Shown: piece after piece, positions 1 through 64,000 of the stretch | How the letters are laid out: the number at the start of each line of letters is the position of its first letter | Position numbering within the stretch: the stretch's first letter is position 1 | Assembly: GCA_030704615.1 (NCBI GenBank) | Contig: CM060734.1 | Coordinates: forward strand, 49,476,001 to 49,540,000 | Direction: 5' to 3' | DNA: 64,000 nucleotides | DNA from: Takakia lepidozioides | Lineage: Eukaryota; Plantae; Bryophyta | Position numbers and translations under genes: made by a program | Notes under the pieces: generated by a model | What the model saw: the letters and a program-made list of their open reading frames with translations, nothing else | The model's database searches: none | What the model was told of the DNA's origin: nothing

Positions 1-2641
1 CTTTGGAGCCACCTGCATTGATACATACTATCACTGTCAATGGGCTGTGTACTCTTCCGCAGACAACACATGGCAGATAGAAGATGACCTCTTCGGCCTA
101 CATGACGATTGCGACCCCGAACACAATCTTGCCCTCCTCACCACCTTCCACAAACAAACCAACACCAACTATCTAACACACATGCACCAACAACACACCA
201 CTCCCGCCCAACCTACATATAACAGATATATACACCAACCACTATATGCCCCCAACGTGCACATCTGCATAACTGAATGTAATCCTGACAAAGATGTCAA
301 GCATGATCAACCTCTAATCCACATGGGCCCCCGCCTTTCCAACATTTACGCTCAACATGGCCGCTTCATTGGCCTCATCCCCAATACAAGACTAACGTGG
401 CTCTGGGAGAAATACTCTACTACTACCTCATCCCCACAATCGCTACAACCCCCGAAACAAGACTTTGCTACCGAATTATATTGGCTGGTTGATCGCTACC
501 TCAAAGACACTCCCCCCAAGAAACTGCGGTCCCTCATTAAATTGGAAACAACATGTGCGCACCATACTATACCCCAAGATATTCTCTCCTTACTTATCAA
601 CACATTCCAGCTTACTCACTCATATTACTCCAACCCACTGACATGCCTTATGGCATTGCCCACATTTTCTAGCCCGCACCACAGAGACTGTATCTTTGGA
701 GCCACTGGTACTGCCACCCAGCACACCTGGGAAGGCCGGGGCCTTGCCCACCCTCCACCTGGTTCTCCTTCTCACGAAGCTCTTCAATGGGCAAAACTTG
801 TTGCGCACTCCTCTCCTACTGCATCCACAATCCTCATCCTCACACAACAAAACACTCCTAATATCTCTCACCCTCTTCTACAACTCCTAGAAGAGGTCAA
901 TCTACTCGCCACAATTGACCCAAACCAGCTTAAGTATATTCATACCCCTCCTCTTCCCAAATATCTCCAACGGAAGGAACCCACCCTAACCCTGATTCTA
1001 CACATCCAAAACCCCCGCATACAGCCATACCGCCATTTTACTTTTCTCAGCTCGAACAATTGCTCACCATCACTCATAAAATAAAGGCCACCATCCATTA
1101 TCCAACCATCCTCTCCCACACCCAGACACCCACCACATTGTCCCGGATCAAAACCAACAAAGCTTGGAACATTGCGACACCACGCCCTTCCCAGGTCGCG
1201 CCAACAACACCTCTACCCCCAATTCCTGCAATATATCAACAAAACACCATCCCCAAATACCCACTGGCCAATTCCCATTACACTAACGGATCCCTCGCCA
1301 AACCTAATGCAGGGTATAGAATCTATCACGCTGGCACCAGTCAAGGCGTTGCCCTCAGACTCCCTGGCCCTGCCACTATCCTCCGGGCTGAACTCATGGC
1401 CATTTATGACGCCCTCTCTCTACTTGACACCTCCCCGCCCCCCCCCACACTACATCTTCACCAACAGCCTTACCTCACTATTCCTCATCCGCAACCACAT
1501 CTCCCACCCCTCTGCCCATCATCATCACCCCGACCGCAACCTCATTGCCACTATTGTCCAGAGGGCCATCTCCCTAGGCCACCCAGTCCATATACTCAAA
1601 GTCCGTTCGCATACTGGCATCCATGGTAATGAAGAAGTAGACCTACTCGCCCAACTTGGCGCCTCCCAACCCATAGTTGAACCCTCGAATGACCCTATTC
1701 ACATCGCCCACACCCATCCCTTCTAGTTCATACACCCCGTTCCGGACCCCCCTAGTCCGAAACCTCCTGACCACTCTGACCAAAGAAGCAAATAGACAAG
1801 CGGCAACCTCTATCAGCCATACCAAAGTACACAACTCAATCCAATGTACTGCACCATAAACTCTCCAATCATTTCTGGCTAACCAAAGCCACCACCGACG
1901 CACAAATCCGACAAACACTCAAATTCCGATATGCCCAATACATGGGCCACTAGTGCAAACACATCTTCTGGCCACATCTGTTCCCATCCCCATACTGCCC
2001 GTTATGTATAACCACCCACCAAGCTCGTGACACTTGGTCACATCTCCTTAGCCAATGTACACACCCAGTTATACATGGCTTGCATATCACGCGTCATAAC
2101 CAGGAAGTTTGGCACCTCCACAAGCTCTTTCTAAATCATGCTGAAACCCGTTGGTTCTCGCTCATGAATGCAGGCACCTACCAGGGACGGCCACCCGACC
2201 ACACAGTACCACCATGGCTACTACCATGCATATGTACCCGATCACCATGCTCATGCCCCGCTCGACTTTGCCCGGAGATACTCCTCGTCCAAGATCTACC
2301 TATCGACACTTTACCCCCCACCTCACCATCCCCACAACTCACCATCCATTTCATTGAATTCACATTTTGCCATAAAAGAAATCCATCTCACGGCACTCCG
2401 TTTACTCACAGCTATTATCACCAACAAACGCCAACTGGAATCCGGCACTTCAAACGCACCTTAGGTCCCCCAAGATACCCCTGGGTACCCTCGCTCCCTC
2501 TATTCTTAGCGGTCACCTGATGTCCACCTGGACACTTTTTTGTTATAGGGCCCACCTCCGAAAGGGGGCAGTAGCCGCAAGGTGAAGGGCCTCTTAGTTA
2601 CGCCGGCCTCGGCCAGAGTCTTCTCTCTCTCTCTCTCTCTT
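1..2641 (+). mobile_element. Dualen/RandI-like non-LTR retrotransposon, 3' half, degenerate (PCIF1-like domain, RNase H, CCHC, restriction-like endonuclease, (TC)n tail)
   Basis: Frameshifted ORFs 47-2520 give RNase H motifs YTNGS, AELMAI, FTNSLTSL and KVRSHTGIHGNEEVDLLA. A CPLC..HLL..C zinc finger follows (~1990-2060), then RHN and RLE-type R.P[D/E]ILLV...IHFIEFTFC. The element ends in (TC)n at ~2622-2641. Confidence 0.75.
350..860 (+). pseudogene. PCIF1/CAPAM-like adenine methyltransferase domain within the LINE ORF
   Basis: WLWEKY...FATELYWLVDRY...IPQDILSLLINTFQLTHSYYSNPLTC..FSSPHHRDCIFGATG..WEGRGLAHPPP parallels, from memory, PCIF1 KLWLLY...FLPRVWCLLRRY...LPVHVFEALHRLFGVSFECFASPLNC..YCSAFPDTDGYFGSRG..GSFEANPPF. 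Confidence 0.6.
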
Positions 2642-5600
2642 CTTGATGGAGAAGTTTCCTTAAACAAAGGACGTATCTTGATGGAGAAGTTTCCTAAAAA
2701 AGAAGCTTCATGAGCAGTTCCCTTATGGTAAGGTAACTTTTGGTAACATGATAACATGGTAACTTCTGGTATTTACTCCTGGTAAGTTCCTCTCCCTGGA
2801 ATATTCGATGGATGATACAACTCCAATAATGAAACATGATGGATGCGCATACTTCGTGGGAGTTCAAGCCGAAACCTGACCGGATTTATTTGTCGAATAA
2901 TTTTGAATGGTCCCAGGCGTTGATAATCCAACTTCCTTGATGGTCGCGAGGTTTGTATGTCATGTCGAAGAAGCCGCACTCGATCTCCGACCTTGAACTG
3001 GGGTTGGAGTTGGCGATGTTGATCTGCATACTCCTTGTATTGTTTTTGAGCTTCTGTGAGGTGGAATGTAAGCTCCTTGTGAATCGTACCAAGATGAGTA
3101 ACAAGGTTTTCTGCAGCAGGGCTTCCAACAGTCTTCATGTGGAAAAGGTTTGCTCGAGGATGATGACCATAATTGGAGAAAAATGGAGTTTGTGTGATCG
3201 AAAAATGTATAGTGTTGTTGTAGGCAAACTCAGCCAATGACAGAAGGTCCGTCTAATTATCTTGGTGATAATTTATCGTACAACGAAGATACTGCTCCAA
3301 AATCTGGTTTACGCGTTCGGTTTGACCATCAGTCTGTGGATGATTAGCTGTATAGAGGTTGATCTTAGTATCCAATATGTGAAATAATCTCTTCCATAAA
3401 TTTGATATGAACTGTGGTCCTCGATCAGCTACGATGTCCTTCGGGAGTCCATGAATGCGGTATATATTATTGAGGAAAAGTTTTGCAGTTTCATCGTCGG
3501 TAATCGTCTTATTACATGGAATGAAATGTGTCATCTTTGTAAAACGATCTACAATAACAAGGATTGAATCGGTGGTCTTGGAAATTGGAAGGTCCGTACG
3601 ACCATGGACCATTGAAAATGGGTAATGGTTGAAGAATGTCATAAGGTCGATGTCGTGGTCCCTTCGCTCTAGCACATGTGTCGCATGACTTTATAAATTC
3701 TTTCACGAGTTTCCACATCTGTGGCCACCAATAGTCCATGGATATCAATTCCATTGTTTTGTTGAAGCGGAAATGTCTTGGAGCCGGAAGATCATGACAT
3801 GTTTGAATAATTCGCAGTCGTGTAGGTCCTAGAGGTACATAGAGAAGTCCCTTGAAGTAAAGTAAGTCATCTTTAAATTCGAAGTCGTTTGTAACATGTG
3901 GGTTGTCTCGAGGTTGATTTAGTTGACTTCGTAGTGTCGTAGCAAATTGGTCGCTCTTCAGTGCTTCTTGAATCTCTTTTATGATCTCTATATCGTCATA
4001 GGTGGACATGGATAACATATTCAATTGGAGATTTACTGGTTTCAAGATGATGGATTTATGTTGGTCAAAAGTTGCATCCCCTTCTTTTGGCACAAGATAC
4101 GATCGTCGAGAAAGAGCATTTGGTTTTCCTTGAAGATGTCCGGGACGGCAGGTAATAACAAAATCAAACCTTGCTAGTGATATACTCCATCTCGCTTGAC
4201 GTCGATTCAAAACACGAGCACTCATAAAATACTCGAGGTTTTTATGGTCGGTATAGACAGTGACCTGATGTTTAACTCCCTCCAATAGATGGCGCCACTC
4301 CTCAAAAACATCGATAATTGCTAGAAGTTCTTTGTCATGGATTTCATAATTGATCTAAGCAGCGGAAAATTTGCGAGAACGAAAACCAACAGGGTGGAGT
4401 CCGCCATCTATACCGTATTGAGAAAGTACCGCGCTAGGTACAAAGTCCGATGCATCTGCTTCCAAAAATAATGGTTTAGATGGGTCTACATGTACCAGTA
4501 TTGGAGCCGTTGTAAATGTCTGCTTCAACCTTTCAAATGATTGGTCAGCTTTCTCGTCCCATACAAATTTGTCCTTCCATGTGAGTCGTGTCAATGGTGT
4601 AGTAATTTTGGAGTAGTCTTTGATGAAGATTCTATAGAAATTTGTAAATCCCAGAAAATATTGTACATCTCGGACCGAAGTTGGTTTAATCCACTCGATG
4701 ACGGTTTGTATTTTCTTCTGATCCATAAAAACGCCTTTGTCGGAAATAATGTAGCCAAGAAATTTGACCTCAGATTGATGGAAAAGACATTTTTCCAACT
4801 TGGTATATAGTCCTCTTTCTCTTAATTTATCAAGGACAAGGCATACATGGCGGCCATGTTCTTCTTCATTCTGTGAAAATATCAAAATGTCGTCCAAATA
4901 GATGACTTTGTAGTCATTTAAAAATTCTCGAAAGATGTCATTCATCCTATGTTGGAAAATTGCTGGAGCATTTGTAAGACCGAAAGGCATAACACTGTAT
5001 TCAAAATGTCCATACCTTATTCGAAAAGTTGTTTTCCATTCGTCTCCTTTTTTTATTTGTACAAGGTTATAAGCTCTTCTCAAGTCAATTTTGGTGAAAA
5101 TCTTCGCTCGTCCCAGTTGGTCGAGAAGCCTAGAAATCAGCGGCAACGGATAACGATTCTTTTGTGACTTTGTTGAGACCGAGATAGTCCACCCACATAC
5201 GTAATGATCCATCCTTTTTTTTCACAAACAAGATAGGCGCCCCCGTAGGTGATTTTGAATGTCGGATGAAGTTCTTCGACAAATTTTCATCAATGTACTC
5301 GCGTAATGCAGTCAACTCCGTCTGGGATAAGTTATAGATTGGGCCGAATGGTGGTTGGGCTTCTTCTTGTAACTCAATTGCACAGTCATAAGGTCAATGT
5401 TTTGACAATATGTCTGCATTTTTCTTTTCGAAGACATCATTGAAATCTTGATATTGAGTGGGTAATGTCGAAGTACATTTGTCTGTTGTGGTCTTGATCG
5501 GAGTCACATAAAGTGCAAATGTCGCATCCTTTTTTGTAGCTCTCATGAAAGCTCTAGCTCCAAGGACCAGGGGTTGAATACCTTTGATATTTCTACATTT

Positions 5601-7149
5601 TTGTCTTGCAGAAATTTTTCGCGATCGCCAGTCGATGTCAGGATTGTGAAGTATGAACCAAAGAAGTCCAATGATCACAAGATTCGTTGGAGACTGGATG
5701 ATGTTGAAAACAATATGTGATGCTTGATCTTCAAGCTTCACTTCAAGTGGTCGAGTTTCATGGTCAACATTTCCTTATGCTAACGGTCGTCCATCAATGA
5801 CTTCAACGGGGGCCGAGAGTTTCTTCTTTACGAGCGTTAAATTGTGTTGCTTTGCAAAGTTTTTGTCAATAAAACATGCTGAAGCCCCCAAGTCCAAAAT
5901 ACTTCTACGGAGATATCTCGATTTTGCACTCTGATTTTTACTGAAACTATGAAGCAAGGTGCAAGGTCTGGAGGTAGAAAGAGACATTTTTTTGGTAAGG
6001 AATTTGTGGTGTCCAACCGCATGGTCCCTACTGTGACTGGACATCTTCGTTTTCCGACCTCCTCGTATTGAATACTTGAGTTGCGCCCCGAGCTTTGAAT
6101 CTTTTCTTGTTGGGGCAGTTTAATGCTATGTAATCTTCTTCTCCGCAATAGAGGCATAATCCATTCAAGCGCCGTCTTTGTTTTTATTGTGGTGTCAACG
6201 GCTTGAATCGGACAGCATCAATCTGCATAGGATCACTACCGGATGTCTGATGGATCGTTGTATTTGGTGTTGTAGTAGCAGCGGCCTGATGCGTCGTCGA
6301 CCATCCAGATCGCTTCTCTTGACGTCTTTCGAACAAACGATTATCGCATGCAATGTCTTGGGTGATGAATTCGCTTAGTGTGCTCACGTTTGGCATTGTC
6401 AGCAACAAATCTTTTATATCCTCTTTTAGCCCACATCGAAACTGACTAATGAGACTCTTCTCATTCCAATCGAGGTCGCATGCAAGTTGTCGAAATTTGG
6501 CAGCATAAACGGAAGCAGGCGTGCTCTTTGTCGAAGATTTCGCATTTTTGTTTCTGCAATTCTCTCCCTATCATTTTTTCCAAACGTTGCAGTGAACTCG
6601 GACATGAATGCTTCAAAATTGTATAGTAAATGCGAGTTTTTTTCTAATAGTGATGCAAACCAAGATAAGGCAGTGCCTAATAGAAGGGTGCCCACGAATC
6701 CCACTTGAATACTTTCATCGGGGTAGCGTTGTGGATTTAGTCGTAGGAACAGTCGTATTTGTTAAATAAAACCGCGAAATCTTGATCTTGTCCCATCAAA
6801 TTTCTCGGGCATGTTGATCTTTGGTTCTCTCATAATCTGTTGAAGAGGAACCGTTGCAGAAAGAGCTGTTGCAGTAGAGACTCGTATGGTTGAAGATCCA
6901 TTGTTAAACAAAGGTTTCTTGATGGAGAAGTTTCATTAAACAAAAGGAGGTATCTTGATGGAGAAGTTTCCTCCAAATGAAGCTTCCTGAGCAGTTTCCC
7001 AAATTACTCTCGGTAATTTGATAAACTCTCGGTATCTTGGTAACTTATGGTAACTCATGGTAGATCATGATAGATCACGATAACTTTTGATAACTTGGTA
7101 ACTTCTGGTATTTACTCCTGGTAAGTTCCTTTGGGCTATGTCCGTGACA
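2642..7149 (-). mobile_element. Ty3/gypsy LTR retrotransposon, Tcn1-like chromovirus, degenerate with internal deletions
   Basis: Partial LTR copies lie at ~6900-7149 (starts TGTCACGG on -) and 2642-2790. Coding remnants: gag (REPKINMPEKFDG, DPMQID), protease [25 protein letters not shown], RNase H EADASD, integrase HHCC and TDGQTER. Many frameshifts. Confidence 0.9.
2773..6833 (-). pseudogene. gag-pol pseudogene of the Tcn1-like element
   Basis: Serial frameshifted ORFs 6426-6704, 6184-6408, 5775-6044, 5394-5741, 4355-5212, 3512-4285, 3253-3675 and 2773-3237. Confidence 0.9.
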
Positions 7150-7235
7150 TGTTTCTGAAGTCTCTCCATCTACGATCTCTGGATACAGATTTCAGGCTCG
7201 TGAACTTTCTGGCAGCCTCTCCCTCACTAGCTCAG

Positions 7236-7959
7236 TGTCGCACACCTCACTTCGGTAAGCTCTTCTTCAAGTCATAGTTACTCGCTTTGATGCGCGCGCC
7301 TAACTCCCAACCTGGCCGTCGGGCCAACTCGGAGCTTCGGCTGCTTACCGGGGCACAACGGTCCCCCTTTCTTCCCCCAACAGACCCTCCACTAATTTGG
7401 GCCTAGTGGAAATTCCTTTTGGTAGATGGCAGTCCGGAATAGCTCCCCACTCCTTGGTCGCTTTCCGGCTCGCTCGCTTACTCACTAGTTTTTGGTCACC
7501 AACGGGCTTGCACCGTTCTCAGGGTTACTACTCCCTATATATACTTCTGTGATTGTCCGCGGGGGTTTCACAAACAACCATGTCATTTTATGACGAACCA
7601 CCACGAAGACCCTCGATTCCCGGTGATGAGTCACAGTGAGTCTTGGCCCACCCACCACGGCCCCATTAGACCGTGGTGAGTCCCAAGACTCCCCATGACT
7701 CCCACCACAAGGTCTCCGCCCCATGTGAGTCCTATGCCACCCCCACTGAGTCCCACTAAGCTACCACCACCCCTTGTGGAGCCACCCCCACCGCAACCCG
7801 GTGTGCGGGGCTCCATCTAGTGAGTGCCTCCGCCTCCTTGAGTGCCTTGGGCACTCAAGGTTACTTCAGCCCCCCGTACCTATTGCTGCCACCGCCCCCA
7901 CCACAAGGGCAGCCCCTCTGCGTCCCGACCCCCTGCCCTCAAGGCAAAGGGCCGCGACA
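7236..7959 (-). repeat. 3' LTR of the Galadriel-like element (TG...CA)
   Basis: On - it begins TGTCGCGGCC and ends GTGTGCGACA. It is homologous to 52548-52929, which is followed by a PBS. Confidence 0.8.
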
Positions 7960-10900
7960 TACACCCCTATCAACAGGGAGTCAATGTCCTCATCGACTTG
8001 TCCATTTTGTAGAAACGAACATCCAAGTTATGGCGTCCAACATCAAGGAGTTTGTTTTCCGCACCATGGCGTCCCATGGCAAAGAACCAAACCCCACACT
8101 GGACTCTACTCTCCACTAGCTAGTTCGGCCGACTTTCTCCAAGTCCCGACCAAGGGTGGAGCCTCTCAAGCTCCTCCCAGTGCACTTTTCTTGGCCCACT
8201 TCACGGCCAAGGAACGATCATTCCCGAGGATCGAATCGCCTTACTGCAACAACATTGCTTGCGACCGCTCATTGTGCCGCTTTTGGCATCACCTTGAGCA
8301 AAGGTTCACCTTGAACCCTTTTTTACTAGGAAGATAACCTTGAACCAACCGTGCGCCCCAATCATTACAATTGGGTCCGCCTTGGAATGCTGGCTTGAGG
8401 TACGGGAACACGCCGAAGTCGCACTACGACTTCGTCCCGAGGCTACACGATTAAAGTACGTGAACGGAAGCACGTAGCTTCCGCGTTAACTTGCACTACA
8501 AGGCAACCCCCTCGGTAACGCAGTTATAGTACGCGCACGCGCCAGGTGCGCACTAGCACGTGAACTCCCAAAGAAGGCGCAAATTTCCTTGCCCCCTGGA
8601 TGGGAGTCACTCGATTTCGGCACTGCACAAACACACGATTAATCCAATTTACCTCTCCCACTTTTGTAAGCTAGCATGCATTCTACACACTAGCCAACCA
8701 TACCATGCATCACCATTCCAAACAAAATAGGAGGCGCAACATTTGGGAACCATTTCATTTATAATAAAATTTGTACAACACAAGTTTTTGCAATCGGATT
8801 CCTAAGCTAACTAAGCCGGGCTAAGCATGCATTTCCTTCCCCACGATCCAAGGTTGATATCCCCATCAACGCTTCTTCCGCTTTTGAGATCGCCCTTCGA
8901 AAGCTACAACCGCCTCGGATGCGTTTCCCATTTCTGAGGCACGAACCCAAGATGTCTCCACATGATGATAGCCCTTCCATTTCACGAGATACTCCGTTTC
9001 TCGATTCTTTAACCTCCTCGACTTAAGCACTGTCTCCACCTCGTACTCGGGTTCATTTTCATGATCCAACAGTACAGGTGGCGGATGCAACACTTGATGC
9101 CGATTTGGACGCGCTTCATCTTTGAAGTAAAGGCTTCAAAAAGGAGACGTGGAATACCGGATGCACCTTGCTGTTTGCTGGCAGCTCCAATTCATACACA
9201 TCCTCATTCATAACATTCCGGATGCGAAAGGGTCCCGCATACGGAGGTACAAACTTCGGACTCACTTCCGGAGGTAGTCGAAAATTCTTGATATTCAACA
9301 TACCTCCGTGCCTACCTCAAACTTGACTTCCCTCCGCTTCCGATTTGTCTGCCGTTCATACCGTTTCCTAGCTTTGGCGATGTTGTACTTTGCGAGCTTT
9401 AACAAGCGCTCGCGTTCCTCCAACACCGCTGCTGTTGCCGGTTCCTCAACGTCTTGGGCAGCCCAACTTGTCGGCACTAGAGGTGCTTTTCCATAGACCA
9501 ATACGAAAGGGGAAACACCCGTTGCGGAATGTTTTGTGTTATTATAACAGAACTCTGTCGCGTCCAAGTGCTCCACCTAGTCCGATTGGTCCGCCGACAC
9601 GTAATTCCGCAAGATCTGCTTCTCCACGGAATTCACCCTTTTCGTTTGGCCGTCTGTCGTAGGTCGGAAGGCGGTGCCCATCTTGAGCCTTGTCCCCATC
9701 TTCTTCCAAAGTGCCCTCCAAAATTTACTCGTAAACTTTGGATCCCGGTCCGAGACAATATCCTTCGGGAGTCCATGATGCTTGAAGACGTGGGCGAAGT
9801 AAAGTCGCCCCGTCTCCTGTGCCGTTGTCGTCTCCTTGGTGGGGATGAAATGGCCCATTTTACTGAACCTATCCACCACCACCATGATTGCATCGAATCC
9901 TTTTGACATAGGCATAGCAGTCATAAAATCCATCGAGACATTTTCCCAAGACCCCTCTGGAATCGGCAAGGGTTGTAACAGCCCCGCTTGCTTTTTGTAC
10001 TCGCTCCGGTTTTGTTGGCATGTGGTGCATGTCTTGACATACTCCTCCCTCAGTTTGGGCCAGAAATACTCTTTCTTCAAGAGTGCCACGGTGCGCTTGG
10101 CTCCGTCATGGCCCGCAAGCGGGCCATCATGACATTCTCTCAAGAGACTATCTCTGATCCCTCCCTTTGGCACGTAGAGACGTTTTTGCTTATACCGGAG
10201 CAGTGTAAGTGGAACTGCGATTTAACTCCCATCCTCAAGTCCCGCATCACGGACTTCGCCATCTCATCTTTCCGGTAAGCTTTCCAGATGTTCCTTTGGA
10301 GCGCCGTCTCGCCCCTGTACACCAACATAAGCTGCTGCTTTCTACTTAAAGCATCGGCCACCACATTGTCTTGTCCCGGTTTGTACTGGATATCCACGTC
10401 AAAGACCGCCAAAGTATCTTGCCACCTAAGTTGTTTTGGGAACAACTTAGGCTGCGTGGCAAAATACTTCACCGTGACATTGTCCGTGAACACCTTCACC
10501 GGGTTGGAACCAACATAGTGGCGCCAAAGCTCAAGGCAATGCACCACCGCGTTCATTTCCTTCTCATGCGTAGGCCACCGTCGCTCTACTTCATTCAGTT
10601 TCTTACTTTCGTAAGCCACTGGACGTCCATCCTGCATGAGTACACCCCCTATAGCGAAATCCGACGCATCCGTATGAATCTCAAATGGACGGTCGAACTC
10701 CGGGATTTTGAGGACTGGAGCTTCCGCCATCCGCTGCTTCAACTCGGCAAAAGCTTGACCACAAAAAGTGTTCCATACCCAGACTCTGGATTTACACAGA
10801 AGGTCTGACAGCGGCCCCGCGATCTTGGCGAAATTTCTCACATACTTTCGGTAATAGGAGGCGAGTCCTAGGAAGGATCGCACTCCCGGGACCGAAGTCG

Positions 10901-11034
10901 GAGGTTCCCAGTCCAAGATCGCCCTCACCTTTCTGTCATCCATTTTGATCCCATCCTGTGTAATCGCATGCCCTAGGAACTCCACTTTTGTGACCCCGAA
11001 TTCGCACTTTGAAGCTTTGGCATACAGCTTCCCT
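7236..11034 (-). mobile_element. Ty3/gypsy chromovirus (Galadriel-like), 3' half: RT end, RNase H, integrase, chromodomain, 3' LTR
   Basis: RNase H DASDFAIGGVLMQDGRPVAYES, integrase TTDGQTKR and GPF motif, chromodomain YEVETVL..YLVKWKGY..SW (8866-9093). The 3' LTR is 7236-7959. Confidence 0.9.
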
Positions 11035-11620
11035 CACTAGAAGAGAAACCGGCTTTTTCCATGGCTCTGCCATCTCACACCTGGCACATTCCACGGCTTT
11101 TATCACGGGTCTGTACACTGAGCCAAGGTGTGGGTCTAAATATGCCCTAACTGTGGGGTGTCTCACATGTGGTCCACACCCCAGGCAAGAACGGTGTGAA
11201 AACAGCCATGAGCGTGGCAGGGGTTGGCTTAGTTTACATGGCATGTTACACACATGTGTGAAATGGGAACAAACAATTATTTCCACTGATTGTGGTGTAT
11301 GGGGAGTTTGAGAATGATGCCCTTGGAAAATGATTATGAACTTCATGTTCATGTTTAGAAATCTGCACGATGGGCTATTAGCAAGTGAAGAATACACCCC
11401 ATTTTCAATCTCATTATGAAGTCTATAATGCCCTTGGAGAAATGAGCATGGGGATCGCATTCAAAGGTGGTCCCGTTCCGTTGCAACCTATGACACAACT
11501 AGGACAAATAGGCATAGGCATGATTTACACTTTTTGCCACAAATCACTTGCATCATCCTTACGTTGAACTCCTTGTTTATGTGACATGCTTGGACTTTGT
11601 CATCTCACACATCAAAGAAA
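11035..11620. mobile_element. possible CACTA-type non-autonomous element end interrupting the RT
   Basis: RT homology stops exactly at CACTAGAAGAGAAACC (11035), and CTCACA-like motifs recur downstream. No matching right TIR was found, so the right boundary is approximate. Confidence 0.35.
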
Positions 11621-12291
11621 AAACCAGAATATTTCGAAAAAATCCTAACCTAAAAATCCTAACCTAAATTTACTAACAAGTGTTCAAACCAGCGCAATGG
11701 TAATATATTTTATTACCATTATCAAATGTTTGTCTACGTGGTGTTTTGGTTTTCTAGACAAGTCTGGTAGCAGGACTTTAGCCTCTGACCTAGAATGAAT
11801 CAAAGTGCAAAAGGTTAAAAAGTCAAAAAGTTGCTAATAAGGTTGCCCATTAGGGTAATCGTGAACACAGAGGAGGGCTGGGACTTGGCGTTTTTTTTTT
11901 GTCTCCCTGCGCCACACCATGTAGCCGAGGGATGGAACGCGATGATCGCAAGATATGCAGGGGCGTGGGATGGAGGCATTGAGCAAATGATGCAGGAAGG
12001 AGGAGAGGAGGAGGAGATGAGACGAGGAGAAGCTCGCAACATTCTTGCGAGCTTGCCGTTCTTGGGAGAGTTAGCTTGGCCTTAGCAGGCCGTGTTTCAA
12101 TCTCTGCCTACTCAGCTACACCGTGGTGGTTCGATCTCACAGACCAATCCGACATTACCTGACTACAGACACAAGCAGCACACACAAGAGGTCCTTTTGG
12201 GTTGATGGTCGGTCAAGTCATGACACAACCTCAAGGACAATATGGTGAGGGCATCTTCTTCTTTGACCTATTTCAGCCTGTTTTGCCCTCT

Positions 12292-13560
12292 CACATCATG
12301 TTTGTGTGCATTGCAATGCTTGTGCAAGCCTGACAACCCTTGAGAAGGGCATAGGGATATCATCAAAGCTGGAATTGTACCTAATGTCATTCTAAACACT
12401 GCCCTGGCAGCTCTGGAAAAGGGGAAAGAGGTCCGTGGTGACATCTTCAGAGCTAGAATTGTACCAAATGTCATTCTGAACAATACCCTAGTGGACATGT
12501 ATGCAAAATGTGGGTGCATCGGAGATGCAAAGGGAGTGTTCAACACTATGGCTGAACGAGATGTGGTGTCGTGGAGTGCGATGGTTGCAGGGTATGCACA
12601 GCAGGGATGTGGGATGGAGGCCTTGGAGACCTATGAGCAACTGATGGGGGAAGGGGTCCAGCCCGGTCACATCATGTTTGTATGCATTGCAGGCCTGGCA
12701 GCCCTGGAGAAGGGCAAAGAGGTGCATGGGGATATCATCAAAGCTGGAATTGTATCTAATGTCATTCGAAACACTGCCCTGGCAGCTTTGGAAAAGGGGA
12801 AGGAGGTCCATGGTGACACCTTCAGAGCTGGAATTGTACCAAATGTCATTTTGAACAATACCCTGGTGGACATGTATGCAAAATGTGGGTGCATCGAGGA
12901 TGCAAAGGGAGTGTTCAACACTATGGCTGAACGAGATGTGGTGTCATGGAGTGCGATGCTTGCAGGGTATGCACAGCTGGGACATGGGATGGAGGCTTTG
13001 GAGACCTATGAGCAACTGATGGGGGAAGGGGTCCAGCCCGGCCACATCATGTTTGTATGCATTGCAGGCCTGGCAGCCCTGGAGAAGGGCAAAGAGGTGC
13101 ATGGGGATATCATCAAAGCTGGAATTGTATCTAATGTCATTTGAAACACTGCCCTGGCAGCTCTGGAAAAGGGGAAGGAGGTCCATGGTGACACCTTCAG
13201 AGCTGGAATTGTACCAAATGTCATTTTGAACAATACCCTAGTGGACATGTATGCAAAATGTGGGTGCATCGAGGATGCAAAGGGAGTGTTCAACACTATG
13301 GCTAAACGAGATGTGGTGTCATGGAGTGCGATGCTTGCAAGGTATGCACAGCTGGGACATGGGATGGAGGCTTTGGAGACCTATGAGCAACTGATGGGGG
13401 AAGGGGTCCAGCCCGGCCACATCATGTTTGTATGCATTGCAGGCCTGGCAGCCCTGGAGAAGGGCAAAGAGGTGCATGGAGATATCATGAAAGCTGGAAT
13501 TGATTGCAGGATATGCACAGCAAGGGCGCGGATGGAGGCTTTGGAGACCTATGAGCAATG
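12292..13560 (+). pseudogene. PLS-type PPR pseudogene made of ~3.3 tandem 375-bp units
   Basis: The unit containing LVDMYAKCGCIEDAKGVFNTMAERDVVSWSAM repeats from 12292, 12668, 13043 and 13418. A CGA>TGA stop lies at 13142-13144. Confidence 0.85.
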
Positions 13561-13767
13561 ATGCGGGAAGGGATGATTCCCCGTGGAAAAATAGCTCCAA
13601 GAAACCTGCATGGGTAGATGGTCAACTGGAAGCCGCAGCAGCAGCGACACAATTGATAAAATCAGGCAATGCTAATCAAGGCACCTTCTTCAACACATTT
13701 CACTCTGTTTTCCCCTCTTATCAGAATCGCCCTAAATTTTCATGTTTTAAGAACCCCTGACCGATTC

Positions 13768-14134
13768 CTCTCCATCAAGAAACCTTTGTTTAACCTTGGA
13801 AATTTCTTCATCAAGAAACCTCCTTTGGGGAAGCCTCTTAGGGAACCTCCTAGTAGCCAGTATATATAGGAGGCGAGACTGGACACTCTTCAGTCTCACC
13901 AACAGAAGTTCAAGCTACTCTTGTTCCCAGTCCCAGTACTCCAGTCCAAGCTTCCAGCATTCTAGTATTCAAGTCGAGTTCCAGTATCTTGTACTCTTGT
14001 CCATTGTTATAAAGATCATCTTGATTCATGTTTACCCACCATGCACTCGGCCACGCCGACCTTGACTTCTTGTCTAGTCTTGTACCTCTAGTCTGATCTC
14101 TTGTTTGTGTTCAGTCATGTTCTCGTCCTTGACA
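13768..14134 (+). repeat. partial solo LTR of the Tcn1-like family
   Basis: Starts CTCCATCAAGAAACCTTTGTTTAAC (reverse complement of ~6903-6927), contains TATATATAG and ends TTGACA. Confidence 0.65.
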
Positions 14135-14139
14135 AAACA

Positions 14140-14671
14140 TATATGACTTGTAAAGATGGACTTTGTGGAAGAATCCGTTGATGTGGTCTGTGGGAGTCCG
14201 AGCCATCTTTGAGTATAAGTTTCCAGGTATCAGGGATTGATTGGATGATGAGAGGTATCCCCGAATGGAGACGATTCGCACCCAGAGCCCCTCTCAGGGA
14301 TTGAGGGGAGCTGTCTTAAAGGTGTTTAATTGTGGAGAAGCCTCTAGTTTCCCATGCAGCCCATCTTTTTACAGAACCCCGGTCAGCCACTTATGGGTTA
14401 GGGTCATTAAGGAACAAATGTTGTCTCAAGGTTTCATGGAAAGAAGATGGTTTTTTTCTTTTTCCAAAAAAGGTCTGAGGCAATTCCAGGATTTCCAGAT
14501 TGAGGACCAAAGATGAGAGCCTGGTGATTTGTGATTGAATCCTTGGACAATCCATTTGCTGGATTGTGGCCATAGAACTCGTTACATTAGGGAGGAAGAG
14601 TAGATAGTGTTTGCTACCATTAGCTTCCACCAGCCTCCCTCAGGTCCCAGATATCTGGGTATCCATTTCCC
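14140..14671 (-). mobile_element. L1-like LINE fragment (post-RT region)
   Basis: The minus strand reads GKWIPRYLGPEGGWWKLM...GSHLWSSIWKSW with an internal stop. Confidence 0.55.
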
Positions 14672-14745
14672 TTACTTTTCTAAAATTTGAAGCAACCGGA
14701 ACCACCGGTTATGAAAAAAAAATCAAATGACCGCCCAACACTTGA
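14672..14745. mobile_element. hAT MITE right-end remnant
   Basis: AACCGGAACCACCGGTT...ACCGCCCAACACT matches the TIR of the adjacent hAT element. Confidence 0.55.
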
Positions 14746-15399
14746 ACTCTAGACCTACATGCCACTACACAAGTGGCTTACCACTTGGCCTTGTCGTCGT
14801 GTTGTATTTTCTATCTTCACTGTACGGCTACATTTTGCTCGAGTCTGCACTATCGTACTAGTACTAATGACGACTTCTGAGAACAATGTTTTTTTTGTTT
14901 TTTTTCCCCCTTAAACGGGTATTGTGCAGTTCTTTAAGAGGTTTTTTTGCAGTGTTGGGCGGTTACCCGCCTGGGCCCCGGGTAACCGTCGGTTCCGGTT
15001 CCGGTTATGTGGAACCGAACCGGAACCGGACCCGCCTGTGCAGAACCGGAACCGGAACCGGAACCGGAAATTGGGGATTGCGTGGGAACCGGAACCGGCG
15101 GTTCCAGCTACGACCACATGTGTGGGAACCGGGTTTGGGGACTCCAAAGCGGTTCCAGTTCCGGTTCCACCCATGGGCTGTAGCCCTAAGTGTCTCTACA
15201 ACTCATCCAGCTCGCTCTCTCTCGCATACATCTTGCTCGCTACTCCAGTCCAGGTAAGGTTTGTGTTCCATGTCTCCATTTTCTACTTTATTGTTTGATT
15301 TCTCTCTCGCTCTCATTTCATCTCCATCTCCATTCTCTTTCCCTCTTAGGTCGATTGATTTAATGTGTTGTTTGTTTATTTTCTTCTCAGTTTATCGCA

Positions 15400-16260
15400 C
15401 AAGAGGGGGCTGATCTCTCTTCTGCTGCTGTGGCAGGTGGTGGACACAAAGGGAAGGAGTGTGAGCAGGAGGGCCCCGCCAACCAGCCGTCGCTTATTGT
15501 TGGTGAGCATCCACCATGTTCTTGTTTTTTTTTAATTTTTTGGTTTAGCGGAGCTGATGGGCCCCATGCTCTTGTATTGTGGTAAGTGGCGCATTGGAGG
15601 GAGGAAGTGCCAGCAGGAGGGCCCGCGCAACCAGCCCCTTGTTGGTAAGCATCCACCACTTTTGGTTATTTTACTGTTTTTAGCTTTAGTTCACCATGAA
15701 GCTAATCAGCTTCCTCCTTTTCTGCTATGGCATGTGGTGCAAGAGGTAGGGAGGACGAGTAAAGAGGGCCCACCTGCAACCAGGCGGCTCCTTGGTCCAT
15801 GGTAATCATTGCTCATCATTTTTTTTTTTTTTTTTTTTTTTTTTTCCTGTTTTCTTTGATGATATACCAAGGGGCTGATAGCCCCTTGCTCCACTATGGT
15901 AGATTTTACATTGGAGGGAGCACAAGCAAAGAGGGGCCCACCAACCAGCCCACATTACCCACCGGTAAGTATCTTCCATTTCTTTAAATTTTTTTAATTC
16001 TTGATACAATTGGGGGTTGATAAGATAGCCCCTTTGGCTTCTGTTATAGCAGATTCTGCATGAGAGGGAGGGAGCTCAAAGTAGGGAGGGACCTGCCAAC
16101 CAGCCACCATTACCCGCTTGTAACTCCCTTTCATTGAGCTTTAATTTTTTAGTTGTTTAAATTTTTGTTAAAAGAGGGGCTGATTAGCCCATTGCTCTTG
16201 CGCTACGGCTGATCGTGCATGGGAGGGAAAGGAGGGCAAGTAGGAAGGCTGGCTGGGGAT
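15400..16260. repeat. degenerate ~150-bp tandem repeat (~6 copies) inside the hAT
   Basis: GGGGCTGAT...GAGGGCCC..AACCAGCC..GGTAAG units recur, separated by T-rich tracts. Confidence 0.7.
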
Positions 16261-16339
16261 TTCTCAACAGAGTTGACATTATTGGAATGGCGGATGGCTC
16301 GAGAGGTGGTATATGTCTTGGAACCATTTTTTTTTTTTT

Positions 16340-16991
16340 GGAAGGGTTTCAATCGCGCAAAGCTCACAATATGCTCGCGCTTATGCTTGACCCACGTTAC
16401 AAGGGGTTGTCATTGGTATCACAATATGTGGGCAAAGAGCGTGCTTTGCATATTGTGTCCCAATATGATAGCATGGTGTTAGAGCCTCTTTTGATAAAGT
16501 GTTTCAAGGTCTTACATCCGGATACTCCGGCCCAATCACAGCCCACTTCCACAATGGACGAGATGTCCTTATTTGGTGTGCATGACCACAATGAAGACAT
16601 GACATTGACAGTAGTGAGAGAACAACTATCACATTTCAGAAGGACGAAGATAATTGAGGGTGAGTGCGTGGCTCCTTTGAAATGGTGGAAAGAACACGAG
16701 TCTCTCTTTCCGTATGTGGGGTTTTTGGCACGGCTAATCTTGGGCATAGTTGGATCTCAGATTGAAGCTGAGAGGGTTTTTAGTATTGCAGGTGTCATAA
16801 CAAACTTGAGACGGTGCAGGTTAAATATTGAAAACCTTGATATGCTTGTGAGTGTAGTCAAGAATTGGCCAAATGATGCTAGAGTTGGTTGCTTTAGTAC
16901 TTCCATGAAAGAGTTTTTGGATAGGGAAGAAGTCCTCTTAGATGAGAATGAGGACTTGATTGCAGAGGCAAACCTCTTTGAGGTAGAATGA
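16340..16991 (+). pseudogene. hAT transposase C-terminal fragment with dimerisation domain
   Basis: MLDPRYK...PLKWWK...LARLILGIVGSQIEAERVFSIAG; the N-terminal part is missing. Confidence 0.9.
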
Positions 16992-18266
16992 TTTGTCTTA
17001 GAGACAAATTATTGTTCAACATATTACACTATACTCCTTTGATTGGAGTTTGTTTATTTGTCATTTTTATTGAAAATTTCAGTGACATCCCGTGTACTTA
17101 GTTTGTTGTATGCTATATTGACAAAGCATCATCCAAAAAACACAAATTTATGTAGTTTTTTTTAGTTGTGCTTTTGCTGCACCATAAAAGGTAACCATAG
17201 AATTACACATGTTTAATTTGTTTTGTATTTTGAATTAAGATCCTTATGTAGTTAGTTAGTTTTAGTTGTTCTTTGCTACACCGTACGAAAACTTATAAAA
17301 TCTCTGGTTTTCCGTTTTTAATGGAGACCATGCGTATTTAACTAGTTATATATACCATAAAAGACAATCACAAAAAACATATAAGTTTATTTACTTCTGT
17401 TTTACTAATAAATTCCCTGGTTTTAGTTGAAAATTCTCAGTATGACCAATCAATTTTCCAGAAGAATAAAAAAATTAAAAGAATTTAATATATTAAAAAA
17501 AAGAAGAACCGGAACCTAACCGGGAACTGGTGTTTTTTTTCCAGCAACTAACCGGTAACCGGAACCGCCCCCATGTTAAAAAGTCAGAACCTGAACCGGA
17601 CCGGAACCGCCTTAATAAAAAATAACCGGATCCGGATCCGGAACCGTCTCTTCAAAAATTTGTGGAACCGGAACCGAAGGTTCCTTCACAAAGGCAAGAA
17701 CCGCCCAACACTGGTTTTTTGCTCGGTTATTTGAATGCATGACCTCCGTCGGTTCCTAACTGGACCGGCTACTTCTTTTTTTCACCTCCGCCAGTCACAT
17801 ATACATATAACCGGATAGGTAACCGCCGGGTACTAGAGAGGAATTCAAATAACCCCCCAACATTGGTTCAAACTTCAATGTGTCTCTCTGCCTTGGGGCT
17901 GGGGCTCTGCCCCTTAAATGCCTCCCTGGCTCAGAAAGGGGGTTTATTTTTCCGCTCAAAGCCCAGTTACTGGGGCTGGTGGTTCCTTGGAAAAAGAAAA
18001 AGAAAACCCGAAAAGGGTGGCGGGTCGACCCCCCGATTGAGCGGGCGAGAGTATGACACGTGCAGAACAGGGGATATAGGCAAAGCAGCATGCGCTGCAT
18101 GCTGATCTCTGCACCACGTCTGCCGCGTGGTGGCCTGGAAAGGAACCCATCGACGCCATCGCAATTGCTCACACTTGGATCTCTTCTCCGATTTTGGCTT
18201 GCTGCCAGGAATTCACAGAGAAATTTTTGTTTGTGGGTTGGAAGAGCAAGTGAGTAAGTAGCAGGC

Positions 18267-20713
18267 ATGGCGGCGGCGTCAGGACCAGGACCGGTGGCTC
18301 AGCCGGAGCATCTGCCAGGGGAGCCTACCAACACAAGCACCACCATGCTGGAGACGGCAGCATCTGCATTTCAAAGCTTTAAACCCATCAAACAGATCCA
18401 TGGACACCTGTGCGCGTATGTGTTTGTTCGGATTTCCTTACTAGCTCCTCAATTTGAGTGCTTGCATTTTCCCTCTCCTTGTTTGTTGCCTATTTTTCTA
18501 GATCCGATCGCAGAGAGGGACAATTGTTAGGATTCGTAAACACTTTGGAACGGAGAAGAGTCAGCTGTAGCATTACCTCCGCCATTTTCTCTCTTGAGCA
18601 GCATGTTGATGTCCAAAAGACTCTGCCACTAGTCAACGCAGGTGCCACATCATCACGAGGCTAATACTTGACATTTTTTTCTCAAATCTCTCTTTGGGTC
18701 CGTTTCGGATATCGATATCGAGGCTCGATCGTTTTCCTCGTCCCCTTATGTATTAGATGATTCCATGGGAATGCAGACTCTGACTTCAGGTCTATTGTTA
18801 GAGTTGACTGTAGGATTCTAAGTCATAACCTGCGGTGTTATGATGGAGGCTATGATCTTTGTAAGCGTACAGAACATCCTTAATTAGTACTTAACGAGGT
18901 TCATGCTAAGATTCAATGTGACTTGAAACAATTTCATCTATTGAGGATAGGGCTTTTGTGGGATTTGCTGGCAACTTGTTGTTGGTAAAGTCTGTGCCAA
19001 TGCCTACTCTTGAGTGCGGATGGGTCCAGGACAATTCTCAAATTTGTTCTGTTCCAGGTTCCATCTCTACGCCTATGATATGGGAAGGCAAGTTGAGTCG
19101 CATCATTTTTGCACCCATTACAACCAGGATATGCGGCAGTGTGTGATTTATGACAGCCCCGAGGCCAATGCTCGCCTCATCGGCATCGAGTACATTATCT
19201 CTGAGAAACTTTTCGGCACATTGCCTGAAGAAGAGAAGAAATTGTGGCACACACACGAGTACGAAGTAAAGAGCGGGATCCTTTTCATGCCTGGGGTTCC
19301 AGGAGTGGCTGAGCATGCAGAGCTTGACGAAGTATGTGATTCTATCAATGTATTATTTCTGATGTTGAGGCTTTTCCTACAGGAGGAGATTGTTGTGATG
19401 AATACAGTTTGATAATTGTAAGTCAGGAGCTGAATTTCATAATTTCAGGTTGTCTTCATGCAACAACTTAATGCCTTCCACAGATTTCTGGGAAGGTCTG
19501 TCCATTTCAGCCATGAGTTCCATGTGCCATTTATGAATTCAGAAGATGCCAGTTTCAACAGGAAGGTTTAAAAGGCCACTTGGCTTCAAAGTCAAGTATT
19601 GTATGGAAAGATCTGGGAGAGATCTCTGTTAGCAGGCCTTCATTTGAGTACATTGTTCCCTCTGACAAAAGGCTTTAAAGATAAATCTTCCATTTTTGTA
19701 ATGTAGAACAGAAAACATGAAAGTCTGAAGTAACTTGGTCATATTTGGATATCTGATCGGCACGTTGTATTCTCATGCTGATCAGGTGGCAAAAACCTAT
19801 GGTAAAGTGTTCCACTTCTGGCAGTTTGACCGCGGGGACACTCTCCCATTGGGCCCACCACAGCTCATGATGTCTTTCACTGACGATGGCCAGCTAGACC
19901 CAGCTCTTGCCGCAGGTATATACTTTCAAGCTCAAAATCAATGCAGTAAGATTGTACTCATAAGTCGTTGTTTGCCGTAGCCTTGTGGCCATTGACCCTG
20001 CGCCCAGTTTGAGCGGGAACAAACGGGACAGAACCTACCTCTGTCAGGGGCTGACGTTTGTAGTAAGACTTACCTTCATATATAGAATTAATCCGGGAAA
20101 TCAATGCAGTAAGAGAAGAACAGGGAGAGAAAGGGAGGAAGACATTTTATGACATTCACACACAGCCCAAGGAGAACCCACTGGAGGCCTGTGAGAAAGA
20201 TAAACAACAAAACAAAGATGAATTCATCAAATTGGTGTCCACAAGAAAAGAAAACAATTACTAACATTGCTTGGAAGGTAGACTGCCTCTGCAAATAAAA
20301 CAGGTAGCAGAGAGTTAGCTGGCCTGCATTTTGGAATTCCCAGTTGCTTTGACTATTTAAGTCGAAAAGAACTATTCCTTCAACCTGAGAGGAACCTTGG
20401 TCAATTTAGACATGACTTTGAGGTCTGAGTGACTTTCAACCATAGTTTTAACTTCCTGTTCTGCACAAGTTTAAATGATTTCTCCCTCATCTGGTAGGGA
20501 CTTCACATAGCATAGCTGATGAATGATTACCTGTTGTGTGCATGAGCAATAGACGTGGAAAAACGATTTGGAGTTTCATTTGAAAAGAACCGGGAGGCTC
20601 GCAAAGACATCAAGGGCCCCTCCTACATCGATCCTGCAGCTAACCCATGGCTAAAGGGAAAGGGATTGTTCCCTGTGCTTAAGGAGGTTGACTGCAAGCC
20701 TACCACTACCTGA
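18267..20713 (+). CDS. OBAP: oil body-associated protein (DUF1264 family); exons 18267-18415, 19058-19331, 19786-19915, 20553-20713
   Basis: The spliced product reads [15 protein letters not shown]|[18 protein letters not shown]...[12 protein letters not shown]...|[32 protein letters not shown]...|[10 protein letters not shown]. All introns are GT-AG and in frame. Confidence 0.92.
19953..20093 (-). repeat. 3' UTR fragment of the RTEX-like LINE in OBAP intron 3
   Basis: Near-identical to ~22632-22773 (GTACTCATAAG...CATATATAGAATTAATC). Confidence 0.8.
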
Positions 20714-22384
20714 AGACCACGTTGTGAGGGTTGAACGCGGCCAAGCAGTCATTTTAGCACGGCGCTGGCACCCGGCCACTGCATGTCCCCCAGGCACATG
20801 TATTTGTGCTCGGCAGTGAACCAATTGGTACTGGTGGTGCCTGGAGGCGACGAGAGTTTGAGTGAACTTGTTTGAGCTCCTGCAATCAAACACAAACTTG
20901 CGTTACATTCAAGAAGTAGTTGCTGCAGTTTTGATTAGGTTGATACGCTTTCGATCTCCATTAATGTCTGGCGCAGTAACGTGGAAACTGGAAACTGGAT
21001 GTAGATTTGCAGATTGTAAAAATTTCACCTGAAATTTTTAACTTAGACATCGAGAGCTAATTACTAGATTCGTATGGATGCTTTCCAAATTATGTACTAG
21101 TTGGGGTAGACAGATAGGCTAACTCTCGCCAGGGGAGGGGAGCTCTATTTCTTCAAGAAACGTGAGCTTGACATTCACCCGAGGCTGTGCCTGGAGCGTC
21201 CTAGGAATATATGCACGTCGATAAATAACATTTGGACACAGCACCATGGAAGAGATGATATGTAGAATAGATTGCCCATACCTGCAAATCGTGCAATGCG
21301 GTGTTCGGTGCCCCGATGGGGAAAACCAACTCATGCTCCCCATTGGATGATGCCAGACCTGCAGGAGACACAACTGCGACCCTGAACACTACGTCTATGG
21401 AGGAGATCAGTTCTTGCTACAGCATTCCCTGGACTACAGAAATTTATGCATGTAGTACATGAATTCTTATTTGTTGAAGTCATGTGCAACTTCAAGCTGT
21501 GATATAAGCAGTGGAATTGTTCCAACCCAGTGATGCCGCTCTCGGGATATGCATCTACAAGACTGAAATGTCGTAGTACTAGTAATTTATACCGAGGTCA
21601 CTTTCATGAGATTGTTGTTTCGGTAGCATGCAATCCAAAATGATAACCTTTGTAGTCAGGAGGGAAATGAGAAGAGGTTCACGTGCACACTATGTACCTC
21701 TGTGCAGAAGATGGCGAGAGCGTGTGCTTGCACCAGAGACAAAGAGGACCTGCATGCTACCAGTTATCTTGATGATGTACAATTGTGCGCCTTGCAAAGT
21801 TTTTAGTTCTTATTTCAAGTACCTTCCACGGATCTAGCGTACATGGATGGATGTCAACAAATTTCTTAGCTGGTGGGACGATTCGGTTTGCAACAGAAGA
21901 ACTAGATCTAGTCGATGTTTGACACAGCTTATGGTTCATTACTCCGTGATAACTTCTAAATAGGATTTGATCAAATCAGATGAACCATATAAGCTATGTA
22001 GGGTTGAGCCAGGCTGCAACCAAAGCATGCAAGGACCGACTTCTTCTGTATAGCTCTTCCACTAGAGTGTAAATGTTATGGGACATATCCTGACACCATG
22101 GGACAGTTAACAAGGAAGTTGCCTGTGTCTCTGCTCCTATGAGTAATCCAGAGTCCTTAAAGCCCTTGGACATTCATGCATCCTAAGTTTAATATGGCAC
22201 ATGGCAGGGTCACCTCAAATAACTGAAATTTCACGTGATCATAATGAATGGATCATAATAAGACACTACAGAGTAGCACTAGCATGATTCTCCCCATTTG
22301 AAATGGAAAGAATATGCATACACAGTGCCTATGTCCCACCGGATTTGTTGCCGCCTCACCATATTCTCACAATGTCTCCCTCTA

Positions 22385-23700
22385 TGAGAGAGAGAATGTA
22401 CTCATAAGCCATTGTTTGCTATAGCCTTGTGGCCATAGACCCCGTGCCCAGTTTGGGCGGAACAATCTCAGTCAGCCAGAGAGATAGAGAGAATGTACTC
22501 AGAAGATGTTGTTTGCCGTAGCCTTGTGGCCATTGACCACGCGCCCAGTTTGAGCGGAACACAAAGGGACAGAACCTGCCTTTGTCACGGTGACGCCGGT
22601 AGTAAGACGTACCTTGGAATAAAGAGAGATTGTACTCATAAGACGTTGTTTGCCGTAGCCTTGTGGCCATTGACCCCGTGCCCAGTTTGAGCGGGAACAA
22701 AAAAGGGACAGAACCTACCTCTGTCGGGGGCTGACGTTGGTAGTAAGACTTACCTTCATATATAGAATTAATCGGGGTTTTCCAGATATCCTCTAGAAAT
22801 CCCTTCACACAAGCATCAACCTGTGTGTGATTTGCCCAAAAACTAGGCCTCAGGAGGGCCTGGGCTTTTGGCTCAGCCTCGAGACTTTCGAAGTTGGTAA
22901 ACAATTCCCTTGATAGATTTGAAGAGAGCGTCTCTTTGGTGAGAGAACCCCGGACAGTGTATCAGAAAATGAATACTGTCTTCAGATTGCCCACACAACG
23001 GGCAATTGCACTCTCCCTTTCCTCTCTGCTTCTGTTTGCTGTTCAAAGGTAGGCTTCCTGCCCTTAGTTTAAATTTCAGTCTAGTGCCGAGAGAGGGTAG
23101 ACCCTTGAGGTCATCCAAGATGTCCTCCCCCATGTCACTGACTGGAAACAAGTTCAGGGAAGTTTTCTGCCTAACTTCATTTTCATCAGACAATCTCATG
23201 GCAACAGACATGGCTTTGGACACTACAGCCTCTAAGTCAGATTTATCCGGCAGGGTCAAGACTTGCGGATCCAGGTCCAGGTCCTTGAGAATCTCTTCTA
23301 CTCTCTTCTGCCAGGACTTAGCCTGTTTGACAGGGCGGTCCTGTTTCCAAGATATAGAGTCGATTAACTTGGGATATCTGGTGTTGGACATATGTTGCAG
23401 CTGACCCCACCATCCGACCTTGAATTCATCTCGTCGAGAGCTTAAGGACGGAATGCCAAACTCACCCCGAACAGCCACATTGGCTGTTTTGGAGCATGCT
23501 GACATACACTCCTTAAGCACCCCCACTTGAATGGATTCTAGAGACTTAGCCTGGTTGGAGTTATCAACCCATATAGCAGATCCGTACTCCAAGGCAGGTC
23601 TAATAACGCGACAAAGCATGGTTTTCTTAACCTCAGAGTTGACCCCTCTGCAGTGGAAAAATTTAGTGAGCCCCAGAGCTTTGCCCTTGCCAGTTTGAAC
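22385..23700 (-). mobile_element. 5'-truncated non-LTR retrotransposon (RTEX-like) with triplicated 3' end and TC tail
   Basis: ORF 22873-23619 reads IRPALEYGSAIW, LESIQ, AVRGEFG, KLRAGSLPL, CPLC..EDSIHFLIHC. Three tandem 3' units lie at 22392-22775. Confidence 0.75.
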
Positions 23701-23709
23701 AAAGAGAAT

Positions 23710-23710
<1 letters not shown>

Positions 23711-23747
<37 letters not shown>

Positions 23748-23815
23748 AGGACATCCTTTGCCTGAGCCTTGTGGAGAGAATGTACTCATAAGACTTGTTT
23801 GCCATAGCCTTGTGG
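23711..23815 (-). repeat. (GA)n microsatellite plus a further LINE 3'-end fragment
   Basis: (GA)n at ~23711-23745; GAGAATGTACTCATAAG...GCCTTGTGG at ~23776-23814. Confidence 0.75.
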
Positions 23816-24232
23816 AGACGGAGCATTCTAAGCAATGGGAGCTCCCAACAATTTGCTAGAATGGTTGAGGATTCCCAGGCTGTGCTCCCCGTCTAGTGGC
23901 AAAGCAGTAAAAAATCTCCTCTGTGACTTTTTGCTGATTTAATTTTTTGATTCTCTTCTTCATCAGTTTTTCCCTTGTTGAATATGCATCTCACAGAAAG
24001 ATAGTCTCTTTGGCTAGGGCTAGCTTGGGGAACCTGACTTTTCTTTTGTGTTAAGCCGACTGTGTTTGAAGATGCAGCAACCAGGCAAGCTGCATTGCCA
24101 GTGGGAAAATTATCTCGACAGGCGATGGTCTGCTACAGCAGGGCCAGTAAAATCTAGGGCAGCAACACAGCTGGACAATCTTTCAGGCTTGACCTGCCAT
24201 TTGAAGGTGATCTTGTGCAGTTTTCATCTGTC

Positions 24233-24598
24233 TCACCTGTAATCCCCAAACAAACCCCATCTTAATAGTGGTGACAACTGTTGGCATCCCGTACAAAACA
24301 GTACACCTAACTTTCCTAGAGAGCAAATTGGTCGCAGTATTGCAATCACCACACACCCCAAGTTCTTGATGATGTGAATAGGTGTACCTGGGAGCGTGCT
24401 GATCAGCCCAACATCAATGGCTAGCTTCTCCTGTGGTGGAGTGCTTCTCCTCCAAGTTCATGCAATACACAGAGTGCATCAGGCACATACCCAGCCTCCT
24501 TCATCGGCCCAGACAATCTCTTCATACCAACCTGGACTTCCTCAATTTGTGGATGCAATCAACCTTCAACAAAGACTGTATGCACCTTGTTGTCCAAC
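24233..24598 (-). pseudogene. decayed E+/DYW deaminase domain downstream of the PPR stop
   Basis: Out-of-frame remnants HPQIEEV..MKEAGYVPD, EKLAIDVGLISTLPGTPIHIIKNL, CGDCNTA, VRDANSCHHY*DG and GDYR*, with several frameshifts and stops. Confidence 0.85.
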
Positions 24599-26431
24599 TC
24601 AATGCAGCTGTGTTCTGTCACCTCTGTCTTCCATCATTTTTCTCACCTTTGATGCATCATTCCACCTGCCAGCAGCAGCATAGATCTTTGATAGCAGCAC
24701 ATAAGTTCCAGTATCCTGTGGATTCCACTTGAGAAGGTCTTTTGCCACACGTTCTGCTATCTCCACATTCCCATGAACTCTGCACGCACCAAGCAAGGTC
24801 CTCCACAGCACAGCACCTGGTCTGATTGGAATTTTCTTAATAAAGTTTTCTGCCTCATTCAATTGGCCAGCACGCCCAAGAAGATCCACCATGCAGCCAA
24901 AATGCTCCACCGTCGGAGTAAGGCTGTAATCCTGACTCATGGAATGAAAGTAGTGGCAGCCTTCATCAACCAGGCCAACGTGGCTACATGCTGAGAGAAG
25001 AGATATATAGGTAATACCGTCTGGCTTCAAGCCTTCCTGTTGCATTTGTTCAAACAGTCTAAAGGCTTCCCTACCCAGCCCGTGCTGAGCATATCCTGCA
25101 ATTATCACATTCCATGAGACCACATTTTGTTGAGCCATATTCTTGAACACTTGATGTGCAACATTCATATTCCCTCCTTTGGCATACATATCCACAAGGG
25201 CAGTCTCCAGAACAATATCTGCTGCAATTCCAGATTTGACGATCTCAGCATGGATCTCCTTGCCCTTTTCCTCAGCTGCCAGGCTTGCACACGCATTCAG
25301 AATGCAAGTGAATGTGACTTTGTTGGGCACCACCCCTTCCTGTATCATTTGCTCATAGGTCTCCAAAGCCTCCCTACCATACCCATGTTGAGCATATCCT
25401 GCTATCATTGCACTCCATGTGACCACATTTCGTTCAGCCATATTGGCAAAGACTTGGCGTGCATCCTCCATGCTTCTGCATTTGGCGTACATGTCGACAA
25501 GGGCAGTCTCGACAATGACATCTTCTACTCCAGTTTTCTCGATGTCAGAATGGACCCGTTTGCCCTTCTCCAGTGCTTCAAGGCAGGCACACTCATTGAG
25601 AACACAAATGAATGTGACCTTGTCGGGTGTCACCCCTTCCCATATCATTTGCTCATACATCTCAAAAGCCTCCCCACAGCCAAGTTGAGCATACGCTGTG
25701 ATCATCACATTCCATGAAACCACTGTTCGTTGAGCCATATTGTCAAACACTGTCCGTGCCTCCCTTATGCTGCCGCATTTGGCATACATGTCAGCAAGGG
25801 CAGTCTCCAGAACGATATCTGGCGCAATTTCAGCTTTAATGATGTCAGCATGAACGCCTTTGCCCTTTTCCAGAGCTCCAAGGCTGGCGCATGCCTTGAG
25901 AATGCAAATGAACGTGACGCAGTTGGGTTTCACCCCTTCTCGAATCATCTGCTGATAGATCTCGAAAGCCTCCTTGCTACACCCATGCTTTGCATATCCT
26001 GCCACCATGGTAGTCCAGGTATACACATCCCGTTCAGGCAGTTTGTCAAACAGTAAACGTGCATACGCCACACTACGGCACTTGGCATACATATTGACAA
26101 GAGTATTGAATAGAACAATGTTTGGCTTGAAACCACTTTGAACAATGTGGCCATGCACCTGTTTCCCCATTTCGAGGTCTTTTGTTCTGATGCACTCCCG
26201 CAATAAAGAGACATAAGTAATGCAGTCTGCTGAAATGCCTCGTTTGCTTAAAATGTGCAGCGCCTTCTTCTCATATTCTGCCTTAGGGAGTGTCCTCACC
26301 CCATCAGAAGAGTTCCTGTTGACTCCCTCTCTTGTTCGCTTTATAAGAGTGGTCATGGTTGAGGTGCCTGATGCAAAACATTGAGCCTGATTCAACACCT
26401 CCATCCTGTATGTCGCACATATCTTAGTCAA
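24599..26431 (-). CDS. PLS-class pentatricopeptide repeat protein with E domain (organellar RNA-editing factor type), intronless; start codon uncertain
   Basis: 610-aa ORF with P-L-S triplets (LVDMYAKC, NVVSWN), S2/E motifs HFGCMVDLLGRAG, WRTLLGACRVHG and YVLLSKIYAAAGRW. Confidence 0.9.
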   Translation of the reverse strand: MTKICATYRMEVLNQAQCFASGTSTMTTLIKRTREGVNRNSSDGVRTLPKAEYEKKALHILSKRGISADCITYVSLLRECIRTKDLEMGKQVHGHIVQSGFKPNIVLFNTLVNMYAKCRSVAYARLLFDKLPERDVYTWTTMVAGYAKHGCSKEAFEIYQQMIREGVKPNCVTFICILKACASLGALEKGKGVHADIIKAEIAPDIVLETALADMYAKCGSIREARTVFDNMAQRTVVSWNVMITAYAQLGCGEAFEMYEQMIWEGVTPDKVTFICVLNECACLEALEKGKRVHSDIEKTGVEDVIVETALVDMYAKCRSMEDARQVFANMAERNVVTWSAMIAGYAQHGYGREALETYEQMIQEGVVPNKVTFTCILNACASLAAEEKGKEIHAEIVKSGIAADIVLETALVDMYAKGGNMNVAHQVFKNMAQQNVVSWNVIIAGYAQHGLGREAFRLFEQMQQEGLKPDGITYISLLSACSHVGLVDEGCHYFHSMSQDYSLTPTVEHFGCMVDLLGRAGQLNEAENFIKKIPIRPGAVLWRTLLGACRVHGNVEIAERVAKDLLKWNPQDTGTYVLLSKIYAAAGRWNDASKVRKMMEDRGDRTQLH

Positions 26432-26494
26432 AATCGAAACTCACACTGCATGTCTCAATGCTTCAAGGGAAAATCTGTCAAATCAAGGCAGGTT

Positions 26495-27395
26495 TGGGCT
26501 GACATAACGGCAGCAAGGATGGCGTCGCTGCGGGTGGTGAAAGGGCGAGCATTGCCTATGCAAAACTTGATGTTTGATCCTCGTGTTGCAGCTTGGGTCC
26601 CCTGCCCACAACAAGATCAAGGTGATTCTCCCCGACAAGTAGATGAACTATCCAATTCAGTTCAAACTGTGCAATCTCCACTGGCTGACACTGACCTAAA
26701 ACAGAAGATGCGATAAGTAGAGAAGATGCAATAGAGTGGACGGGAAGCTCGGTTCAGTTTAGGGTTCCAGTATCCCAAGGTTAACAGTCCAGTGAGATAG
26801 ACTTTTCTGGAGAAGGCCAAGCTTGCAGTAATGTGAGTGTGGCCTGACTGTAATCACAAAGTGATTGTTTTCAGCCCCAATTTGATCCGGAGCTCCCCCG
26901 CACCCCAAACCTGCTGCTAACAACTGCCGAAGTGGTTAGAGTCGTCAAGATTTCTGAGCTGGAGCCCTTCGATGTCGATGTTAGCAGTGACTGAGGATGA
27001 ACTGTTCTTGTGACTTCCAGATCCTTCAACATGAACAAAACTGCTTGCTTGACAAAGATGAATCCTGTCCAGAATCTCACACAGTGTTTTTACCCACCTT
27101 CGGTGTACACCGGTACCATTTATTTTTTAAGCTTTGGGTGCGACCTGTTGTACTTCTTACGCTGCTGTCTGTTCTATGAAGTCACAGTCCCCAGTCATGT
27201 CTGCTTCCTCTCCCTCGCCTTCCATTTTCTGACCTATGGCCCTATCTCTCTAACTATGGGGTTGATATAGTCATCTAACTAGAAATTGCCGAACTTTAAT
27301 GGTAACGAGCAGTGCAGTCTACTTACAGTTTGTGGTGGAGGAGCAAAAGTTGTGGGTTTATTTTGGTCTTGGTTGTGGGTTTTTGGACCCTGCTC
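26495..27395 (+). pseudogene. inverted, degenerate duplicate of the RSP3 5' region (first exons and introns)
   Basis: Matches the reverse complement of ~33480-34510, e.g. GCAAGGATGGCG, PMQNLMFD.RV, CTGAGCTGGAGCCCTTCGATGTCGATGTTAG and ATGGTAAC.AGCAGTGCAGTC. Confidence 0.85.
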
Positions 27396-27715
27396 ACCAT
27401 CTAGCTAGTGCCTCGTTCAATCTAGCCTTTCCGCTCTCTGATTTCACTCTCTTAAGCTTTTGAAGGCACTTTCCATGATTGTGGTGCTCCTTTCTGTCTT
27501 CTCCCTTCCTTGAAAGTACCAGTTCTTTTCTCTCTGTTCTCACCTTTTCAGATATGTAATATATAGTCAATAGTGCCAGATGCAGGTGCCCATCTGAAAA
27601 TCACTCTTCAATCAATCAATCTATGAATCAAGTAATTTCCTCTCTTTCTCATTTTTTTCTGCTTAGGATATATATGAAGCCATGATGGCTAGTCTATCTG
27701 CATGAAAGGAGAAGA

Positions 27716-28972
27716 ATGGCATGTGGATGGAGCATGCATAGGGGCTCTGATGTCTCCGCAGCGTACAGGAAGCTAATGAGGGAGGAGACACCAGGGGAGG
27801 AACTAAGTAGGGCTTGGATATGGGAATATGTGCTTAAGTTCACCACGGATGCAAGCTTGATAAAAGAGTTGATGGGTTCCCTGCCTTTTCCTGACAACGT
27901 CCCCTTGCTGAAGCAAATGGTGGTTCTGAAGGAGCTATCCAGCCAAGTCTCCAAGGGTTTGGACATGGAGAAAACCATCCACTCTCTTGAGGGCTTTTCG
28001 GAGCTTCTGGAGCAGGCTTCGAGGGAAGACAGAAAAGATGTCACTCTATCAGAGCATGGGGAGGGAATAAGAGAATGGATGAAGTCCTCTAGACAACTGG
28101 CTGCGCATCACAGTCTGGCCAGGAAAATAGGGCGTGTGAGAAGCAAGGATGTTGGCAAAGGGGAACCTGATGTAGAAATTGAGCAGAATAGGCTTATGCA
28201 ATCAACGGAGGAGGTGATATACGAGCTCCGGCAGATATTAGGTGACACAGGGGCACATCAGGATGTGGGTGGTAATAGCAAACACGGCGAATTCAGATGT
28301 AAAGTGAAAGATTTTATAGAGAGAGCATGGAAAGAGATTGGAACCATATACCTTGAGAAGATTGAAGTGGATGTTGCGAAAGGAGTTGATAAGGCCGATG
28401 TGGCCATAGTGTGGCACTCTGAGGTTGATACTTTGAACCCCAATGCAGCTGAGAAAGTAGTTCAAAACTTGGAGCAAGGGAGAAAGGGATTGCTAGAAAG
28501 CAGTGCCCAGCTGTTGGCTGTGAAGGATCCACTTCCTGCTACTCAAATTAGAGGTGGTCAAACCATTCAACCCAGTGGTAAACGGAGCCTTCTGGATCCT
28601 CACCCATCTGCAGAAGCTTATCACTGGGATGAGGATGAAATATCTGAGAGCCCAGATGACAACTCCCCATCTGCCTCAAGACGGGTAAGCTTGCCTGTCA
28701 TCAATATCCCTTACCGAATGTCATCAATTGTGGGGATCCAACCAGGAAAGTCACCTTCAAGGGGCCAACAAAAGCGACGGAAACAGCATAGGTGGTCAAA
28801 TGATGAAGTGGCCATTCTGAAGAGAGAAGTCCAAAAGTATGGCAAGGGTCGCTGGAAGATGATTCTTCAAAGTAATCAAGCTGTATTTCAGGAACGTACT
28901 GAGGTAGATCTGAAGGACAAGTGGCGGAACTTGGAGAAGTATGAAGGTATGCTGAGAGATGACTGGGGGTAG
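27716..28972 (+). CDS. TRF-like (TRFL) telobox MYB protein, single exon
   Basis: 418 aa, with N-terminal WIWEYVL..DASLIKEL and a C-terminal MYB WSNDEVAILKREVQKYGKGRWKMIL..RTEVDLKDKWRNL. Confidence 0.85.
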   Translation: MACGWSMHRGSDVSAAYRKLMREETPGEELSRAWIWEYVLKFTTDASLIKELMGSLPFPDNVPLLKQMVVLKELSSQVSKGLDMEKTIHSLEGFSELLEQASREDRKDVTLSEHGEGIREWMKSSRQLAAHHSLARKIGRVRSKDVGKGEPDVEIEQNRLMQSTEEVIYELRQILGDTGAHQDVGGNSKHGEFRCKVKDFIERAWKEIGTIYLEKIEVDVAKGVDKADVAIVWHSEVDTLNPNAAEKVVQNLEQGRKGLLESSAQLLAVKDPLPATQIRGGQTIQPSGKRSLLDPHPSAEAYHWDEDEISESPDDNSPSASRRVSLPVINIPYRMSSIVGIQPGKSPSRGQQKRRKQHRWSNDEVAILKREVQKYGKGRWKMILQSNQAVFQERTEVDLKDKWRNLEKYEGMLRDDWG

Positions 28973-29601
28973 ATGGGCTTTCAGCTAACAGTACTACCCA
29001 CCCTTTCCCATTGCAGGTTGGAGGGGGTCAGAGAACCTATACCATTTGCTGATAGATAAATGAAATGTGCTTCATAACGTCCGCAGAAAGCTCATAGAGC
29101 TTATGGGACAAAATGGAAAGAAAACCTGAGAGAGGAAACAGAAAACCAGAGCCAGAAAGAAAGACAGGGAGAGAGACACATGTCATTTCATTTTACAGAC
29201 CCTTTTTCCTTGTTGAATTCCTTGCGATGATGGAATTTTGTGTCTGCAGTTGCCCAAAAAACCTACATGGACTGGGGGGTTAGTTCAGACTTCCTGATTC
29301 CAAGGTGAAGGGAAGATTGAATGTCATGACGATGGGAGATGTAGCAATCAATTCGTAACCCGTTATGTGTGTCAATCTGTGTTGAGGTATCTTCAATGCT
29401 GCATTTCAAGTGGAGGTTTCTAACAAAGTTAGGATCTTGGAGATGACTCCCCCAGTGGATCGATAATTAAGAACTTTAACAGTTTTCATGAGTTAAGTTA
29501 TTGAAAGAGGTAGTCAGGTTGGATGCTTTACAATCATTTCCGTTTTCACCTGCAGAAATCTTCATCAACAGGTCCATCATTGCTAACGACCGTTTTGAGG
29601 G

Positions 29602-32600
29602 CTATGAAAGCACATTCCACATCCTCTGGTATTCTTGTACAGAAATCCTGCTAATGCTAGCATACACCTGATGCAGCCAAAAATTTCAATCCTAACTGGA
29701 ATCTAGTGAGAGCTGTGGCACCCATCCAACTTCAGAATCACGTGCCATGAGTTGCTGAGCACCTCAATCAGTGCCCACCCTCCAGTTGTGCGAGTATGCG
29801 ATCCATTACTTGGCGTGTTGCAGATCCAGTCTCATGCAAACCCACCTCTGCCTGCCCAAGCAACTGATTCACAGCTCCGCGTGCAGCAGTTCCGGTGACG
29901 AGCAGGCCATCCTCAGTCTGCCCCACAGTAGCAAGGTACCAGCAATGGATCAGTGCAACTGATGGACTCAAAGATCTACCGAAAGAAAGAAGAAGAAATT
30001 CCCACCAACACTAACCAGGGGAAAGCTGTGACGATATGAATGTCCTTATGGCCACAATTTTCAGATGGTACTCTGAGCTGGCTAAAACAGAAAGGAACAT
30101 GATCTGGGAATCTCTGTATCTTGAGGCATTGCAGTGCTGTAGTGTCTGCACGTATTATGGCTGTTGACAGTGAAGTGAAACCAGGGTTTTTGGTAATCTA
30201 ATTCTTTCCGAGTTAGAAACTGGGAAGCCTTTAGGTACCTACTTTGGCAAATTGCAATGCAGCAAAATTGAAAGGAGGCTGAGAGATTTCATTGATAAAT
30301 GTTGGTGTGAGGTGCAACCATACACTTTCAAGAACTGAGCCCATGAGCTCGCTGGAGGTTTGTTCCACTAGCTCTAACTCTCCCACCACGCCCCGCATGA
30401 CCCGCTGAGAAGCTGACTCTGCCGCATCGAACTCTACTATAACATCGTCCTCAAAAGTTATCCAAGCATCCAAGATATTCAGCAGCCTTGCCATGATCAT
30501 ATTCATTCCATCTTCTGCCCTTTCTTGGTAATCTGGAGGTGGCACTGTCTCATCCACCTGCAACATTCAACCCATAGTGACGTTGCTTAGATCATAACTA
30601 GCTTAATCACAGAACCCAGTCGAACCAGCTTGCCCTCCTATGACATTTTGCAACACACCGTAGTTGCCACAATTAGTCTTCGCGACATTGACAAAATGTT
30701 TGATTGTTTTAAGATCTAGTAGTAATGTTTACAGCTCCTGCACGAATTAGAAGTTGGGTCACAGATTAAGTGGCTAGTTGGTGGACCCAGATAAAATTTG
30801 TTTGTGCCATGTTGAGATTTGGAAACAGAACTATCAGCCCAGATTGTAGAGAGAGTACACTGGAGAACCAAATTCTTCTTTATGGTGAGTAGTGTAAAGA
30901 AACAACCAAACCAACAACTGGGGTTAGGTTCCATCATCTGTCAGCTACTGATGATGAAGAAAGCAATTGATAATCCGTATGAATCTTTGCAACGTACCAC
31001 GAGACAGAATACTTTGCGAGCTCGGATAATGTCTTCGTACTCCACTAACATATCCTTTGCCAATGTGGGCCCAATCACTCTTTCGATCTGCTCATGCATG
31101 GGAGGGACAAAACTTTGTGAGCAAGAGAGAATTAAACACTGCTTGTGGCCATCCACAACTGGCAGGGGAAGAGGAGTATCTTTAAATACTAACTTAGCAG
31201 AACTCCAGAAACAATCAAACAACCCTTATGACATTCACATGGGCTTGAGGGCAAAGTTGAAATGGACCAACAGACCAAAAACCCCACGAGAGAGAATAAG
31301 GGGAGAAAAAGAAATTCCACAGTTCTCGGACATAACTAAAGAGACCTGTAGCGAGATACATGTAATCTCAATGTATTACCATGGAGATGCTCTTGCACCC
31401 GAGCGAGAGAGAAGAAAGAAACAAGAAACGAAAGAACGTCATAATCTCCACTCGAACCAAGGGACAAGTGTGTCCATGACAAACAAGTACTGCAATCGTA
31501 CAGCTCGGCGGCTGTAAAGAAAAACGGGCCTGGTTCTTCATGAGGCAAAGAGGTGGTTCTCCTACAAGTAAAGGGGTGCCCAAAAGAGGGAGAACTCCGG
31601 CCAAAGCACAAGCCCCGAAGTACAGTGCCAGGACTTCCTGAAAAGGGAGAGCAATGTCTAGGCTGCAGCACCTAACAGAATCCTCTGGAAAATATAACTT
31701 CCACCACTTGACAAAATCCTTTGGACGACAACTATACCATTACGTGGCCCGTTCAAGTAAGTTTGCAAACCTCTCTCTCCACAGGATCGAAGAACAAGCC
31801 CCTCAACAAGCACAGCTCGATGACTTCATCCTTTAGATTTCTAAGGTAGAGCCTTGCTACATTCTGGGCCTCCACCTGCATATGTCCACCCAGTATCCGC
31901 ATGTTGGATTTATCACTTCAAGTGTGAATAATCTCATCAGACTGCAAAAGTGCCACACGAGAGGTAATTAAACCTGCATCGGTCTTTGTGTGGCTTGAAT
32001 CTAGGTAGACCTGTTTGTCCTGGTTCAGGGAGTGAGACCAGCGCCAGTGAGGTCAGATCGACGAGTATACATCTAGTCGGTTGTACCTTGGAAGCCACAA
32101 GCTTGTCAAACAGTGTTCCAGATGATTTAGCAGAGAGATTGATTCAGAACAGAAACTGCAAGCTGTGCTATTGAGAGATGTTATATACACTGATGTGTCC
32201 ATGTTCAAGTTAGTAACCACAACAGAGAAGACGTCTTGTTACAGACCTTCAGACGCAGAATCTCCTCTTCACGGGCACGCTTCTCCTCTTGCACCAAGCG
32301 TCGGTCCCTTTCCTCGTCACAACGTACTTCACTAAGATACATACGTTGCACGCAATCCAGCTCCGCAATTTTCACGTAATCAAATGATTCCTGCCGCGAG
32401 TCACACGAATCCCATCCTTAGCTTTCTTCTAGCGACAAACCTTATTAATCTCTGTCCTTTCTATAGTTTCTGAGATCTCAGATCATCGGAGAATTCTGGG
32501 TTCAGTTTTCCAATTCGTCATTAATGCTTTCAGCCTAACAAAAACAGGAGTCCGACTGAATAGCTAGAGGGCTTCATGGAGGGAAGCTGCTGAGAGAAGA

Positions 32601-34494
32601 GGAAAACTTTGATTCAAACCGGAAAGCTGGAGGGAAGAGGAAGAACTATTTTGTGCAGCTTGCCGAGTTAGTAGAGTTTATTGCTCGCAAAGGGAATACT
32701 AGAACTTCAGTTAATGGTACTTTTATCATTCGGGATCTCAGGAATCTATGCAAAGACAATTCAAGAAACTGTCTAAAAACCTGGTGATTACGCATGTAGT
32801 CCAGCTGCAATCCTTCTTGAACCTCCATATACCCTTGCTCTAGGCATCGACCCACCAGAACCTCCAGCATTGGTTCCACGTCTGAGTCAAAATGAAACAG
32901 ATCACCTGGCCATATCTGCCGTGGCCGAAGCACGTTAATGTGAATTGAGAAGCGTACCAGGAACTTTCTTGTTTCATGCTTTCTCTTGTCCCATAAGCTC
33001 TTTCAGCTTTCTGCGGACGTTAGTTCAACTTTTCATTTCATTTCATTCATTCTCTTAGTGCTCTACCACAGATAGTGTTTTCCAGGGTAGCTCAGCGCTT
33101 TTACTGATATCAGGGGTTATGACGATTGCAGTCGTCATAAGAATGTGGTCTCCAAAATCCCGCTTAAACCGAGTCTTTAGACTATGTGATCGGAGTTGGT
33201 ACGAGCTGAATAGTTTCAGCATTTATCCTTTAGGTGATACCTGTGCAAGCGGCAAACTTTGCAAGAGCATCATGTTTGTGGGCTGGAATGATAAACATAC
33301 CTGGGTGAACGCTACAGGGCCAGTGTCCCAGGCAATGAAGAGAGGTGTGGGAGGGCGTTCAAAGTATGGGTCAGGGTCTGGCTGTTCACGGCCTGGTGGC
33401 AATGCTTCCAGGTAGCAGTCTAACTGCCACAAAGCGACACACCCTCAGAGATTGCTCTTGAGTCAGTAGCAGGGTCCAAAAGCCCCAACCGAGACCAAAA
33501 AAACTCATGTCCAACTTTTCCTCCAGACCTGTGTCACTAGTGTAAAAGTCGACTGCACTGCTAGTTACCATTACAGCTCGGCAATGTCTAGTTTCTAGAA
33601 CCTTTAGTCAGAGAGATTGGGGCATGATGGGTCAGTAAATGGAAGTCGAGGAAGAGGTGACCCCAGGAGTGGGCACCTGTAGTAACTTTGTAATGCAGAC
33701 AGAAGCGTGAGAGAGGAGGCCCCAATGCTTACATGAATGCTAGTACCGCTGTACACCGAAGATGGGGAAATAGACTTCTGCGCGATATTCTGAAAAGGGA
33801 TTAAGCTAAGTTATCAAGCAAGCAGGTTTATTTATGTTGAAGGATCTGGGTCAAGTCACAAGAAAGCTTTATCCTCAATCGCTGGTAAGAGGTACTAACA
33901 TCGACATCGAAGGGCTCCAGCTCAGGAGTCTTGACGAGTCTGACCACTTTCGCAGTTGTTCGTGACAGCTTTGTGGGGGGCTCCGGATCAAACGGGGGCT
34001 GAAAACAATCAATTTGTGATTACAGTCAGGCCATCATTACATGAAACTGCAAGCTTAGTCTTTCTCTACCTCACTGTCTCTCAACTTTGCCACTGATTCA
34101 GATTTTGATGGAACCCTAAACTGAACCGGGCTTCCGTTCCACTCTGCTGCACATCTGCACATCTTCTCTACTTATTGCAAATTCTGTTTAGGTGAGTGTC
34201 AGCCATTGGAGATCAATTGCACGGTTTTATCTGAAATGGATACTTATCGGGAAGAATCACCTTGATCTTGTCGTGGGCAGTGGACCCACGTACAACACGA
34301 GAATCAAACATCAAGTTCTGCATTGGCGGTCGTAACACCGTAGACTTGGGAGCGTGACGGATATGGGCGTTCAGTCTATTCTCTTGCTGCTCGGCCACAG
34401 TTTCATATTTCGGTCTGAGCTTATTGCCCATATTGGTTTTGTGCTCCGTAGGGGCCATCGATGCTCGCCCCTTCAGCACCTTTGGCGGCGCCAT
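29602..34494 (-). CDS. RSP3: radial spoke protein 3-like, multi-exon; clear exons 34494-~34261, 33998-33900, 33423-33301, 32915-32781, ~32390-32247; 3' exons tentative
   Basis: NLMFDSRVVRGST, YFERPPTPLFI..TG..AFTQ|IWPGDLFHFDSDVEPMLEVLVGRCLEQGYMEV match RSP3 hallmarks. Further exon-like blocks lie at ~31010-31115, 30240-30560, 29780-29958 and 29602-29667. Confidence 0.8.
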
Positions 34495-35578
34495 CCTTGC
34501 TTTTGTTATGTCCTGGTGGGGTGTCACTGCCCTCTCAAGACCTGTAAGTTGAGGGTTTCATGTTTTTCAGAACATTTGACGGTAAATGTGGTTAGGCAAT
34601 GTTCGGGATTGATTTGAAGACCAAAGCAACTGGTACCGCTATTAATAAATTCGGAGACATTCTATCACTTGAGAACGTGGAGGTCGCGAGAATGAAGGAG
34701 TAGATGTTTGCAGGGGCAGAGACCAGAATTGATGTCTGGGATCACATTATAACGAGGACCCGAGATGTTGACCCATGAAACAGAAATCCCAAAGCCGGAC
34801 GCACAAGCTCGTATTGCTCAACTAAAAGAGGTGGAGATCAGAGCTCAACACAAAAGAAAGAAACAAGAAAAAAAATGGATTTCCATCAGTACTTCAAAGT
34901 AAACTTCCTGAGAGACGCAATGTATTCAGCAGGGAAGAAATCGCTGAGGCCGCCCGAGTCAGCGAAGCGTGATTTCCTTCCTGGAGACAAAGCTGTAAAG
35001 ATCTAGAAGGAGGTGGTGGAGAGCTGTTTCATTAGCGGGAATGCAGACGGTTATAGTTAGCATCCCCTTCTTTGCAGTCTTGGGCTCATGAATGCGGCTA
35101 GGCCGGCCAGTTCAATAGACATTGGACCGACGCGGACGATTCAAAGCCCGTAGATGGGCTGGGAACATCCAGCTACGGTGACAGCCTTGACGCAGAATCT
35201 TTGTCTCAACAGATGGAAATTTCTCCACCTTGTCAGTTAGCAAAATGTTAAAAGGCCACATGTGGGTCACTGCCCTCGCGGATGGAAACCGTCCTGCCAC
35301 ACCAAAGAAAAAGTCGGATGTTTTCGGTGGTCGCAGTCCCTGACGGATACCTACTCATCTTGTGGACGCAGCGAGATGGAAACACAGAAGGCGAATCTAC
35401 AATCGTGACCAGTCCTCACAGTGCTGAGTGCTTGAAAGTGATCAATGTGAACAAATGAATTTTTACGTATTCAATGCTGGAATGCAGTTTTCATAGTCAG
35501 TTCACTTAAGCCTTTATAACAGAGAAATTAATTCAGCCTCTACAAAGGAATAGTGAGAATCCTAAAAACGGGTAGAAG

Positions 35579-38080
35579 TCATGTATAGCAAGGTTTAAAT
35601 GCTGAAACCAAGCAGAGGTTCTTGGAAGGCATGAAAGTAGTGCGGGGTCCAGGCCCAAGTGCAGGATAAGCCAATCTAGCTTGGACGCCTTTATGAACCT
35701 GGTGGATCGATCCAAGGTAGGTCTTACAGGTCTTTCTAGAGCTGATATTTGGATGCTGATGCAATACATCATTGACACACGTCGTGGAGAGATAGGCACG
35801 AGCTTGAGGTTGTGCCAGACTTGTGACGACAGTGTCTGCAGGCTGCATGCAGGACATCTCCTTCAGTGGATTACTTTCCCAGCATAGAGTTGGAGCCATC
35901 AGATCCTGGACTGGTGCATACGCCTAGCACAGATCAATTACAGTTCACAAGTATTTATTTGGAAGAGTGGAAAGGTAACCCTGAGAGACAGATCATAATT
36001 CACTCCGTAACAGCGAACGTGGGGAGAAGATAAGAATCTGCAGGTGGTAAGGAGCTTCAATGAAATTCCTCTAATCCTCTTACACTCGAACACATTATTG
36101 CAATCAATATCCAAATCAACTTCTGGACGCATATATACTACATCAGTGTACGTTGATGAGATTCTGTGAAACTATCTCTGAATTGAATAACTGCGTATCC
36201 TCTAACTTCAGCTCATGTACATCTCATGTTTCTCACCTCCATCTTATTAAGAAGTTCACATGCTGTGGCGGCAGAGACAACAATGTGCCGAGCTGACAGA
36301 CTCAAAAACCCTTCTTCCAAGCCTTTGTCAAACATCTCCAACAGCGAGTTATAGTAGCCGTCCACATTCAGAACCCCTACCTGCGTCAGAAATCACACAG
36401 TTTACGCCTTTTGATTATGACTCAAGCCCATTGGCTCAGCAAGAGTACAAAAACTCCATAGGTCTAGTGGGTACTAGACTTCCAACATCGAGAAACACTT
36501 CTGCATGCAAGGGTGCCAGATTTTAGTTGGAGGTGCTAGAAGAGGTGCTATATAAATAATAAGACTGTATGTCCGTGCGACAGAGGTGACACTGTAGTAA
36601 AGAGGTCACCTCTGTCGCACGGACATACAGTCTTATTATTTATATGCAGTGTGACTCTGGATATAGAATGTGATTTCTTTTGAGACTCAATGTTCACCAA
36701 CTTACAGGCTTTGCGTGAATTCCAAGCTGTGACCAGGTCACAACTTCTAGCAGCTCCTCTAGTGTGCCATATCCACCTGTAGAAGATACAAGGTCCAGCT
36801 AAGTCAAGGTTACTACACATACGTTTCCCTTCTAAGATTTCCCAAAATTTATTAGGAATTTCAAAATATTGTGCAATATTGCATTCAGACTTCAGGAGAA
36901 GGATATCTTGGAGAGATCCTGGAGGACAGCATAAAGGACATAAATTTCAATACCTGGGAGACCAATAAATCCATCAGCCTGGCGGGCCATTTCAGCTTTC
37001 CGCTGGTGCATGTCATCCACGGCAATCAGATCTCCCACTGTCTGCCCACATATCTGCAGATGATTTCTTTACAGAATCAGCCCTGCTGGTTCCCTTTCCG
37101 TTTGTCCTTAATCAACTGTCCAAGGTGTGTGATATTCCAGTAGCTCGATCAAGAGCTTGTGGAAACCAGGTCATTCCAAGTTGGAGAAGAAAAACTGCAT
37201 AGGTATATATCAAACCAAATCACGATGAATTATCCTATGAGAGAATAATTGTGGGGGCCTACATACCTCGCGTGGCATGAGGGCCTTCGGTATGACACTG
37301 CCATGAGCAATCCATCAAACTTTGTTGGTATCAACCCCATCAATTCCACCTAACTTACTGGTCTATTCAGAACTAAACACATGCTCATAAACATGTTACT
37401 GCATGTGAAAAACGAGCTGCTCTGATCCAAATAACAAAACCTAAGTCAGAGCAGTGTAGGTCGTCCGCTGATAACCGTAATTCCAGACCTCCTCAAGACA
37501 ATGATCAAATGTAAATCACGAACCGCAAGAGCATTAAGAAACACCCTGCAAAGCGTTTCCCTTGGACTTTTCAACGGAGCTTCAACATACCCAATCACAT
37601 GGCCTCCACCGTCATGCACTTTCTGTGCAATATGACCCATAAGCCCAATGCTACCTCCTCCGTACACAAGATTGATTTTTCGCTCCACCTGCATCCACAG
37701 CCAGAGTTTTAATGCATACGTCTACTCATCTGAATAGGAACCTTACAAAGATATTCATGTCATTGATGTACAAATTACAGGTAGTTGATCTCATGTCCAA
37801 AAAGGAAAATCTCGTGAATTCTATACCCAAGATCTCTTAACGAGCTGTGCATCACTTGATTCTCGCCACTCACCCATCTCACCTTACAGTTTTAGGTGAC
37901 ATTGCAGCACCAAGAAAGACTGCAAGATACTCATCCTGGTAGCCTAATCCGGAAGCAGAAACCACTTACCAGTTCCGAGGCAAGTTCAGTAGCAGCATCT
38001 CTGTAAGAGCTCTTCGTTCCACTGCTACTCCCACAAAACACGCATATACGTTTGAAGCGGGATAAATTGCTGGAATCCAT
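35579..38080 (-). CDS. LOG: LONELY GUY cytokinin riboside 5'-monophosphate phosphoribohydrolase; exons 38080-37970, 37688-37591, 37297-37267, 37053-36954, 36776-36706, 36380-36237, 35923-35579
   Basis: [59 protein letters not shown] and [14 protein letters not shown], in the usual 7-exon layout with GT-AG introns. Confidence 0.95.
36550..36645. repeat. perfect 41-bp inverted repeat with 14-nt loop in LOG intron 5
   Basis: 36550-36590 is the exact reverse complement of 36605-36645. Confidence 0.95.
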
Positions 38081-38695
38081 GTCTTAACTGAACACGGCTG
38101 ATACTCGCTGGAGCAAGCCCCACAACGTACAAGAAGAGGGATCCCTTGCAGTGGAGAACAGTATGAGAGATGAAAACAGAGCGTATATATGATAGACTTC
38201 TATCACGGAGACCCGAAAAGCCGAGAGGAATGTGAAAAGGGGACGTCGGGAAGATACATATACACGTGAACACCTTAACTCGCTGTCCCGGAAATAGGAA
38301 ATCTCCAGAAGGCCTCGAGCGGATAGAAGCGAGAAGGAGACGCAGTGTGGCAGGGAAGAAAGGAAGATGCTTAATACGACCGCTGGCGGCCCAAGGGACA
38401 CACTAGAGCAAGAGCGACGGACGGACCTGTTCCACTTTACCCAACGGACTTTTGGCGGATCGACCGCACTTTTGTAGCCCCAAAATTAGTAAAGTATTAT
38501 ATATAGAAAAATATCAACGTAGCCATCCCAACAGCAATCATGCTCAAAGGATATTCCAAGAATAATCCGTCGGGATATACCCCAGCTGTTACAAGAATCG
38601 CTTTTAGTTGATATAAATAGTTATAATGGTGGATGTATATTTGTCCAAATACTAATATGAGTATGAGTATCATGACCACAATACCAGCTGGTATG

Positions 38696-40585
38696 AGGTA
38701 CAGGGAACGACTGTGGGGAACAACACCTGCGAAGGGAACATGTTAGTTCACAGACGACGGTTAGTGAGGGAAACGGTTAGAACCGCGGATAGGAAGATAA
38801 AGGGAGAAACGGGGAAGAGAGGGAGATCATTCGGAGGAGGACTTCTTGGTGATAGAGGAGAGGGGATCGGGCAGAGATGAGGAACGGAAGTGAAGATGGA
38901 GAGATGATGAGTAGATGCTTGATATAGGCAAGGCTGTAATGATATTGTAGAGGAGATTAGAGACACAATGGCTTCGGCCTGATACCTGATAAATCATAAT
39001 CGGATACTTTTACGCTACAAACACACTGTGTAGAGAGATCTGAGTGAAGCTGTGGAATGAATGGATGAGTTGATGGAATCCAATAGATTGATAAAGCAAA
39101 CTGATACTTAATTATCAATGGTAAGATAGTTAACATGAATACCAAAAGGGAAACAAATAGGAAACACCCCCATGATACACTAGCTGTAGGTCATGACTGA
39201 TTGTTCTGCGCGGGCTGAGTACTTAGAGATTTCCAACTCTTCAATCTTGGAGTTTCCGCCTCGAATAGCGAAGGGATGGGTGAGTAAAAGCCGCGCGACA
39301 TTTGGCGACCATACTGGGGACCTGGGACATGAACAACCAGATGTGACAGGCATCTGGTGGGATCATGGTGGTTGGAGGATTAAAGAATTTGAAGTGAATC
39401 AAATTCCCTGTGGAACGAAGGAAGAAAGATTGTCCAAACAATTCTTTCAAAGGTTCTTGGAATTGCCAGACGGATGTAAAGAAAATATTCTTAAACGAGT
39501 GCATGATGCTGATCCAGAATGGGGTCTGGAGAAAGGAGTGATAAAGATTTATCAGGTAGCCTGTAGAGGAAGAGCACGTTGGTTACCAACATTGGTTTAT
39601 GTGATAGCATTGCTATCCATTAAACGAGTAGAGTTTGAAGGCTGGGAAGAAAGAAAGGTGAATGTTTATACTCATATGCATGAAGAGCTTGTACTGGTAA
39701 AGAATTGGATTCCAAAGGATATTTTGTGGATCAAACTCACACCAAGAACAGCTTTTCAGACTTGTTTGCCATATGGTTATATGGTAACGGAGACTTCAAG
39801 TATAGCCAAAGGTGCATTAAAGCTTGAAAGAAACCCAGGCATATACGAGAGATATTACAGAAGAGAGTTTTGGTTATTGCCACATTAAAAGAAATGAAAG
39901 ACATGGGACATGAGTGATGAAAGAGAAGCTAGACGACAGAGATATTCAGCAAAAAGAGAAAGCTATCTGAAAGCTAATTATCCATATCTTTGGGAGAGAG
40001 GAATAGACATAGGGGAATCATCTGGACCTCTCACACCATCAAGATCAAAGAGTGCATCACCTATACCGGAAGAACTAGAGTTGGATGCCACTCCTTCTGT
40101 TTCTTTGCAAGAAAGATTAAGGGAATTGGTACAGGAAGAAGATCAATCACGAGGTGAAAGATCTGAGGTACATCCTTGGATAAAAGACTTGACAGAAATC
40201 TTTGATAAGAGTTGGCATGGAACACCAAAAGCAGGAACTCAAGTTTCTGAAGCAGAAGATGAAGAAGGAGAAGAGGATGTGGCAGAGCCAACGGAGAGTT
40301 CAGACTCTCCAACACCATTACAGTTGAGTTACATGAGTGAAGAAGAAACCCAAGGGTAGAACTTGGAGGATGAAAACAGAGAGAAGAAATTAGAAGAGGA
40401 AGAATATGAAGAAGTAGACCCAACAGCTGAGGTTGAGACTACAACCAGGACATCCCAACCCGTTGGACCTGGATCAAGTGGAGCACTTGGATCACAGGCC
40501 AACGAAGGTGTCGGCTCAGGGGGATCAGGCGGGCTGCCTGGATCTGGCTCTGGGGGGACAGGGAGTGTGGGAAGTAGTGCAACTG
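38696..40585 (+). mobile_element. fragment of non-chromovirus gypsy family: partial 5' LTR (to 39300), PBS, 5' extra ORF, gag N-terminus
   Basis: Colinear with ~58585-60480. The LTR ends GACA at 39300 and is followed by TTTGGCGACCATACTGGGGA. Confidence 0.88.
39193..39888 (+). CDS. extra 5' ORF of the gypsy element, 231 aa, unknown function, starting within the LTR
   Basis: Intact ORF. The second copy (59090-59783) differs largely by synonymous changes. Confidence 0.7.
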   Translation: MTDCSARAEYLEISNSSILEFPPRIAKGWVSKSRATFGDHTGDLGHEQPDVTGIWWDHGGWRIKEFEVNQIPCGTKEERLSKQFFQRFLELPDGCKENILKRVHDADPEWGLEKGVIKIYQVACRGRARWLPTLVYVIALLSIKRVEFEGWEERKVNVYTHMHEELVLVKNWIPKDILWIKLTPRTAFQTCLPYGYMVTETSSIAKGALKLERNPGIYERYYRREFWLLPH

Positions 40586-40587
40586 TA

Positions 40588-40917
40588 TCATCCTTTATGT
40601 GTATTGTATTTATTTTCACTTGATATTTGTTATTTGATAAACTTGTAATTCAAAGATGGCTTTAGAAGTAAATATACATAAATATAAATGTATAGGCAAA
40701 TGTACACATAAATTATAATGGTACACATACCAGAGTAAATGAGGTAGACTGCGGGGGAGTACTGGTATTGTGGCTGGTATGAAGAAACTGATACCAGCCT
40801 GGTCTGGTATATGACCAACTATTCTCCGAAACAATACCAGACTGGTCTGGTATCTCATACCAGTGCATATACCAGTACTTTATACCAGTCCTTCACCTAT
40901 ATACCAGTCCAACACTG
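40588..40917. mobile_element. hAT MITE right end with ACCAG/CTGGT subterminal repeats
   Basis: Ends CCAACACTG at 40917 and carries many ATACCAG motifs. Confidence 0.6.
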
Positions 40918-40925
40918 GTAACAAC

Positions 40926-41765
40926 CAGTGTTGTGGGGGTTCTGCCTTTTTAAGAAACCCGCCGGGTGCGGGTTTTTTTTTGGAGCCAAGTCGGGGTCCA
41001 GATCCGGGTTTTTGAAATTTGGAAAATCCGGGTCCGGGTTCGGGTCCGGGTTTGTCAACACGAACTCGGGTTAGGGTCCGGGTAGTTGTTGGGAAATATT
41101 AGCGGGTTCACGAGTTCGGATCCGGGTCCTAATTTATTGATTAAATAAATTAGAAAAATAAGATTAATTAGGGATAAAATTATTTTTGGCTGGAAAAAAC
41201 TTTAAATCTTAATAATGAATTTTATTTTAAGAGACATTCCTTCAAAATATACCATGAATGTGAATATGTATACCACGAATAAGAATTAAAATAGAGGTTT
41301 GATGTGTGGGATCTGGCCTAATAGTAATATATGACGCCTCCTTTGGGAGGTGTAAATTATGGTCCCATAGGGCACAACTTTGTGACACCACTCTGTGGAT
41401 TGAACCCACAACTGCTTTTGAGGTAATATGTGGGCATTACCACATTAACGTTGTGGGGTTGGCTGCTGCGGCCTATTGCTGCTCATCCCCTCCACATATG
41501 ACAAAACCTACCAAATCTAAGGTGGACCCCGCATGCCCCATCTAAAATTAAGACCCGGACCCTGACCCGCTACATTGGCCCGCTGGTCGCGGGTTTAACG
41601 GGTTCTGGACCCAGCAGGCGGGTCCAGGTCCGGTTCCGGGTTCATTTCTAAAATGAGCCCGGGTTAGGGGCCGGGTTTTTTGTGATAGCACGGGTCCGGG
41701 TGCGGGTAACCCGGATCCTAACCCGCCGGGTACCGGCCTTCAAAACCCGGACCCGCACAACACTG
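40926..41765. mobile_element. non-autonomous hAT element (MITE), 840 bp
   Basis: TIR CAGTGTTGTG / CACAACACTG, perfect 8-bp TSD GTAACAAC (40918-40925 and 41766-41773), and CCGGGT subterminal repeats. Confidence 0.92.
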
Positions 41766-42099
41766 GTAACAACGTTCTCCTACGACCATGACTATGTCGG
41801 CGCCTCCAAATTAGCCCCTCCCCAAAACCAACTTAATAAAATGTGTTGTTGGGCATCTGGCCAGAACCATATTTGGAGCGAGCACTAGGGAATGACATTG
41901 TGCAACTAGATTTTCCCGCTCCGCGAAAAATACAAAGGAAAATTTCGGCAATATCTCTAATAGGAACATGTTGATGGTAGCTTGCTGAAATGAGCTGCCT
42001 AGATTATGATATAGCTTCACTAAAAAAGCCAGCTAGTACCGCCTTGCCTTCCATCTTCTTCTAAGGACCGTAAAGCACTACCAGAAATTTTCTAGTGTA

Positions 42100-42609
42100 T
42101 TTGGACGTCTGCTTATACAGGTGAAGATTTGAGGCAAGTCGTGATAGGGCGTTACGCTTTTTGTGAACATCCTGCGCCAGGCTATCCAGGGCATTACGCT
42201 TTCCGTGACCTCCCGCGCCAACCTGTCTAGGGCGTTACGCGTTCTGTGAACATCCTGCGACAGGATGGACCACTTGAATGATGACCCGTCAGCGAAGAAT
42301 GGTGACGTCAACTAAAAAAATTGTTGTCCGTGCTTTACGCTGGGTAAGTCGCTGGACCTCGAGCGGTAGTCCTCGTAGGTGCCCTCAAATCAGTGAATGC
42401 CCGAGGTCCAAGGACTTACCCTATACATAATGGGGGCAACTCTCTTGCCCAAACCTCTCCCAAGGACTTGAAAATTCAAAGCAAGTCCCACAGAGTAAAT
42501 CGCTGGTTGACCTAGTTACCCCTTTTATAGTTAGGTTGGGTATACTAGGTGGCATCCAACATGAAAGTTGTAAGGTGCCCGTCTGCCCTAAACATTGTTG
42601 GATGCTACA
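42100..42609 (-). repeat. probable LTR fragment of another retroelement inserted just before the protease
   Basis: Starts TGTAGCA on - exactly where pol homology to ~62247 begins. CTATAAAAGGG lies on -, and three GGGCRTTACGC tandem units lie at 42146-42260. Left boundary approximate. Confidence 0.45.
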
Positions 42610-45600
42610 AGGTATAATGTGAGGCCAGAAGGGCAAGAAACAGTCATGGATTTTGATGATTCTATGCCAGTTATCCAGTTGAGAATTGGAAGCACAGAGC
42701 TGGCATATGTACTGATAGTTGGAGGCTCTGGTGTGAATATCATGACAGACCAATTGAGACAGAAGCTAGGTCTAAACAACATGAAACCAGCCCCATTTAC
42801 AGTAACCATGGCAGACCAAAGGAGTGTACAGCCATTGGGATTGATCAGAGGAGTTAAAATCCAGATTCAAGAGATGATCTTTAAGATCACAGTAACTGTG
42901 TTGAAGATGAATGAAGTCCTGGAAGCTTATTCCTTATTGTTGGAAAGACCATGGCTGAAACAAGCCAAGGTGTCTCATGATTGGAATTCACAGTTACTGA
43001 CTGTGCAGGATGGGTTGAACAAGATACAAATCACCACTAAGAAATTTGAAAGACTATCTGCTACAAGAAGACCAAGAGGGGTCAGAGAGTATGATTGGAA
43101 AGAAGGACTGGATGAGGAACATGAAGCTACTTTGTTCGCTGCACACCCAGAGTGGGAACAGGTTGCAGAGATGCAATTAGAAGGCCTGAGTTGTTTAAAA
43201 AGTATCTACTGTGGTGCAGTGACAACAACCCCAATTGAGGAGGAAATAAATAGTTACCCACCACATTTTTACGAGGAAAGGGAAGGAGAGATTGATATCC
43301 TAGAGGAACCAGCCACTGTAAGTCTACAGGATGAAATAGTAACTGGTTGGACAATCACAGCTGATGAGCAAGTGAGGGAAGTGAATGTGGGAACTGAGAA
43401 GGAACCAAGGATGGTGAAGGTAGGGGCGGATCTAGAGCCAGAATTCTTTGAGGAAGCAAAGAGTCTGTTCATTAAATACAGAGATGTATTTGCTTGGAGC
43501 TATGAGGATCTGAAGGGGATACCACCTGAGATCTGTCAACATAAGATTGAACTGGAACCAGTATCAATACCAGTTAAACAGGCGAGATACAGGATGAATC
43601 CCAACTATGCAGAGAAGGTTGGAGAAGAGATCAAAAAGTTGGCTGAAGCTAAATTTATATACCCGATAGAGTACACAACTTGGTTGTCACCCATTGTGAT
43701 AGTTCCCAAGAAAAATGGCAAACTAAGAGTTTGTGTGAACTACAAGAAGCTGAATGCTTGTACGAGGAAGGATCATTTTCCTCTACCATTCACAGAAGCA
43801 GTATTGGACACTGTGGCAGGCCATGAGATGTATTCATTCATGGATGGCTTCAGTGGTTATAATCAAGTACAGGTGGCAGAGGAAGATCAAGGAAAAACAG
43901 CTTTCATCACGGACTGGGGTGCTTATGCATACAAAGTCATGCCTTTTGGACTTTGTAATGCACCAGCAACTTTCCAGAGAGTTATAAGTGAATCTTTTCA
44001 GGAGTACCTTGATGATTTCATGCAGGTGTTCTTGGATGATTTCAGTGTGTATAGCTCTAAGAGTGAGCACTTGCATAAATTGGAGTTGTGCTTGGCCAGA
44101 TGCAGGATGAGAGGTCTGGGCCTGAATCCAGAGAAATGTACTTTCTATGTGAACTCAGGGGTACTTTTGGGACACATAGTGTGTAAAAAGGGACTTCTAG
44201 TGGATCCCAGAAAGACGGAGGCCATTAAAGCCTCCCCACCTCCAGTAAATGCTAAGAGTCTAAGGAGATTCCTGGGACAAACCAGCTACTACAGAAGATT
44301 TGTCAGATGGTATGCACAGATGGCAACACCTTTGAGCAAACTTTTAAAAAAAGACGCAGTGTTTGCATGGACAGATGAATGTCAACAGGCTTTTGAGGAA
44401 CTGACATTGTCAATGACAACTACACCTGTATTGATTAATCCTCACTGGCAGGAAATGTTCCATGTTCACTGTGATGCTTCAGGAGAAGCATTGGGAGCGG
44501 TGCTAGCCCAAAATGTTACAGGAAGGATAGATTCACCTGTGTACTATGCTAGCCGATTAATGAACAATGCTGAAAGAAATTATAGCACAACAGAAAGAGA
44601 AGCATTGGCAATGATCTATGCAGTGAAGAAATTCAGGCATTACCTGTTGGATAAGAAGTTTATGTTCTATGTGGATCACCAAGCTTTGATATACTTGGTA
44701 AACAAACCTCTGATAAGCGGAAGAATAGCAAGATGGTTGATAATCTTACACGAATTTGAGTTTGAGGTTGTTTACAAGCCTGGGAGGCTGCATCTTGTGG
44801 CAGACCACTTGTCACGGTTATCAACAGGTGAATCAGCCACAGGAGTAGATGATCAATTACCAGATGCGAGCTTATTTGCCGTGGAGGTGCAGGGAAGTGC
44901 AGATGATTGGTTAGATTGGCAATGGCCAATCAGATACTATCTTACTCATGGTCAATGTCCACCAAGTTATGGGAAGGAGCAGAGAAAGAGAATTGCTATC
45001 AAGGCTTTACCTTACACTATGGTAGGAAGCAGAATGTATAAGCTAGGACCAGATGGAGTGCTGAAGCGATGCTTATACCACCATGAAGTTGATAAAGTTT
45101 TGGAAGAAGTTCATAAAGGAGTGGCAGGGGGCCATTTTGGAGAAGAGACTACCAGTAGGAAGATACTACTTGCCGGTTACTGGTGGCCTACCTTGTTCAA
45201 AGATGTGCACAAGTATTGTAAAACTTGTGATGAGTGTCAGAGGCTGGGACCATTGCAGAGGTCTGGGAAGATGGCTTTGCATCCTACAATGCCTACTGAA
45301 CCATTTCAGAAATGGGGATTAGACTTTGTTGGACCAATAAACCCACCAGCCAAGAATACACAGAACAAGTATATAATCACAGCTACTGATTATACTACGA
45401 AGTGGGTGGAAGCTAAAGCTTTGAGGGACAACACAGCTAAGTCCACAGCCAGGTTCATGTATGAGAACATACTTACACGGTTTGGCTGTCCCCTGGAATT
45501 TATCAGTGATCAGGGAAGTCACTTCATCAATGAGACCATAGAACTCTTGACTAAGGAGTTCATGATTGTGCATAGGAAAAGTACAACCTATTACCCACAA

Positions 45601-46160
45601 GGTAATGGACAGGCAGAGGCTACCAACAAAATACTATGTACCATCTTGGCTAAAATAGTCAATGCAAACAGAACAGACTGGGATACAAAGCTACTGACAG
45701 CTTTGTGGTCATACAGGACTTCATATAAAGTCACCACTAAGTATACACCATTCCAATTAGTTTATGATATGGAAGCTTTACTTCCAGTGGAGTTTTTATT
45801 ACCTACTATGAGAACTGAATGGGGAAGAAGAATGGAATTGGAAGATTCAATTAAGGTCAGGAAACATGAATTATACCATATGGAGGAAGTACGAGCTGAT
45901 GCAGCTGACAACATGACGAGAATACAGATGAAAAGGAAGGATCAGTTTGATGAAGGGAAGTTGAAGACTTTCAAAACAGGAGATTTGGTTTTGTGGTTAC
46001 AGAAGAAGGGAAAGATTAAGGCTTCTAAGCTTAAATCGCCATGGAAGGGACCTTATGTCATACAAAAGATGTATGATAACAACACGACCATGTTACAAAC
46101 CATTAACAAATAAATGCTGGGCAGGGTCAATGCCAACAAGTTGAAAGGATACAGTGGTAT
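42610..46160 (+). pseudogene. pol (protease, RT, RNase H, integrase), probably inactive
   Basis: 1172-aa ORF with FLDD, HCDAS, HHCC, KWGLD, SDQG and GPY. Protease DGGSG has become VGGSG and RT CVDY has become CVNY; premature TAA at 46111. Confidence 0.92.
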
Positions 46161-47102
46161 ACATGACAAGCCATTGAGGCACAATTTGCATATAGAACCA
46201 CAGGAGCAAATACAGGCTGTTCCAGTAACACCAATGGAGCATAGAATACTTGTCGTTAAACCGGTGAGGAGCGGAAAACACAGATGTTTAAATAGCTATC
46301 ACAGCCCAACACAGGGTCACACAGCCTATCACAGCCCAGCACAGTGTCACACAGTCGCGCACAGCCTAGCACAGGGCGGCACAGCCTGTCACAGCCTCAC
46401 ACAGCCAATCAGAATTACACAGTCCATAGGATTAGTGACAGGTGGACGAAAGAAAACATCAGGGAAATGGCCGGCGGAAGAAAGGGCGGAAGTCAGTTTA
46501 AAAGTGGACGCGTGGAAGTCAGGCCGTGACGCACAGCTGAGAAGGAGCTGCAAGAACAAGTGTCATAAAAAAAAAGGACAGGAGTGGCCGTCAAAGTACC
46601 TACCTACTACGTCAAAGAGGATGAATGGCGGGCCCATTAATGCATACGGAAAAAGGGTAACGGAACATACGGCGAGTACAGAAAAACGAATTTCTTGTCA
46701 CGTGTGTTATCCTAGTGGACAGGCCAGCGGGGAAAATCCACTAAAGAAAATTAATTCTAAAATCCAGTCACAGCGGTTACAGCCAATCATGAAGCAGGAG
46801 CAACTTCAAGAAAGTGAAATGGTTCTGAGTGCAAGAGTCGGTGTCGTTCCAGGTAACGGGCGTCTCGACGGGATAGTTTTGAAGCTATGAGGGAACTAGC
46901 AGATTATACGCTCGCGATACTACTCACGCAGTGGCGAGGAAACAGAACAACAGAGAGTAACTTTTCTCTTGTTCAATGCTTGCAAGCCCCGCAGGTTTAC
47001 AGGACACTACCCATAGCATTTTGTGGCAATCATACGTTTGTGCTTTGTGCTCTGCAGGCATTACTTCAGTTGTTACAGCCACAGCCTTACGGTTTCTCTA
47101 AA

Positions 47103-50100
47103 ATGAAGAGAGTAAGAGGTATGGAGGACATCAAGGTGAAAAGCACCACAATCCTGCAGAAACAGACGATTGCGACGCCATACGCGGTGAAGTTACTGAC
47201 GGAACTGCGATTACAAGGATTGCAAAACAAGGATTGGACATTGCACCATCGGAAGTACATGTTAGAATTCTTGCAGAACTTTGACCCAAAGACAGGAGCC
47301 ACAATGGTGAAGGGAGTTGAATTAGAACTTACTCCCTTATACCTACAGCAACTGTTTTCATTGCCAGCAGGTCAGGTTCAAGTGGACGAGCACAGGGCTA
47401 GATTGCAGATGAAAGATTTGTTTGAAGAAGGGAGTTTCTTTAAAACTCAAGGCTATGCTTGTACCAAAGCGGTGTACCCAGGGCTTAGGGAGGTGGGCCA
47501 GATATTGAACGTTCTGTTTGCCATGAAACAGAACCAGCAATATTTGAGCAGATCCTTCACAGAAGAAATACTCAAAGGCCTGAGAGGAGAAGAGGTAGCA
47601 TGGGAGAACATCATGTACAACGGACTGGTAGAGGAGATGAAAAGATTGCAGGGAACTGCCACTAAATCTCCTATCATAGTATCTGGGCCAGTCATTGCAC
47701 AAATCATCCTAGACTCATGCGTACTTGATGCGAGAGAAAGGAAGGAAATGGGAGTGTTTGAAATAACAACCACTACCATAGAAGAGCAAGGTTCTTCACA
47801 GGGTGAAGGGGGATTGGCAGAGCATCAACAGCCCAAAAGACAGAGGAAACGGATCACGTTGGAGCCGAACCATTGGCTACAAGGCAGCCGGAGGAAGAAG
47901 TTACTCAAGCTCTTGTGCAGGAGAGGGTACAGCAGCACAGAGATCAAGGGTTACAAACAGCACAACCTGTGGAGAGGGAACAGGAAGTCAATTCAGTATC
48001 ACAGCCATCACAGCCAGGTGAACGGCTTGCCAAAGAGTTACCACAAGTGGTCCATGCGGTTCCTCCACAAATAATAGATTTGGAAACAGAAGGGTTAGAT
48101 ATTCCAACTACAGAGCAAGTGGTGGCAGAGATTGAGAGAGGTGATCTTCTCTATGAAGACTCTAGTTTGCTCAGAGAGAGAGTGGAGCCAGAGGTCCAAA
48201 ATCTGTCCAGTGAACTTCCTGATGTGTAAGTAATACCCCCACCAGCGCCACAAGTTCCAGAAGAGGAACATCAGGACACAGCAGCATCTGGGAGAAATGA
48301 GGAAATTGAGAAGGAGGATCTGGTGGAGCAGTGGCCTGAGTGGTTTGTGAGGCATCATCCTATGGATGAGGGGGGTGAACAGCAGCATGTTAACCATGAT
48401 GGGCCTCAGCAGGCTATGTTGATGAACTCCATAAGCCGAACCCTCAATTTGTTGGGAACTTACATGAAGTCACATGTTCCAGTGACTCAGTTGGAAGTTC
48501 TGAAGGAGGAACTCAGAAGAGAGTTCGAAAATCGGTTGGCAACCGAGGGTGTTAACAAAGTTGAGATGGAAGTGCATCTGCAGTTGCAACAGGAGTTGAG
48601 GGAAACAAAGAATGCTCTGCAATTTGCTAAGCAGCAACTGATTGAGGGGGGTCTGGAGCAAGACCATCTGCAGGAGATACACAAGCAGCAATTATTCCAA
48701 TTGCAGAGCAAGCATGAGGATGAGATGCAAGGACTAAAGGAACAACAGGCAGAGTTGGGGGTAGTATATCAAAGGATGACAGTGCAATGTGCCACCCTCA
48801 CAAATGTTCTAGAGCAAGCCACAACAGAAGCCAACCAACAGAGGGAGCGATGTGTAAGGGCAGAAACGGAGGTAGTGGAGCAAGCCAAATTCATTGTGGA
48901 CCTCAAAGATACAATATGTCACAATGAGGGGAGATTCAGTAACCTGTAGAGCCACCTGCTGTGAAACTGGTTCTATTGGTGTTTCCACCATTGGCATCCC
49001 TTGCACTTCTTGCGAAGAAGACCCGAAAACTAGAGTTCTGGCCCTCAAATACGCCTCCATGAGATGTTCTTCAGGAATCATGAGCCTTTGGTCTATGTTT
49101 GAACTCAAGTCCTCCACTTGAGTCTGCAGTGTATCCACATCCTCTTGGAGCTCTCCTATTCTACTATAGACATTGTCTATAGTAGTGGTGGCAATATTCT
49201 GCAGCTAACCAGGAGAAGTACATTGTGGAGTTACAACAGACCCTTATGTCGAATAGGAATCAACTCTCTGTAGCTAACAAGGCAGCGAGGGAAGCCAATA
49301 ATCTGGCTGCAGCTTATGCCAATTTAGTTGAACCTCATGAGAAGCGCATGCAAGGATTGCAACATCAGTTAGATGCCTACAGACTCAAGGAGGAGCAGAG
49401 TCTCAGAGATGTTACACGGGACAGAGTGGATGACCAACTTTTAAAAGTATGGTTAGCACAAGGGCCAGTGGAAGGGAAAGCACCGAGAAAGCTCACCCAG
49501 GGGGAGATGAATGACCTGAGGCTGCAGTTGCACGGCCTGAGGTATGGGGAAATGCTGCTTTCAAACCACCCAAGACTCATGCTGCACGGGAATACAACCG
49601 AGCAATGATCATGCCCTTCAATGAAATTCCACATAGCTTGGATTTGGCTTGGAATCAATTTGGTCCTCCACAATCTTTTCCACACTACTACCAAATAATG
49701 CGCATTTGATTGCCAGTGGCCACTCGGACTAAGATTCTGGCAATGAATCAGCTCATTGAGGATCATCATTTTTCAAGGTACTGGTCTGAGGCAGGCACCA
49801 TGTTGAAGGAGTTAATAGCTTTCCAGGTTGTTCATGGGCACATTCACACCAAAACAAAGGAAGTAGCGAGTTTGGTCATGGGCTGTGGAATTTATTATAC
49901 TGCTTGTTTCATTGCACGTTACCACATTGAGCAGCAGAAGATGCAGTCCAGATTTCTGACTTATTCCACTACAGATCATTGGACCTTACCTGTGGTGCCG
50001 CATCATACGTATTTATATGATGTGAAAATCATGTTACAGAGGGATTCACAACTCCGTTCATGGTTCAACATGGCCTGGAACAACTTGAGCAACGAAATAC

Positions 50101-50618
50101 GGCATATTGACGACATTTTTAATAAGGAGCAGACAGCTTGGTAATACCTATACTGCTCCAAAGTTACTGGCACACCTCTCACCTACACTGAGAAGGAATT
50201 GTTGAAGTTCAATCAACTTGCTTTCAACAGGTTACACAACGTTGTGAAGCTTAAGGTTCCTGACATGGTGGGGCCACACTGTATGCCAATTTTCATTCCA
50301 GAGAAACCAAAAAAGGCAAGAAAACCAAAAAATTGCAGGACTGAAACAGATTTGGACACAACAGCTGAATCTTCAGAACAAACTCTTGACATATGGGAGG
50401 AATATGATCAAGCACTGCACGACAAGAAACGACGGGGATCTCCCACACCAGAGCCATTACAGCCGGTTCAGTCAAAGGGCAACAAATCAGGTACAAGTAC
50501 AGCTCAAGCATCTCCAGCAAGCAGTCATAGAACTCGGGCACGTACAGAGAGCCCTCCAAGGCACTCTCACAAACAGACAGGACCACGTTCACAAAGATTT
50601 ACTGATCCTAAGCAGTAA
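47103..50618 (+). pseudogene. long sense-strand extra ORF downstream of pol (plant-mobile-domain/Athila-ORF-like N-terminus plus coiled coil), disrupted
   Basis: W..H..YMLEFLQNF..MVKGVELELT..LQQLFSLP.G motif and an E/Q-rich coiled coil, broken by stops, frameshifts and an inversion. Confidence 0.65.
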
Positions 50619-50656
50619 ACCGTGAGGACACGGCTTTTTGAGAGGGGAAGGGGTAA

Positions 50657-51563
50657 TGTTAGGAGGCAGTCTGGGACTTAGGCATTTTTATGGGTTCTGT
50701 GGAGTCTGGGACTTAGACACTTCTATGGGTTCTGAGGGGTACCCTTAATTTTTTGAGATAGCCCGTCACAACCAGTCACAACCCGACACAGTCACAGCCC
50801 GTCACAGCCATACACAACCCGACACAGTCACAACCCATCACAGCCATACGTAGCCAGTCACAGCCCGACACAGCCCGAAACAGCCGTCACAGTCTGACAC
50901 AGCTGTCACAGTCGTAGGGAATGGTTATCATGACAGGGAATGACTGTGGGGAACAACATCTGCCGGGGAACATGTAATTCACGGAGGACGGTTAGTGAAG
51001 GAAAACGGTTAGAACAGGGGGGAAGGGATAAAGCGGGCAGCGGAGACGGGAGGAAAAACACTTTTGGGAGAACACTTTTGGGGGGATGGAGATCATTGCT
51101 GGGGGACTTTTGCCACGGAGATCACTCCTGGGGAAGGACTGAGATCGAAGGAAGGGAAGCTGGCGAGGAGGAAGGAGATACTATAGGACAGAGTTAGTAC
51201 GAGATGTAGGATTACTTAGAGGGATAGATTAGAGAAGTTAGGACACCAGCATGTATCCGATTATGATTAATCTGATTCTCATCCGATACAAACACCTTGT
51301 GTTGAGAGACTTGAGTGAAGCTGTGCATGAATGAAATCAGGGGGCCCAAAGAAGCAATCTGACGCTTAAAAAGATACCTGGTCATGATAAACAGGGAATA
51401 TAAACTGATAAGGAATATAATTGGAAACCCAACAATGATTCACTAGCTGCAGGTCATGACTGATTGTTTCACGCGGGCTGAATGCTTAGAGATATCCAAC
51501 TCTTCTATCTTGGAGTTTCCCCCTCGGATAGCGAAGGGATGGGTGAGTAAAAGCCGCGTGACA
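50657..51563 (+). repeat. 3' LTR (TG...CA), 907 bp, with ACAGCC microrepeats
   Basis: TGTTAG...GTGACA; homologous to 58356-59197 and 38696-39300. Confidence 0.9.
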
Positions 51564-52547
51564 GAAAGCCCTCGATTAGGAGGGGTGCAGCGGCTCGGTC
51601 TCATGATTTTTGGACCTGCGGTGTGGGAGATCTCGAATTTCAAGTACTTTGGGTCGCTGGAAATTCACGAAAAATAGCAAAGTGGGCTTTCATGGAGCAA
51701 GGATTAGCCCTTCATGTGGGAGATTTGGAATTTCAAGTACTTTGGTCGCGGGAAATTTGTGAAAAATAGCAAAGTGGATATATCAATATATGAAGCCTCG
51801 ACAGGGGAGATTGCAAAAATATCAAAGTGGGCTTTGTTGAAACAATGACGTGGAGATCTCCCAAATTACAAGGTCTCTGGATGCATAGGGGATTGCACTT
51901 GGACTTTAGATGATATTGGACACTGGAGGTCGCACTTGGGCCTCTACATGGAAGAAGCACTTGGATACATAGGAGATTGCACTTGGGGCTTAGATTTCAC
52001 ATAGGCCAATGGCGCAAGCTACCCTAGATCTCCCAAACAGGGTGGTGTTTGGATACATAGGGGATTTCACTTGGACACATGGGCCTCGACATAGGGGGCG
52101 CACTTGGATACGTAGGAGATTGCACTTGGACTTAGATGACACTTATGGCACTTGGGCCAACGGCACATGCTACCCTAGTCAATATATAAAGCGAGCCGGT
52201 TTGTTTGTTTTGTTTTGTTTTGTCTTGTCACGTTGAGATGTCCCAAACCGTGAGGCCCCAGCCCTAGTGCTTGGTACCACTGGAAAGCCCTCGATGAGGA
52301 GGGGTGCACCGGCTTGGTCTCATGATTTTTGGACCTGCGGTGTGGGAGATGTCGAATTTCAAGTACTTATGATCGCTGGAAATTCACGAAAATTAACAAA
52401 GTGGATTTTCCTGGGACAATGAATGGAGCCTCGACGAGAGATATATCAATGATGGTTGGATATATTACTACTCAATAAATTCATGGAAAAAAATAAATTG
52501 GGCTTGGAGATGGGAGACTTACTTAGATACATAGGATATTGCACTTG
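51564..52547 (+). repeat. non-autonomous interspersed repeat (possibly Helitron-like) with internal duplications
   Basis: GAAAGCCCTCGAT..GGACCTGCGGTGTGGGAGAT occurs at 51564 and ~52283; TTGCACTTGG units repeat. Confidence 0.5.
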
Positions 52548-53850
52548 TGTCGCGGCCATTTGCCTTGAGGGCGGGGTGGGTCGGGGCTGCCCCTGTGGTG
52601 GGGGTAGTGGCAGCAAATAGGAAAGAGGGCTGAAGCACCTTTGAGTGCCTTCGGCACTCAAGGAGGCGGAAGCGCTCACTAGGTGGAGCCCCGCAAACCG
52701 GGTGGCGGTGGTGGGGGCTCCACGAGGGGTGGTGGTAGCATAGGGAGTCGTAGTGGAGATGGCATAGGACTCACCATGAGGCTGAGGCCTTGTGGTGGGA
52801 GTCGTGGGGAGTCTTGGGACTCACCACGGTCCATTAGGGCCGTGGTGGGTGGGCCAAGACTCACCACGACTCACCACAGGGACGATTGAGGGTCTAAGTG
52901 GTGGTGCTACCGAAGTGAGGCGCGCAACACTTGGTATCATAGCTTAGAATTCAGTACGCGATTGTCCTTGAGATCGGCCTCACCATGGGATCGGGCAAGA
53001 CAAAGTGAAAGCGGAACGGCCCGAAAGACGATGATCCTGGTGAATCTGGTGGGGGCGACGTGTCACCGAAGCGGCAAATGGAAGAGGCGATTTATGCTTT
53101 GAAAGCGAAGCCGCTCAAGAACGGGAGGAATCTGGAGAGTCGGAGCCTGAGGACTTCTCAGAAGCTCTGCCAGACCAACAGATGTCTCCCATGTTAGCAG
53201 CATTTTGGGAAGGGTTGTTGGCGCAGTTTGGCGGAACGTTGAAAGACGTGATGAGGGCGGCTAATGTCACTTCCACTAAGGCAAAGTTTCAAGTGAAACC
53301 TAAGGAACTCGGCACCTTCGAGGGCGTCCGAAATCGGAAGGCACTGAGCAACACCTGGCTCTTGGAGCTGGAGCAGTACTTCCGGGCGGCCAAGTTGAGT
53401 GACGAGGATCGGGTGGAAGTGGCTCCCACTTATTTGAGAGGCTATGCTCAACAATGGTGGCGGAAGCGTCTTCATCATCAAGGGCCAAACCCATAAACCT
53501 TGAGTTGGAGTGGGTTCAAGGAACTTATGAAAAGACAATTTGTGCCCCTCAACGCGTCCTTGCTCACCCGGGACAAGATTATGAACTTGAAGCAAACGGA
53601 TGACATTCAGGGATATGTGCAGGCTTTCAATGCGCTGTTGCTCGAAGTTGCAGATATGGCGGAACCAGAAATGGTCTTCAACTTTGTGGCGGGACTGGCC
53701 ATGGGCTAGGCGGAAGTTGGAGGAGATGCCACCAAAGACTTTGAACGAGACAATTGAAATGGTTGAATGTCTCTCGGATGTCCCTAGGGGCGGAAAACAG
53801 GGCCGTACGGAGCTGAACCATAAGAAAGTCCGGTGGGAGGGTGAAGATGC
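52548..53850 (+). mobile_element. Galadriel-like chromovirus 5' fragment: LTR 52548-52929, PBS, degenerate gag
   Basis: LTR homologous to 7236-7959; PBS TGGTATCATAGC (tRNA-iMet type) at 52932; gag PKELGTFEG..WLLELEQYF..AQQWW with stops. Confidence 0.85.
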
Positions 53851-55699
53851 ATATATCGGTACATTTTTCTTTTCAGATTGTTTTTTATTATAAGACAAGC
53901 GGTTTCGGCATTGTACTGCCAAAACATGTTAGTTTGTTAGTTGTCTGGAAATCGTCGGTAAAGCACGTAGGAAATTAGACAGTGTCTGCGACGACCAGGA
54001 GTGGAACTCTAGCGTCAAGATGACCGTAGGAAGCTGCATCGACAGCAGATTAGTCTGTCAATTCAGTACCAGAAACGACAAGATAATTATGTTCAAATAA
54101 TACATGACGACTGTTCTAGCCCAAATTGCAATCTCTCTTTTCTCCCGCTTTTCAAGTCTAGTAGGAACACACAGCGAGGAGCTTGGCAATTGGTAGAAGT
54201 GACATGTATAGCGATGAAATATCGCAACAAAGCAATTGGCCGCATCGGAATGACAGCAGGTCAGGACGACTTCAAATGGCGAAGCGTGGATCTGTTAGCG
54301 GTGCAAGACAACTGGAGGGGACTTCGGACAACCTATGACTCAGTGGCAGGGTCAAAGGCCCCAGAGCCACCACCAGGGATTTGATTTCCAAAAATACCAC
54401 AAAAGCTTTGTGTAGCGAAAATACGACGAATGGCGAGAAGTGCATTTTTTTTTACCACCGATGGAGCTGAGAATTTACACACTGATACGGGATATGTATT
54501 TGTAGTTTGTCACCAAAGTTTGGTGATTTATAAAGCTGATTAACAGTGGGGCCAAATTATTGAGTCGACGGCACTCACAGGGCCTATTATTTGCATTTCT
54601 ACTTCTTGGATGGATGAAAAATCCTGGAATTCGCCTTGAGGAGTTGGATGGATGAAATGAAAACTCGCGCCAACTGATCATCTAATTGGATGGATGAAAA
54701 ACCAGCTTTCATTTGCCTCTAAGACTTTTCATCCATGTTGAATATTATATTATAGATCCTCCAAGAAAACAATAGTTTAATGAATATTTTCCATTAATTT
54801 ATTAGGCTAAAAAACAGTATAAAAGAAGGGAAAGGTTTCTCCTGTTCTTCATCTAGTTTTTTGTCTTGCTTAGTTTCCTCTTGTTGTTGTAATGTTGTTA
54901 GTTTGAGGCTTGAGGAGGCTAGATCCTAGGGAGTGGAGCTTGAAGCTCCCTAGTTAGATATAATTCTTGTGAGCTAAGGCACGTGGCCTAGCTTGTGGGC
55001 CTTTGAGCCATTTCATTTGTGAAGGAAGAGGGCAATTTCATGTGAAGGAATGTGACTTGGCACTCTCACATTGAAAGGTTGATCCCATCTTACCATTTCA
55101 CCATTTATGTATGTGATTCATTTATTTTCCAAGCAGAGCTTGAAGTTGAAAATCTGATTTAGACTTTTTTTAAAAGGAGAGTGCATTGTGGAATCCCACT
55201 ATTTCATGTCTAGAATTGACAAGGGGAAGAACCCATAGCCTATTGGAAAGGGTACCAATAGATGCGTGTATTTGAATTGTTTGAAGAATGAATCTTTGTG
55301 TTTGGTTACTAATTTGAAATATAGCCAGCTCTGGAAAAGAAAGGCCAGCAGGCTGGATCTATGATATAAAGCCACTATGTGCTAAGTTCTCCTCCCCACT
55401 AGCAAGCCACTGAGGCCTAGGGGAGGGTGGGTTGTACTTTTTTTGTCTTGGGGTTTGGGCGGGCTAAATTCGCTTGACATCAGTTGCCCCGAAGTCGCAA
55501 GCAGCCCAGGAGAAGCCTGGGTGCTGTGCCCAGCCACGACGTACGGGGAGCGGGGCCCCAACACTGACCTTAAGTCGTACTGAGATCAAGTACATCAGCC
55601 GCGTGGCTCAGGCGTGAGGCCCTGAAGCGTGCGAGTAGGGTATGGCTCTTTACCCACGGGATAATCAAAAACTGAGACGGACCGGCAGACGCCGGGGAT

Positions 55700-58115
55700 C
55701 AAATATTGGACATATGGCTTTTGCAGTTCTCAAGCCCCCAAAGACTGCCAACCCGGAATGTCTGTAGACATTTGTGGGGATTTTTTATCTGTCAGATCCC
55801 CGGGATACAAGACCGAGCATGTAACTATATACAAATTGAAGAGCAGCATAAAAGAATGGGGCATTGAAGTCGCTGGGGAACCTCCAGATCACAAGCTCTA
55901 GTTTCAATACAAGATGGGAAGCAATGTTACAGAGCTCAAGTACGCATACATGAAGGAAGTGGAAACCCAGACGAACATGCAGTCTCTAATGCTGGTGATT
56001 TTTGTTGATGAGGATGGAAGGGTGCCAAAAACATTCGGGTACGTAGCATCTGGAAATTCTGTCCGCAAGAACCTCATGAAACAATCAATCACAAAAGGAT
56101 TTAAGTTCAATGAAGACAGCAACATCGGTCAGGATATCAAAACATTTATCCGCTCCTGGGGCCGTTTTCAGGATGTATTGTTCGCAGCCGGTAATGAAAA
56201 CATGGAACAAAGAACGGAAACACCAGCAAGACAAAGACGTAAGTCTACGGCAGGGTCATCAGTAACAGAACAGGATCAGGAAGGTGCTGGATCATCCTCA
56301 AAGAAGTGGAAACCAAAGAAATCCATTGATCCAGCCTTTGCTCCCGACGTAAAGAGACCCAAGACAGCCGACATTTACGACAAGGATAAGTCAATAGAAC
56401 TGGCAAAAAATCTAGTAGAATACTACGGAGACATGTTTCCATTCGGTTTTAGTAGAATTTTCAAAATACCGATATCGCGAATGAATCTTGCTCCTAAACA
56501 TATGGTTTACCGACCTTTGAACCTCAAGCACAAGGATGAGGTCAAAACCAGACTCCTCCAGCTCCGATATCTGGATGCCCAACATCCGGTATACCTCACT
56601 CCAATTGATCCAGAGAAGGAGGACGATGTGTGTGAAAAGATACCAACGAGATCAGCGGAGATCGACGACGCTTCGACGAAATTTTTCATTGTCGGAGGGC
56701 AACACACGATCGTGGCTGCCAAGGTACTCACTAACCAGATCTATGTCTCTTGACTCTAGAATTCAACAAATAGATTTGAAATTGGTCTAGAACCTTGACA
56801 TTCATGTCGACATTATATGCTATGGACGTCTATTGGAATGAAGTAGGATACCGTCGAGTCAATTGAATGTCGACATCAATGTCGACGTCGAATGAATTAA
56901 ATCTTTACAACATGGAACTGTGTCTATAGGAACTTGTTGAGGATTTGGATACAGACGAGCAGCTTGCAAACTACTTTGGAAAATGGCCGGCTAGGATTGT
57001 GTGGTCAAAAGAGCATTTGTAACTGGTAAAGCTCTCCAAGCTTCTAAATTATCCGAACAAAGCGCACAAAAGTTTGAGACGACTTTTAGCGAGAAATTGG
57101 GTCACCTGAGAAGTTTTTATGCATCAATTGGGAAGTCGCCGAAATACAATGATAATGCAAAAAAGAACGAGACTGGCTTGTGGAAGGTAAACATTCTTCT
57201 AATAGTCTTTTTCTTCATTTATGTACATATTAGTATCTAGATATGGGTTTTGGAAATTCCTCACTGATAATTTGTTGGGTCTGAAAATAATTGTGCTCTT
57301 CATCCCAGGAGTTTATGCAAGCGGCACTGGTTATACTAGGGAAGAACTCCTCGAAAGAAGCGTTGGCATTGGTCCATGCTGATGAGGACGTCTGGGAGTT
57401 GTGGGAGACTGTGTTTCGAAAGTGGGACAAGGTGGAGCTCATTGATGCTATGGGGATTGTATGCAACTCTGGGCAAGTTCCATTGACCAAGCCGGCTATC
57501 CAAAAGCTTCAAGGGCTTAACCAGCGACAGATCGAGAAGGTGGCACAGAGGATTCTGGACTTGAGGGTGAGCATTAGAAATCCATATAAGGGTAAGGATC
57601 AAACCTTGAGGAGCATGAACGACTACATTGATTATATGAAAACACAAAGGTTTGTGGTTGATGACATCATGGTGGTACTCGAAGGAGCAGAGCGGTCCAA
57701 AAGCAATCCAGAACCATACACGAAGGAGAAATTGACAAAGGTGAAACATGACCTCAAAATCACTAAGACAGCTTTTAAGGCCATGCAGTCCAAAACAACG
57801 GCGGAATATCTGGCAGACAAGACCAATATTAACAAGGTGACACCCTTGATCCCGGAGCCATTCAGGAGTTATGTACTGTCTTGGAAGAAGAAAATTGAGG
57901 AGATGGCGACCTATAACGACGACTTGACACAATCATTCAAGGACCGCTATGTCATGTTGGATGCAAAGAGGAGGTTCTCGAATGCTGCCAGCCATTTTTC
58001 ATTCTTTAGCAGAAAGAAATTTCAAAACATTGGTATGGTCTTTGTGAACACAGTTGGAGACAGAGAGGATCTTGTGTTTGAGAGGAAGGACTACATCACA
58101 CTACAACAGATCGCG
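55700..58115 (+). pseudogene. spliced ParB/Srx-like domain protein gene, disrupted; exons ~55700-56723, 56930-57186, 57309-~58115
   Basis: FKIPISRM..VYRPLNLKHKDEVK..PVYL..FFIVGGQHTIVAAK is a ParB-N/Srx-like G.H motif. Two GT-AG introns, internal stops and a frameshift; truncated by a retroelement. Confidence 0.6.
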
Positions 58116-58117
58116 GT

Positions 58118-58355
58118 AATTTCTTCTCTCTGTTTTCATCTTGCAAGTTCTTCTCTTGGATTTCTTCTTCCTCACTCATATAACTCAACTGCAGTGGTGT
58201 TGGAGAGTCTGAACTCTCCGTTGGCTCTGCCACATCATCTTCCCATTCTTTGTCTTGTGCTTCAGAAACTGGAGTTCCTGCTTTTGGTGTTCCATGCCAA
58301 CTCTGATCAAAGATTTTGTCAAATCTTTAATCCAAGGATGTACCTCAGATCTTTC
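58118..58355 (-). mobile_element. inverted gag N-terminal fragment of an older copy of the same gypsy family
   Basis: Reverse complement of ~60051-60289. Confidence 0.85.
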
Positions 58356-61300
58356 TGTTAGAGGGCTGCTTGGGACTTAGACGCTTTTATGGGTTCTGTG
58401 GGGTACCCTTAATTTTTGCGCAGACTGAGACCAACAGGAGCCTTAGGTATGGCAGGAGCAGGCTTTAGGGGGGTTACACAGCCCGACACAGCTTCACACA
58501 GCCAATCACAGCCCGACACAGCTTTACACAGCCAGTCACAGCTTGACACAGCCTGTCACAGTACATGAGGAACAATTATCATTGATAGGGAACGATTGTG
58601 TGGGAACAACATCTGCAGAGGGAACGTGTTACTTCAGGGGTGACGGTTAGTTAGTTAGGTGGTTAGAACAGCTTGCGGGTAGATTAGGCGGAGCGGCAAT
58701 AGGAAGGGGATCACTTCTTGAGGAGGGTGACTTGTTCAGGGGAGACGTAACGGAGAGCGGAAACAGTGAAGAGGAGATGATGACTTGAATGAGGCTTAGT
58801 TCATGCAAGCTGTAAAATTATACAGTAGGGTAGAATAGAGACACCATGGCATAGGCATGATACATGATAAATCTTAATCCGATACTGAATCGATACAAAC
58901 ATACTCTGTAGAGAGACACGAAAGAAGCTGTGGAATGAATGCATGATTAATTGGAACTTAGTAGATACTGAAGCATCAGAGATACTGAAGCAATCTGATG
59001 CTTCAGTATACACGGTAAGGTAAATTGAAACATGAAGGCAGGAAGGAATACAAATAGGAAGCACAACCATGATTCACTAGCTGCAGGTCATGACTGATTG
59101 TTCTGAGCGGGCTGAGTGCTTAGAGATATCCAACTCTTCTATCTTGGAGTTTCCACCTCGGATAGCGAAGGGATGGGTGAGTAACAGCCGCTCGACATTT
59201 GGCGACCATACTGGGGAACTGGGTCATGAACAACCAGATGTGACAGGCATCTGGTGGGATCATGGCGGTTGGAGAATTAAAGAATTTGATGTGAATCAAA
59301 TTCCCTTTGGAACTGAGAAGGAAAGATTGTCCAAACAATTCTTTCAGAGGTTCTTGGAATTGCCAGACGGTTGTAAAGAAAACATTCTTAAGAGAGTACA
59401 TGATGCTGACCCCGAGTGGGGTCTGGAGAAAGGAGTGATAAAGATTTATCAGGTGGCCTGTAGAGGAAAAGCACATTGGTTACCAACACTGGTTTATGTG
59501 ATAGCATTGCTATCCATTAAGCGAGTAGAGTTTGAAGGCTGGGAGGAAAGAAAGGTGAATGTTTATACTCATATGCATGAAGAGCTTGTACTGGTAAAGA
59601 ATTGGATTCCAAAGGATATTTTGTGGATCAAACTCACACCAAGAACAGCTTTTCAGACTTGTTTGCCATAAAGTTATATGGTAACGGAGACTTCTAGTAT
59701 AGCCAAGGTGCATTGAAGCTTGAAAGAAACCCAGGCATATACGAGAGATACTACAGAAGAGAGTTTTGGTTATTGCCACATTAAAGAAATGAAAGACATG
59801 GGACATGAGTGATGAAAGAGAAGCTAGACTCCAGAGATATTCAGCAAAAAGAGAAAGTTATCTGAAAGCTAATTATCCATATCTTTGGGAGAGAGGAATA
59901 GACATAGGGGAATCATCTGGACCTCTCACACCATTAAGATCAGAGAGTACATCACCCATACCAGAAGAACTAGAGTTGGATGCCACTCCTTCTTTTTCTT
60001 TGCACGAAAGATTAAGGGAATTGGTACAGAAAGAAGATCAACCACGAGGTGAAAGATCTGAGGTACATCCCTGGATAAAAGATTTGACAGAAATCTTTGA
60101 TAAGAGTTGGCATGGAACACCAAAAGCAGGAACTCTAGTTTCTGAAACGGAAGACGAAGAAGGAGGAGAGGATGTGGCAGAGCCAACGGAGAGTTCAGAC
60201 TCTCCAACACCATTGCAATTGAGTTACATGAGTGAAGAAGAAGAAACCCAAGGGCAAAACTTGGAAGATGAAAACAGAGAGAAGAAATTGGAAGAGGAAG
60301 AGTATGAAGAAGTAGACCCAACAGCTGAGGTTGAGACTACAACCAGAACATCCCAACCCGTTGGACCTGGATCAAGTGGAGCACTTGGATCACAGGCCAA
60401 TGAAGTGTCGGCTTAGGGGGATCAGGCAGGCAGCCTGGATTTGGCTCTGGGGGGACAGGGAGTGTGGGAAGTAGTGCAACTGGAGCTGGGAATACTGTGA
60501 ATATAGTGGGGCTAGTAGCAGGGAGTGCTCAGGGGCCAGCACTTGGTGGAAGTTCCACCACAACTATAACAGGTCCTCAAGGACCAGCACCTGTCAGTGG
60601 GCAGGGGGTAGGGCCACAGATGGCGTTACAGCCAACACGGGCAAAACCACATTTTCCAATATATTCAGGAAAAGGGGATCCTGATGTACACATTAGCCAA
60701 TTTGAGCACATGTGTATTGTGAACAATGAGAATGGCGATGATGCCAAGATGAGATTGTTTCCTTGTTCACTTATCAAGAAAGCAAGTGAATGGTATGCAA
60801 GATTCCCTGATAATCATTTCCTAGCCTGGAATGGCTTGAATACAACATTCCGAAATAGGTTCAGGACAAGTAAAACTGAGGATGAAGTGTATGGAAGTTT
60901 ACAACAGTTAAAGCAAAAGAAGCATGAAACTATTGAGGAGTATATGGAAAAGATGGAATTGATGATGAAAAAGCTGGCTGTTGTACCAGCACCAGGTTTA
61001 CAGAAGACTTAGTTTGTGAGTGGACTAAGACCAGAGTTGCAAAAGAAAGTGGATATGTTACCCCATAATACAGTGGAGGAGGCATTTGAAACAGCGAACA
61101 GAATTGAGCAATTGGGAATGCTCAGGAGAGAGAAAAGGGATGATGAGGACTCTGAGGATGAGTCAGATGAGGAAGAAGAGCAAGAGCTTAAGAAGAAGAG
61201 TAAGAGGAAGGAAAAGTTGAAGAGGGATAACTATGAGAAAAGATTAGAAGAAATCTTGAAGAAGTATGCCATAGAGGCTGCAACACATTGGAGGAAGGGC

Positions 61301-62582
61301 GTTTGGTGTGCAAAATGCCAGAATGAAGGCCATACCACCATTGAATGCCACATGAAGGAGAAACATTGTACTATCTATAAAATGGATAACCATTCTACTG
61401 AGAATTGTTACTACAACAGAAGGACAGCAGCTAGAGAACCTAGGCAAGTAAGGGTGCATCAAGTGCAGCCCTAGCCAAGAAGAAACAGTGATCAGGACCA
61501 CTATGGTAGGCCTGGTGGTTATAACAATGGCATGAAAGGGAGAGGTAATCCAAGAGGGAATTACCAAGGAAATTCCAGAGGCAATTATCAGGGTAATCCA
61601 AGGGGGAATTACCAGCCAGGGAATCAGGATTACAGAAACAATCCCAGAACAGACCAAGGGCGAGGACCTAATGGGGAAGAACTGTGTTACTATTGTAATC
61701 AGGCAGGACATCGCAAGGCAGCCTATTCATTCTGGATTAGACACCAGAATGAGATGAGAGCTCCTGTGAATGAGGGCCCAGTGGTGGCAGCTCACATGGT
61801 TAGGCCATGTGTTGTACCAGAAGTAAGTACAATGATAGTAACAAGAAGCAAAGCCAAACTAATACCTCCAGTAGTTGAGGAAGATGATGATAATGAAGGT
61901 GGCAGTGATATGCCTAGAGATGATGAGGCTTGGAGAGATGAGAAGGAACTGCACAAGGAAGTGGCAGATACCATAAGGGAAATGCAGAAGAGTACTGATA
62001 TTCCTGTGGCAGATTCCTCTGATTCTGATGGAGAAGAAGAAGTGAGTGAGGATGAAAGGAAGAAAGAAGTTGCAGACATGCAAAGTAATGAAGGGACTTT
62101 GGCTGAAGTAATATGCCAGACCAAAGCAGAGATTACCATTGGATAGCTATTGGCTGTCGCACCTTATTGTAGACACATGCTGTATCAAGCAATCAATCGA
62201 ATTGCCCAGGAGACAGGAAATACAGACCTGAACAGCAAGGTGACCAGTTATAATGTGAAGCCGGAAGGGCGAGAAACAGTCATGGACTTTGATGATTCTA
62301 TGCAAGTAATCCAATTGAGAATTGGATGCACAGAACCAACTGATGTACTGATAGATGGGAGGTTCTGGCGTGAATATCATGACAGACCAATTAAGGCAAA
62401 AGCTTGGTCTAAGTAACATGAAACCAGCCCCATTTACGGTAACAATGGCAAATCAAAGAAGTGTACAGCCATTGGGATTGATAAGAGGAGTTAAGATACA
62501 GATTCAAAAGATGATCTTTATGATCACAGTAACTGTGTTGAAAATGGATGAAGTCATGGAAGCTTACTCCTTATTGCTGGGT
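58356..62582 (+). mobile_element. non-chromovirus gypsy 5' part: LTR 58356-59197, PBS, 5' extra ORF, gag with three zinc-knuckle-like motifs, protease; 3' truncated
   Basis: TGTTAG...CGACA, PBS TGGCGACCATACTGGGGA, gag PHFPIYSGKGDPDVHISQF, CAKCQNEGHTTIEC, CYYCNQAGH, (GN.RGNYQ)n, protease DGGSG. Several stops. Confidence 0.92.
59200..59217 (+). promoter_or_regulatory. primer-binding site, probably tRNA-Arg type; identical copy at 39303-39320
   Basis: TGGCGACCATACTGGGGA lies 2 nt after the LTR CA and resembles Ogre/Tat Arg PBSs. Confidence 0.7.
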
Positions 62583-62584
62583 TG

Positions 62585-64000
62585 ACCATCATGAATGCAG
62601 GTACTGCAAGTTCTCCCTTTTGGAGAAAGGTCATCTGTCTTTCGAGCCACCATTCTTCCTGGCATGGAGGAACCCTGGGGCTGACTCCATGTACACTGAC
62701 GATATTGTGAAGGAGTGGCATCTGGAACATTTGCGTGATTGCCCTTGGTATGTGGACCTTCCGCCCGGCTCGCTCGACCCATCCAAGTTTCAATTGAAGC
62801 TGGATGCTGAATTCCGACGAAACCGGGCTCCGCTGCCTCCGTTGGGTGCAAAAGAGGCAAAAGCGCTTGCGAACTCCAGGAAAGCGGCAGAGCTTGCTCA
62901 GGCAGGAATTCAGGAGAAATTGCATGAGAAGAGTAAAGGCCAAAGGAAAAGGACAAGGAAACAGGTGAGTGCAGTAACACCCAAAAAGAAGAAAACCATC
63001 GGGGCATCGGAGGAGGCGCAGGAGGGGACCCAAGAGAGTGACTCGGACGACGACTTTGTTCAAGTCCTGCGACTGCTGTTGCTCCTACCCAGTCACCGGT
63101 CGTCCGGGTTCCCAAGTCAGTTCGGAGTGGGACTGGCTCTGCCAAGAAGTTGGCATTTGAGGGCGAACCTACACGGCGGTATTCGGCGGTGACGTTTACG
63201 CACAGGCCAAAGCTAGAACCTCCAACCATCATCCAATGCGTCAATGAGAGCTTCCTTGACGCTCTCGCTGCCAGGGCGAAGAAGGTGGCACACAACAAGT
63301 CTCTGGCGGAGCAGAAGGGGAAAGCCAAGAAGAGGGCTGGCGGTACAGAGCCTAAAGACACCCCTGGTTTTGAAGCCATGATGGAATTCTTCACGGCTGT
63401 GAGCACGAATTGCAAGAGCACTCGGGGGGGGGGGGGGGGGGGGTTGAGGTGGAGAGAGCTTGCGACATGATTCTCCTCGACATTCCAGATGGGGAGCTGC
63501 TGGAGGGCCTGGATGGTGTGCCCACCTGGAACAGGTTTACTGAAGGCTACTGGAAAGCCGGGTTTGGGCTGGCGGGGATGCTTCTGGATGACGGTGGATG
63601 TGTGGTTGTCCTTGCCACGAGAGGGAAGACCACAGAGAATGCAGTGGCAAGGTGGACACCGAAAAGTGTCACCCCGGTCCTCCTCAGAAAATGGTTTTGC
63701 ATCAGTACACAGGGGTTGCGAACAGAGGGCCAAAGTGTAAGTTATCAATCTATTGCATTCACTTCATATTGTGGTGTATGTTAAGTAGACCCTGGAGTTG
63801 ATCCTTCTTTGTTGGATGTGCAGACATTGGTGTTTGAGGCATATTGCTTTGTGAAGAGAGGGTCTACGTTCAAATTCCGCAACGACGGTTGTCTTGTTGA
63901 TGCCGCTGTGGACCCTGTAACCTACGATGTCCTCTACAACTATGTGCCCCACTCCAGTATGCCGAAGGACACCAAGACAGGCAAACCGTGGCGGTACAGC
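62585..64000 (+). pseudogene. beta-class N4-cytosine/N6-adenine DNA methyltransferase-like gene, frameshifted, running off the window; intron 63737-63823
   Basis: IIQCVNESFLDAL..., then CDMILLDIPDG..VPTWN..GMLLDDGGCVVVL (motif IV DPPY-like and following strands). It splices in frame to TLVFEAYCFVK..DVLYNY..GKPWR. A poly-G tract at 63424-63443 shifts the frame. Confidence 0.55.

What the first reader, a model, noticed from the sequence alone, without database searches (positions are those of the whole stretch)
39193..39888. Conserved ORF that starts inside the LTR and reads through the PBS, upstream of gag
Seen: all three LTR copies have the same ATG about 108 nt before the LTR end (39193, 51456, 59090). 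In 5' LTRs the frame crosses the terminal CA and the PBS for 231 codons and stops 21 nt before gag. Differences between copies are mostly synonymous, both internally (GGT/GGC, AAA CGA GTG/AAG AGA GTA, GAT CCA GAA/GAC CCC GAG) and within the LTR (ATT/ATA, TCA/TCT, CCG/CCA/CCC, CGA/CGG). Known: Ogre elements have a 5' extra ORF, but to my knowledge not one initiating in U5. Inference: a selected accessory protein of unknown fold whose translation must be coordinated with gag and with tRNA priming.
Basis: partly seen in the sequence, partly recalled or inferred. Interest (0 to 1): 0.8.

Follow-up and report, generated by a model that had tools for sequence, protein, structure and literature searches.

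The report
Selected extra gene starting in LTR
A plant Ty3/gypsy jumping gene carries a real, evolutionarily protected 231-codon extra gene in front of gag; its only start codon lies inside the long terminal repeat, so it is read across the tRNA primer site, and neither its fold nor its job is known.

Summary
All three LTR copies carry the same ATG 108 nt before the LTR end (39193, 51456, 59090). In element 1 the frame runs 231 codons across the terminal CA and the primer-binding site and stops 21 nt before the gag ATG. Element 2's copy is broken.

The two copies differ mostly at third codon positions (27 of 38). dN/dS is 0.12 in this frame and 1.0-2.6 in four of the other five, which all contain stops. 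That matches the element's own protease (0.14). The C-terminal 148 codons are tightly constrained (0.06) and the N-terminal 83 less so (0.24, p=0.006). The 36 LTR-encoded codons alone are only suggestive (p about 0.06-0.09).

No homologue, Pfam family or confident fold was found, and a relative with 49% pol identity lacks the ORF.

It is an orphan 5' extra ORF, a known kind in plant gypsy elements. Its LTR-embedded start resembles yeast Ty1 GAG. The transcription start is unmapped, so initiation in R/U5 is likely but unproven. Sixteen ATGs lie between its start and gag's, so gag needs reinitiation, splicing or shunting.

This scan already reported the same ORF elsewhere in this genome (s1-488515, s1-474381).

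The parts
38702..39300 (+). Element 1 5' LTR, truncated at its 5' side, ending in ...ACA
   Evidence: Collinear with the element 2 LTR from 58587 onward. The LTR end is defined by where the three copies stop aligning.
39153..39161 (+). TATA-like motif (CAAATA; TATAAT at 51415 in the 3' LTR), 32-40 nt upstream of the ORF1 ATG
   Evidence: Read from sequence. Its function was not tested. If it is used, the transcription start would fall within about 10 nt of the ATG.
39172..39183 (+). Three-codon in-frame mini-uORF (ATG ATW CAC TAG), conserved in all three LTRs
39193..39888 (+). ORF1: 231 codons plus TAA; an orphan pre-gag accessory gene
   Evidence: dN/dS is 0.12 with 27 of 38 differences at codon position 3. 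It is the only open frame of the six.
39193..39300 (+). LTR-encoded codons 1-36 of ORF1
   Evidence: Comparison of the three LTRs gives 14 substitutions, 8 at position 3 and 7 synonymous (permutation p=0.076). Codons 11-31 change only synonymously. The pairwise ratio is 0.28.
39280..39285 (+). GTGAGT splice-donor-like hexamer inside the LTR-encoded part, identical in all three LTRs
   Evidence: sequences. Whether it is used as a donor was not tested.
39303..39320 (+). Primer-binding site (TGGCGAC...CTGGGGA), 2 nt after the LTR and inside ORF1 codons 37-43
   Evidence: A PBS of the same type sits at L001:1569-1587, right after that element's LTR. The tRNA-Arg assignment is from memory only.
39442..39885 (+). 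Strongly constrained C-terminal 148 codons of ORF1
   Evidence: dN/dS is 0.06, with 16 synonymous against 4 non-synonymous changes (p=3e-8).
39889..39909 (+). 21-nt spacer between the ORF1 stop and the gag ATG, holding a second in-frame stop (TGA)
   Evidence: There are no substitutions between the copies; element 2 has one 1-nt deletion just upstream, at the ORF1 stop.
39910..40359 (+). N-terminal, acidic part of gag in element 1; the capsid and zinc-knuckle parts are missing downstream
   Evidence: dN/dS is 0.28.
42595..46113 (+). Element 1 pol (PR-RT-RNaseH-IN), Ty3/gypsy domain order
   Evidence: Pfam RVT_1, RT_RNaseH, Integrase_H2C2 and rve.
50657..51563 (+). 3' LTR (TGT...ACA), preceded by a polypurine tract at 50640-50653. 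It holds the third copy of the ATG at 51456.
58356..59197 (+). Element 2 5' LTR
59090..59783 (+). Element 2 copy of ORF1, broken by a premature stop at codon 194 and a 1-nt deletion near codon 206
59805..62146 (+). Element 2 gag in pieces: N-terminal part, Retrotrans_gag capsid domain at 60464-61012, then zinc knuckles
   Evidence: PF03732 E=9e-12.

Best explanation
ORF1 (39193-39888) is a genuine protein-coding accessory gene of a non-chromoviral Ty3/gypsy retrotransposon family of a land plant. It is an orphan 5' extra ORF, sited between the primer-binding site and gag.

Shown here: the active lineage of the element has kept the ORF under purifying selection as strong as that on its protease. 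The selection is tightest on the C-terminal 148 residues and weaker on the N-terminal 83.

Inferred: translation starts at the conserved AUG that lies in the LTR, 108 nt before its end, in R or U5. This is the only in-frame AUG before codon 162. On that reading the last 36 codons' worth of the LTR, the terminal CA and the PBS each serve both as cis-acting replication signals and as coding sequence, as in yeast Ty1 GAG.

Inferred: gag sits 21 nt after the ORF1 stop, behind 16 further AUGs, so it cannot be reached by simple scanning. Rough odds for the route are coupled termination-reinitiation about 35%, a spliced or internally initiated mRNA lacking ORF1 about 35%, and shunt or IRES about 20%.

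What the protein does is not shown. It is 27 kDa, Trp-rich and mildly basic. My best guess is a trans-acting factor that deals with the host, for example by countering silencing or degradation (about 40%). An RNA/RNP cofactor for the element's own genomic RNA comes next (about 30%).
For: Coding and selection: between the two copies there are 25 synonymous and 13 non-synonymous differences. dS is 0.195, dN is 0.024 and the ratio is 0.12. Of 38 differences, 27 fall at codon position 3. The other five frames have 5-17 stops, with ratios of 1.0-2.6 in four of them. The antisense frame that shares the wobble position gives 0.24. The protease benchmark from the same two copies gives 0.14.

N-terminal part: the first 83 codons give 0.24, with p=0.006 for synonymous excess. 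The PBS-leader codons 37-83 alone give p=0.02-0.03. dS is uniform (0.18-0.21) along the ORF.

Start codon: there is no in-frame ATG between 39193 and 39676. The ATG, the open frame and the mini-uORF are conserved in all three LTRs, and sequence conservation rises sharply about 45 nt before the ATG.

Separate from gag: TAA and TGA are shared by copies that have dS of 0.2.

Lineage-restricted: relative L001 (49% pol identity) has LTR, PBS, then gag with only 68 nt between the LTR end and the gag ATG, so no room for an ORF1. tblastn found no ORF1 in L001-L005.

Other loci: earlier scan notes report the same 696-nt ORF at two other loci of this genome.

Precedents: Ty1 GAG contains the PBS (PMC5454406, PMC4974528). 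Heterogeneous 5' extra ORFs occur in plant gypsy elements (PMC6317226, PMC3485330).
Against: Only two copies plus one extra LTR end were available. The LTR-encoded 36 codons alone do not reach significance (p=0.06-0.09), and their first 10 and last 5 codons take non-synonymous changes.

The transcription start is unknown. A TATA-like motif 32-40 nt upstream of the ATG would place it very near, or conceivably past, the ATG.

Neither copy sits in an intact element. Element 1 lacks the gag capsid and nucleocapsid parts and appears chimeric: its two LTRs are only 75-91% identical, and dS in pol is 0.47 against 0.195 in ORF1. Element 2's ORF1 is broken.

There is no homologue, domain or confident fold, so the functional guess rests only on composition and short motifs.
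Confidence: 0.65

Rival explanations
1. The ORF is a real gene, but the LTR ATG is not its start. Transcription would begin at or after the ATG. The protein would then start at a near-cognate codon downstream of the LTR (for example the in-frame CTG or GTG at codons 44 and 51), or on a differently spliced leader.
For: The LTR part alone is not significant. A TATA-like motif lies only 32-40 nt upstream of the ATG. The earlier follow-up s1-488515 found selection only for the last 148 residues. Non-synonymous changes cluster in codons 5-10 and 32-35.
Against: The ATG and the open frame are conserved in three diverged LTRs. Codons 11-31 change only synonymously. Codons 37-83 also show third-position bias, and no in-frame ATG exists before codon 162. 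dS is the same in the LTR part as in the rest of the ORF.
Confidence: 0.2
2. ORF1 is simply the N-terminal domain of gag. On this view the master copy has one long ORF1-gag reading frame, and the stops seen here are decay.
For: In element 1, ORF1 and gag are in the same frame and only 21 nt apart.
Against: Two in-frame stops (TAA and TGA) lie in the spacer, and both are shared by copies that diverged under selection (dS 0.2). The same 696-nt ORF length is noted at other loci. The relative L001 starts gag with a similar acidic N-terminus directly after the PBS.
Confidence: 0.05
3. There is no protein. The frame is open by chance, and the conservation reflects RNA-level constraints of the leader such as U5-PBS interactions, dimerisation or packaging.
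For: The region includes U5, the PBS and the leader, where cis-acting RNA signals are expected. No homologue or fold was found.
Against: RNA constraint does not produce three-base periodicity. Here 27 of 38 differences are at position 3, the ratio is 0.12, and the other sense frames give 1.3-1.7. No ORF of 231 codons or more appeared in 200 shuffles.
Confidence: 0.03
4. ORF1 is a recently captured fragment of a host gene that the element carries passively, so the selection signal is inherited from the host gene.
For: Extra ORFs of plant LTR elements are thought to have been acquired from many sources (PMC6317226).
Against: There was no hit in 1.84 billion representative proteins apart from two spurious repeat proteins, and none in the word search. 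The differences counted here arose between element copies, not between host orthologues, so the selection acted within the element lineage.
Confidence: 0.05

Closest known systems
Sense-strand 5' extra ORFs (eORF-5'F) of plant non-chromoviral Ty3/gypsy elements: Ogre ORF1, and ORF0 of Retrosat2/RIRE3/RIRE8
   Same: It is a separate sense-strand ORF between the 5' LTR and gag. It has no recognisable domain, is restricted to a narrow lineage and is under purifying selection. Such ORFs fall into hundreds of mutually unrelated groups (PMC6317226). For Retrosat2 ORF0, Ka was below Ks and no function could be assigned (PMC3485330).
   Different: There is no sequence similarity to any of them: no PF10536 or PF04195, and no hit at all. 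It is shorter, at 231 codons against the 250-codon threshold of that survey. The element shows no aRH domain, so it is not a demonstrable Tat/Ogre/Retand member. The start codon lies inside the LTR and the ORF contains the PBS, which I did not find described for those ORFs.
Yeast Ty1/Ty2 GAG, a Ty1/copia-type element
   Same: The first ORF of the genomic RNA starts inside the 5' LTR and reads through the PBS. The Ty1 5' UTR is 53 nt and its PBS lies at RNA nt 95-104, within GAG (PMC5454406, PMC4974528). The same nucleotides therefore both code and act in priming and packaging.
   Different: In Ty1 the LTR-initiated ORF is gag itself. Here it is an extra protein that lacks a capsid or zinc-knuckle domain, and gag follows as a separate ORF. 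The superfamily (Ty3/gypsy) and the primer tRNA type also differ.
Polycistronic pregenomic RNA of plant pararetroviruses (Caulimoviridae): shunting and reinitiation
   Same: A reverse-transcribing element related to Ty3/gypsy must translate a downstream capsid gene behind an upstream ORF and many AUGs. This is my knowledge of the family, not tested here.
   Different: No transactivator homologue, shunt hairpin or other diagnostic feature was tested or found here. The resemblance is only in the problem to be solved.

Membership tests
Ty3/gypsy LTR retrotransposon (Metaviridae) | pol domain order PR-RT-RNaseH-IN | tested here: met
   RVT_1, RT_RNaseH(_2), Integrase_H2C2 and rve occur in that order in 42595-46113.
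Ty3/gypsy LTR retrotransposon (Metaviridae) | [quoted passage not shown] | tested here: met
   TGT...ACA termini. TGG lies 2 nt after the LTR end. A GA-rich tract at 50640-50653 precedes the 3' LTR. The target-site duplication could not be checked, because the element 1 5' LTR is truncated and element 2 runs out.
Ty3/gypsy LTR retrotransposon (Metaviridae) | gag with a capsid domain and CCHC knuckles | tested here: met
   Element 2 has PF03732 at E=9e-12, and CX2CX4HX4C motifs are readable in 61016-62146. Element 1 lacks this part.
5' extra ORF (eORF-5'F) of plant gypsy elements | A separate sense ORF upstream of the polyprotein, not fused to it | tested here: met
   TAA plus TGA lie between ORF1 and the gag ATG in both copies.
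5' extra ORF (eORF-5'F) of plant gypsy elements | Operational length of at least 250 codons (PMC6317226) | tested here: not met
   The ORF is 231 codons. This is a survey threshold, not a biological criterion.
Ogre / Retand (Tat clade) elements | An aRH (archaeal-type RNase H, PF13456) domain in pol, with extra-ORF domains such as PF10536 or PF04195 | tested here: not met
   Neither pol, the post-pol ORFs nor ORF1 hits these families.
Ty1-like LTR-initiated first ORF | The initiation codon is inside the 5' LTR, downstream of the transcription start, and the ORF contains the PBS | tested here: inconclusive
   The position of the ATG and the PBS inside the ORF are shown. The transcription start is not testable with these tools.
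Ty1-like LTR-initiated first ORF | The product is Gag | tested here: not met
   ORF1 has no capsid or zinc-knuckle match. gag is the next ORF.
F-box proteins (suggested by earlier first readers) | A match to an F-box profile | tested here: not met
   Pfam gave no hit even at E<=10, for the whole protein or for the C-terminal 148 residues. Only a loose LPxx-x12-P / ...CRxxxxW resemblance can be seen by eye.

The most novel reading that the evidence does not exclude
ORF1p could be a new kind of retrotransposon-encoded regulator that every genomic RNA makes first, because its start codon is built into the LTR. One possibility is an antagonist of the plant's silencing or degradation machinery, acting as a minimal adaptor with GW/WG and LPxx..P-type motifs. 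The other is a translational transactivator that lets ribosomes reinitiate at gag 21 nt after its stop. Either way, the balance between translation and tRNA-primed reverse transcription would be set on the PBS it reads through.
Probability: 0.12. Interest if true: 0.8.

Novelty: new variant of a known kind. Interest (0 to 1): 0.48.

Why it matters
Extra ORFs of plant LTR retrotransposons are common, but it is disputed whether they function at all (PMC6317226). This one is as constrained as the element's protease, which makes it a clean candidate for a functional accessory gene.

Its layout poses two testable problems. First, how is gag translated behind a 231-codon ORF and 16 AUGs? Second, how do ribosomes and the primer tRNA share the same stretch of RNA? 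In Ty1 the same overlap involves gag itself; here it involves a second protein.

The protein has no relatives in 1.84 billion representative sequences. Its fold and activity, if solved, would therefore be new information about how retroelements deal with plant hosts.

Tried and rejected
**Homology**
- Pfam gave nothing at default thresholds or at E<=10.
- The word-indexed protein search gave nothing.
- phmmer against 1.84 billion representatives gave two hits. Both are internally repetitive proteins whose scores add up many weak repeats, so I rejected them as spurious.
- The PDB sequence search at E<=10 gave nothing.
- ESM Atlas feature searches, whole protein and C-terminal part, scored 0.79-0.83. 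The hits were to hAT/DUF659/ZBED1-like clusters, below the level that shuffled proteins reach a third of the time, so they are not evidence.

**Fold**
- AlphaFold2 without an alignment gave mean pLDDT 33 for the whole protein and 40 for the C-terminal 148 residues.
- I ran no fold search, because matches to such models are meaningless.

**More copies**
- The exact-protein look-up found nothing.
- The metagenome scan by peptide patterns found nothing.
- The metagenome scan with a 28-nt exact pattern found nothing.
- The scan's own index, searched by sequence, was blank.

**Relatives**
- Five contigs carrying pol proteins 49-52% identical (L001-L005) show gag homology but no ORF1.

**Ideas rejected**
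- Leaky scanning to gag: ATGs are not depleted, with 16 observed against 15.9 expected.
- A readthrough fusion with gag: there are two in-frame stops.
- An F-box protein: no profile match.
- An antisense gene: all minus frames have stops.

**Not run**
- I did not use complex prediction, because I make no binding claim.

**Method note**
- In one search, a per-column majority base over the 108-nt LTR stretch was used inside the script, only to polarise substitutions. It was neither printed nor saved.
The consensus lines printed by the alignment tool were not used.
Full report
**What is there.** Earlier notes of this scan call the source a land-plant genome. The window holds two copies of one non-chromoviral Ty3/gypsy family.

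- Element 1 has a 5'-truncated 5' LTR (38702-39300), then ORF1 (39193-39888), then the N-terminal acidic part of gag (39910-40359).
- After that comes about 2 kb (40585-42607) unrelated to the other copy, in the place where the gag capsid and zinc knuckles should be.
- Next is an intact 1172-codon pol with the PR-RT-RNaseH-IN order (42595-46113), followed by several unannotated post-pol ORFs.
- The element ends with a polypurine tract and a 3' LTR (50657-51563).
- Element 2 has a full 5' LTR (58356-59197), a broken ORF1, and gag in pieces with a Retrotrans_gag domain (PF03732, E=9e-12). It ends within the protease at 62589.

**The observation.** The three LTR ends can be laid side by side without gaps over their last 108 nt. 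Each begins with ATG (39193, 51456, 59090) and ends in ...ACA.

- In element 1 the frame runs 231 codons.
- It crosses the LTR end at 39300 and, after two bases, a TGG-initiated primer-binding site at 39303-39320.
- It ends in TAA at 39886-39888, 21 nt before the gag ATG at 39910.
- The spacer holds a second in-frame stop (TGA). ORF1 and gag are in the same frame but cannot be joined by a single readthrough.
- Element 2's copy has a premature stop at codon 194 and a 1-nt deletion near codon 206. "231 codons in 5' LTRs" is therefore true of one copy only.
- In 200 shuffles of the 14-kb region, the longest ATG-ORF never reached 231 codons (maximum 219).

**Is it coding?** The two copies differ at 38 aligned positions within ORF1, and 27 of them are third codon positions (p=2e-6).

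| Region (Nei-Gojobori counts) | Syn / non-syn | dN/dS | p (synonymous excess) |
|---|---|---|---|
| ORF1, whole | 25 / 13 | 0.12 (dS 0.195, dN 0.024) | 4e-9 |
| C-terminal 148 codons | 16 / 4 | 0.06 | 3e-8 |
| N-terminal 83 codons | 9 / 9 | 0.24 | 0.006 |
| PBS-leader codons 37-83 | 5 / 5 | 0.22 | 0.03 |
| LTR codons 1-36 | 4 / 4 | 0.28 | 0.09 |
| gag N-terminal part | 10 / 11 | 0.28 | 0.007 |
| Protease (benchmark) | 26.5 / 16.5 | 0.14 | not computed |

- The two other sense frames give ratios of 1.3-1.7 and contain 15-17 stops. All three antisense frames contain 5-11 stops.
- The protease benchmark comes from the same two copies. ORF1 is therefore as constrained as an essential retroelement enzyme.
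- Such a ratio between two dispersed copies means that most of their divergence arose while their ancestors were still being selected for transposition.

**The LTR part and the start codon.** The constraint is uneven along the ORF, as the table shows. In the N-terminal 83 codons, 12 of 18 differences are at position 3.

- Adding the third LTR gives 14 substitutions in the 108 nt: 8 at position 3 and 7 synonymous, against 4.1 expected (permutation p=0.076).
- Codons 11-31 take five changes, all synonymous. The non-synonymous changes sit in codons 5-10 and 32-35.
- The LTR part alone is therefore suggestive, not proven.
- dS is uniform along the ORF (0.18-0.21). The codons just after the LTR are themselves periodic. 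There is no in-frame ATG between 39193 and 39676, which is codon 162.
- If codons 37-161 are translated, the only AUG that can serve is the one in the LTR, unless a near-cognate codon is used.
- Conservation among the LTRs rises sharply about 45 nt before the ATG. The U3-like part is about 75% identical, the 43 nt before the ATG differ at 16%, and the last 108 nt at 7-9%. This is what an R-U5 region would look like.
- A TATA-like motif lies 32-40 nt before the ATG (39153-39161; TATAAT at 51415). A conserved three-codon in-frame mini-uORF lies at 39172-39183.
- If that motif is the promoter, ORF1's AUG would be the first AUG, behind a very short leader. The transcription start might even lie beyond it.

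**What the protein is.** Nothing recognisable was found.

- Pfam gave no hit even at E<=10, and the PDB sequence search gave none.
- The word search found no candidate.
- A full phmmer pass over 1.84 billion representatives found only two repeat proteins, which match through summed weak repeats.
- Atlas feature scores were below the noise level.
- Single-sequence AlphaFold2 gave pLDDT 33 and 40, so I attempted no fold comparison.
- The protein is 27 kDa with pI 8.2. The C-terminal domain has pI 9.1 and the N-terminal 83 residues pI 5.5.
- It contains 10 tryptophans, all conserved between the copies, and four GW/WG dipeptides.
- Earlier first readers called it F-box-like. I see only a loose LPxx...P / CR....W resemblance and no profile match, so I do not file it there.

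**Distribution.**

- The best pol relatives in the protein collection are only 47-53% identical. The named ones at that level are from the liverworts Marchantia and Riccia; the rest are unnamed assembly contigs.
- In the closest, L001, the LTR ends at 1566. A PBS of the same type (TGGCGAC...CTGGGGA) follows, and gag starts at 1634 with a similar acidic N-terminus. This leaves no room for an ORF1.
- tblastn found gag but no ORF1 in L001-L005. ORF1 is therefore a lineage-restricted insertion between the PBS and gag.
- Within this genome the scan has met the same 696-nt ORF before, at two other loci. An earlier follow-up reached the same main verdict: a real, selected orphan gene with the last 148 residues preserved (s1-488515, s1-474381).
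- My data agree with that verdict. They add weaker but significant constraint on the N-terminal 83 codons, the argument for the LTR start, and the AUG count below.

**How gag can be made.** Sixteen ATGs lie between ORF1's ATG and gag's. That is exactly what composition predicts (15.9 in shuffles), so the region is not designed for leaky scanning. Three routes remain.

- Reinitiation coupled to ORF1 termination. The 21-nt spacer has no substitutions between the copies.
- An mRNA that lacks ORF1. A perfect GTGAGT donor-like hexamer is identical in all three LTRs at 39280-39285, but it also encodes Val-Ser, and I could not test any acceptor.
- A shunt or internal ribosome entry.

I rate these routes at roughly 35%, 35% and 20%. 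None is shown.

**Comparison with what is known.**

- Sense-strand extra ORFs upstream of gag are a recognised feature of plant non-chromoviral gypsy elements: Ogre ORF1, and ORF0 of Retrosat2/RIRE3/RIRE8.
- In the survey they fall into 314 mutually unrelated groups, and most lack known domains (PMC6317226, PMC3485330).
- An ORF that starts in the LTR and contains the PBS is established for yeast Ty1, where it is GAG. The Ty1 5' UTR is 53 nt and the PBS lies at nt 95-104 (PMC5454406, PMC4974528).
- The present case joins the two: an accessory protein, not gag, whose start is built into the LTR.
- I therefore call it a new variant of a known kind. It is a solid example of a functional extra ORF, but not a new class.

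**Caveats.**

- Only two copies and one extra LTR end were available, and neither element is intact.
- Element 1 looks chimeric. Its two LTRs are no closer to each other than to element 2's LTR. Its pol part is more than twice as diverged from element 2 (dS 0.47) as its 5' part (dS 0.195).
- The tRNA-Arg assignment of the PBS rests on my memory of plant tRNA-Arg 3' ends and was not tested.

Noticed in passing
window 40585-42607: In element 1 the gag capsid and zinc-knuckle region is replaced by about 2 kb with no similarity to element 2 and no long ORF. This stretch contains short internal repeats: 41029-41083 matches 41619-41676, and 42145-42181 matches 42228-42264.
   Followed up: partly
window 38702-51563: Element 1 appears chimeric. 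Its 5' and 3' LTRs are only about 75% identical in the U3-like part and 91% over the last 108 nt. Its protease region is far more diverged from element 2 (dS 0.47) than its ORF1/gag-N part (dS 0.11-0.20).
   Followed up: partly
window 58117-58364 (minus strand): An inverted fragment of the gag N-terminal region (78-93% identical to 40156-40392) abuts the start of the element 2 5' LTR.
   Followed up: no
window 46114-50618: There are several post-pol ORFs (258, 395, 208, 127, 144 and 139 codons) with no Pfam family. The 395-codon one has weak homologues (24-26% identity) at the same position in the relatives L001 and L002, so it may be a conserved 3' extra ORF of this clade.
   Followed up: partly
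window 50657-50755: The 3' LTR starts with a tandem duplication of about 50 nt that is present once in the element 2 LTR.
   Followed up: no
window 39280-39285, 51543-51548, 59177-59182: A GTGAGT splice-donor-like hexamer lies 15-20 nt before the LTR end and is identical in all three LTRs. If used, it would remove the PBS and ORF1 from a subgenomic mRNA.
   Followed up: no
window 12343-13392 and 25062-26126: Two tandem arrays: a 375-nt period (3 copies, 93% identical) and a roughly 300-nt period (4 copies, 62-77% identical). Neither is related to the finding.
   Followed up: no
window 51564-51703 and 52283-52422: A 140-nt direct repeat (89% identical) lies in the DNA just downstream of the element 1 3' LTR.
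   Followed up: no
L001:13199-15986: The 3' flank of the related element in contig L001 carries a long array of repeats with a period of about 109 nt.
   Followed up: no
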